Positions 1 through 64,000 of a DNA stretch of 64,000 bases are shown here, piece after piece. The notes beneath the pieces are model-generated. The model was given only the letters and a program-made list of their open reading frames with translations, was not told where the DNA came from and did no database searches. This stretch comes from Botryllus schlosseri (taxonomy: Eukaryota), in contig CM119372.1 in the NCBI GenBank assembly GCA_051294905.1, forward strand, positions 12,960,001 through 13,024,000, read 5' to 3'. A program made the position numbers and the translations under genes. Numbering within the stretch: position 1 is the stretch's first letter; the number at the start of each line of letters is the position of its first letter.

Positions 1-308
1 CAAGCGAATAGTTAGTGATTTTAGTCACGCACCGTAACCCCGTCTGTGAAACTATCCTAGAACCACCGATATGGTAGAAATACAAGATGAAATGGATCTA
101 GATCTCCGCTAAATTAACTGTGGAGACTTCATATAGGCTACCATTATGTATGCGCTGTGGATGCTATGTGGATATTGCAGTTTATCCAACATATACAATA
201 TGAATTTACAGAGTAGCATATGATGATTTATTTTCGTAGTGTCATTAAACAAGTAGGCTATTTTGTGAAACATAAACACAATAAAAGCGTAATAACATTT
301 TATCCAAC

Positions 309-376
309 CTGGGATCTTTATCCTCTTCGATAGTCATGTTGCCGGCAATCTTGTCAAAGGCGCATCAGACGAAATA
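309..376 (-). other. Possible first coding exon of a further minus-strand gene (perhaps another SLC6 paralog) that continues beyond the left edge
   Basis: cag| acceptor at 377-378. ATG at 337 gives MTIEEDKDP-R, ending in phase 2 at a GT donor (308), the same phase and final Arg as exon 1 of the SLC6 gene. A 51-bp GT-AG intron lies upstream (377-427). Short and speculative. Confidence 0.3.
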
Positions 377-1600
377 CTGACAGGCAACTAATTTTGGTTA
401 GATTCGAAGGAACATATAGCATTTTACCTTTTTCTCAAACTACCTTCGAGAGAACGCGGCAACCCCTATGGTTTGCTAGCTCGAGTCCGACACAGTCGAC
501 TATAGAGTTACGGATTAGGTGTTGGAGATAGCCTATATCTAGGCTCCTTTCCGCCATCCGATCCGCGTCAGTGGCGTCTTACAAAAGAAAAGAACGAAAG
601 TTGCACCGTGTTGGTGTAAAATACGGGATTGCAATCAGGTCACGCGGTTCCGAGTCACGAGTCATTCTATGATTTTACTTTTGAATCGAGTCAACTCGAG
701 TCGTTACCATTTTATTATCGAGTCAAGTAAAAGTCAAAATACGTCACAATTAGGTCCCCGTCAAGAGCGGTTCATTATTTTTTGTGTGTGATCTCATTGT
801 GGCGATATTCAAAGTATCACGTGCAGAATGAAATCTATTTCTGCTTGTAAGACTTAAAAGTAGATCCGATTTTCAACGACTTGTATTCCCCATAATTTTT
901 GACTTGGTTTTCGTTATTTACGGTTTCTCAAGTAGAAGTATATGATATTCATTCTGTGTCTACGTTATATTTTATCTTGCTAGAGGGGGAGTAATGTCTA
1001 TCGCCCTTGACCGGTATTCCTCAGATAAATTATGACGAAATTAGGACTCACTCCTTAGAAACGACCGAAACATTCAGTTCGTCTCCATTCAGGTGTCTAT
1101 ATTTTGCACAAGGGGCACAATGAACGTAAGGATCATAACGAAACCTAAGGCTGATATTGAAAAATTATGACCACGAGAAAACTAATGAACGAACATTGTG
1201 ATGCAGCTAGCAGCATGATCAAAATGAAAGGTGTAGGATGCAGTGTACAATGTGCCCAGTGGCTCGAGTACAAGTAGAGTCTATCCAAAAATCGACTGAA
1301 GTCGAGTCACGAAAAAGTTGAGTCTCGAGTCCTTACAACCCTGGTAAAATAACCAATGTATAGCATAGCCGAAACACCATGAATACTAAAAAATAGCCAG
1401 CATCATGTTTATATGAGAGACAAATCTATTCAATCTAAATCCTAGTCAGAATTCGCAAATATCTTAAGCAAGTTCTTCAATCCATCTTTCAAGTTCAAGC
1501 CCATGCTCATCTCTGCTAGACACAACCTTCGACTGCATTTTGGCGTCACAAATAAATACGTATAACTACACAGGCAATTGAAACTGGAAACTATCAAGGA

Positions 1601-3618
1601 AGTAGTGTGGGTTGAATCGTTTGTTGCGGACCCTCGGGCTATTTAGAATGTAAACTCTCTCATAATATAATTTACGTCGGACTATGCCCGGTTTATGACG
1701 TCATCACAGAGGAATTAGGCGTCTGCAGTAGGTTATAGGTTCGATTCCCACTTATTCTATTATGTGTATTTTCCTGGATATTCTATTATGTGTATTTGGA
1801 TTAGTAAATAACTACTTCTAGCTTAATTTAATGGATTTATCTTAGATCATGGCTTTACTTAAATGTTTTTTATGCTTATAACGAAAAGCTACTTTAGTAT
1901 TCTAATGGAGTGCAAATACTTGTTTACTTATCAATTTTGAAGGCTTGCGTCGTTTGTGCTATGATACGCAAAATTAATGTGTTCAAATCAGACCTGTCAT
2001 AAACATAGTGATGTCGCATTAGTCCTAAATACACATGCTAGAATATCAAGGAAAAGTATCATCTAACGTATAATGAATGTTATTTATTTCTCGGAAGCAA
2101 GTCATTATCAAAACATAGTGATCAAAATTATCGCAGAGCAATACCGATTTTGCGTAAATTCCGAACAAAATCCAGAGTGTAAGAGTCTTTAGTGCATCGG
2201 AATAGTGTAGTTTTCTATCTACTTAACAAAATTTATACGATTTTTTCTTGCTGCGTTCCGGTATAAAATGTAATTTTTCGCGCTTTTTGTTTATTTTTAA
2301 TAAAATTAGTATTCATTATACAAAAACGCCGTGCAAAGGTAAAGTACGAATACAAGTACAAGTTGAGATTTCAAAGTAAGTAAGTGGCTATGTTCGTAGA
2401 CTAACCCCACTTCTACGTAACGATTTTTCAGTAAGTAGTTATGTTTCTAGGCTACTTTTACTTCTATTTTAACGAGTTTTCATACAAATCTGCTTTCTTT
2501 AATAACTTTCATCTTTTTCATCAGTGAGCGAAGGTAATACCGGTATTAACTCCATGCTCAGATGCGAGATAACAGCGACTCAGAGCTCATTTAGATACCT
2601 AAGCTACTTAAAAATTAGTACCCGAGTATTTGCTGCAATTATACTACCAGATAGTGATAGCCAGAGGGTTTCGATGGTGACGTACTTGTATAATGCACAT
2701 TTTGGAGGGATTAAGTAAAGCAATGATCTCAGATAAATCCATTAAATTAACGTAGAAGTATAGCTATTTACGAATAAAAGTTAGTATTCTATAGGTCTAT
2801 ATTTCTGTTTAATACTGAAAATGTCTTGAAGTTGAAGCAATCTGAAATCATAAACACTTTAGTAATAGGTACATATACGCGAAAAGCTACTTTAGTATTC
2901 TAATGGAGTGCAAATACTTGTTTACTTATCAACTTTGAAGGCTTGCGCCGTTTGTGCTATGATACGCAAAATTAGTGTGTTCAAATACGACCTGTCGTAA
3001 ACATAGTGATGTCGCATTAGTCCTAAATATACATGATAGAATATCAAGGAAAAGTATCATCTATAACCCTAACGTATAATGAATGTTATTTATTTCTCAG
3101 AAGCAAGTCATTATCAAAACATGGTGATCAAAATATCGCAGAGCAATACCGATTTACGTTAGTTTTAAAGTTGTTCCATCATGAAATGTGTGATGAAATT
3201 TTGTATGCTGCATAATCACAATGTCCTAGAGCTCATTTAGATACCTAAGCTACTTTAAAATTAGTACTCGGGTATTTGCCGCAATTATACTGCCAAATAG
3301 TTATAGCCAGAGGGATTCGATGGTGACGTACTTGTATAATGCACATTTTGGAGAGATTAAGTAAAGCCATGATCTAAGATAAATCCATTAAATTAGGCTA
3401 GAAGTAGTTATTTACTAATCCAAATACACATAATAGAATATCCAGGAAAATACACATAATAGAATAAGTGGGAATCGAACCTATATCCTACTGCAGTCGC
3501 CTAATTCCTCTGTGATGACATCATAAACCGGGCATAGTCCGACGTAAATTATATTATGAGAGAGTTTACATTCTAAATAGCCCGAGGGTCTGCAACAAAC
3601 GATTCAACCCACACTACT
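1601..3618. mobile_element. Non-autonomous Polinton/Maverick-like element (2,018 bp)
   Basis: Termini AGTAGTGTGG...CCACACTACT. ~262-bp near-perfect TIRs (1601-1862 / 3357-3618). 6-bp TSD CAAGGA (1595-1600, 3619-3624). No credible ORF. Interior contains direct duplications (~1881-2150 vs ~2880-3157; ~2582-2775 vs ~3228-3415). Confidence 0.8.
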
Positions 3619-3962
3619 CAAGGACTAGTATATATTCAAGAAATATCCATAATTGTAATTATATCATGCTTATGCAGCGGTTGTCAATATTTTTACTTTT
3701 CTCTTCCACTCGTTCATGTGACTCACTAGTATTACACATCCTCTACAATTCCTGTAATATGACGCCATACTATATGGTAAGTACAACAGAACAGCGTCGA
3801 ATTAATGGTTTGATCTCATGCAGATACATCGACTGTTTATCTGACGATGTTTGACCTTCTCCATTGCGAACATATCATCATTTATTGGTTACAAAGTAAC
3901 TATACGACATTCTATATAGGCGATAGCATACTTCTAAATACTGCAGTTATATGTTGTCACTG

Positions 3963-6438
3963 TCAAGCAATCATTGTCGTCATGGCGAGATCATTTTCAG
4001 TTGCATCCGACGTCGTGGTATGTTTCCATTTATGTTAAAAGATTCATAACCGTCGATGATTCTAAACGCCATTACTACCCTCACTACATCATACTATAAT
4101 CTCAAATAGACATTTAAGAACTCAAATTCCGCATATTTAACTAACATTAAAGATAGGCACGATATAGTCCAGGGGCGGGCAACTTCTCCAGTCGGCGGGC
4201 CGGATTGCGGAATCGATACATTATTCGCCTATTCATCCACATGTACTATGAATAAATCGTATTTAATTAATGTATTTCAACGACAGCAATGTCACTTCAA
4301 ATACACTTCTCGCCAATGTGGATTTGAGAACGGCATTGTCGTAGAGGCTTAGCCATGCCTGCTTCTCTCTAATCAATCAACCTACGCTGCAATCATAATG
4401 TCCTATATGGCGTGGACACAAGCAAATCTCTCGGCCCTTTTAAATTGATCTACGTCACGCTGTCCATTTGGTCGAAGGCAATTTGACGGTAATTTTTGAC
4501 TGGCTTGACGAGCATTAAATTCGATTAAATTGGTATCAATCGAAAGCTATACCGTGGTACTCAGTGGTGGCTTTACGAACGGGGGGGGGGGGGGGGGGCT
4601 GGGCGAGAATTAGCGGGGAGGCCTTATAAGTATCTGACCGTAACTTCTGGAGCCCCCCAGACCCCCCTTTCCCGCGGTAAGGTTTGGCCAGGTGCTGGAT
4701 TCGGCTATGTATATTATTGCATGTGTCTAAGGTTAGACTACATCAAGACTAAGTAATTCTACCGCAGGCAGAGACGTGTTGATCATCGGGATACGGGACT
4801 TGTCTAACAAATGCAGAGATTTGATGATGATTGACACATCCGTACGGAATTATATTCTTGCTTGGTACACGGATTTCCATGTTTATTCGTTATTATCCTT
4901 AGAAAAACGCATAATCCGTATAGGGGGCCCCTTCGACCAGGGGGGGCCCGGGCGACCACCCACCTCGCCCACCCCAAAACCCACCACTAGTGGTACTGAT
5001 TGCGGAAATATAAATTTTATTCTTCTCGTTGACCTGGAACCCCCCAAAAGGCAGCCTTGAATGTTGCATTTTAACGGAGTTTGGTATTGTGAAGCAACCA
5101 TGCCGTCTGGGAGCTGTTGAGAAGCAGCGTAAACCGCAAGCGTATTGGCCATTGCTGCGCCATCGATTGAGCATTCACACTCTCACTCTCGTGCGAAATT
5201 GCTCCTGAGCTGCTCAGATGGCATATGGTTGCGTCACAATACCAAACTCAGTTACAATGCCACATTCTAGGCTGATTTTGAGAAGTCCAGGACCACGAGC
5301 AGAATAATATTTATATTTTCGAAATGAGTACCAAGGTAGCTTTCGATTGGTACTCATTTTATCAAATTTAATGCTCGGCAAGCCGGTCCAAAATTATCGT
5401 CAAATTGTCTTTGACCATGGAAAACCCATTCAGTTTTCCATGCTTTGACCAAATGAAAAGTGTGACGTAGACCAATGTCCAAGAGCCGTGAGATTTGCTT
5501 GTGTCCACACCATAGAACACTATGGTGCATTCCTTTATTAAGATTTCGAGGCGTTCAAAAACTCCGATACCTCAAATTTACCAAGATATCAATTTATTAG
5601 GGTTAAGTAGGTGGCAAGATAGCGTAGTGGTATATTCCACAGCTACCACACCAATGGGTTATGGGATCGAGTCCGACCGATATCGACTCCAGTATTCCTA
5701 CCGAAGACTTGTAGGTTTATCTAGGCTCCTCCTCGCCATCTTATTCGCATAAGCAGTGTCTCACAAAATTCTCGAAGTGAGCCGTGCTTTAAGTCGACGG
5801 TTGCGGAATCAAAAATAATAAATATCGGCCTGGTGTAAATTAACATTGTAGTCGTCAAACACCATGATTACCACATCCACAAACAGCATTAGGGTTGAGT
5901 AGCCCACTACGTAAATGCCTAAAATGTAAGTCTTCTCGATTCGACGAACTTACGCTTAATCTCCACGATCGCACGCTGCGCACACACGTATATAATAACA
6001 TACAGTCACTAAAATGTTACGTAGTTAGCAAGTAGTGTGGTATCTCGGCAGACTGGGGCCACTATATGGCCGCAATATCATGTAAGACGGGAAACCGTCC
6101 GCGGGCCGTATGTTGCCCGCCCCTGATATAGTCGGTGCATTGAGCTGGTAAAATATGACTGTGAGAGTATTTTTATACACTGTGCACAACGATCGATATG
6201 AATACAAACGCTGATGTTGATTATACTTCCATAACAACATAGCACAAGACGTGGTAGAAATTCATACCTCGTGGAATGTAGTTCCGTGTGCTCTGCAGAA
6301 CACGCATGAGGCCACAACCGGAATACAAAGCATTGATGAAAGGTGAAGTAGCCATCCGATAACCTCGCCCCACCACGGATACGAATAATTTCCTAATATT
6401 AACGGAGTATATTCCGCACAGCATGCGATAAAGATGGC
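3963..6438 (-). pseudogene. Duplicated SLC6 3' exons (copy A: exon 13 at 6268-6438, exon 14 at 3963-4031)
   Basis: 6438-6268 encodes [57 protein letters not shown] (171 nt, AG/GT intact), paralogous to 15487-15317. 4031-3963 encodes KWKHTTTSDATENDLAMTTMIA*, but its acceptor is AT instead of AG. No upstream exons were found. Confidence 0.75.
4170..6125. mobile_element. Non-autonomous hAT-type element containing nested MITEs
   Basis: TIR CAGGGGCGGGCAAC / GTTGCCCGCCCCTG, 8-bp TSD ATATAGTC. Contains a long-TIR MITE (~4395-5524), which itself contains an element at 4562-4989 with 8-bp TSD GTGGTACT. Confidence 0.8.
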
Positions 6439-6579
6439 CTAAAGGTATAATACTGTAACTCAAAAATGCATTTTCGACTTGAATAACATGCCAGATATTA
6501 TAGCTTTACAGAAGACGTATTAGGTAGCGAAGTAGGCCTACAGACGGGTCACGTCATTCTTAGAAAAGACAGAAATATC

Positions 6580-7226
6580 AACGGCCTCTGCGTGTTCGTC
6601 AAGTCTCGATAAATCCCATTTATCGAAATGCCAACAGAAAGACTGGTGTTCTAAACATAGAAGATATGAGGAAGCTAGAAATTGCCAAGTATATGTATCA
6701 GTTCCATTGCGGTCAATGTCCCTCAAATTTCAACGACTACTTCACCTCGGAAACAAAAGCGCACAAGTACAGCACACGCGCGTCAACGAAGAACAACTAC
6801 CGTATGATCAGGACTGAATACAAGAAAACGCTTTGCTCTATATCAAGTATGCCGGACCCCAATTGTGTAACAGCATCTCGCCGGCTATCCGACAGTCGTC
6901 GAGCATGTCCGCGTTCAAGTCGAAATACAAGCAATTTCTTCTAAATCAATAAGCCAATCTTCAGGATTACCGGACCACGACCTAACATCGACCTAGCCCT
7001 CCGCCACATGCCACCTCATTTTGTCACTTGCGTCTTATATTCTCTGCATTACTTTTCATTCAGTGTGCATGCCTCTTATTTACTTCGCCTAGGCTAAGGT
7101 GGGTGTCTGATCTTAAAGGCTTCTCCAAGTTGTTTCGACACCTTCCTATCTTTTCATTGTATCGCAGTCTTGTGATGTTTTGAAACGATGAAAATATTAA
7201 TAAACCTGATTGATTGATTGATTGAC
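6580..7226 (+). mobile_element. 5'-truncated CR1/L2-group LINE (ORF2 C-terminus, 3' UTR and microsatellite tail)
   Basis: Peptide LEIAKYMYQF...HKYSTR...KYAGP...FKSKYKQFLL (frameshifted) is typical of the CR1/L2 ORF2 C-terminus. Ends in AATAAA followed by (TGAT)n at ~7199-7226. Confidence 0.75.
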
Positions 7227-8160
7227 TACATCTGATCGAGTCCCATATCGTAACACTTCGATGCCTCACCATTATGAATGTGTACCACGTGTACACTGTA
7301 CAGTGTAGGCACACAACCTATCAAGAAACTGTCAAGGTCACTCCTACAACGCTGTTTCGGTAGTTGTACTTCAAAATTGATATGGTAGGCGGAGACTTCA
7401 ACGGACACCGCTTTTCATGAGGTAGTAGCGAGATGAATACCTGTTGAAGGTGTGGTAGTTCTGAACACCACATAGCTCGCACTAACATATAGGCTACATA
7501 TCGTGTCCTAACCGCCGTAGTTTGTGAGACACCGTACCTTTATGGTGTCAGTTAACAAATATATCTGAAAGTTCTTCTCCGCCCTGATAGCTCCGAGAAA
7601 GTGCAACAGTAGGAAATGCGTGCCATAAATTTGGACGTGACGTCGATACCACAGAGATAGCTGGACTGGAATGGTTCTTTACGTGAAAATCTTATAGCTG
7701 TAGTCATAATACGGTGTCATTTTGAGGAAAACCGCTGATGGCAAAGTGTTTTTCAAAGCTTCAACTTCCATGTGAGACCACATTATATTCATAACGCAGT
7801 GCCACTGAGGGGAGTGTTTACCTAGTCGAGTGCACAATTCAGACAGTGCGCATTTATGAGCATAGGCTCAAAATCTGCAGCTGCAATCCGCCATAACCAA
7901 ACTATATTTTGCGTCGCTCTCGTCTGGAGTCTGCTGTACCGAGAAGTGTTCGGAAGCGCGCAACAAGAAAACACATCACTTCACAGCGGACCTATATACG
8001 AAACGTTTATAAACGCGAAAGATCTTCCTAAAAATCCTTAATATTAATGCTTTGAACCTTCATGAGACATCTAAAAATTACTGTAGATACAGTCAAAAAG
8101 CCCAAACCAAATTGCAACTGTTTCAAACTTTGCGAAACGTTTAGTAAGCGATAAAGATAT

Positions 8161-8413
8161 TGTTATGTTCGTGCATTTACGTTCGGTGTCGTACAGCTTT
8201 CTTTCTATAGGATGAGTAATTACCGCCAATCATTATTTCCTCGTGTGTCGTGCTTGTATTTATATCCTGTGTTCTGTTGTCTCGTGGTCTTTTCATTTAA
8301 CTGCACTCTGGATCGTGTCGCTGCCGTAAAGTTATACTGCTGATAATATACTGATTTCTTATTGCAACCTCGTCGCATTGAGTTATTGTTCAAACAAGAT
8401 CTAGAACATAACA
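8161..8413 (+). repeat. 5' LTR
   Basis: TGTTATG...CATAACA; direct repeat of 12651-12903. Confidence 0.97.
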
Positions 8414-8415
8414 AT

Positions 8416-8435
8416 TGGTGTCAGAAGTCGGATTC
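8416..8435 (+). promoter_or_regulatory. Primer-binding site, tRNA-Leu(CAA)-like
   Basis: TGGTGTCAGAAGTCGGATTC, 2 nt after the LTR. Complementary to the 3' end of eukaryotic tRNA-Leu(CAA) with one mismatch (from recall of the tRNA sequence). Confidence 0.8.
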
Positions 8436-8463
8436 ATAGTTATTTCTGCGACGAATATAAAGC

Positions 8464-11400
8464 ATGGATTCAGGTATATTTAAGCTGCTCGAGAAGCAGC
8501 AGGAAATGATGGCGGAACAACGCGCACAGCACAAGGAAGAGATGGCACAGCACAAAGAAGACATGAAGCAACAAAATGCTCAGCACAAAGAAGAAATGGC
8601 GCAATTAACGCAGAGGTTGAATCCCGGTGCATCAACATCTGAAGCTACCGCTCCCAAGTTTGATTCATTCGTAAAATCAAAGGAGAAATGGGACCAATAT
8701 CTGCAACGATTCAACCATCACCTAGCAATTTACGGCATTTCCAACATGGAGAAAAAAAGAGCGTGTCTACTCTCATGGGTTGGACCTGAAACGTACTCGC
8801 TCCTACGTAATTTGTTTGGTGCTGCTGATGTCAGTGCGCAAACTTTCGACGCGTTGACCGAGAAGTTGTCTACACACTTCAAGGACTCCATTCATGTGCA
8901 AGCAGCCAGGTACGAATTTTACAACTGTAAAATGCAACCGGGACAATCGTACGCCGATTGGATCGCTACTCTACGCGGAATATCCAAGGATTGCAACTTC
9001 ACATGCTCGAGAGAAGGCTGTGATCAGAGCTACGTTGATGAGCTAATGCGCGATCTCATCATTAAAGAAACGCCGCACGCGGATGTGAGACGGCATTGTC
9101 TAACACAAACCAATCCATCCCTCGACGACGTTCTCAAAGTAGCCGCAACATACGTGAGAACGCTGGAAACTGATAGGGTTATCCAGGGCGAGAGTAGCAG
9201 TAAAGACACTTCTATCGTCAACAAGATGACGGGAAGTTATCAGAAGGGGAAAAAACCTTCCAAATCAATCCAAGGCAACTTTCCGGAAAGACTGAAATCC
9301 TGCAGCCGCTGTTTCATCGATCACCAGAGAAAAGACTGTCAATATCGACATTCAGTATGTCAGAAATGTGGTCGTAAAGGTCATATCAAACCTGTGTGCA
9401 TGTCTACCAAACCTAGTATCACGCAACAGGTCACATCCGTCAATTTCTGCTCAGTGCCGCTCCTCTCCTTCGACATCGATCAACTATATCGACGCGTGGG
9501 AAACCAGCTCTGGATCAACTCCAGCATCAACGGCATTTCGTTGCCGACACAGTGGGACACTGGTGCACCCTCCGCCATGGTGGGATTGACTGGGTACAAA
9601 ACTTTGGGCTCTCCGAAACTCTCGGCATACCATTGCTCTTTCGTAGCGTACGGCGACAAGCCACTGAAAGTGAAAGGTATTTGCACTGTAACTGTGCAGG
9701 TGGGTTCGGAAGTTCGAGTTGGCTTAAAATTGGTGGTTCTCGACGAACACCGTGGGCAAAACATTTTTGGTCTTGATTGGAGCGATGCTTTCTCCATGAC
9801 CACTAAGGGAACGTCTGCTTTGGATGCAATTTCCTCGCAGATGGTCAAATCGCAATCATGTAATACTATTGACATTTCTGATTCGAACGACAAATTGGTA
9901 TCTTTTCAGTCCAAATTTCCCTCCGTTTTCTCTAATGTATTAGGACGATGCACCAAGACAAAGGTGACAATTCACTTGAAACCTAATGCCAAGCCCGTAT
10001 TTAACAAGCCACGCCCTTTGCCTTTCGCAAGGCAAATCGCTGTTCAAACCGAATTGGATAGATTAGTCAATCAAGGTATCCTCGAACCAATCAATTACAG
10101 TGATTGGGCAGCACCAATTGTTGCCGTCACTAAATCAAATGGATCAGTACGCATTTGTGGTGACTTCAAAGCATTGAATCAACAAATTCAGATAGATCAA
10201 CATCCCCTGCCCTCCTTAGATGAAATTCTTCACAAGTTACAGGGTGGTTGTATTTTCACGAAAATTGACCTTGCCGATGCTTATTTTCAGCTAGAATTAG
10301 ATGATGATGCGAAGAATTTGTGTGTCATCAACACGCAATTCGGTCTATTCCGTTATCGACGCATGTGTTTCGGAGTCGCATCTAGTCCCGCAAATTTTCA
10401 ACGCTGTATTGATGCCATGATCGCCGGCTTACCCGGTGTTGCTAGTTTTATCGATGACATAATCGTTACTGGCATTGATGAACGCGATCATTTTCGCAAC
10501 TTATCGCTACTCTTTGAGCGCCTCACCGAATACGGTTTCACCGTCTATTTCGCGAAATGTGAATTTTTCAAAAGTAGTATCGAGTACCTTGGTCATATAA
10601 TCGACAAGGACGGCAAACGCCCGTCTCACAAATCCGTTGAAGCAATCAAACAGTTGCCTAAACCTCGGGATGTTCGCCAGCTACAGGCATTCCTGGGCAA
10701 AGTCAATTATTATCGCGCGTTTATTCCTAATTTCACGAATAAAGCCGCTGCCTTGTACCGTCTACTTCAAAAAGACGCGAAATTAATTTGGAATACGGAC
10801 TGTGACGCAGCTTTTCGCATTCTCAAAAACGACGTAATCGACGCTACGCAGTTAGCTCATTATGATGTAAACAAGCAGCTCATTTTGTCAACTGATGCTT
10901 CTAAATTCGGAATTGGCGCTGTCCTCTCAATCGAGCACAATGGCGAAGAGAGACCCATCGCGCACGCATCGAAAACACTTTCAGATTCGCAAAAAATCCT
11001 ACTCTCAAATAGAGAAGGAAGCTCTGTCAATCATTTACGGAGTCACTAAATTTCGTCAATTCTTGTATGGCAGAAAATTTACGCTCGTAACGGACCACAA
11101 ACCGCTTTTAGCTATTTTCTCGCCGGACAAGAAAATTCCCGTTATTACAGCGCAACGCTTACAGCGATGGGCACTAACGCTCATGGCTTACCAATACGAT
11201 ATTCGCTATAAACCGACTAATCAGCACGGAAACGCCGACGGTTTATCTCGCCTACCAAAGGGTCCAGACCCTGAGTTTGACGAACTGGAAATTCGTGAAG
11301 AACGCGGAGATCGTTCACGCTATTAATATGGCATTCGATGGCTTACCGTTAACTCGCAATGAAATTCGCGACGCGACGCTGAAGGACAAAACCATGAAAC

Positions 11401-12617
11401 TAGTAAAATTATCTGTCACTCATGGTAATTGGAATCCAAAGACGCACATTGATGATTTTTCTTGGTTTTCGACTCGAAAACATTCGCTTTCTCTGCACGA
11501 AGACATAGTCATGCTCAATATTGATGGTTTTCAGCGCGTAGTAATTCCGCAGTCACTTCGCTCGCGAGTCTTATCATTGTTGCACGAAGGGCATTGGGGT
11601 ATCGCGAAAATGAAGCAGATGGCTCGACGTTACATCGCATGGCCTTCCATTAATCGCGACATTGAAAATCTCGTTAAGAGTTGCGACGCTTGCCGTAAGG
11701 TAATGAAAGCGCCTGATCGTCAGTATCGCGAATGGCCCAAAACTTCCGAAAGCTTTGATCGAATTCACTTGGACTTCGCAGGTCCAATAAACAACAAAAT
11801 GTTTCTTGTCATCGTCGATGCGCATTCGAAATATCCTTTCGTTAAAGTAATGAATGTCGGTTCTACCACAACCTTGTGTGTAGTCAACGCTTTGCGGGAA
11901 GTCTTCTCTATTGAAGGCTTGCCCGTAACAATTGTCACGGATGGCGGACCGCAATTCACATCGAATGAATTCGATACGTTTTGCTCCAATTTGGCAATCA
12001 GCCATATCGTATCACCGTCTTTTCACCCTGCCTCGAACGGGGAAGCGGAGCGTTTCGTCCAGACTTTAAAAGCTGGATTGATAAAAAATTGCGACGGGGG
12101 AAAAGATCTCAAGTTCGCGCTCCAAACACTTCTCGCTACATACCGATGTGCACCGCACCCGGGCATAGACTGGAAAACGCCTGCCGAGATTTTACATGGT
12201 CGGCAGCCACGCAATTTGTTAAGTTTGTGCTCGCCCTTCGATAAATCGAAGCCCGTTACGCCTAGACAATCAGTCACTCATTTCGAGATTGGTTCCTCGG
12301 TTTACGCTCGCAGTTACCGAAGCGGACCAAAGTGGGTTGCTGGCGGGGTGACGGAAATACTGGGGCGTGTTGTGTACATTATAAAAACGGATCATGGGTA
12401 TTGGAGGAGGCACAAAAACCAACTCCAACCACGCTTGATTTCAGCTGGCCATAATAATACAGCCACACAGGAAGTTGCTCAGCCTCCGCAGTCGCAAGCT
12501 GAGCAACCATTGGTTAGGAGCAGGGCACAAGGTCCTGCAGCTAGTCCTGCCCGTACGTCGGGTAGACGTTATCCCCTTAGAAATAGGAAACCCACCGATT
12601 TCTATAGACCTACGTGA
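8464..12617 (+). CDS. gag-pol: Gag-Pol polyprotein, broken by two frameshifts (~10991-10996 and ~11300)
   Basis: Two CCHC knuckles (CSRCFIDHQRKDC, CQKCGRKGHIKPVC), protease DTGA, RT FIDD, RNase H TDAS...YSQIEKEAL...TDHKPL, integrase H-EG-H/CDAC, HLDFAGP, VTDGGPQF, AERFVQT. Spread over ORFs 8464-11049, 10895-11326 and 11277-12617. Confidence 0.95.
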
Positions 12618-12640
12618 ATGTGGGCAACCCTCCAACTTAC

Positions 12641-12650
12641 AGGGGAGGAC
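12641..12650 (+). promoter_or_regulatory. Polypurine tract
   Basis: AGGGGAGGAC directly before the 3' LTR. Confidence 0.85.
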
Positions 12651-12903
12651 TGTTCTGTTCGTGCATTTACGTTCGGTGTCGTACAGCTTTCTTTCTATAG
12701 GATTAGTAATTACCGCCAATCATTATTTCCTCGTGTGTCGTGCTTGTATTTATATCCTGTGTTCTGTTGTCTCGTGGTCTTTTCATTTAACTGCACTCTG
12801 GATCGTGTCGCTGCCGTAAAGTTATACTGCTGATAATATACTGATTTCTTATTGCAACCTCGTCGCATTGAGTTATTGTTCAAACAAGATCTAGAACATA
12901 ACA
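12651..12903 (+). repeat. 3' LTR
   Basis: Direct repeat of 8161-8413. Confidence 0.97.
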
Positions 12904-12954
12904 GATATCACCAAAATTTTCGATATCAAATTGAAACTATTTTAACATTTACAA

Positions 12955-15900
12955 TTACGTAATCATTTTCCCCATTTCGAGATCACTTTCCTTGGCATCC
13001 GAATTCGTTTTGAGCCTCGATGTCGTGGCATATTTCCACTTCTGTTAAATAAATTGGAGTATGATATTTTTCCTGCATATACATTAAGGAACTAACAGAC
13101 GCATAATGCGCTTTATAGATATATGAACAATGAGCATTGTGCAAGCTGCGCCAAATTCACTAGTGAGGATCAACAAACACGTCGCTATACAACATGTATA
13201 CCCAGAGACGGTCGGCAACGGAGTGCTTTTGCTCAAACTAATCGGTGGGTTAGTCTACTATCACTAGACCTACTCATGTGGTTGCGTTTTTAGACTACTT
13301 CGCCTTCTTCTTTCACAGTTTTGAAGTCAAACTATATTTACATTTTAAGTTCATGGTATATGGTATGTCAAGTAGAGATTTGCGGTTGGATTCATTCGCA
13401 TCGCTTCCAAGTGTAATCTTGTCATGTAAACTCAGCGATAAGGACGCAGTATGACGGTAACCGATTATGACGTCGAATATTGCAGCTAATTGAACACCTT
13501 TAGTCATTTTGCGTTAGTGGCGAATAATATTGCAGCTATATTTTTCTTCAGTAGTAATCTTCGGTATCCCGGACTATGTATTTTGCAATATTAATAGCTG
13601 CCGCCTGTAAATTGACTAACGAATCTTATGTCACGATTACGGAACTCATTTTCGAAAATTACACCTCTTTGCAGTGTCATTTTTCAGTTTGCCTTAGTCG
13701 CAATGATGCAGTCTGCATTAGCCGATTAACTGATAAAAGAATGTGATCCTTCGACCAAATATACTTTTCCTAAATACTTTCTTGATACTTCTCTGACTTT
13801 TTGTGTTCACCTTAAATAGTTTTGGTGGCATGCCGTGAAAATCACTACACTTCAACTTGTAATTCATTACAAATTAACGGCATTATTTCGTATTGTCATT
13901 ATACTTATATAGCAACAATGAATACTTTGACCACGTCTCAATGCCACGGATTATATGCATCGTGATATAGCAGTGTTGGGATGACTTGAATTTTGAATTC
14001 ATCAGATAGTTTATACTTCATTCTTGCTTTTCAGGCGCATTGTGAAGTGTCCACGTATAAATATTACTTTTCATTTACGTTTTCGTTTTGATTCATGCCA
14101 TCAGCAGCCACATCGCGGTGTAAAAACAACGGTGGCGTGCCTTTAACTGCCGTCACAATGGCATTAACTTAGGGTTACCATATTTTGAGATTCGAAACAG
14201 ACTACACTTTTTAAAAATTGTGAATGTTGTAATATCGGAAAAGAAAATTGGCAAATTTGAAAATTTTTCGACCAATAGTACTGTGTCGCATTTTAATACT
14301 TTTTATAGAAAAAAACGAGGACAAATTCCCAAAAAAGAGGACATTTAGGCGTCCTCCAAGGACACTTTCATGAAAAAAGAGGACAAATTATCTTAAAAGA
14401 GGACTATCGTAACGATACTTAACTGGCTTTATAATGTCATTACAATCGTTCATCGATTTATTTAATAAAATTGTTTGTATGAAACTAATGAAGGGACCGT
14501 GCATTTGAATATCCATGCATCAACATTTTCAAATTGTAAATGGAAAGGACGTAGTTCATTTTTGTCCTTGATGGAGTCGCGGCATTTCGGCTCATAAATA
14601 ATTTTATCTGTGTGACATGAATATTACTAAGCGATCGACGTAGGCCTACAATTACGTTTCCTGGTTTTTCAAAGCCATCATCTCCACCAGTTCTACTGCT
14701 AACTTTGATCACGTGCGCTGCGAGAGGATATTAAAAAGGATAAAAAACGTTATGTTAAAAAATTGATACAATCGATTGAAAAATCATTACCAGTGTGACG
14801 TCATATGTGTTCATGCCTCATTTTAAAACCGGCTAGGAGGCGCTTAAGAGCGTCCGGAATTTGGGCCACGAAAATGTGGTAACCCATGGCCATGGGTAAC
14901 CCTATTTTATTCACAGATGTCGGCGCCAACCTCCATGCAACTCCTGACTCCTATCGTCTCGGCAGTTTATGAATGGCATGGCACCAAGATTGACGCGGTA
15001 TAGCGTATATGCATCTGCGTCGGCGTATTAACTCAAACGACTCAAACTCAAAAAATTCAGTGACTTGAAATTGACTTCAAATCGAGAAATTTGTGACGAC
15101 TTGACTTTTTAAATTTGTCAGATGTGACACGACTTGAAGAATTTCGAAATGACTTGGGACTCGATGGTAATGTGATTTGATGTCAACAGATAAGCATCAA
15201 TGCGACAGAATTGTTGGGCACACAAAAACTGTAATATGAATAAACACACGAAACATTTAATTTGCACCGCCGTAATATAAACTCGGGCGCACATGTCGGA
15301 GTATAGCAATTCGTACCTCCTGAAGTGTTGCTCCGCGTGCTCTACAGAGCACGCATAAACCAACCACCGGAATACAAAGCATTGACGAAAGGTGAAGAGC
15401 CCATCCAATAACCTCGCCCCACCATGGATAAGAATAATTTCCTAAAGTCAGTGGGGTGTATTCCACACAGCATGCAATGAAGATGGCCTAAAAGTATAAT
15501 TGCAGTGTATTGGTAACGCATCGACTATTTGCAATATAATTACCATGCAGAATAATGGCGTGATAAACTGGATACAGTATTTGATCAAGAATGACGGAAA
15601 ATATCCTATCATGGACTTCACATTATGCCAAAACTTGTCGATTCCGTAGATCCATGCCACTGCTACAGTTTCGGCTATTGCCACCCACAGTAACGCAATA
15701 CCACTAGCGCCGTAACGATTCACCAGTTCGAAAACGTAGATTCCATTCTGTGAACAGGTCGAAATTTTGATTAATGCACCCACTTCCGTTTCATCAAACG
15801 GATCTTGGCACTCACATCTGCAAACTGAGGTAAGCTCAGTAGTATCAGTGCCCCACAAAAACCCGCTCTCCAGATCTGCGTGCCTTTGTGACCGAAATAG

Positions 15901-18900
15901 TGAGGCCAATAGTCTGCCAGCGCGGTGATGTTTCCCTCAACTATTGTGAACTGACAATATATATCGAGGGAGTTATCCATGCTAGAAAATCACAACGAAA
16001 AAGTGAGTATATACGTTTTTTTTCATAGGTGGTCATTTTTGTTCCGCGGCATATTCAACTCGTGGATATAATTTGATATACCGGTATCGGTTGAAAATAC
16101 TGCATTCTAGGGTTATTTTTAGCATGACGTCACCAAAATTTAATTTTGACGTCACAGTGGATTCACATTGACAATGGAAGATGTAGGGTAAGTATGGCTC
16201 CTTTGATGAATTATAGGCTTCCGACCCCTGTCATAAACGGACTAAAAATATCTCTAACCAGGACTACATCGTCATGCAGCATTTTTACTGTCGGCAGACA
16301 TCATCACGAGAACATCCATTTCATACCAATGATCTATATCTACGAGCTATAACTGTAGAACCAACGACGATTTCGAGAGTTCTAACCATGCCGAATCGTA
16401 TACGTCGACTATATCGCGTGCAAATCGCCCGTCGGCTAATAACACATGTTTTTGGAGAGTATTTACACAATTATGGCACAATAATACAAAGAAACATATA
16501 TATATTTTTTTAAATGGCATTGTCTTAAAACACTGTTTAAAACATGTTTTAAACAAAGTATTTTAAACATCATTTGTTTTAAATGCAACCCTGCTGCAAT
16601 CCCTTAGTGATTGTTGAACATTATACTGCTGAATTCATTAAAACTTACATGGTAATTAGAACAGAATAGTGACTATCATCAACCGAAACCGTGAACGCCT
16701 TATTTCATATTGTGCCCGAGGATCGGTTGTATTATAGGAACCGTTATAGGAATGTGAATCAATATTCAACTTACCACCCCGTCAATAGCCAGAAACGACA
16801 TTCCCAGGAAAAACGCTGCGGCCCAAACTTGAGGGGCCGGCAGGGTATTAAATGCGTTCGGAAAGACGAGGAACACTAATCCCGGACCTGGTAACAAGAT
16901 ATTGATTTCTCGACCGAGCAAATACGTCTGAACAATTTCAATTAAATAGTATATTCATATTGAAATGAACCCGAATATTTTCGGCTGACACTCGTCAGGG
17001 GTAATCGTCAGCAACTAGTAGAGAATTGGAAAGAACATTGTATATCAACAATCGTATCACAAAATATGACGTCACCAGCATGAAATTTCGAATGAGAGAG
17101 CGTTCAATGTACTATTTTAGGTGATACACGAACTCCTTTTGTTGACAGAGTTTTGGTTGGTGTATTTTGATAAAAGTTGATTCCAAGGCACACAAATGGA
17201 ATTGTGAACGGCCTCGACCTACGATTCGAAATCGGTGGTCTCGATAATTATTCGCACAAATCGGATTATCCAACAGATGTTTGCCGATGGCAGAATTAAT
17301 GGCCTTTGATCGATCAGCATCAATCTTAATTTCAAGTAACATTTGGCCGATCCTTCAATATCTCCTATTTAGTTGAATTTACGAGACTGGACTAAAGACC
17401 AATGCATATTGTGAATATGCATCTATTTTGTGTGGTGAATCTCCCTGATCCGAGCCATTACCTCTACAATGGGGATAGTCGACTCAGCACGGACCTACGG
17501 ATAGATGCAAAATCGGTATTGCTCTGAGAAATAGAATCGTCGCGTATTAGAAAGTCTCGTCGCATTGCGGCTTTCCGATTGCTGGTCACATGGATCATTT
17601 CCGACTTTAAGAGAGATTAAGGGGGTTCCAGTTCCTGACCATATATTAATTTATATTCTTATAATTGGTGCAATAGTATAGCATTCGTTTAGGGCCCGTT
17701 TTGATAAATAATGGGTTCGGGTCGCGAGCTTTAACATTACCATATATCTGTTTACGAAGAGATTTTGCTAGCGGTATCCGGTTGTCCAACCGTGCAGTCA
17801 CGTGCTAGGCATCTATCCGTTGGTTATTTATCTATCTCTATACTCACACTCAACATCGATTAGTTCGATATATCGGCTATACATTCCTAGTTGCAAACTA
17901 TACATTCCTACTAAAAACTTTGACAGAATGAAGATATTCAATGGATAATGCCGACTTCCAGCGCGGTCACCAAAATCTTCACCGGAGCCGCTACATGTCA
18001 TCGACGAGATTTACTCACCTCCTTCAGCGATGTCAGTGACGTTTTTGCCTTCAGTAAACGCCATATGACCAAGAAAAGAAAACACGACGAATCCGAAAAA
18101 TAGTGAACTCAAGCAGCAAGTAAGCACGAAGACGTACGCGCTCCTGATACAGAAACTGGGATTAGAAATAAGCCGTGCAGGCGAAGTGCGAGCCTATACT
18201 TGTAGCAATCGAATGAAAACTTGTTGTAGCTTCCCATTCCGTAAAAACAGCCGTAACATATTCCAAGCGAGTAAATTATCTGAGTACCCCCATCGAGCCA
18301 AACCTGAAGAAATACAGGCGGAACATAAGATATACGTTTCCTCCGTCAAAGAAACAGAGCAAATTGTACCTCCGGTTCGGCTAGTCTAGTGACTTTGGGT
18401 GTGATGTAATAACGGATCCCGTCGCCGGCTCCTTCCAACGTTATCCCACGTACGAACAGAGCAAACATCAATACGTACGGAGCTATCACAGTAACATACG
18501 CGGCCTGCGTGTACGGAATCAAAATATTGAAATGAAAAGGGAGATTCAAGTATAGCGGTTCCTCTACCTTTCCAGATGTTCGTATTCCTTTGTATATGCA
18601 GAGATAACAAGCTAACCAACACAATAGGAAACACCCAATCATTTTCCAGTTAGAAAAACTTCCAACGTCGCTCAATCCCGAAGATCGCTGAAGCACGTAA
18701 TTGCTGCGTAAATATATCGGACATTGTCTGATCTAAATTATGCTGGCTTACATGGTTGAACATGGTAATGCAAACGTACTTTTGGTAAACGCATATTACA
18801 AAACTGAATACCAACCTTTTTAAACCAGTGGCCCCTTCGGCCGAAAGTCCCCCATAAGAAACAGCTTTCTAATTACTAAAAATGTTGAGTAAACGTGGCA

Positions 18901-21900
18901 GGTGTAAGTCGGGCATGTTTCTGCCATATTATAGGTCAGTTACCCAGCAATAGAGCGCCTGATAAAGCCAAGCGAACTCTCCTGATTCGTCGGTGCACAT
19001 GCACACGAATGGAACTTGAATGGAACTGGTCAGTTGGTCATTGGGGGTCTCTTATTTATAACTATAGGATGATGCCAAGACTACAGAGCATGTTTGATGA
19101 GCACTATACACGGACTACACTATACAATATATAAGAGCTTCACATTTGTACATGTGCTTGTTCATGTGCAGTGCATAGGGAGGTGCGAACTATTGAAAAC
19201 TTCTAGTTCGTGTGAACACGATCTTATAGAAAAAGTTAGCCGCGTAGATGACAAATCACTACACGACGGCACGTGACGTCACAAGGCTGACTGGTCGCAT
19301 GATACATGTACAATTGTACATTGTACATTGTACATGTACAGCCTCTATCTCTCTAATACATGAACATAAATAGACGTGCATCGCTTGATTCTAAACAGTA
19401 CGTGAAGCCAATCGAGTATAGGAAAGGTGGACCACAATGGATACAGGGGCACAATGGGGAATCGTGAATACTATCAAAACTCGACAGGAAGAATATACTT
19501 AGTTACGATGATTTAGTAGTGTAATATCAGCCGTAATCCTGATGTGGTTTGATTTCGCCATGGTCGCTGTCTTTGCGAGTTGCTGCTTAATTTTGCTAAC
19601 CTGCGAAATTTACATCGCTACCTTTCGATCGAGTTTTAGATGGGTATATCTCGTATGTCTTGCTTGAAATTAGTACCCATAGCTTAGTCCAGTGGTTCCC
19701 AACCAGGGGGGAATTCCCCCCTTGGGGGGAATTTTGAAATTTTTAGGGGGGAATCTGGCTTTGGCATTGTATCGGAAGATATACTGGGTTCACAAGGTTT
19801 TTGGATTTTTATGGTATAGAACTGTTAAGTAGAAATTAGTTCTTAAGAATTGTATGTTTCTGTGGCGGATTTCAAGATAGGTGTATGTTTAAATGCCTTC
19901 CGTAGATATTACACCCCCTGATAAAGTGAGGCTCACGAGACGATTTCTTTGGGCACGCGACAGCCTCTCGACCAAATTGCTACTATAAGCAGTAAAACGT
20001 CAAGCCGAATTCAGCAAGAAGGCCGCGAGTGAAATTGTTTAACTTTTTAAGCCAACATATGAGTTAACGTGAAAAACATACCAAATTCATCGATTCAACT
20101 CAAGTCCATAGCAAGTAGACTTGCTGATTTATTTTTCGTCAACGGCTACCCGACCGGTCAAATTTAACTGTACTTTACCAAAGTTTAGTGCGGTCCGCAT
20201 TCGACAAAGTTCGGACATATCTGAATATGTTTGGCCAATAATTGCTCAGTCAACAAATGGTTGCGCGTTAAAAAGCACATTTTTTTGTCGCAGGCAACTT
20301 TTTCATAGGGGGGAATTTCAGCTCAAATGTCGGCCAAGGGGGGCACGAGACGAAAAAGGTTGGGAACCACTGGCTTAGTCGGAGCAGTTATTAGTCGCCC
20401 TGTATGCTATTTCAGGTGCAGGATTGCGGTTTTAAAATATTAGAGGGTTTTTGCTTTGAAGAAGGGGAGGGGGGGGGGCAATTTGGTTGGAGCACAATGG
20501 TCCATTGATATATAAAGGCAGATTTTACAAAATATATAAAAATCAACATAAGAGTGCGTGTATTAGGTCTCCCTGCGCGGGAGGGATATTATTGTTAACT
20601 CACTGCAAAATGTCGCGTACAAAGAGACATTTTCAGGAAAACAATATATTAGTTTAGAGCTAAAATTAGAGTAGGCCTATAAAAACATTTAGGAAATTTG
20701 ATTAGAATTAGAATTAGAGTATAGGAGCATTTCACAAATTAAATTATACTTAGAATTAGAGCATAGAAAAACTTCACAAATTAGGTTAGAATTTGATTAC
20801 TGACATTTCGCTTTAATTTAGTGAACTTAGACAACTATAATTATCTAGTTGTCAAAGTGTGCCTTGGAGTGTCACGCAATAAATGAAGGACATTGAGGAT
20901 GATTTACCACCCCCTATAATCAATGAGGATTGCTGAGTCAGCAGCTATCTTCATGCAAGTTTCATTACGATTCCAAACTTCGGGATGTAAACTAAAACTG
21001 GTCTTGGACACCTGCTGATCAATCAGTTTCTTTAACCCTTCTCAGTTTCTTGCTAACTAATGCAGTGTTATACTTTTAATACTGGCTCATTTTTTCCCGG
21101 CACTTGTTCCACTGTACCCTGCCTATGGAGCACGATGGGACAGAAAAGTACGTTTTTCAAGTGGCTGATGTGCTTTCGTTATTTCTCCGTATTTTCAAAT
21201 CATTTTTCTTCAGAAATATGCATTTTATATGCATCCATCGTTTTGCTAAAGTTCATTGGTACTTCTGGTTTCGAAATATTTTATGACTAAAAATGTGATT
21301 TTCGGCCCATTCGAGAGCGATTCAGTTAAGGCCCGAGTAATAGACTTCGAGTCAAATCGAGTAATCGAGGGTCACCTGTTATACACAGACAAAGGTGGGC
21401 AAAAGTATTCGGTGTTGTTACTCAAGCAGAAGTAGAAGTAACGTTTTAAATTGCTACTAAGTGCAAGTAGAAATAGCGATTACCAAGATATGTCAAAATT
21501 ATAGGAAGTGGAAGTAATAAATGAAGGCATGAAAAGTACTCAAGTAGGTAGTTTCAAAAAGAAGATTTGGTCGAGGGGTGGCATGCTTCAAGCAATTCAT
21601 CGGACGTTTGCACTTCCGGACTTGCAGGGTACATCTTAGCGACTAACGCAAAATGATTAATGAGACTGCAAATATACTAATTCTGTCCTATCCTAATTAG
21701 AAGGCTCTCAAGGGAGTAAGAAAATTTCGAAACTATATAATTCTCGTAGTGGCAATAGGGTATCATTTCGGTACTTAAAACTATGATCTATCGACATTCG
21801 AATCCTCACATTTTATACAGGGCATGGTATGGTATGGAATGAAATTTCGGTATCGAATATGGAAATTTCCAATTATGTTATGGAATTATATTTTCATTCA

Positions 21901-24900
21901 TTCCATACTTTGGCAGTTTTGCCAAAACCATGAGAATGTTCCAACATTTGATTTGTCAAATCGATTACATGCCCTAGCTCACTGACAGGTCCGCTGGTCT
22001 ATATGTTCATTGTTCATATCTCAAAGTGCGACTCACACTCACTCACCCACCCCCGACAACATCTATTTGAAGACAAAAAAGAGTATAGTAAACTTCGTAA
22101 ACTACCAGGGGGAGTTTTAAAATTCTAGACTCTGTTACGTCAATATTTATATCAATATTTATATCAATTTTTTTGAACTTCGAAGTCATATCCTGCGATT
22201 TGCTCGGATTTTCATCACGCAATAGCTATTTGACATGAAGCGTCTTTGTAATTCCTAAATATGAAGCTTGTCTCGGATCGACGTTACGCCATGTCGGCCT
22301 TCAACACGCGTTCCAACCAATGTTCCCTCTTAGCTGCGCGCATGCGCAATTGCGCAGTGCTAACACGGTCTATGTGCACAGAAAATCTAAGCTGCGCACA
22401 AAAAATCCGAATGGATGACTTTTTTTTCTTAGTCGCTACACACTGTTGTCCAAGGGACTGCGCAGTGAGTTGGTGAGTGCGCGTAGATTCGTGACGAATT
22501 AGATGGAACATTGGTTCTAACTTCAATTAATCGGGTTATCTCTGATAAAAGAATGGACAGTGGACACGTCGATGTTGCTAATAAAGCTATTGTAGCGGCA
22601 CTACTAGGCGCGCTCGTCGATCGTGTCGATTATTTGATTAGCAATTTGTGAATGCTTCCGCATCCCTTTTCAATGCGTTCATGTGGATGCGTTTACTGGG
22701 GAGTTACTCTTTTCGCTCGCAATAAACGGAGCTCTCTCTTCATTGGTGACCTCGGCAGGCAGGAACGTATTCCTGCACTACGAGCCTGTATCAGCAAACA
22801 GGCAATCAGAATTCGGTAGCTATTAAGCTCCCAACCTTTTGGACAGAGGAACCACGAGTTTGATTTCGACAGGAGGAAGCACAGTTCGCTTTGAAAGGAG
22901 CTACTGCGGATGAAATCAAATTCTATTACGTATTTTCGGCTTTAGATCAGACCCCAGGGAAACGGCCGATAGAACTATTGGACAATCTTCCACAAGCAGA
23001 GAAGTACAACACAATCAAAAGCAGGTTATTACAGTCCTTTGCCTTGTCTCCATCAGAGCGACCTGCACGTCTGTTGAATATATCACCTCTCGGCGACAGA
23101 ATGTTCTCGCTTCACTAATGAATATCACCCACACATTGGCGGAGAAACTTGATCTGCTGTCGCAAAATCCCTAATGATTGTAGCGATGTAAAATTGTATT
23201 TTAAGAGAAATGTTAATGCGACAATATCTTTATTTTGTGTAAATTTGTACATGATATATATCCATATTACGGCATGCTAGGAGTATGTTGCCTACTAGTT
23301 CTACATGTCATGAGTTTTTGTTGTGATTCCCGAATAATCCGGTACGTATTCTACGTTCCGTCTTCAATAACAATGGTTTAAACGATTTTCGCGCCAGGAC
23401 CTATTTGGGTCAATTATACCTAATTTGGGGGCGCTGAATACGAATCTGACGTTATTTTTGCTCCGTCGCATCACGTTTTTGAGATATTATATATGCTGAA
23501 TATTTCTACTAAGTAGAAAGTAGTTCAGGGATAATATTGCACACTATCATGAGTCGAATTGTCATAAAAAACGCGTGAAATAGCCTCTGAATCACAGTAG
23601 CTGAAGACATTTTTCGAAGATTCTGCCCATGGGTGGTGTCATTATAGTCATTTTGCGTTAGCTGCGACGATACATTTTGCGATTCCGTATGTAGCCACCT
23701 CCGACTATAACTGTTGAATGCATGCGACCACCATACCACCGACCAAATATTTACTGACTTTCTCAGACGTTTCATTTCGTCTTCCACTTGAAATAGTTTT
23801 CACACGTCTTAGTAATTATTACTTCTACTTGTAATTGAGTAGAAATGCAAGGCGTTGCTTGTGCTACTTGAGTAGCAACGCCGATCAGTTCGACCAACTC
23901 TAGTTCACAGTAAAATATTACGGCAAATCAGAAACCGCCAAAACTGTAAGCTTTTTGTATTTAGAACTGGCGTTCAATCATGCTAAACACTGAGAAAAGG
24001 CTTCTAAACCATTTAAAAACATCACTAGAAATTAACCAATGCTCATGTCGGGCTCTCTTCCAGCATAGAACACATGGTATTTGGTGCAGGCCACAGAATG
24101 TCCTATATCGAGACAGATTGACTGTCCTAGAACCGATGCATATTTATTTCTATTGTGAAGTATTACGCACTTTATGTTTCGTGTTGAGGTGTTAGTAAGC
24201 AGTCTCCATTCATCTGGTTGTCTATAATGGACAATGCAAAAGAATCCCTTTGTATCATGGAAACAACCAAAAGAAAAAACAGTGTTCAGAAACAGCTTGC
24301 CTTGATTCCGATAAAATGCAACAGTATATGAAAACCGGAGACGAAGAATTTAGCATGATAAGTGCAGGAGTAGATTAATGATGATAAATTATTTCAAGTT
24401 ATCATGATAAACACTTTTTTCTTTGGAAAAGCATACATCCTGTTTCTTCTAATGTTTCAAAACCAGCTTAAAGGGTCACATATTTAGGTCATGTACCGGA
24501 GGGAACAATCTCTTCTACATAGTATACCAGCAATAAAATGTTTATTGTTTGTAAACTTCTACGTTTTACGAAAGAGCAGTGTGCTGTCACAGAATGCATT
24601 GACCGATTAAGTCTGCAGGACAGATGTATAAAGATAGATAATGTACTGAGCTAAATTATAGGTACGGAGCTACTAATCACAATCTTTAGACGAACAGTGG
24701 CATATAAAGATAATAACTGGTGAGGCGACTAAAAATAGTTACATCCCCGTATAAATTTATGGGTCGAAAAGAGTTCCTGATCGAAATATGATAGAGAACC
24801 ACTGGATTCAAGTTCACCAAAAACTCAGTTATTCTGTTCTACAACAACCCAGGTTTCATGATAGGTGATTTCAATAACAAAATTTGATCTGTTGCTGTTG

Positions 24901-27900
24901 TATGCTGACCGTGATGTCACGAACCGAAATTTGATTATTTTATAAAAATGGAGGAATTCATGCAGAAAAATCTGACGTGATAGAGAAATTCTGAGCACAG
25001 AATCGGATTCAGCTACTTTAAATTAGCCTGAATCAATCATTAAAATTTTTGGCGCAAAATTTTTTTCGAAATTTGTAGACCAGTGTTATTAGTCAACCTA
25101 TATCGCTGACATCTGACTCTAATAACTTTGGGATATAATTGGTTCATCAGGGCTGTTTAAATGGTTAATTGCATACAAAATGATCATATCATAACCGCCG
25201 AAAAATTACCACATATCAAAAACATAATACTATATGAGAGGTTGCGCCACTGCGAAAGTATGGAATAAGTATCAGGTATGGAAGAATGTTGCTATGGTAT
25301 GGAAAATTGTAAGTATGGTATGGAACGATTGAGGCGGGTATGGAGTATGGAAATTTCCCCTTCCATACCTTACCATACTGTGCCCTGATTTTACATGGTC
25401 GATTCTGACTCTATAGGTCTCCAATAGGGACGGTGTGAATCTCTGAAAGGTCCAGGTTCTGTGTGAACGCGAACGTGAACCTCGTGACGTCATGTGACGT
25501 CATATTACTAATTCCAACCCTACATTTCAGTTAAGTGATAGCCAATAATAATAAAGCTGTAAACTATATGGCATTCTTACGAACTGCCATATTTTTAAAT
25601 AACGTATACTAATCGCGCAAAGTGTTGAAGTCGTATCCGGCACTACTTCTCCGTATTACTCTTCGACTGAACTTGATGTCTTATAATATGGGGGAGGGCG
25701 CCATGCCATGATGTTCTCAGAAGGGGTGTTCGAGTAAGCAAAGGATTAGTACCGCATCTCCATATCAATACTATCATTTACATCCCATGTTGTGGACGGC
25801 TGCTTATTCTGTCAAAAATTGACACCTCCTGGGATGCATCAATATGAATCAAGCTCCCTGCACCTTCATCATAGCTCCATTTACAGCTTTTGGCAGTCCA
25901 TGCGAACGAATTACAATCGTTTTCACAACTACTTACTTACTCGAGTAGATTTAAATTCAGTCAATTCTACTTCTACTTCAAGTAGTTTTAGGTTGCTTAT
26001 GTAAGAAGTGCTTCTACTCGTACTTGAGTAGATTTTTTTCGTCACTACTTCTACTTCTACTTGAGTAGCTTTCTTGACTACTTTGAACACCTCAGCAATG
26101 ACAAGTTATACAGCAGTAGTCAACACCCCGACCGCTCGGATTTGGCTTTTATGATGCAATAAACATATGAAGTCAAGATTGACCCGGCACGCCGGTTAGA
26201 TTTTTTACATCAGACAACGACATCAATTTCATTGATTAGTTGATTAAGAATCATTCGCTGACTACATGTAGTGTACGTCTTTCTTAATCTTGTGTGATTG
26301 CGGGTCAAGCTCACAGCAGAAAGTCACTAAATATTCACAAACGGAAAGCTGGATATTTCGAGCAAACTTTTGTACCAAACAAGTAAAATTTTTGAGATTG
26401 TCAAGGTGCATGCTCGTTTAGTGTTGATTTTTTATGCTGACAGCGCCATGCATCCAATCCAATAAATTTCAACCAAAGATGTTATAATGAAGTGAAAAGT
26501 GTAATATATGAAAAAGGTTCACAGTGCAGAAGCTACCAAGGTTCGTTTGTGCACTTGAACCTCTAAATATCTGCGGTTCACACATAGAACGCGAACGTGA
26601 ACCTCACGTTCACGCCATCCCTAGTCACTAGCACTTGTATCGTTATGTTAGCAGTAGCTACTTTACGACTCACAGTCATGCGAAAGTGTAATGCTAAACG
26701 GGTATGTCACGTTATACGGGGATAGTGCATAACAGGTGTAGCCTACTAGCTAGAAATATCCTCAATAGCAGTTATCTTACTTGAAAAATTGAAATGCAGA
26801 TATCTTACTTGAAAAATTGCACAGGAGCGGAAATCCCCGCAGCTATTGTTGAATCATTAGTGAGATCACGAAACACAGCGTCCACGGATGAATTGGTAGC
26901 ATTTGGCCAGTTTTCGATCAATCCAAGGGGTATGCAACTTTGATTATTCCACCAGTTATCTTTGAATGCAGTTGAAACATACATATTCTATATGTCGCCA
27001 TTAGCCTACATATCATCACCGAAGTTCTGTTCCGGTATCTAACCTTAAGCATTTGCATTATGACGTGCTATACCAATAATGTCGCACTGATCAACATATA
27101 GGACAAAAAAAGGGTTGTGACATTCTTCGCTTACTGCATGTTCCCCAGGCTAGTTCTTCCGTCGTGAGAGAGTTGAAAAAATAAAACAAACACCAAGCCA
27201 TGACGACGACGAAGTATATATTGGTTAAGGAGCAAATGACCATGCTTGAGAAGCCAATTCCCTGTCAACAAAATATGAAAGTGAAAATCCATCAGATCAT
27301 GATATAAGAATTAATTAAGTTAGATTAGAATACGGCGAAACAAAGACAGAACTCAGAATGATCCCTGATGAAGGATTTTATCGTATATGGATTTATGCAA
27401 TTTGACGCGGGCATAGTCTTACGGAAATTATGTAATTATGTAATGTATGAAATTATGTATATAAGTGCTCCTTCAAACTCATCGGTCGACCAGTTAAAAT
27501 ATTACTTACATATTCATTGGCGCGTCATTTGGACGAAATGTCTCAATATAACATAACGCAGGTGAGCAGTGAATAAGTCGTCAGTATATTCCTCTCTGGA
27601 CGAGGCCACGATACTCGTTCTGATAGGTGGTAATTGCAGAGGCGGTCAGTAACGAAGTACTTCTACTGTTTCGAAGTACTCAAGTAGTTTTCCTCTACTG
27701 GTACTTACTCAAGCAGATCTTTTTTTCGCTACTTGTACTTCTACTTCATAATATTTTGTGAACTGCTCACTTGCTTTTCGCTATTTTCAGTTTGTCAAGT
27801 AGAAGTAGTCTAAGCACCCAATCAGAAAGATAGCCTACGGAATTTCGGGGCTGTTTTCACATAGTACGAACATTTAATTTTCATAAAAGTCATGAATTTT

Positions 27901-30900
27901 TGTTGCGCTTCGCGCTCAGTAGATATGGAGGGAAAAATATGTTTCAAAGAAAGTATCGGTGAATATAATTTAGATGCCGGGTTGCGTGGTTCCGTTCACA
28001 CCGCATTGTCGCCTAGATCAAATATTTCATCACAGTAAGTATGGCCCCCGTAACGTTTGAAACTACCGTTTGGCAACCTAGCAATTACCTGTTATACCTA
28101 GCAGCCCATGACGTGTACTAATCTGGAAAAGTGGACTTTTACTTTTTCAAACGTTAGACCTGTTTTAGCAGACCACCGTTGAAACTTTCTGCATAAAAGA
28201 CATGAAATATATTTCCGGCTCTATAGAAGTAGTATTTGTATTTTTCTTTCAATTACGAGTTTTATACGTTGTGCTCTAATTAGTCTCAGTTCTTTTGTCT
28301 GGAGAACATACATGTTGAAGTATAAAAGCAAGTGTAGAAATGCCCTATATTTTTCGAAAATAAAGCTATACATTATATGGCATTTTGACGATCTGCCATA
28401 TTTTTAATTAACATGTGGTATACTAATCACGCAAAGTGTTAAACCATATCCGACACAACTTCTCCGTATTACTACTCGACTGAACTAGGGGTCTTATAAT
28501 ATGGAGGAGGGCGTCATGCCATGATATTCTCTAAAACGGGGTGTTCGAGTAAACAAAGGATTAGTATCGCATTTCCATATCAATACTATCAGTTACATTC
28601 CATGATGTGGACGACTGCTTATTCTGTCAAAAATTGACACCTCCTGGGATGCATCAATATCAATCAAGCTCTCTACACCTTCTGCATAGCTCCATTTGCT
28701 GCTTTTGACAGTCCATGCGAACGAATTGCGATCGTTTTCACAACTACTTCCTTACTTGAGTAGATTTAAAGTCAGTCAATTCTACTTCTACTTAGAGTAG
28801 TTTTAAGTTGCTTATGAAAATAAGTACTTCTACTCGTACTTGAGTAGATTATTTCGACGGTACTTCTACTTCTAATTGAGTAGCTTTCTTAACTACTTTG
28901 ACCACCTCTGGGTAATTGTTCAGCCCAGTAAATCGGTTCAAATTTTTAGGTTTGTAGCAATATGGTCATCATTAAATTCCCACAATTCAGATTCTTGTTT
29001 ATCTCTAGAAGTGGGGCCGACAATATAATATATATCAATCTAACGAATGGTACAGATGGGTACAAGAGTGTAAAATGAATGCATGGATGATAGGATAGGG
29101 TTACTATACGTCCTCTTTTAAGAGGATTTGTCCTCTTTTTTGACTTCTTTGATAGTGTCTTTGGAGGACGCCAAAATGTGCTCTTTTTTGGGAATCTGTC
29201 CTCTTTTTTGATAATTTTGGTTGAATGTACGTGGAAATTGGACTGACATATAGCAAATCAGCGGCCAAGCAACGCTCCGACGTGTTTTGCGGGACTTGAG
29301 CCAGAAAAGTGACCTTTTTTTAGTCAACCAACGGAAAACCTGATAGAAATGGGCATTTAAGTTTTTAAGCCAGAAAGTTGAACTTTTTTAGTCAACCACA
29401 AAGTCGTGAAAAATTTACCATTTTCCCGGGTTTTACTGAAGTATTGTAACTCTGAAAATTTTGAAAAGTGTCCTCTTTTCACATTCCTAAAATATGGTAA
29501 CCCAAGTTTTAATGCCACTCTAGAGGTGGAAAATTACACACATGGATTCACAACTCACTCTCATCAGAGGTAAAATGTCCCAAGCAGCAATGCAGCCTTG
29601 CCTGGTAAATTGTCCTACAGCGATTTCCATAAACAGTAATGGTACACCGATAAGCACCGCAGAGAGCAGATATGGTACGAGGAAAGCTCCTGTGCAGAAA
29701 GTTAGATTATCCCCTGCATTCTATGCGAAAAGAGTATGCATTCACACCCAAAGGGCCGTCAAGGGTGATATACGAAAACATAACCTAACTCAGAATTATA
29801 TCGCGTTTATAAATCCTACATTCCTACGTGCACACATAATTTGGATTAATATGTTGTAGCTACACGATTTATACCACAATATAAATAGGGTTGCATTTAA
29901 AACAAATGGTGTTTTAAAACACTTTGTTTAAAACGTGTTTGCATAGTGTTTTAAAACATTGCCATTTTAAAAAGAACAGAATTGTGTTTTATTTTCAAAA
30001 GTGTATATTGCATAATTATGCCAGACTTACGTAAATACTTTCGAAAAACGTGTTGTATGAGCCTACGGACGATTTTCACCCGATATAGTAGACGTGCACG
30101 ATATGGAATGGTTGAATGAAACCCTCGAAATCGTCGTCGGTTCAATAGTTATAGCGCGCAGTTTTTGATCATTGGTACGGAATGGATGTTCTGATGATAA
30201 TGACCATCGACCGTAAAAATGCTGCATTACAACGTAGACCTGGTCCAACATATTTTTGGTCCGTTTAAAACAGTGGTCGGAAGCCTTTTTCGACAAAGGA
30301 GCCATATATTTACCCTCATTTTCCAATTGTCAATGTCATTCAACTATGACGTCACAATTAAAGAATCGTTACGTCAGGCCTAATAAAAAGCATAAAAAAA
30401 ATAAACATGTTTTAAACAAGGGCCATGTTATAAACATGTTTGATTAAAATTGATTTCTGATTTTAATGCAACCCTAGATTACAGATTGTATTATAGAACA
30501 CGGATTATGTATACTTGAATTGATTTTTTACTATAACTGACACGATAGTCCCACAGAAACAATAAGTATGGTAAGTCAATATTACCGCCACCGTTTTTGA
30601 AGCAAAGGTACGAAAATCTCCATATGTTGCCCAATCCTACATTATATCCTATCACGTTGAAAGCAAACTCGAACTTGTTTCTCCATGTTATCCTGCAAGC
30701 GAAGGGGGTGCGTTATATGTGTATAAATAATAATCAGTAGTATAAATGCATATACTTTACACAATAATAAAAGTATGACCTGCACACGTTCGCAGAATAA
30801 TTCACGTGACCAAATGGTATAATAGTCATTGCAATCGAATGGATATACCATAATATTTTATGCAGTTGTAGGGCAATTCTCGCATCGCATCATTCTGGAA

Positions 30901-31580
30901 ATTCAGGTCGAATGAAATATATTCGTGAAAGTCAAATAATTATGTATATTTTTCACATTGTATCCCACGTGGATAACTGAAAGATTTAAATAAACATGCA
31001 ACTTCTGTAGCGCTCGAATTTAATTCTTATTTCTATTTCTACCTAATTGTATTAATTGGTTTAGTAACTAGTTTAGTAAAACTCTTTCATAAATCCATAC
31101 CTTTGACCCAATTACACGTCTAGTATATAGCCTATCCTGTCATTACAAACAACATAGACAGATATAGGTTGAGCGTATGGTCACAAGTCATATTGTGCCA
31201 TTCATATACGAATCATGTATCACGTGGATTGTTTGATCTCTCCGCGGAAGAATATATTATCCACTTCGATCAACGCCTCAGGACAAGAAGTGCCGTTGAG
31301 AATTATGGATTGACGAAGCGGGGCTAGAATGAACCCCACAGGTAACGTAGTAAGCGAATAATTAATTTTACTAGGAAATTAACAAGTTCATCATGACTTC
31401 ATTACAATTGTATTCTGAGTATCTGATCGAATTCCAAAGTATAACACCCGAAAGCAATAAGCATCCCTTGTTTCCCACTCTTAATATTCAAGATTTAACA
31501 TACGTGGGTTAGCTATTCTCATTTAGATCTCACCTCGAATCGTCCCGAATACTATCGAATTTCTTTACGCTATTCGTCAT
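12955..31580 (-). CDS. SLC6 / sodium:neurotransmitter symporter family transporter (GABA/taurine/amino-acid type, divergent), 14 coding exons, ~590 aa
   Basis: Hand-spliced phase-compatible GT-AG exons: 31580-31534, 30692-30586, 29689-29559, 27261-27135, 26959-26809, 18703-18568, 18504-18370, 18303-18200, 18143-18019, 16887-16775, 15950-15816, 15747-15544, 15487-15317, 13041-12955 (1,773 nt, no internal stop). Motifs: [66 protein letters not shown]. The start exon is less certain. Confidence 0.93.
16108..16593. mobile_element. hAT-type MITE, TAGGGTTGCATT family (other copies ~29886-30476, 32190-32619, ~32868-33290, 44186-62058)
   Basis: TAGGGTT...AACCCTR ends, subterminal TTTAAAACA repeats, near-perfect 8-bp TSD CTGCATTC/CTGCAATC. 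Confidence 0.7.
16960..17310 (-). mobile_element. Penelope-like retroelement 3' remnant (GIY-YIG endonuclease C-terminus plus pseudo-LTR)
   Basis: [14 protein letters not shown]...[33 protein letters not shown] matches the C-terminal part of the PLE GIY-YIG domain; followed by a hammerhead motif. Confidence 0.8.
16969..17002 (-). ncRNA. Minimal type I hammerhead ribozyme motif, Penelope-associated
   Basis: Minus strand reads ACCC-CTGACGA-GTGTCAGCC-GAAA-ATAT-TC-GGGT: stem I, the CUGANGA and GAAA cores, palindromic stem III (AATATT) and a UC cleavage site. Lies ~110 nt 3' of a GIY-YIG ORF end. Stem II is weak. Confidence 0.6.
19690..20372. mobile_element. hAT (Charlie/Buster-like) MITE
   Basis: TIR CAGTGGTTCCCAACC, 8-bp TSD GCTTAGTC. 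Confidence 0.88.
22591..23118 (+). mobile_element. Truncated Gypsy element (CsRn1-like): LTR, PBS and decayed gag N-terminus
   Basis: TG...CA segment 22591-22742 with AATAAA, then TGGTGACC (tRNA-Trp-type PBS), then IKLPTFW...*FRQEEAQF...KFYYV..ALD...Y..IK.RL gag motif with a stop. No pol or 3' LTR. Confidence 0.75.
25147..25387. mobile_element. MITE with CAGGGC ends and GTATGG subterminal repeats (related copies ~21819-21960 and ~39768-40008)
   Basis: CAGGGC...GCCCTG termini; internal sequence shared with 39768-40008. Confidence 0.6.
27637..28910. mobile_element. Non-autonomous hAT element, AGTAGAAGTA-repeat family
   Basis: TIR CAGAGG(C/T)GGTCA, 8-bp TSD GGTAATTG. Inverted homolog of 35649-36727; partial copy at ~25555-26094. 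Confidence 0.85.
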
Positions 31581-32189
31581 TTCTACGTCAAATCCTGTAG
31601 TCGCTGCTCTGGAGTATGTCTGATATGTAGGAAAAAGCAGATGCAGGTTAAATGCCGACCCCTTATTTCATCATGCGAGCGTACACAGCAAGTGTGGAGA
31701 ATGAAGTATGGCTTGACTTGTGCGACACGCCTGACGTCTCCTGTATCGGGTCATATAGGAGCCGGTATCGCGGTTCAGTGTCACACACGAGTTGCTCAGG
31801 AATTCCCTTGTAAAATCCTGATCACGTGTCCAAGGAGCTCCCTTAAACTGAGCCGCATTGAGCTTAAATATACTATTGGCTTCAATTCGAAAAAGCAGGC
31901 CTTTTCAACCCATGTCGATTCCGTAGGGTACAAGTCGTACTTGGTACTATATACTACCTGATAGTTTGATCGCTGTAACTACGATGCGTAGAGGGCTTGA
32001 CTCGCGTTGCCGGTAATGCGTATGAAAAGAAGAGTTTATTTCAACTCAACATGTGAATATGGTGCCTCGCCATACCACTACTCGAGGGAGGCTGTCGTGA
32101 GAACAAGAGTAACGTGAAGAAAAGCGTGTCGCACTTTAATTATCAGTTTCTCTATGTACCGAGTAACATCCATGTTGGTGGGTCAGATG

Positions 32190-32619
32190 TAGGGTTTCAT
32201 TTAAAACAAACGGTGTTTTAAAACATTTTGTTTAAAAGATGTTTAAAACAGTGTGTAAAACAAAGGCCTATTTAAAAAAACAAAATTGTGTTTTTTAAGT
32301 TGCAAAATTATACCATGATTGTGTAAATACACTCCAAAAACATGTTGTATAAGCCTACGGACAATTACCACCCGATATAGCCGACGTATATCGATATGGG
32401 ATGGTTTGAACCCTCAAAATAGTCGATTCAACAGCAATAGTACGGATATTTTGTCGAAGGAGCTCTCTTTACCCTCTATTTTAAATTATCAATGTCAATG
32501 CACTATGAAATAACAATTGAATTTTCGTGACGTCATGACTTAAAAAAAAATGTTTTAAATAAGGGCCTTGTTTTAAACATGTTTGTCTTGAGTTGATTTT
32601 TGTTTTAAATGAAACCCTA
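32190..32619. mobile_element. hAT-type MITE, TAGGGTT family
   Basis: TIR TAGGGTTTCATTTAAAACAAA, 8-bp TSD GTCAGATG. Confidence 0.85.
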
Positions 32620-34035
32620 GTCAGATGTAAATCCGTGTGCCAATACGATAAATGGGATAAACCATAAACGTTCGCGAAAATGGCAAACCAACAATCCAAT
32701 GAATAAGTAGTGTTCGATTCTGTGGGAATTGAACCTGGATCTTTAACAATGTACTCTGTAAACGAGAAATGTGGATATACTCTTCAGTGCAAAATCTTCA
32801 TCATACCATGGGATGCATGCGGATATTGGTGGTACGTCATGTGACCTATAAAAATCATAGCAGTATCTAGGGTTGCATTGCATGCAGCCTACGAAATCAA
32901 AATCAATTTAAAACAAACATGTTAAAATTATCGCCCTTGTTTAAAACATGTTTTTATTGTATTTTTTTTGTTGCTGTCTTTTAGCCACGTCACGAGGCCT
33001 CAATTGTGACGTCACAGTGGATTAACATTGACAATTGAAAATATAGGGTAAATATGGCTACGTCGACGAAAAAGGCTTTCGACCACTGTCATAAACATAC
33101 AAAAAATATCTTTAACCAGAACAATACATAGTTATGCAAACGGTCGGCGGTCATCATTATCAGAACACCCATTCCGTACAAATGAGCTATATCTACATAC
33201 AACTGTTGAACCGATTACGATTTCGAGGGTTCCATATAGTCACTCCACATCGTATACGGCGAATATATTGGGTGCAAAATCTACTGCTGCGATCCGCCGT
33301 AACCAAACTCTCTTGTGCATCACTCTTGTCTATAATGTACCGAAAAGTGTTCGAATGGGCGCGCCAAAGACTACAGCAGTGGTGCCCAACTCAAATTGCG
33401 TCGCGGGCCAGATTCAAACCTTGAGATCGCTCGCGGGCCGGTCCAATCATACGATTATAAGTGTACCTCATGCCGCTTTCTTTAAACTTGAACACGGTAC
33501 TGTTCTAGCAATACTTTTATTTGCGAATAATGGAATTGGCACAAAACGGTGATTGGCAGCCATGAAGAGTTAAAACAGTGGCGCTAACAACGATATAAGT
33601 CGGCATATTCGGCGATATTCCTATTCTCTCTTGGATTCAGTTGAAATCTGGCGTCAGTTCTGTGTATGCGTTGTGAGGAATACGTGAGATTTAACCGTAA
33701 ACTCGGACATTTGAATGTGGTTTATCATTATTGAATCGCGATTCTGGTTCTTCTGGGGGCCTGGGACCTTTCAAATCGGAAGTGACACGGCAGCACGACC
33801 ACAGATTCAAATAATATTTTTGTGTAACTGATATATTCTCCGTGTAACCCACATATAATGGTTACATAGTGGCGTTTTCGCCTCTGTGAATAACCACTTT
33901 TTGATTGATTCTTCCAAAAAAAACTTGGAACTCGGTATTCACTTTTTTGCCTTCTCAAAATTGGGTGTCAATGTCAGTTATGTCACCAACCTGTTTCTAA
34001 TGGTAACTAGAGTGAAACCACAACACCGTGTATAT

Positions 34036-34390
34036 TAGGGTTAGCATATTTTGGAAATCTGAATTTTTAGAATTGCAAAAGCGGAGAAAAATCTCGACCA
34101 AACGGTAAATTTTTCTCACTTCGTGGTCGGTTAATTTAAAAAAGGTCAACTTTCTCGCTTAGTGCCCAAAATACAGTTTTTCTTTCACATTATCAGGTGG
34201 TTGACTAAAAAAAAGGTCAACATTCCGGTTCAGTTCCGTAAATACCCGCCGGAGCGTTACTTCGGTGCTGATTTACGATCAGTCGAATTTGGCCGTAAAT
34301 TTGACCAAAATTCTCAAAAAAGAGGACAAATGGGCGTCCTCCGAGGACACTTTAAAAAAAGTCAAAAAAGAGGACGTATGGTAATCCCTA
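34036..34390. mobile_element. hAT-type MITE, TAGGGTTACCA/GAGGACA family (other copies ~14170-14412, ~29096-29503, ~42382-43307)
   Basis: TAGGG...CCCTA ends, 8-bp TSD GTGTATAT, repeated AGAGGAC motifs. Confidence 0.75.
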
Positions 34391-35109
34391 GTGTATATAA
34401 CGTGACTAGCTATGAAAAAATTCAACATGCTCGGGAATTGCTGTCTTGAAGGATTATTTAATGAGAATATTTCCCATACGTCAACATTTGTTACGAATTT
34501 GAATCAAGCCTTTTTCAAACTATTACTCAGAATTGCTTCGCGGGCCGGATAACATGACATATAACATAACTTGATGTGTCGTGGCGCGATACTGACCGTA
34601 CCGAAATGCATATTTTTTTATTGAACGGAGGAGTATGCATATTAAAATTAAGATATCTAGCAAAAGTAAATCGCTCAGCACGAAGAAAATTTTCAAATTT
34701 AATAAACCTCTCAAAAATACTCCATAATAAATGCTGATTTCGGGTCCCCTTCAAGCTTCCATCCACCCAATAGGGTCCATCAAACCACTAGGTGTCGCCA
34801 GACTTTAGGTGGTAACCGCCCTTGTTACGTATGCGGTTGCCGTATTCAGAAACCTGTAGGTTACTTTCTCGATTGTGTAAGGGTATTTTATATGGAAAAA
34901 ATGGCTACAACATATTCTACGGGGACCGTGAGCTCGCTATAAAATGAACTAAAACTTCGGAAAGCTTCTACGGAAGGAAATAAGGCCGATTTGATAACTA
35001 GGTGAGAATGTGAAATTGTCAACTAAATGTCGGCTACCAGCTCAGCACCAGAAGTTTTCGAAGTTTCGAAGTTTCTATCTTTGGATAGGCCTATCGGTAA
35101 TCCCGAACC

Positions 35110-35630
35110 GTTTGGTGAAACCATCTACCTCACATCATGCGTGCTCGATCCGAAATTTGCTTTCCATTGGCTCATGGATCTAAATTGCTCAGAACAATCC
35201 CGAATTGCACTGCGTCAGAAAATAATCGAGTTGATAACGACTGAGGCTGACACCCATTCATACAATATGACCAGCCAAGGTACAAAATCATCCAGTGACT
35301 CAAGACTTTTCAATTATACAAGCAAACAATCGAGCAAAGTTCAATTAGAGCCAATGCAATGACTCAGATGGTCAAGTACTTGGAAGAGACTGATAAACTC
35401 ATGTGTAGATTTGAAAGCGATGATTCTTTTCGTTTTTGGGCGACTCGAAAGAATGAGTATCCAATGCTCTTCAGTGTGGTTCAAAATGCTTGTCAATTCC
35501 TGCATCTAGTGCACCTGTGGAACGTGTAATCAGTAGAGGTGGATTTATTCTAAGGCCATGCCGCTCTAATAGATCTGAGGATGTCCTTTCCACTTTGATA
35601 TTTTTGAAGTGTAACTCATCATTGATTTGA
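35110..35630 (+). pseudogene. hAT transposase C-terminal (dimerisation domain) remnant
   Basis: VLDPKF...W, FW....EYP.L, IPASSAPVERV.S.GG....R.......L..LIFLKCN; interrupted by frameshifts. Confidence 0.85.
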
Positions 35631-35648
35631 TCTGCTGTCTGTTAAAAC

Positions 35649-36727
35649 CAGAGGGGGTCAAAGTAGTCAAGAAAGCTACTCAAGTAGAAGTAGAAGTAGC
35701 GACGAAAAAATCTACTCAAGTACGAGTAGAAGTACTTCTTCCATAAGCAACCTAAAACTACTTGAAGTAGAAGTAGAATTTACTGACTTTAAAAGTACTC
35801 AAGTAAGTAAGTAGTTGTGAAAACGATCCTAATTCGTTCACATGGATTGTAAAAAGGTGCAAATTGAGCTAGGCGAAAGGTGACGAGCTTGAATCATATT
35901 GATGCATACCAGCAGGTATCCAATTTTCGATAGCAGAAGCATTCGTCCACTTAACAGGATGAAAATGATAGTATTATTATGGAAATGCGATTATCATCTG
36001 TTTTCTCGAACAGCACGTTTTAGAAAATAGCATGGTATGGCGCCATCCCCCATATTATAAGGTCCGTAGTTTAGTCGAAGAGCAATACGGAGAAGTTGTA
36101 AAGGATACGGTGTAAACACTTTGCGCGATTAGTAAACGTTAATAAAAATATGGGGGACCGTAAAAATGCCACATTGTGTAGGACGTGACATGGACATGCT
36201 AAATTACGACATAACAAGTAAATGATAGATTGCGAAACATCAGTTTCAAACGATATGGTGAGCCATATATACCGTGATGAATTATTTCATATGGGCGAAG
36301 GGCGACAATGTGGTGTGAACGCAGGGATATCTAGTTCTAGATATCCCTGTGTGAACGGAATCACACCAACCCGCTACCTAAATTATATTCGTCGATACTT
36401 TCGTGAAATCATACTAGAAACTCCGTGTCCACTGCGCGCGAAGCGCGACGAAAATTCTGGGCTTTACTCAACTTTTATGAAAATTAAATGTTGATGCTCC
36501 GTGAAAACAGCGCCGAAATTCCTCAGGCTATCTTCCTGATTGGAAGATTGAACTACTTCTACTTGACAAACTGAAAATAGCGAAAAGTAAGTAAGTAGAT
36601 CACAAAATATAACGAAGTAGAAGTTGAAGTAGCGAAAATCAGATCTACTTGAGTAAGTACCAGAAGTAGAGGAAAACTACTTGAGTACTTCGAAAAAGTA
36701 GAAGTACTTCGTTACTGACCACCTCTG
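35649..36727. mobile_element. Non-autonomous hAT element, AGTAGAAGTA-repeat family
   Basis: TIR CAGAGG(G/T)GGTCA, 8-bp TSD GTTAAAAC. Confidence 0.85.
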
Positions 36728-37915
36728 GTTAAAACACACAATACCGTCTGTCCACTTGACGTTTTGTTAGGTATGTGCATTGTGCACATGTGTAATAATG
36801 AATGGCTATTGCTGCGTGATGTTTGTACAATAGGGCTGTTAAAAATAACTTCTTTTTTATTTTACTGGGTGGCTACTTGATAAAATACATAATGTAATTA
36901 CATACTAGTAGTAAGCCAACTATTTTTTCATATCCAAAACATTCTACTCTGATAACTTCACTTCTTCTAGTTGGAATTGAGCCAAATTTGCTATGAATCA
37001 TATTTTTACACAATGTAACAATATCATGAGATAGCCGGTATAATTCGAAAATCTCTATTTGTAATTAATCCAAAATTTTCTTTCGTAGCATTGCTTTCTA
37101 CTGGTTAGAATTCAGCCAAATTTGATTTTTTTTAGGCAATCTAACAATTTTAAGAAGTAGCCGGAAAATTTGAAAAAATGTTTTTGAACAGCCCCATTGC
37201 ACAGTTATTTCTCCGATGCTGTAACTGTGATGTAGTCTGTAATGCAATTGAGAAAACCTTTTTATAGTAATATCAAAAGGAATCTTTTCTTTTGTCACTG
37301 CACAATGCACGCTTTTACAGCATGCTGGCCTGGTGCAAATACCTCTACATAAACATGCATCTGTTGATTCTTTATCAGATAGTATGTAGACGTGAATTCG
37401 TTGGTTCTCTATCAGATATTTGTGAGCTATCGTCGATGTGCTCATAATAAAAAAACTGAATGCTTGTATTGGTGATGTATCAGACTGACAAGACAGATAT
37501 TTGATTTTAAATTCTAAGATTAGTTAAGTTATCTGTAGCATCAGTAAATGAGGCCAGGACCTGTCCGTTATCTGCCTAAATAAACACGTGCCAAGACTCT
37601 TGATAGGGACAAAATGAGCGTGTTTGGCAAGCAAGTAATTCGATATCACTCCAGCAGGATTGAAAACATGAGTTGAACATGACTTCAATACTGTGACTTG
37701 GACTCGACTCGAGTCATAACACTATGACTCGGACTTGACCCTTTGAACGGTCACTTGGACTCGGACTCGACGATGAATTGAAAATGACTCGACTTGACTC
37801 GAGTCAAAACCACAAAAGTAAGATTGACTCGTGACTCGGAACCATGTGACTTGGTTACAACCCTGGATTCAACGAAAGTTTTTCAAATGAAATTGAAACT
37901 ATTTTACTATTACTA

Positions 37916-39612
37916 TCACGCAATCATTTTCCTCATGTCGAGATCGGTTTCCTCGGCATCCAACTTCGTTGTGAGCCTTGACATCGTGACGTATTTCCAC
38001 TTCTGTTAAAAATATTGGAGTACGATATCTGTATGTGCATTAAGGCAATACAATGCGTTATATAGATATTTAAACAATCTGAAGGACCACTGAAGATCAA
38101 CGCTAACGTCACTCCTATATGTATAGTGTATACCTAGCGGTGGTCAGTACTGCTAATTATTCGTAGTACTTAATTGGGTTTCTCTACTTGCACTACTCCC
38201 TCAGTCACTCAAATGGTTACGTTTTTATACTACTTCGACTTCTACTTCAACATTTATGTTTTGCTATGTGAAAAGTAGCATTTCGATAGATTCACATCAC
38301 TTCCAAGTGTAGTATTGTCCTTGGTGTCCTCTAAACTGGGCGACGCTGACCCAGCATGATGGTACAAGATTATAATTTCGAAAATTGCTACTATTTTGAC
38401 CCCATAAGTCATTATGCGTTCGTCGTGAATATACATTTGACAAGATAAAATATTATCACCGATGGATTGTCTCACAAAATACAGAAGCATCACTGCATCG
38501 CGACAACTGTATATATTTTCCAACATCGCACCTCTTTGTAGTGTCATTTGTCGGTTTGCGTTAGTCGCTAAGATGTGCTCTGCAATACCCAGCTCCGAAT
38601 AACTGCTAAAAAATGGGACCCCTTGGCCAAATCTACTTTTTCCAACTACTTGAATAGTTCTCAGACCTGCCGTTTTATACTGCTACTAGTTTGTCTTGAA
38701 AATCGCTATTCCTACTTGCAATTGAGTAAAATTTTACGGCATTACTTCTAATTGTACCTAAATACCAACAATTACTACTTTGACCACGTCTCAATGTAAT
38801 TGTTTGCATCACGTCGATTTAGCAGTGTTGTGATGACTCGACTCACGTTTTAATATGACTAGACTTGACTCGGACTTGGCGTGTGAGTAGTCTGAAATGA
38901 CTGGTATTTATGAGGTCAACTTTTGTTGTCAATTTTCAATTCATCAAATATTCTACTTCGCAAAGCCTTCTGAGTCTTCTTAGTCGCATTGTGAAGTGAC
39001 CACCTAATCAATAGGCGTCTCCATTCCATAAACGCTATATGGTCCACAGATCGTATAGTAGCAATTCTTACCTCGCGGAATGTTGCTCCACGTGCTCTAC
39101 AAAACACGCATAAACCCACGACAGAAATACACAGCATTGACGAAAGGTGAAGAGCCCATCCAATAACCGCCCCACCACGGATAAGAATAATTTCCTAATT
39201 TCAGTGGGGTGTATTCCACACAGCATGCAATGAAGATGGCCTAGAAGTATAATCGCGGTGGATCGGTATCGCATCGGCTATTTGCAAGAGGGTGCTTTAT
39301 AACTACCACGCAGAATAATGGTGTGATAAACTGGATACGCAGTATTTCATCAAGACTGACGGAAAATATCCTATCGTGGACTTCACGTTATCCCAAAACT
39401 TGTCGATTCCGTAGATCCATGCCACTGCGACGCGCAGTTTCGGCTATTGGCACCCATAGCAACACAATACCGCTAGCGCCGTAACGATTCACAAGTTCGA
39501 AAATATAGATTCCAAAAATTTCAATCAATATGCCGACTTCAGTTTCATCAATCGGATCATGTCACTCACGTCTGCAAATTGAGGCAAGCTTAGTAGTATC
39601 AGTGATCCACAC
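37916..39612 (-). pseudogene. SLC6 3'-end pseudogene fragment (copy C: part of exon 11 and exons 12-14)
   Basis: High similarity to 15317-15856 and 12955-13041. Exon 12 has lost its acceptor and has +4 and +2 insertions. Exon 13 (39240-39072) has a 2-nt deletion. Exon 14 (38002-37916, KWKYVTMSRL...MIA*) is intact. Confidence 0.88.
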
Positions 39613-41022
39613 TAGATTTACATATCAATAGATTCTGTTGTGATTTCCAAATGATCCCGTGTGTTAGGTGTGTAGGCCTATATATTATACGTTCCGTCGT
39701 CGATGATTAGGCAACATACATTGCCGACGACATATAATATAAAGAAACTGGGAGATCAATGGTGCATCAGGGCTGTTTAAATGGATAATTTCATCCAAAA
39801 TAATTAGAATAAAAACGCCGCAACATTTCCACATACCAAAAATAGAATATCACTTGAGAGGTTGGGCAAGCCGCGAAAGTATGGAAAAAGTATCAAATAT
39901 GGTATGGAATAATGTTGCTATGGTAAGGAAAATTGTCAACTATGGTATGGAACGATTGGGCGGGTATGGAGTATGGAAAATTCCCATTCCATACCATACC
40001 ATGCCCTGCGAACGTAACGATAAGAAGATGTGTATCATGGCTTTAGTTCTGAAAGACGACCAAGGTCTGAACCACCTGAATTCGGTGCCATCAGGTTCGA
40101 ACATTTTGATTTGCGAAAACTATCGCTGAGGCTGCGTAATACGCGCGCGTTCACCAGAGATCAGGGACTCGCTAATTGACAGCACTTCCGGACTCTTCGG
40201 CAAGCTTATCATACGCCTAAAATCGTCAACAAGATGAGATTATATCATCATCATTTACACATGTACTTAACCTGAACTGAATTGATGCAATATTGGTAAA
40301 TTTGAAAAAAATCCTATGATTCTACGACTGGCTACGCGCCTAGCGTGTGCTGAGAAGCACCATCATAGATCTCCTCTCCCGACCACGCGCCCAAATAGAC
40401 GTTCTGCTTTTCTAAAATCTATATTATGTTCGCCCATATTCGTTTACAAAACCATTCTTGAGGTAGCTAGCTTCGCGATAGTCTTGGTAATCACAGCGCG
40501 AAATTGGAGGGTGTGTTGGTGTGTGCCTGTATATTGGAATTCATTTCTGCGCATATTCGTTTCTCTAACAAGGTTTTGCCAGTGACATTAATCCGGACAC
40601 CGATATGAGATAACACTTGCCACGACGAAAGCTTCTTAATACGGTGTCAGACTCAAAACCCATTCGTGGCGATACTGATTAGAATACATGCTTTCTCGTT
40701 TGTCATCATCTATATTTCTTGTTATCTGCTTGATACATTCGTACTCTGAAATTGTCGCACAATGTCATTTTTAAGTGTTATTCTCGTTATTAACGTGCAG
40801 TATGCCATGCCATTTTCAAATATTGATGAATCACGAGATTCTGGGTGGCACAAACTCTGAATGTATTCGATTCGTTTGAACAGATTTCGATAAACTTGAT
40901 AGCTGGACGTACTTGTATCGAGAACAACAATATCGAATTTTAAACTATTGGGCATTTGGTACAGACTCGATTTCTATTGATAAGATCGCGGCATCCGCCC
41001 GGAACTGGAATTAATTCTAGCC

Positions 41023-41282
41023 CAGGGGTAGCCAACCTGTGGCCGTAGAAGGAAATTTGTGCGGTCTTCAACACGTAATTCAATTAGTATGTGTTGGCGG
41101 CCGTCGATTTTCGTACGTATAATAAGCCGATATGAAAACGTATATTAGTCCGGAATTCACCGGTAATGGGCAGCGGCAGTTTAATATGGATATTAGGCGT
41201 CCACTATGTCCAGGAATGCGGTCGTCGGCTGCTCAAGTTATCAAAATGCGGCCGTGAATCGCAAAAAGGTTGACCACGCCTG
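41023..41282. mobile_element. hAT-type MITE
   Basis: CAGGGGTAGCCAACC / GGTTGACCACGCCTG, 8-bp TSD TTCTAGCC. Confidence 0.8.
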
Positions 41283-42776
41283 TTCTAGCCCATAGTCGTT
41301 ATAATAAAAAGGAATAGGACGTTGCATATTGTTCCTAGATCTATTTGCGGCATACACTCCGATGTACTACAAAAATGCTTCGCGAACGTAAATCGGCAAA
41401 TGCACCAATGCCGCCAAAATCGCTGTTTTAATCTGCAAACAATTGCCGCGATGCGAGCTACTCAACTCAACGCGAAGCCAGAAATCGCAAGAGACAATTG
41501 CTGATTGGCTGCGCGATTTCGCGTTTGTAATCATCATTATTGTCTGTCTGAAATCTCGTATTCGAGAGTTGTCGTGTGTTACTTGCAAACTTGCCAGGCC
41601 AGTGCGTGGTGTATTTCAATGATGCAACTTCAAATTCTCAATGACGTAAATTCTGATTTTTGTTGACGGAATGCATCGTATTCATCGTCAGACGAATAAT
41701 CGTACCGCTTTAAGATTCCATTTGATAACTCGACTGCATGGTTTGATATTGATGAGTGCAGGGCCGGTATTAAAACGTCACACAAATGGTTTAACCATAG
41801 TTTAACGCTGCACCTACACCAGCGGCATGTAGAAAAGTGCGTTTTAGTGCGACGATGACGTCATCAATAGGGAACAATTATGACGTCACAAGACTTCGCC
41901 ACCTCGTAAAAAAATAAAAGTCGGCGCCTATGGGTGCCTTATATGACATAAAACGGGTGGAACATGTTATTTATCCGTAAAAGTCTTCAACTAGGATAAA
42001 TGTTGGTGATTGTGATTTAAGACTCGCTTCATTGTTTACAAATAACGATCAAATTGTATTTCCGAGACTGAGCTGTTTTTTTCTTATCTAGCGCATAAGG
42101 CTCATACTACATGTTTTTTCAAAAATACTGTCGGCTCCGCTTAATTCGGACACCGGATAACCAGGATAGCTGCTGTATTCGGGCAAAGTGCTCGGCAACG
42201 GAACGAAAGTAAAAATTGCACGTAAAATACTCCGGTTGATTCGGACAATTCTCCGATTCATTAGGGCACAGGATCGCAATATTCTCATCGATAGGTTTAT
42301 GACACAATAAACAGTACTTCGTTCGTTTTAACACGAGATTAGTGATAAAGGTGAAATGTGAAACTACAGGAATCTCTATTGTAGGGTTACCAAATGTGCT
42401 CTTTCAAGAGGATTTAATCTCTTTTTTCAAAAAATCGCAAGTATCCTCAGAGGACGCTCAAATGTCCTCTTTTTCGGAATTTGTCCTCTTTTTGTTACAA
42501 AAAGTGTTAAAATGCGTGCGAAAATTGGACTCCGACGTACTGAACGGCAGTGTTGACTAAAAGAGTAACTGGAAATACGCCCCGACGAGTATTTTTTTAT
42601 TCGTGGAGCCAGCCAAACCATGTATCATAGGAAGAAACGGGTATTTCGGAAGTCGAGTCGGAAAAATGACCTACTATTACTCGAAAAAATTTCCAAATCC
42701 CCGGTTTTCTTCTCCGGTATTAGCTATTAAAACTTTTGTTTACTGTCCTCTTTTTCGGATCTCAACATATCGTAAC

Positions 42777-43295
42777 TAGGGCTGGGCACAATGATTCGAG
42801 TACTCGAATCTGAATCGAGTATTGATTGTAATGATTCGAGTCGAGTAGTAAAAGACGATTTTTTCGAGTATTGAAATTTTACGCTCCTCGGCACTGGAAG
42901 TTGATTTTTCAACGAGAATATTAGTTTTTTTTCAGTAATTTCACTGTTGAAGCCTTGAAACCTTGATTGGCCGTATCTTAGCATACGAAACATATAGTAC
43001 AAAGCTACGAACGTTACTGGAACTAGCACATTTTCGAAGTCATGATCGTCGCCCAACATTGTCACCCAGTCCAATAAAATCGGTATGGTCGAAAAAAAAA
43101 CAAAGTATCTTTAATATGATGGATAACAGGCATTTTATTCTTTGTGGTGGCATAAATGGTACATATTTGAACTTTTAACATATCACGTTCCGCTATGACG
43201 TCATAATGAGTGATACTCGATTACTCGACTCGACTCGAAGCATATTGCGTGATTCAGAATCGAATCACTCAGGTACTCGATTTTGCCCAGCCCTA
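42777..43295. mobile_element. hAT-type MITE inserted into the TIR of another MITE
   Basis: TIR TAGGGCTGGGCA, 8-bp TSD ATCGTAAC, TCGAGT subterminal repeats. Confidence 0.85.
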
Positions 43296-46200
43296 ATCGT
43301 AACCCTATCAATAGTGAAGCAAAGTCGATATATCCATTAACAATCAACAATCAATTCATTTGAGGCCGTGTCAGCCGCTCTAACTGTAGTACAATCACGT
43401 CCGTCTGATAGATCACAATGGCACAAAAAAGTTTTCTGCCTAGCAAAAAGCATTTTGCATTTAATTTCCTATTTTTAGTGAGTACTTTTATCAGGTGAGA
43501 ATAGTCTTTCAGCCCTTGAAGAATTTATATACTATTTCCCAATGTGCGTGTTTTATACAGTAATATAGTGAATAGTATACAGTAATTTTTGGATCGTTTG
43601 GTATCGAGATAAAATACTGTGCATACAATACAACTAGCCTGAGTGTAGAACTCTAGTTCGTTATGTGCAATCAGTGTCAGTAGTTTGTAGATTCGTGCCA
43701 TCGCGTCCCGGTATTAAATATATTCATACAACACGTAATACGTGTGGATCAGTGAGTAAACTACGCATGTCGATAGTTACATCATAGTGTCTTACCACAG
43801 TGTCCTATATGGTGTGGACACAAGCAAATCTCACTGCGATTGGTCTACGTCACACCTTCCATTTGGCTAAAGTAAATTTGACGGTAATTTTTGAATGGCT
43901 TTCCGATCATTGAATTTGATAAAACGGGTATAAATCGAAAGCTGCCGCTGTACTGATTACGAAAATATAAATTTTATTTTGCTGCTCATGGCCTAGGGAA
44001 GTACCGTAAATCTACATCAAATACACTTCAGTCCGAGTTTATTGCACATTGTACGGTCTTTTGAACGGCATACGGCATATGACCCTGACGGAATACTTGG
44101 CTACTTCAGCATCATCTTTTATTTATTATGCAATTGAAATTATTTTCGTTGCTGACAGCCGTAGGTTGTCACTCATAGTCGGGGGTAGGGTTGCATTTAA
44201 AACAAACATGTTTAAAACAAGGCAGTGGATTGACATTGAAAATATAGGGTAAATATGGCTCCTTTTGACGAAAAGGGCATCCGACCACTCTCATAAACAG
44301 ACCAAAAATATCTTTGACCAGGATTGCATCATTTTTACGGTCCGCGCTCATCATCATAAGAACACTTATTTCGTACCAATGATCTATATCTACATGCTAA
44401 AACTGTTTTACCGACGACGATCTCGAGAGTTCGAGCCACCCCACACCGTATACGTCGGCTATTTTGGGTGCAAATCGTCCGTAGGCTCACAATGCAGTTG
44501 TCGGGAACCTATGGCTCGCGAGCCACATATGACTCTTTTGGGCATAAGATATGGCTCTTTGAGAAATTTTTATTTTTGTGCCAAATTTATCAATATTGCA
44601 ACAACTTGTTATTAAATCTTTACCACGACCAGTATAATTAATTATTCTCGTGGCAGTATGCAAAACTTAAAGACGCATTAACTGTAAAAAGCGTGTAAAA
44701 AGTAGACTCATAGTTTTACTGTTGTCTACATCTGTTGGAAATGTAAATGTTATTTGTCTTAAGATCTAGGCCTATGTAACTCAAGTTTCGCGTACTCATT
44801 ACTCAAATAAGGCAACCAAGCATGTTAATTACGAGTTTTTACAGAGAAAATATAGTGCTATCGACGATTTCGAATTTGCGCTACCATGACGTCACGATTT
44901 TTCAATTGTGACGTAGTTGCTGATTGATATGTATGGCTCTTTGGGAGTAAAAATGAAATATAGGGTCAATATTGCTCTTCGGACGAAAAAGGTTCCCGAC
45001 CCCTGAATACTTAGTTTTTGGACGTATTTAAACAATTATGGTATAATTAGACAACGTTAGTAGTAAGATAAATGTGCGGAATCCCCCCATTCGCGATTTA
45101 TAATAAACAAACAAAGATTATCAATATAATAATTAATGAAAGAATTACCTCATTCTCAATTTTGCAGCAATACTTTTATGGCCCTGTGTGCGGCAATCAA
45201 AAAGGGGGAATAATTAACGATAGAGAGAAAACGAACAAAGAATCTGGATTGACCTTTGTACTCAGACATGAGACTTGAGTCATTCTACTTGTACTTTTCC
45301 ACTCGCCTCCTGATTCTACCTGCCTTTATCCTGGGGTTTGCGAATATGTTGAACGTAATCAGCTTCCAAAATATCGATTGACCTTTTGTACTCTGGCCAG
45401 ACGTGAAACTTATTGATTAGTAATTCTACTTGTACTTTTCCACTCATGATTTATTCTACCTCGCTTGACCTCTGGACAAGGACACGAAACTACAGCTGAC
45501 TTCGGTCGTACGCGACTGGGCTTGGTAATAGTTGCCTGCCGACAAATCGCCCTGACCTATCGTTTTGTGGTCCAATTTCGTGACGGGGCTTTGGGAATAA
45601 TTGCCGTTCAAACCACCCTGGTTTACTTGTCGTTTCGCGATTGACTCGATTTCGTGTACTGTGGGGCATAGGAATAATTGCCGGTCGTGACGTCAATAAA
45701 GTTTTCTCCTGATCGGGGAGATCCTGGTGCGTGTTTTAGGTGTCTATAGTTCGGCTGTGCATAGTGACGCTTGTAGTCTGTTCCATACTGTCGTACTTGC
45801 TCTTGCTTTGTTGTCGACTTAAATAGTAAGGAGAAATGATCTGTTCTGGTTATAAGTATGTGTGTCATTTTGAGTCATATCGAGAACCAGAAAGAATGTC
45901 GTGTATTAGAAATAGGTATTAGGCGCCCCCGACATAGATTAACTTAAATAAAGTAACATTTCGAATATAATAAGTAATTAAAGAAATAGCTCATTCTCAA
46001 TTTGACTCGCATCAACGTGTTCATTTCCGATATTACGTACCTACTAATTGGTGCAAGCAACAACTACTGTTCCACACCTTTCCCGCTTTCTAGCGTCTTA
46101 GGACAGACAGCCCCAACCAAACAATGTATTTATGATGGGTTCTTTTACTGCTTCACGTCTGGTCAAGCGTAATCATGCCGGTGTCTGTAAATGATATACA

Positions 46201-48434
46201 ATTTACCGCGGCATATTATTTTTGTATGCTGTACATGATGTACAACTTGAATCGATCAGTTGGCGAACTAATGCTTTACCCGTATGTACGATATATATCG
46301 ATCGCAAGCTCACCACGCACTTGTCGTTCGAGAGCGACTAATTTCGCTATAGACAATCAGTTGTGTTCGCGTGTACCGTAACATATCCTCAACACTTGTT
46401 ATACCAACACCTCCAAGCATATTTACAATATCATACTAAGGATATATTGCTTCGGCAGCCACGCACTGTCGTTCGAATTCGACTAATTTCGCTGCAGACA
46501 ATCAGTTGTGCTCACGTGTGCCGTAACATATCCTCAACACATGTTATGCCAACAACGCCGAGCATATTTGCAGCATCATACTACGGATATATTGAATCGG
46601 CGAAGTGTTACCGTCAGAGAATTGCTGCGTCACACCTTCGAGCCTCGCATTTCCCGTTCGAACTCGGTAACTGCGAGTACGATGTCAGATTCAATTGTAC
46701 AGTGACGAATCGGGGTAGCTCGCTTCATCGGGGATCAGTGGACTGACCTTATTTGGCTGAAACGCGCTCGGTGGTGCAATATTGGGAATGAATTGTGACA
46801 GATCATACGTGATTCGATCTATAGCCTGCTTTCGGTGAGTTGTAAAGATGAGTGGGAGATTTCGAAATTCGAATCCACTGCGACTATAGGGATGCAAAAT
46901 CAAAGTCCAAAAAATCCGACTAGTACGTAAAGTCCCGGTATTTCCATGTACTAGGCTGGTAAAATGTAACATAAATCCAACTCTCAAAGACACTTGGCCG
47001 CATCCAGTCCGGGTTTAACCAAAAGTGATGAAATCTGCGCCGGGTCCGGAAACGAATCGTGACCAGCCCCGTCCAGACAAAATAGTTCTGCTGTAGGGGG
47101 AGTGTCGTTGTACATTAATTTGCGTACAGCGAGACTTTGTATCGACTCATTGGCGGACTTCTGTTTGTCTGTACAGGTGTTATTAGTGTAATTAGATTTA
47201 CCACCACAAGGAGCATATTGGTAAAATCACACAACGATAACAACTTTACCCGCCAACAACTGTCATGACTTGTCGTTGGTACGCTTCCAATTTCGATGTG
47301 GTGCGATATACGCGAATCAGCTGTGACCAATCGAGCGTGACACAATCGATGTCAGTATAGAGTATGACTGGAGTGACGACTCGATTGTTCTCCCATTGTT
47401 AGCCGGCAGAATGGTCACGGTCAGATGGATGCACCCAAAACAAGATCGCTCAGTGCTTGTTTCAATGGCGTTCAAGGCGATTCGTCGTGTATTTCTTGAA
47501 ATTTCGTCGGAATTAGTTAGATAGTTCAACATTTAGGTAGCGGTGGCGAGTCGTTATGACTAGTGAATAATACTGTGTAGCCTATGTTACATTTCTCACG
47601 AGATTGATGTGATATTGTGGCTTCGATCCTTTGTAGAGTTTGCTACGTATATGAATATAATGACGGAAGATATAGAATATCTGGTACGTGTGTATTGGCT
47701 ATTGTGAGATGAATTCATGGAAAGAAAGACTGAAGAATACTACAAAGTGAACAAGTGGAAAGATCTTGAACTATACCGATATGCAATTCACAATATCGTT
47801 TATTGAAAATATGTCCTATATTAACTGCAGAAACTCGAGTATGAATATAACAAATAATATTGCAACTGTCTTGTAGTCTTATATAATGCCTGTCCGATAA
47901 CCGCAGAAACTTGAGTATGACTAGCAGGAACGTAACTGCTGCACCCCAAACCCCCCAATTGCGCAGGGTCCGAGCTCGAAGGGGGCCCAAAATTATTTCG
48001 CGAATTAGCATAAATTATGGAGTATTTTTCAAAAAATTTTCGCGCTGCGTGCGATTTCAAGTTGCCAACTTTCTTAGGTATTTGGTAGCCTACTCTTCCC
48101 CAAGACAAAATACGCAGGATTTATCGAAATGGACATATCGGCGAGACATTTAAAGTTTTAGAACATGTAAGATGCGACTCCAAGAAGTGTGCCAGAACGA
48201 TCGGCAGCGAGAAAACCTCGGCCAAAAAGGACTGCCCGCTTACGCTGGCCGAAAACTTCGTTATATATGCAAAATGCATATAGGTTTAATTGTCCATAGG
48301 CGCCTAAATGACTGGCGCCGAATGTTCCTGTCTTGACAATCTGAACCTCAGAAGACAAATATTATTCCGCAGGGAAAAATTGTATGCCCGTAAAGAAATA
48401 CCAATTCGAAATCGTGTGCGTCGTTAGTCTAGTA

Positions 48435-48831
48435 CAGTGGTTCCCAACCTTTTTCGACCCATCGCCCCCTTTTCAAGGTCAACACCAATCATCGCCCCCC
48501 AAAATTTTGTGCACCGATAATTGGGCATACAGACTGTAAACACCGGCGGGTTGACTAAAAAAAAAAAAAAAAAGGTCATCTTTCTCCGCTCAGAGCTGCA
48601 AATAACGTTTTTTCTCTCCGAATTGCTAGGTGGATGACTAAAAAAAAAAAAAAAAAAAAGGTCAGCCGTTTTGACGCGTCATCGCCCCCCTATCGCCCCC
48701 TTCGCTATTTTCGCCCCCCGTCGCCCCCTTTGTCCATTTTCGCCCCCCTATCGCCCCCTTCGTCATTTTCGCCCCCCTAGATCGCCAAATCGCCCCCTGG
48801 GGGGCGATATCGCCCACGTTGGGAACCACTG
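48435..48831. mobile_element. hAT (Charlie/Buster-like) MITE
   Basis: TIR CAGTGGTTCCCAAC, 8-bp TSD GTCTAGTA, many TCGCCCCC repeats. Confidence 0.88.
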
Positions 48832-49520
48832 GTCTAGTACATTTGGGCGATTCTGTATTTTTTGATGTAACAGACAGGAGATCACGAAATGACATCATGA
48901 AACGAAGTCATACCAACGGGGCCGCCCGCCCGACTATGTTTAATTATTATTTACGGGCCCTACAGTTTCCAAGCCACCTCATTCAGCTCTACCGGTAAAT
49001 CTGACAACGTGAACAGAGAGAACAAGAAATTGATACCGTAGCAATATAGGCTTATGTGCAATTCCCAATATTATTGACCGATTTTATCATGAATTATCGA
49101 ATATTTTCGCGCTTCGCGTTGACTCACCAAACTGTGGCCCTTATTTCGTGACAAAAGCGAACAACGTGATGGGGGAGGGCGGTTTATCACCCTATGGGGG
49201 GTCCATGACCAACGTTTTTTTTTGGGGGGGGGGCTGACGAAGTGCTGTTACGGCCCTGATGACTAGAACAAGAGCCTTGTGTAATGTTAATGTTCTGCTT
49301 GAGCTCGACTCACAATAGCCAGAGCTTACTCCTTGAAAGTGTGCAAAATCGCACTTGAAGGGAACTCGTTGTCATTGCCAAGAACACAGGAAGACGTCTG
49401 CCGGTCGACATTAGTAGTAAGCCAATGCACCACGTCAAGGTTTCGACCAACGCATTGGTTTCCTTTTTTAGGTAGAGAACCTCAATGTGGATAGGCAGCA
49501 TTTGCCACAGAGAGAAAAAA

Positions 49521-50575
49521 CTACCATACTAAACGAGCATATTGTTCATTTTTTTTCAAGCCATCTCGCAAACTTTTGGAAAATTTGGAGGACTTTTTTA
49601 GCTTCTCATGCAATGCAAACTTTGCAAAATTGTGAGACAAGATGTTATTCAAGTGTCTCATTGCCTTGTCCATGACATCCTCAACCTCATTTAGGTCTGA
49701 GCCAGATTGAAGTGACACAGTATGAATTAATTTGTTATAGAATGGATCACAGTGAATTGCGTCAAGTACCCTGAAAAAATTGATCTTTTTCAGGGGTTTT
49801 GCCATTTCTTTACTGTGGATAACATAAAAGCGGAGAACCATGCAATGAAACTGTTCAGACGGGCTCTTCAATCCACCGACTTTCTTCTGCATCACTTTAA
49901 TGAGGTTTCCCGATGGCGCTGCAGATGTTAGGCATGTGGCAATTGCTTCGTTAGCTTGCTTAGAAATGGCTCCCAAAAGCAATCCACCAATATATTCAAG
50001 TATGTCTAAAAACATGTCAAAGTTTTTCCATGGAAAGGCAAAGTAGCAAAGGCTATTTACTTACCAGATTCCTTGCTGATGACTCCTCCAATCTCTGCGA
50101 TTGGATCCTGTTCTTTACCGCACACGAGAGAATCAAACATCTTCAAAAGTAATACTGAAGCTGGTAATTGCGGCAAACCCAGCAACTTGTTAGCTTGGTG
50201 ACAGATATTAGAATAATGTTGATAAAATCCGTCAACACCAAGTTTGCAATATTCAGAATGGAGTTGTTTCACCAATGCAACAGCTTTGGTCACGTCTAGT
50301 TCCTCGAATGATGGGGCGCATTCAAAGTATTTTTTGCTATTTACACAAGCCCTCTTCAAAACAGCAATTACAGCATCCTCAGATATATCCCAAGTACTGG
50401 TGGGAACTTTATGATTTTTGTAATGTTTTTTCAGAGCTTTCACAGTCGGAAAGGATGCTTCGCATTCCTCACAAATCACACCTTTCCAGTTATCGAGTCC
50501 TTCGAAACATTCTTCAATTTCCATTTCAGTTAGTCCCTCCCAGTCATCCCAAAGTGATGCAGCTGAATCAGTCAT
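49521..50575 (-). CDS. Two-exon transposon-borne protein (331 aa): C2H2 zinc finger plus P-element-transposase C-terminal-like region
   Basis: Exons 50575-50065 and 50005-49521 joined by a 59-bp GTAAGT...TTTTAG intron give one open frame. Motifs: CEECEASFPTVKALKKHYKNH, LEYIGG, LI......GGLKSPS, KSLRDGLK. Confidence 0.8.
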
Positions 50576-52880
50576 GATACCGATTTTTATCCGTGACGAA
50601 ATATGATCTAAATCTGGCGAAAAATATAACAGAGGCTATACGGTATTATTCACTGGTCATAACGACTCGCCACCGCTACCTAAATGTTGAACTGTCTAAC
50701 TAATACCGACGCAACTTCAAGAAATAGACGAAGAATCGCCTTGAACGCCATTGAAACAAGCACTGAGCTATCCTGTTTTGGGTGCATCCATCTGACCGTG
50801 ACCATTCTGCCGGCTAACAATGGGAGAACAATCGAGTCGTCACTCCAGTCATACTCTATAATGTCAGTCATCAATCCGCCTGTTTGGAAAAACTCGCGTT
50901 TTCGGGTTGACAGCAACACAATGCGATCCATTTGATGTCACCATCGACCCTCCTATTTTAATAGGTTTACCATACGGCCTCATTCAAGGGAGCATATGTC
51001 CTCCTTTTCCCAGATATGTCACCCCTTCGCCCAAATATACTCTCTTTCTGTCAATTTGTCCTCCTTGTTAACTTAACATATCCAAAAAACACCACGAGTA
51101 ACGCAAAATGTGAGCCTAGATTACAAAAGTCGGGTATGTAGCCAAATCGAAATAATGACGCTATGATGGCATTGTGCAGGCTATTACGTGGATACGGGGG
51201 CCTGTGTGAAAATGTGAATAGTAAAAGCGCCCCAAACTACCGTTACATGAAAAGGATCGAGCGCACTCGACCATGTCAGGGTATACCCACCTTAGTACAG
51301 CGAAATGATCCCATGTCGTAGCTAGAATAGCCTGGGTGGTGGTACATCATTCTCACAAGATGCACTTTGGAATGCGTGTGAAATCGACATCGCCCGTTAC
51401 TCGACTGAAGCAAGTCGCCACTGCAATCCCTCTTTGTGTATACACAACGTACTAGGTACTGCAGATCCAGACGAAACTACGCATTCTAGCGAGGTTATCG
51501 AGATAGCTGGAGTGATTTACAACACATGCTAAATTTACTTCAAATGGAAGGACAAAATATATAGCTTTTGAAGTACTCAAGTAGAAGTAGTTTTAAAGAA
51601 ATGTCGGTATCGTGAAATCGCTTTCTATCCTAATTATAAAGAGTAGGCCCCCATAAAACTGTCGAGCCAAAATACAGTTTCGAAGCGATCCGGTAATTTG
51701 TAAATCTTATTTATGGGTTGCACGGTGTGTTAATTGATTAGAGAGAAGCAGACACGGCGGTGCCTGTATAACGAGGCTGTTCTCAAATCCACATTGTCTT
51801 CGTTATTATCGGGGAGATATGGCTTTGCAGTGACATTGAGGTAGTTAAAATATATTGGTTAAACACGATTTATTCCTCATATATGGGGATCAACGGGTGA
51901 ATAATGTATCGATTCAGCAATTCGGCCCGCCAAGTACTTAATTTTCTTATATCCGGCCCGCCGACCGAAGGAGTTGCCCGCCCCCTTGTATAACACATAT
52001 GTAAATCGTACAATAGCGACAGCTAACGGTTGTTAATCATCCATAAATATACAGCTAACCGGTAATACAGCCCTCAAGGATAAACTAGGAATATCTGTGT
52101 GAGTCGCCTCGATTGACCCATGAGGCAAGTTTAGACACGAAAGTATTTTGAGGTGTGATATAATCCCAGTAATTGTACTGTATTTTTCCACGCACACGTA
52201 CCACAATCGAAAACGGGGTTCGTCCGTCTGATTCCCAGCGTTTGCATCGAAGTAAAGTATCGGGTATAAGTGACCATGGATCTACGCCAAGTCTGTCCAC
52301 CACTTTTGAGTAGATATTTGGAAAGACCGGCTCCTGATCACCTCCATACAAGGCCTAATAGTTCTGCGTACAGCGAAACTTTGTAGCGACCTATGTGCGG
52401 GCTGTGCATGTGTTGTTAGTGCAATCGTGTTTATCCCCACAGGAACGTAATCATTTGAGGATGAATAAAATCTTACCCACAACGATACCAACTTTAAAGC
52501 CCTCAACGACTCCAACGGTATGTATTTATGTAGATTTCATATTTTTATGAAAAAGCTAATCGACCACAAGATACTGTTACGTACCATCTCTTTCGGTAGG
52601 GTTTGTTAGTATTGTAAAATGATGATCGGGAGCTACGGTCTTTTACACTAGGTCTAAAAGGGTAGGGGTATTCGTTAGTGATACACCCGTCTGACGTTGG
52701 GGTATTCGACAAAATCACTCTGTTTTTACTACGGAAACCATGATCACACTTACGGGCTCTCATCACTTCTCGTACGAATGCTTGAATTTCGGTGTGATGT
52801 ACTCAACACAGCTGTGATCACTCGAGTGTGACGCGATCGAAGTCGGTCCTATCAGCTGTCTGAGGAAACTCGTATACTCA

Positions 52881-52883
<3 letters not shown>

Positions 52884-52911
<28 letters not shown>
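52884..52911 (+). repeat. (AG)n microsatellite, mirrored as (CT)n at ~57605-57632
   Basis: Direct reading; same length in both arms. Confidence 0.9.
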
Positions 52912-55900
52912 TCTTTATTTTCATCCAACCAAAATACATAACACACGGCAGTGATGGTGGTACAGAAAATATGCTTGCACAGTATTCGGTACTAGATAGG
53001 AATGATCGATAAGACCGTGAAGGTCATCTAGTCTGATCACACCAGCATCAAACGGGTACACTTGACTCTAAACAGTCTGGCTGTAAAGGTTGACGGCAAT
53101 GCGATATATTTGATGTCCCCATCGATTCTTATACTAAAGGGGTTGGCGTACGTCCTCCTTCTCCAGGAAAATATCCTCGCATAAATGTACTCCTTTTTGT
53201 GAATTTATCCTCCGTTTTAGCTTAAAATATCCAAAAAGACCGTGAATAACGCGAAATAGGGATCTACGAAAGGCGGGTAGGGTCTATCTTGCTGTTTTCG
53301 CATAATTCTGTTATTCAAATGTAGGATTTTGGTGTAGGTCTGATTTATAACTTTGTAAAAGTGAGGTAAACTCATTGCAAAACTACTTTCTGCTTTTAAA
53401 GTCAAACGTGCAAAGAGTAAGTAATTTCACCCGAAACGGTTGAGGAGTAAGTTACAACGACTTGGGTATATAGCACAAGTGCCGAGTACTCGAATCAGTA
53501 GCGTCTTTTAACACCATTACTCAATCCAAGTCCACAACATACCTAAAAACGGGGTATTGTTTTGTGTATTTCAGTGAAGCAAATTCAATTTAAATCTCAA
53601 ACCACTTTATCCTGTGCCCGACCTCATTAAAAATCGATCAAAACCTGATCACCACCTGCGTAATCAATCCGCTGTGTGTAAAATGGTATACCATGTTGGT
53701 GTCGATCGTATATTAATTTTGCGTGCGATTTGCGTCGATCTGCTGTCGAACAGATATACTTTTGCCTACCCTTGAAGTATACAGTATTACCGCGTTGTCT
53801 ATATTACGGCTCTGTGGTTAGACAATACAGATTAGAGACGCCCCGGACTGATCAATATAGTCGGATACTCCCAATCTGCTCAGTCGTGGTTCTTGACCCT
53901 CCAAGACCTTTGTTAGCATCAGTCTATCTCACTGTTTGTAGTGCCAATTTCAAACGTCGTAATAGTGATCACTCGCTCATGTGTAATATAGAAATTGACG
54001 CCTGGACTATTTGCACGAGCTCATGGTTTATGGTAAACTTACTAAAGCGGAAAGTCACTACCAAGTTGAACATTGACTGATCGTTCTCTTGTTAGCGTCG
54101 ATATTCGTTCGTACGTTCTTTCATGCCTTAGAATTTTTGTTATCATCGAGTGTGGTCATAAATAGACAGGGGGACAAATTTGATGCGTTCAACGCAATAC
54201 GCGTTTGCCACATCTCAGTCCGGACCGTAACCGATCGTTTACCGCACCTTCTATACGATAAGCGTCGCTTTTTACTCATAGGTAAGCCGATGATCTGTGA
54301 AAACACAGGCGCCAACGTGTCATTTCGTTATTCCCTCCACGTCACATGACCGCCTATATGTAGGCTTCTGGGGTGCCCATCAACACAAGTGTTGAACGTG
54401 ATCCATAAGGACCCCACTGCGTGCTACGTCTAAATAAATGTGTTTACCCGAGTTTACACCTGGTGTGGAGCAGTGAAGTGGGTGCAGAAAGTGAATTAGA
54501 CAACACAAACCAGTTGACTACATCGATTAATATACGGGGGTTGATAAATTTTGTCAAGTGACTTTTGAATGGATGTTATTTTTGCCAAATAAACCCCCAC
54601 TCTGTCTGTAGTTTCAAATAGTAACGTAATTATTGGTGTTTCGTTGGGTTAAACGCACTTTGAACGCTGCTGCTTGGTCGGTGGTATGCACAGTGCACAG
54701 CGTACATCTAGTTGAAATTTTACACTCGTCTGATAAAACGCGACAACGGCAAAGCAATAAAACCAACCGGTGCTAAAATAAGTCATCCGGTAAAATTACT
54801 AATAAGCTATGCCCCGAGTTTCCGGGTCCCCGCCATACCCCGTAACTATGTGTTTGGAGTGGTGGACGCGCGTTATCGGGTGTACCTAAAGCCTGTTTGA
54901 ACTGCGAATTGGGGTAAATCCAGGCTGGTACGCAAAGTCCTGTTATTCCCACATATTGTGAGGAAAAAATCTAGTAAAAATCTGACTCGCAAAGATACGT
55001 GGCCGTATCCAGTCCGATTTCACTCAAAATCGGGGGTCTGGAACCGATTCGTGACCACCTCCGTCCAGGCAAAATGGTTCTGCTGTCAATACACGATATG
55101 CGGGGTTTCGTTGCATATTCATTTGCGTGTACAGTGAAACTTTGTATCGAACCACTGGCGGAATTCTGTTTGATTTGTCTGTACATGTGTTGTTATTGCA
55201 GTAGGGTTTAGCACCACAAGAAGTATAATGGCAAAATCTTATCCATCTCACAACGATAACAACTTTAACTGTCAGCAAACCTAACGGTCATCACTCGTTC
55301 GAATGCTTGTAATTTCGATGGGGTGTGATGTACACAAACCATCTGTGATCAATCGAGTGTGACACAAACGGTGTCAGTCGTCAATCTCCTGTTTGACTAA
55401 ACTCGCATATTCGAGCGGGATGACAGCAATGCGATACAGCTGATGTTCACATCGATCTATATTTATAGGGTTACCAAAGTCCTCCTCCTTCTCCTAGATA
55501 TGTACAACCTTCGCCCAAATGTCTTCCTTTTTTGTAAATTTTTCCTTATTTTCAGCTTAAAATAACAAAAAACACCACGAATTACGCGAAATGTAGGTCT
55601 GGTCGATTTCGGTGAGTGACCTTTCATTTAGTTAACTCGCACAACACAAGTAATTGACGGGTATTTCGGTAGTCGAGTCAGAAGAAATGACATTGTTTTC
55701 TAGTCAATCTAATGAAATTAGCGGTATAAATATAAAAATACGTCTTCCCCTATCGTAACTTGCAACCTGTGAAAAAACGCGTACCGCAAAATATCCTCAG
55801 CACCCCCAACAAAACATACTTGCGACAAATATCATACTATGGACGTATTGACTCGGCGGAGTGCTACCGTGAGAGAAATGCTGTTTGACCCCCTCGACCT

Positions 55901-56218
55901 AGCCTTGAATTTACCGTTGAAAAATTCCACCAGAAGAAGCTGTGATCGTGTGTCGCAATCAATGTAAGCCACGCTCCATCAATCTGTTGTTTTGACAAAA
56001 CTTGTACGTATACGCCAGAGATGAGCATTGATGTTACACTTTCTGTTATACATTCTTCATTACCACCGCAAACTAGAAGGTCAATCACGACGACGGGCAA
56101 CTACTCCCAATTGGCGGAATACTGTTTGATTCATCTGTATAATCAGGTTTAGCACCACAAGAAGTATCTTAGTAGTTTATGATTGAACACAATCTTATCC
56201 ATCAAACAACAAACAAAT

Positions 56219-57604
56219 CAGATCATCGGCTTACCTATGAGTAAAAAGCGACGCTTATCGTATAGAAGGTGCGGTAAACGATCGGTTACGGTCCGGACTG
56301 AGATGTGGCAAACGCGTATTGCGTTGAACGCATCAAATTTGTCCCCCTGTCTATTTATGACCACACTCGATGATAACAAAAATTCTAAGGCATGAAAGAA
56401 CGTACGAACGAATATCGACGCTAACAAGAAAACGATCAGTCAATGTTCAACTTGGTAGTGACTTTCCGCTTTAGTAAGTTTACAATAAACCATGAGCTCG
56501 TGCAAATAGTCCAGGCGTCAATTTCTATATTACACATGAGCGAGTGATCACTATTACGACGTTTGAAATTGGCACTACAAACAGTGAGATAGACTGATGC
56601 TAACAAAGGTCTTGGAGGGTCAAGAACCACGACTGAGCAGATTGGGAGTATCCGACTATATTGATCAGTCCGGGGCGTCTCTAATCTGTATTGTCTAACC
56701 ACAGAGCCGTAATATAGACAACGCGGTAATACTGTATACTTCAAGGGTAGGCAAAAGTATATCTGTTCGACAGCAGATCGACGCAAATCGCACGCAAAAT
56801 TAATATACGATCGACACCAACATGGTATACCATTTTACACACAGCGGATTGATTACGCAGGTGGTGATCAGGTTTTGATCGATTTTTAATGAGGTCGGGC
56901 ACAGGATAAAGTGGTTTGAGATTTAAATTGAATTTGCTTCACTGAAATACACAAAACAATACCCCGTTTTTAGGTATGTTGTGGACTTGGATTGAGTAAT
57001 GGTGTTAAAAGACGCTACTGATTCGAGTACTCGGTACTTGTGCTATATACCCAAGTCGTTGTAACTTACTCCTCAACCGTTTCGGGTGAAATTACTTACT
57101 CTTTGCACGTTTGACTTTAAAAGCAGAAAGTAGTTTTGCAATGAGTTTACCTCACTTTTACAAAGTTATAAATCAGACCTACACCAAAATCCTACATTTG
57201 AATAACAGAATTATGCGAAAACAGCAAGATAGACCCTACCCGCCTTTCGTAGATCCCTATTTCGCGTTATTCACGGTCTTTTTGGATATTTTAAGCTAAA
57301 ACGGAGGATAAATTCACAAAAAGGAGTACATTTATGCGAGGATATTTTCCTGGAGAAGGAGGACGTACGCCAACCCCTTTAGTATAAGAATCGATTGGGA
57401 CATCAAATATATCGCATTGCCGTCAACCTTTACAGCCAGACTGTTTAGAGTCAAGTGTACCCGTTTGATGCTGGTGTGATCAGACTAGATGACCTTCACG
57501 GTCTTATCGATCATTCCTATCTAGTACCGAATACTGTGCAAGCATATTTTCTGTACCACCATCACTGCCGTGTGTTATGTATTTTGGTTGGATGAAAATA
57601 AAGA

Positions 57605-57635
<31 letters not shown>

Positions 57636-60600
57636 TGAGTATACGAGTTTCCTCAGACAGCTGATAGGACCGACTTCGATCGCGTCACACTCGAGTGATC
57701 ACAGCTGTGTTGAGTACATCACACCGAAATTCAAGCATTCGTACGAGAAGTGATGAGAGCCCGTAAGTGTGATCATGGTTTCCGTAGTAAAAACAGAGTG
57801 ATTTTGTCGAATACCCCAACGTCAGACGGGTGTATCACTAACGAATACCCCTACCCTTTTAGACCTAGTGTAAAAGACCGTAGCTCCCGATCATCATTTT
57901 ACAATACTAACAAACCCTACCGAAAGAGATGGTACGTAACAGTATCTTGTGGTCGATTAGCTTTTTCATAAAAATATGAAATCTACATAAATACATACCG
58001 TTGGAGTCGTTGAGGGCTTTAAAGTTGGTATCGTTGTGGGTAAGATTTTATTCATCCTCAAATGATTACGTTCCTGTGGGGATAAACACGATTGCACTAA
58101 CAACACATGCACAGCCCGCACATAGGTCGCTACAAAGTTTCGCTGTACGCAGAACTATTAGGCCTTGTATGGAGGTGATCAGGAGCCGGTCTTTCCAAAT
58201 ATCTACTCAAAAGTGGTGGACAGACTTGGCGTAGATCCATGGTCACTTATACCCGATACTTTACTTCGATGCAAACGCTGGGAATCAGACGGACGAACCC
58301 CGTTTTCGATTGTGGTACGTGTGCGTGGAAAAATACAGTACAATTACTGGGATTATATCACACCTCAAAATACTTTCGTGTCTAAACTTGCCTCATGGGT
58401 CAATCGAGGCGACTCACACAGATATTCCTAGTTTATCCTTGAGGGCTGTATTACCGGTTAGCTGTATATTTATGGATGATTAACAACCGTTAGCTGTCGC
58501 TATTGTACGATTTACATATGTGTTATACAAGGGGGCGGGCAACTCCTTCGGTCGGCGGGCCGGATATAAGAAAATTAAGTACTTGGCGGGCCGAATTGCT
58601 GAATCGATACATTATTCACCCGTTGATCCCCATATATGAGGAATAAATCGTGTTTAACCAATATATTTTAACTACCTCAATGTCACTGCAAAGCCATATC
58701 TCCCCGATAATAACGAAGACAATGTGGATTTGAGAACAGCCTCGTTATACAGGCACCGCCGTGTCTGCTTCTCTCTAATCAATTAACACACCGTGCAACC
58801 CATAAATAAGATTTACAAATTACCGGATCGCTTCGAAACTGTATTTTGGCTCGACAGTTTTATGGGGGCCTACTCTTTATAATTAGGATAGAAAGCGATT
58901 TCACGATACCGACATTTCTTTAAAACTACTTCTACTTGAGTACTTCAAAAGCTATATATTTTGTCCTTCCATTTGAAGTAAATTTAGCATGTGTTGTAAA
59001 TCACTCCAGCTATCTCGATAACCTCGCTAGAATGCGTAGTTTCGTCTGGATCTGCAGTACCTAGTACGTTGTGTATACACAAAGAGGGATTGCAGTGGCG
59101 ACTTGCTTCAGTCGAGTAACGGGCGATGTCGATTTCACACGCATTCCAAAGTGCATCTTGTGAGAATGATGTACCACCACCCAGGCTATTCTAGCTACGA
59201 CATGGGATCATTTCGCTGTACTAAGGTGGGTATACCCTGACATGGTCGAGTGCGCTCGATCCTTTTCATGTAACGGTAGTTTGGGGCGCTTTTACTATTC
59301 ACATTTTCACACAGGCCCCCGTATCCACGTAATAGCCTGCACAATGCCATCATAGCGTCATTATTTCGATTTGGCTACATACCCGACTTTTGTAATCTAG
59401 GCTCACATTTTGCGTTACTCGTGGTGTTTTTTGGATATGTTAAGTTAACAAGGAGGACAAATTGACAGAAAGAGAGTATATTTGGGCGAAGGGGTGACAT
59501 ATCTGGGAAAAGGAGGACATATGCTCCCTTGAATGAGGCCGTATGGTAAACCTATTAAAATAGGAGGGTCGATGGTGACATCAAATGGATCGCATTGTGT
59601 TGCTGTCAACCCGAAAACGCGAGTTTTTCCAAACAGGCGGATTGATGACTGACATCGATTGTGTCACGCTCGATTGGTCACAGCTGATTCGCGTATATCG
59701 CACCACATCGAAATTGGAAGCGTACCAACGACAAGTCATGACAGTTGTTGGCGGGTAAAGTTGTTATCGTTGTGTGATTTTACCAATATGCTCCTTGTGG
59801 TGGTAAATCTAATTACACTAATAACACCTGTACAGACAAACAGAAGTCCGCCAATGAGTCGATACAAAGTCTCGCTGTACGCAAATTAATGTACAACGAC
59901 ACTCCCCCTACAGCAGAACTATTTTGTCTGGACGGGGCTGGTCACGATTCGTTTCCGGACCCGGCGCAGATTTCATCACTTTTGGTTAAACCCGGACTGG
60001 ATGCGGCCAAGTGTCTTTGAGAGTTGGATTTATGTTACATTTTACCAGCCTAGTACATGGAAATACCGGGACTTTACGTACTAGTCGGATTTTTTGGACT
60101 TTGATTTTGCATCCCTATAGTCGCAGTGGATTCGAATTTCGAAATCTCCCACTCATCTTTACAACTCACCGAAAGCAGGCTATAGATCGAATCACGTATG
60201 ATCTGTCACAATTCATTCCCAATATTGCACCACCGAGCGCGTTTCAGCCAAATAAGGTCAGTCCACTGATCCCCGATGAAGCGAGCTACCCCGATTCGTC
60301 ACTGTACAATTGAATCTGACATCGTACTCGCAGTTACCGAGTTCGAACGGGAAATGCGAGGCTCGAAGGTGTGACGCAGCAATTCTCTGACGGTAACACT
60401 TCGCCGATTCAATATATCCGTAGTATGATGCTGCAAATATGCTCGGCGTTGTTGGCATAACATGTGTTGAGGATATGTTACGGCACACGTGAGCACAACT
60501 GATTGTCTGCAGCGAAATTAGTCGAATTCGAACGACAGTGCGTGGCTGCCGAAGCAATATATCCTTAGTATGATATTGTAAATATGCTTGGAGGTGTTGG

Positions 60601-61945
60601 TATAACAAGTGTTGAGGATATGTTACGGTACACGCGAACACAACTGATTGTCTATAGCGAAATTAGTCGCTCTCGAACGACAAGTGCGTGGTGAGCTTGC
60701 GATCGATATATATCGTACATACGGGTAAAGCATTAGTTCGCCAACTGATCGATTCAAGTTGTACATCATGTACAGCATACAAAAATAATATGCCGCGGTA
60801 AATTGTATATCATTTACAGACACCGGCATGATTACGCTTGACCAGACGTGAAGCAGTAAAAGAACCCATCATAAATACATTGTTTGGTTGGGGCTGTCTG
60901 TCCTAAGACGCTAGAAAGCGGGAAAGGTGTGGAACAGTAGTTGTTGCTTTCACCAATTAGTAGGTACGTAATATCGGAAATGAACACGTTGATGCGAGTC
61001 AAATTGAGAATGAGCTATTTCTTTAATTACTTATTATATTCGAAATGTTACTTTATTTAAGTTAATCTATGTCGGGGGCGCCTAATACCTATTTCTAATA
61101 CACGACATTCTTTCTGGTTCTCGATATGACTCAAAATGACACACATACTTATAACCAGAACAGATCATTTCTCCTTACTATTTAAGTCGACAACAAAGCA
61201 AGAGCAAGTACGACAGTATGGAACAGACTACAAGCGTCACTATGCACAGCCGAACTATAGACACCTAAAACACGCACCAGGATCTCCCCGATCAGGAGAA
61301 AACTTTATTGACGTCACGACCGGCAATTATTCCTATGCCCCACAGTACACGAAATCGAGTCAATCGCGAAACGACAAGTAAACCAGGGTGGTTTGAACGG
61401 CAATTATTCCCAAAGCCCCGTCACGAAATTGGACCACAAAACGATAGGTCAGGGCGATTTGTCGGCAGGCAACTATTACCAAGCCCAGTCGCGTACGACC
61501 GAAGTCAGCTGTAGTTTCGTGTCCTTGTCCAGAGGTCAAGCGAGGTAGAATAAATCATGAGTGGAAAAGTACAAGTAGAATTACTAATCAATAAGTTTCA
61601 CGTCTGGCCAGAGTACAAAAGGTCAATCGATATTTTGGAAGCTGATTACGTTCAACATATTCGCAAACCCCAGGATAAAGGCAGGTAGAATCAGGAGGCG
61701 AGTGGAAAAGTACAAGTAGAATGACTCAAGTCTCATGTCTGAGTACAAAGGTCAATCCAGATTCTTTGTTCGTTTTCTCTCTATCGTTAATTATTCCCCC
61801 TTTTTGATTGCCGCACACAGGGCCATAAAAGTATTGCTGCAAAATTGAGAATGAGGTAATTCTTTCATTAATTATTATATTGATAATCTTTGTTTGTTTA
61901 TTATAAATCGCGAATGGGGGGATTCTGCACATTTATCTTACTACT
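56219..61945 (-). repeat. Right inverted arm (5,727 bp, uninterrupted)
   Basis: Reverse complement of the left arm; only about 6 substitutions noticed by eye. Confidence 0.95.
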
Positions 61946-63482
61946 AACGTTTAAAAAAACACATATTTTTAAAGGCATTTGTTTTAAACAATGTGTTTTA
62001 AATAAACATGTGTTAAACAAAATGTTTTAAAACACCGTTTGTTTTAAATGCAACTCTAGCCGGGGGACAAAAGTCGCCGTTTACCCGCCCATTTTCCAAT
62101 TGTACTTGTGCTTGCATACGTGTCACTACGTCTCATCATAGTCAGATGAAAAGCTTTTATATACCCTACGTATAATTCGATGATATTTGAGCGAATAACA
62201 ATAATAAATATAACTAAACTTTCATTAATTCTACAATTTTCCAAATAGCTCTGAGATCCAAATCAAAATGGTCCTGTGGCCAACCAGTGGGTCAACTCAT
62301 GGCCCACTGTTTGAGAACCCCTGGCCTATAGCAAATGGCAAAGACATATTTCTTTCAAAGGACACCGAACAATCACAATTAAGTTATTTGAATACAACAG
62401 GACTTCGTAAACTTCGCTTTGCAGAAAAGTCAATAGAACCACTTATAAATATCTAGTAACAAAAAAGCGTCATGAAATTACATTTAAGTTGTCATAATCG
62501 AATTTAGGGTGAATTTTAGTTATTGAAAGTTCACCGATCCGCAAGATTTTTTTTTAGTTTTACCGGTCCACGAGGTCAAAAAGGTTGAGAACCACTGGTC
62601 TACATCACACTTTCCATTTGGCCAAAGGCAATTTTACGGTGATATTTAACCGTCTTGACGCGCGCGAAAATTGATGCAACAATGCAGGCCGGGAGCAGGT
62701 GAGGAGCAGCGCAAACCGCAAGCGTATTGGCCATTGTTGCGTAATCGATCGAGCATTCATACTCTCACCATAGTGTCCTACAATAATGATGTAGACCAGA
62801 GGTCTCAAACACGTGGTAAAACGGGTATCAATCGACAGCTGACTCTGCGCTGATTACGAAAATATAAATTTTATCCCGTTCGTGGCCCTGGAACCCCCAC
62901 AATCAGCCTCGAATTTTTCATTGTTATGGAGATTGGTATTGGGACGCAACAATGCTGTCTGGCGAAACGATAGAGTAGCTCAAGAGCAAAAGAGCGGCTG
63001 TGCAGCGAGCGTGAGATTATAGAATGTAAACATACCACTGTGATTCTATTAGAATTTTTGGCCGAAATCGGGGATCGGGTGAATCATGGAAATATACTCG
63101 GGTGTCATTACGTTTTGTGCTTTGGAAATTACATCGGCATATTCGTGAACCTCTTGCCAGACTATTTCTTGGTGATGTATTCAACGACAAATGCATGTAA
63201 ACGACGGTTTTCGGGTGTATTTCCGGGTATAATGACGAAAGAACAATTTTAAGAAGACGAATGGATACCTACTACGCAGCCGTTTGACTGAATATTTTGC
63301 AGAGAAATCGCCCGAAATGTGTCGATGATAACGCTCAGCAGACCATGTCTATCGACAATCCTTGGGGTATAAATATATTTCGAAGAGTGCGAGAATGGTT
63401 TGACACCGGCGGCAGCTACAAAGAATCATCATTTTCCCGAATATATGATCACGACGAATAGTAGAACACTTTTTTAAAAGAT

Positions 63483-64000
63483 TTAGGCTCCGGACTCTAC
63501 ATATATCTCATTAAAATCGAATTGAAATCGGACATTTTCAAAATTTCGGTAATCCGGACACAATTATGGCCCCAGATCGACCCTTGGGACGTCAACTTGA
63601 ATAATAACTTTGGTATTGATGGAATCAGCGAGACTAGTAGAATCCATTTCAAAAAGAATTAGGCTTCGGACTTTACATATATCTCATTAGAATCGAATTG
63701 AAATCGGACATTTTCAAAATTTTGATAATCCCGACACAATTATGGCCCCAGTTGGACCCTTGGGACGTCGACTTGAATAATAATTTTGGTATTGATGGAA
63801 TCGGCTAGACTAGTAAAATCCATTTCAAAAATAATTAGGCTTCGGACTCTACATATATCTCATTAGAATCGAATTGAAATCGGACATTTTCGAAATTTTG
63901 ATAATCCGGACACAATTATGGCCCCAGATCGACCCTTGGGACGTCGACTTGAATAATAATTTTGGTATTGATGGAATCGGCTAGACTAGTAGAATCCATT
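63483..64000. repeat. 176-bp tandem repeat (satellite-like), about 3 copies, running off the window
   Basis: AGGCTYCGGACT recurs at 63485, 63661 and 63837; units are highly similar. Confidence 0.92.

Follow-up and report, generated by a model that had tools for sequence, protein, structure and literature searches.

According to the accessible text of a survey of vertebrate Mavericks/Polintons, intact copies are 12.7-24.6 kb long, target duplications are 6 bp and the commonest end motif is (AGT)2//(ACT)2, which is read as serving protein-primed 'jumping-back' initiation (PMC8097293). The terminal inverted repeats (TIRs) in that survey measure 46-1,447 bp, and the same text reports that no Maverick particles were seen. 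A range of 100-1,500 bp is given for Polinton TIRs in the summary of a nematode paper (10.1101/2023.08.22.554363). Polinton replication is known only as a model, protein-primed and with a racket-shaped single-strand intermediate, which is the standing model in the accessible part of its source (PMC4196379). Panhandles have been invoked for the restoring of homology in protein-primed genomes, and the excerpted source describes direct evidence for them as lacking even in phage and adenovirus (PMC11886824).

Galileo/Foldback elements resemble the locus described here in having non-coding two-arm copies and in recruiting internal sequence into long, near-identical arms. In contrast, they belong to the P superfamily, make 7-bp duplications, have TIRs of ~0.6-0.9 kb and end unlike Polintons, as far as the accessible text goes (PMC3573991). 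The butterfly polB-less polintons, in the available portion of their report, resemble the present element in having Polinton ends while not being fully autonomous and in carrying transposon cargo, and ~2-kb TIRs occur among them; unlike the present element, they keep other Polinton genes, and the ~2-kb TIRs carry capsid and protease genes (10.1101/2025.02.07.637071). Polinton-1N1_DR is a non-autonomous Polinton, compared with our element by name only from the excerpted source (PMC9341505). Non-autonomous Polintons are, in short, already known. Copy-back defective viral genomes, and gutless adenovirus genomes formed between inverted repeats, carry one end region a second time, inverted, on the far side of a unique middle; they lack viral genes and depend on a helper. 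Unlike these, the element here is integrated in the germ line, belongs to a genomic family and is filled with host repeats.

A long palindrome with Polinton-type ends

We analysed a 64,000-nt window of the Botryllus schlosseri genome (contig CM119372.1). Re-examination of the sequence revealed that position 45059 begins AGTAGT and that 61945 closes ACTACT, an end motif of the Polinton/Maverick type, whose characteristic short-repeat termini are (AGT)2//(ACT)2 or (AG)3//(CT)3. The features of the locus are as follows.

44186-45058, no strand: split host MITE, left part, holding additional nested pieces of MITEs; its 8-bp flank repeat lies at 44178-44185, and run X1 has loose ends at 44186
45053-45058, no strand: target AACGTT, left copy, palindromic
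45059-45064, + strand: left end motif (AGT)2, as in the accessible text of PMC8097293; the alignment of one X1 contig from elsewhere starts at exactly 45059
45059-47355, + strand: left arm, outer part; mirror of the right arm with 2 substitutions
46313-46601, no strand: 145-bp unit present twice, the copies being 86% alike; mirror image at 60403-60691, with a 70-77% inverted relative in the spacer at 55777-55918
47356-50860, - strand: passenger DNA transposon, left arm only, 3,505 bp, P-superfamily-like; ~260-bp TIRs 92% alike; nested MITEs
49524-50575, - strand: passenger gene, predicted to be spliced; a C2H2 finger exon is separated from a second exon by a predicted 59-nt GT-AG intron (50064-50006)
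50861-54297, + strand: left arm, inner part; mirror of the right arm with 4 substitutions
51711-51984, - strand: host MITE family fragment; relative at 4172-4398, mirrored at 58532-58805 in the right arm
54298-56218, no strand: spacer, unique, 1,921 bp; holds a ~70% paralogue of a repeated module at 54916-55594
56219-61945, - strand: right arm, 5,727 bp, uninterrupted
61940-61945, + strand: right end motif (ACT)2
61946-61951, no strand: target AACGTT, right copy
61946-62058, no strand: split host MITE, right part; followed at 62059-62066 by the 8-bp flank repeat, which matches its partner at 7 bases

The termini, AACGTT repeat, arm length, substitutions and spacer length of the original prediction were all exact. 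Comparison of the two arms revealed six substitutions (left positions 45078, 46054, 53120, 53481, 54032 and 54086); the passenger in the left arm is the only indel. Identity is even along the 5.7 kb and is not broken by diverged patches such as would lie between conversion tracts, and the inverted symmetry ends at the target duplication. All six differences are G/C in the left arm and A/T in the right (p = 0.03, post hoc). The proposed 85% palindrome describes the element body without the passenger (13,375 bp, 85.6%), but not the full 16.9-kb span, of which 67.8% is palindromic. The description as a gene-less 17-kb element likewise suits the 13.4-kb body, which has no recognisable gene, whereas the full span holds the passenger gene.

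The proposal of Polinton-type ends agrees with the accessible survey text, in which this motif is the commonest in Mavericks and goes with 6-bp duplications (PMC8097293). The element shares with autonomous Mavericks/Polintons these ends, a 6-bp duplication reading and a body length within the intact range; unlike them, it has no recognisable gene for protein-primed polymerase B, integrase, ATPase, protease or capsid, and it is 86% palindrome. Its 5,727-bp arms are ~4 times the published vertebrate maximum for Mavericks in that text, exceed the Polinton range summarised in the nematode paper and are nearly three times longer than the butterfly polinton TIRs described in the available report. 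No Polinton arms ~4 times the longest vertebrate TIR were found in the literature searched; supplementary TIR tables or Repbase may already contain such elements. Folding of the terminal 402 bases does not stand out from that of shuffled sequence (z = 1.32), and an Rfam search of 44000-62500 gave no matches up to E 1.

The element splits a host MITE

The flanks are two halves of one host MITE, and the other copies of this MITE in the window show a single site at the insertion point. The split MITE spans 44186-62058. The original prediction that its own target duplication is preserved 17.9 kb apart is right as to the span (17,873 bp) and the 8-bp flank repeat, although only seven of the eight bases match. 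The proposed 6-bp duplication is present, AACGTT being perfectly repeated at both ends, but AACGTT is self-complementary: shifting both ends outward by 0 to 3 bases yields duplications of 6, 4, 2 and 0 bp, respectively, with an identical empty site, and because of this palindromy all four readings fit the locus equally. The perfect duplication is in keeping with the recent integration that had been proposed, but the identity of the arms dates the insertion only if there was no chromosomal arm conversion. As to whether the element might lie in an intron, peptide comparison within the window detected no further SLC6-like exon at 39.6-45 kb or 62-64 kb.

The element belongs to a multi-copy family

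Public sequencing runs of the DNA type (X1, X6 and X8) and one RNA run (X23) were used. All 30 bins of 44000-56260 were covered in all three DNA-type runs. The median summed depths of outer arm, inner arm and spacer, which are not copy numbers, were 19.7k, 6.9k and 3.7k in X1 and 18.8k, 5.2k and 3.8k in X6; the depth of an identical flank contig in X1 was 25.5. In one of the listed X1 contigs the alignment begins at exactly 45059, after 173 letters of other sequence, marking a different insertion site, and internal deletions of 37-689 bp occur within the family. The deep, variant-rich coverage of arms and spacer in X1, X6 and X8 and this one other insertion flank reveal a dispersed multi-copy family. 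The existence of other copies, implied by the original prediction, is thereby borne out, and the single contig listed from a second site starts at AGT.

Among the 40 variants listed of 1,161, 29 are arm sites, and at 20 of these 29 the other letter reached at least 90% of depth in both X1 and X6. The family-rare allele is common to both arms at 19 of these 20 listed sites (one within a host repeat). The arms share these alleles and a host MITE fragment and are copied from one another. This shows that they became identical after the lineage had acquired its own alleles and host-repeat fragments.

Similar ends were also sought elsewhere. A metagenome scan with a 25-letter end sequence returned no matches, and a 19-letter version returned one, rejected as chance since it had no similarity beyond the seed. 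A scan of viral contigs with the end sequence gave one match, inside a phage-like gene cluster, which was also rejected as chance.

The body carries no recognisable gene

In the spacer and right arm, none of 75 ORFs of at least 45 aa reached the Pfam cut-off, and five gave matches below it (E 0.012-0.088). The longest open frame in the body has 134 codons, and the longest frames are not longer than in shuffled sequence (fractions 0.195, 0.135 and 0.085). The two best broken frames, with X at stops, had no homologue in a search at near length. By Pfam and the open-frame test, no gene for protein-primed DNA polymerase B or a retroviral-like integrase was recognisable in the body, and neither was a virion module (ATPase, protease, major and minor capsid) by Pfam, frames and the two broken-frame searches.

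The spacer module at 54916-55594 is ~70% alike to 46912-47356 plus 50862-51111 and is also partly present at 52760-53257 and 56112-56218. Its homology weakens near 56218, the arm-spacer junction, yet weakly runs on. X8 has loose ends at 51981 and 51984, the edge of the host MITE fragment. The interior is probably old filler composed of host MITE pieces and triplicated modules, with no decayed Polinton genes recognised.

Origin of the element and of its arms

The end motif, the clean insertion, the multi-copy family and the lack of a recognisable gene in the body are all directly observed. Assignment to Polintons rests on the 6-bp motif and the duplication because the body holds no Polinton gene remnant; the contig from another site supports the start at AGT. 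We favour, with a probability of roughly 0.6, the reading that the element is a copy of a gene-less, palindromic, Polinton-ended family that is likely moved by a helper and whose arms are likely re-copied in a fold-back. A protein-primed helper polymerase would start at the (AGT)2 ends, and the displaced strand would fold into a panhandle intermediate with a 5.7-kb stem and a 1.9-kb loop. Template switching or repair within the stem could then lengthen and equalise the arms, and a helper integrase would insert the resulting duplex, duplicating 6 bp of target. A further step, which we put forward only tentatively and consider doubtful, is that the element is a naturally occurring satellite, of the copy-back kind, of an animal polintovirus: template switching during protein-primed replication would have produced a gene-free hairpin of 13 kb, host sequence would have padded it to a length that can be packaged, and helper particles would have carried it before its re-integration in the germ line as a large family. 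If so, the arms, by equalising themselves, would provide the first record in a genome of the panhandle proposed for Polintons, and the element could dampen its helper in the manner of defective-interfering genomes. The packaging constraint suggested in the original prediction would fit a body length that lies in the intact Maverick range; copies with internal deletions occur in the family.

The main rival to panhandle copying is chromosomal arm-to-arm conversion. The long palindrome arms of sex chromosomes undergo concerted evolution. The element could similarly be Polinton-derived and inserted by a Polinton integrase, its arms having been built on the chromosome and held near-identical there through break repair and gene conversion, with no panhandle replication; we consider this possible but unlikely. 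In the accessible text on the cut-and-paste element Galileo, copies have recruited internal sequence into longer TIRs, TIRs are 98-100% identical within a copy, and non-allelic recombination repair is proposed for TIR extension (PMC3573991). The pattern of the arm differences, G/C on the left and A/T on the right, could also reflect biased conversion. On the other hand, the uniform arm identity and the perfect target duplication argue against chromosomal conversion, neither being decisive.

Two readings have lower probabilities still. AcademX elements end in TAG..CTA, and with its ends placed one base outward (TAG...CTA, 4-bp duplication) our element would fit as a foldback member of this cut-and-paste superfamily. 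The 4-bp reading suits the locus as well as the 6-bp one, and AcademX duplications are 3 or 4 bp in the accessible source (PMC10045372). However, the single contig listed from a different insertion site aligns without the outer T at 45058, and the (AGT)2 motif and 6-bp repeat would have to be coincidence, making this assignment improbable in our view. No symmetric boundary reading of the element fits IS3EU/GingerRoot (TA..TA, 6 bp, in the same partial source) or, for the whole element, P/Galileo (7-bp duplication; accessible text of PMC3573991). We regard as very improbable that the palindrome is a fold-back artefact of assembly or sequencing, or that its arms were falsely equalised by consensus polishing. 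No listed contig bridges the arm-spacer junction by a 31-base rule (X8 record 23 has 28 arm-side bases), and the empty allele is absent among the listed contigs. Against this, a fold-back read cannot make flanks that are two halves of one MITE; the arms differ by six bases and by a 3.5-kb passenger that has a duplication of its own; and X1 and X6 both contain the joint without the passenger. Some polishing effect may nevertheless bear on the exact mismatch count.

Under the favoured reading of a helper-driven Polinton derivative, the close match between the arms may record the way in which Polinton-like elements replicate. A family that retains only the ends, with 5.7-kb arms far more alike than a copy is to its family, makes the replication model testable from genomes alone: the model predicts that arms are reset at every new insertion and not during chromosomal residence. 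Gene-based Polinton searches miss such palindromes, which carry other transposons as passengers and are likely substrates for rearrangement.

A passenger transposon entered the left arm after equalisation

The passenger is flanked by a 7-bp duplication, ATGTCAG (47349-47355 and 50861-50867); duplications in the P superfamily are 7-8 bp long. Its presence in one arm shows that it entered after the last arm equalisation, and that equalisation either is not obligatory or has not occurred since. The passenger-free joint found in X1 and X6 runs 47348>50861, and joints free of the nested MITEs occur within the passenger at 47916>49259 and 48429>48835. No relative of the zinc-finger exon was found among longer proteins, and the weak Atlas look-alikes were below recognition level. 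The passenger gene is conserved, and relatives of its second exon resemble the C-terminal region of P-element transposase: 7 of the 13 scanned (21 were found) matched Tnp_P_element_C, two of them above cut-off, and no catalytic domain was found. In X23, RNA depth over the passenger-gene bins was ~15-16.

A gene-free palindrome carrying a P-like transposon

Self-comparison of the window revealed two long inverted matches (45053-47356 against 61951-59648, and 50861-54297 against 59655-56219), and base-by-base comparison of the arms gave only six substitutions in 5,727 positions, at 45078, 46054, 53120, 53481, 54032 and 54086. The termini, the AACGTT repeat and the six differing positions of the original prediction were all recovered in this way. 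The element is a real, multi-copy palindrome that has no genes of its own, ends like a Polinton and carries a P-like passenger; the layout is as follows:

44186-62058: host MITE, split by the element
45059-61945: element, with termini AGTAGT and ACTACT, each adjoining AACGTT
47356-50860: passenger, a P-superfamily-like DNA transposon in the left arm
54298-56218: spacer
46912-47356, 50862-51111, 52760-53257, 54916-55594 and 56112-56218: internal modules

The passenger splits the left arm, has TIRs of ~260 bp (92% alike) and a 7-bp duplication, and its passenger-free joint is present in contigs of two public DNA-type runs, X1 and X6. Since it lies in one arm only, it inserted after the last arm equalisation. 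The predicted palindrome fraction of about 85% holds for the body, i.e. the element minus the passenger (13,375 bp, 85.6%), but not for the 16,887-bp span as it stands (67.8%). Likewise, "gene-less" is apt for the body but not for the 16.9-kb span, which contains the passenger frames. One of these encodes a C2H2 finger (Pfam E 3e-5, under the cut-off); for the second, 21 relatives were identified at E values no higher than 0.001, and Tnp_P_element_C was matched by seven of the 13 relatives scanned, two passing the cut-off. A 59-nt GT-AG intron, predicted from sequence and not from reads, would place both in one reading frame. As predicted, the sole passenger gene would comprise a C2H2 finger joined to a region resembling the P-transposase C-terminus, its relatives being unnamed; the longer ones (277-331 aa) lack a match to the finger exon. 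Identical passenger contigs at high depth in X6 and RNA reads in the RNA run X23 suggest that the passenger family is active and expressed.

For the body, every stop-to-stop frame of at least 45 codons in the spacer and right arm, 75 in total, was compared with Pfam; none reached the cut-off and five had matches at E 0.012-0.088. The longest body frames with zero, one and two stops (134, 183 and 219 codons) were equalled in 19.5%, 13.5% and 8.5% of 200 shuffles. A homologue search with two broken body frames, stops read as X, found none, and an Rfam search gave no matches. Median RNA depth in host-repeat-free bins of X23 was 0.24 in the outer arm, 0.05 in the inner arm, 0 in the spacer and 15-16 in the passenger exons; this is one library, about 6% read, from which silence cannot be concluded.

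A multi-copy family and equalised arms

The window stretch was present, whole or in part, in 20 of the 24 runs listed, these 20 belonging to 11 studies. Four runs were compared with 44000-56260 in 30 bins, all of which were covered in each of the three DNA-type runs. Median summed depths, which are not copy numbers, were 19.7k (outer arm), 6.9k (inner arm) and 3.7k (spacer) in X1 and 18.8k, 5.2k and 3.8k in X6; for scale, an identical flank contig in X1 had a depth of 25.5 and an identical arm contig in X6 of 2,117. We conclude that the family is multi-copy, spacer included. The other copies sought by the original prediction are evident from depth over arms and spacer, and from one X1 contig from another insertion site. 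Joints in the family show that 37-689 bp have been lost internally. Depth over the outermost ~3 kb of the arm (45636-47271, 50953-51770) exceeded that over the inner arm (52180-54224), ~3-fold in X1 and X6 and ~7-fold in X8, suggesting that some members share the outer arm only. Runs under three other organism labels (X8, X12, X15) contain 28-34% of the words, and X8, the one among them compared with 44000-56260, covers all 30 bins.

Of the best-supported 40 of 1,161 variant rows, 29 lay in the arms. At 20 of these 29, X1 and X6 both had another letter than the window in at least 90% of depth, and at 19 of the 20 the window letter was common to both arms (one of the 19 inside a host repeat). 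X1 and X6 perhaps derive from different individuals, and rare variants are lost from contigs; the pattern may therefore mark a subfamily, not a single copy. Both arms share window letters that are rare in these runs, which shows copying between the arms; equalisation after divergence follows for a single copy and a subfamily alike. At all six arm differences the left arm has G/C and the right arm A/T (p = 0.03, post hoc). The right-arm letter agrees with the family at 53481 and with two internal paralogues at 53120, so the left arm, also the host of the passenger, may carry most of the changes.

A host MITE family fragment occupies mirror positions in both arms, with a relative at 4172-4398 and X8 loose ends at 51981 and 51984. 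The interior contains three to four modules ~70% alike, partly resembling another host MITE family. Since their 3' part resembles the family at 14.3, 29.1 and 42.4 kb, the interior looks like old filler, probably of duplicated host repeats. Further short host repeats within both arms, at 52930-53087 and 45321-45373, are recognised by their very high depth and by loose ends. Diverged direct repeats near the end (45104-45162/45945-46003 and 45241-45304/45370-45445; 76-81% alike) are possible protein-binding sites.

Insertion site and origin

Both element flanks match one host MITE family, and in the other window copies of that family the insertion point holds just one site. The element was predicted to lie inside a MITE with its duplication preserved 17.9 kb apart; the MITE is indeed split, and its 8-bp flank repeats, at that distance, are alike at seven of eight bases. 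A fold-back read would mirror one flank; here the mirror symmetry does not extend past the duplication, and the flanks together make up one MITE, so a fold-back artefact is very unlikely. On its side, no piece listed bridged an arm-spacer junction by a 31-base rule, and no empty allele appeared among the rows listed (683 joints and 5,300 loose ends lay beyond them).

The predicted 6-bp AACGTT duplication is present as a repeat, but it is its own reverse complement: with each end placed 0, 1, 2 or 3 bases further out, the duplication is 6, 4, 2 or 0 bp long and the empty site unchanged, so the shorter readings fit the locus too. One X1 contig among those listed, with >136,000 others beyond the listing, has 173 unrelated letters (flank sequence unread) and then aligns from exactly 45059, without the preceding T. 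This favours an AGT start and hence a probable 6-bp duplication. AcademX elements end in TAG..CTA. They make 3-4-bp duplications (PMC10045372), which the 4-bp reading would fit, and we consider an AcademX origin improbable.

An autonomous Polinton was ruled out because the defining genes are absent from the body. The element probably works like a non-autonomous Polinton. Polintons of this kind have been named, Polinton-1N1_DR being one by its suffix. That element appears by name only in PMC9341505. Among vertebrate Mavericks (PMC8097293) the commonest end motif is (AGT)2//(ACT)2, which accompanies 6-bp duplications and has been interpreted as having a role in protein-primed initiation; their TIRs measure 46-1,447 bp, and those that are intact are 12.7-24.6 kb long. 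Butterfly polintons include some with ~2-kb TIRs that carry genes, and polB-less ones bearing transposon cargo (10.1101/2025.02.07.637071). No comparable palindrome occurs in the portions available of PMC6431247, PMC3014272, 10.1101/2023.08.22.554363, 10.1101/2024.01.15.575659, PMC11296320, PMC3185507 and PMC5499653. The titles and abstract openings searched, a scope outside which most subscription papers, Repbase and supplements fall, contained no gene-free multi-kilobase palindromic Polinton derivatives.

We propose, with a probability of about 60%, that the polymerase of a helper Polinton would copy the element starting at its ends, that the displaced strand would fold into a 5.7-kb stem, with lengthening and equalisation of the arms taking place there, and that the helper integrase would insert the product. 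End-sequence scans of viral contigs and metagenomes for a helper gave chance matches only. The element resembles copy-back defective genomes and gutless adenovirus genomes; a packaged copy-back satellite is doubtful, size being the one ground for packaging. A single-strand intermediate shaped like a racket is part of the standing Polinton model (PMC4196379), and panhandles have been invoked for restoring homology in protein-primed genomes, direct evidence lacking there (PMC11886824). The main rival, which we rate as less likely, is that the arms underwent repair and conversion within the chromosome, a process suggested for the extended TIRs of Galileo (PMC3573991).

Other features of the window

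6255-6451, 15304-15936 and 39058-39611, minus strand: three related SLC6 (sodium:neurotransmitter symporter) exons; the 15-kb exon matches Pfam SNF and that at 39 kb has frame breaks
8161-12903: LTR retrotransposon, presumably Gypsy-like by motifs; LTRs 253 bp, 99% alike; gag-pol frames frameshifted
1601-3618: small element with inverted ends of 262 bp, 98% alike
63456-64000: 176-bp tandem array, at the window end
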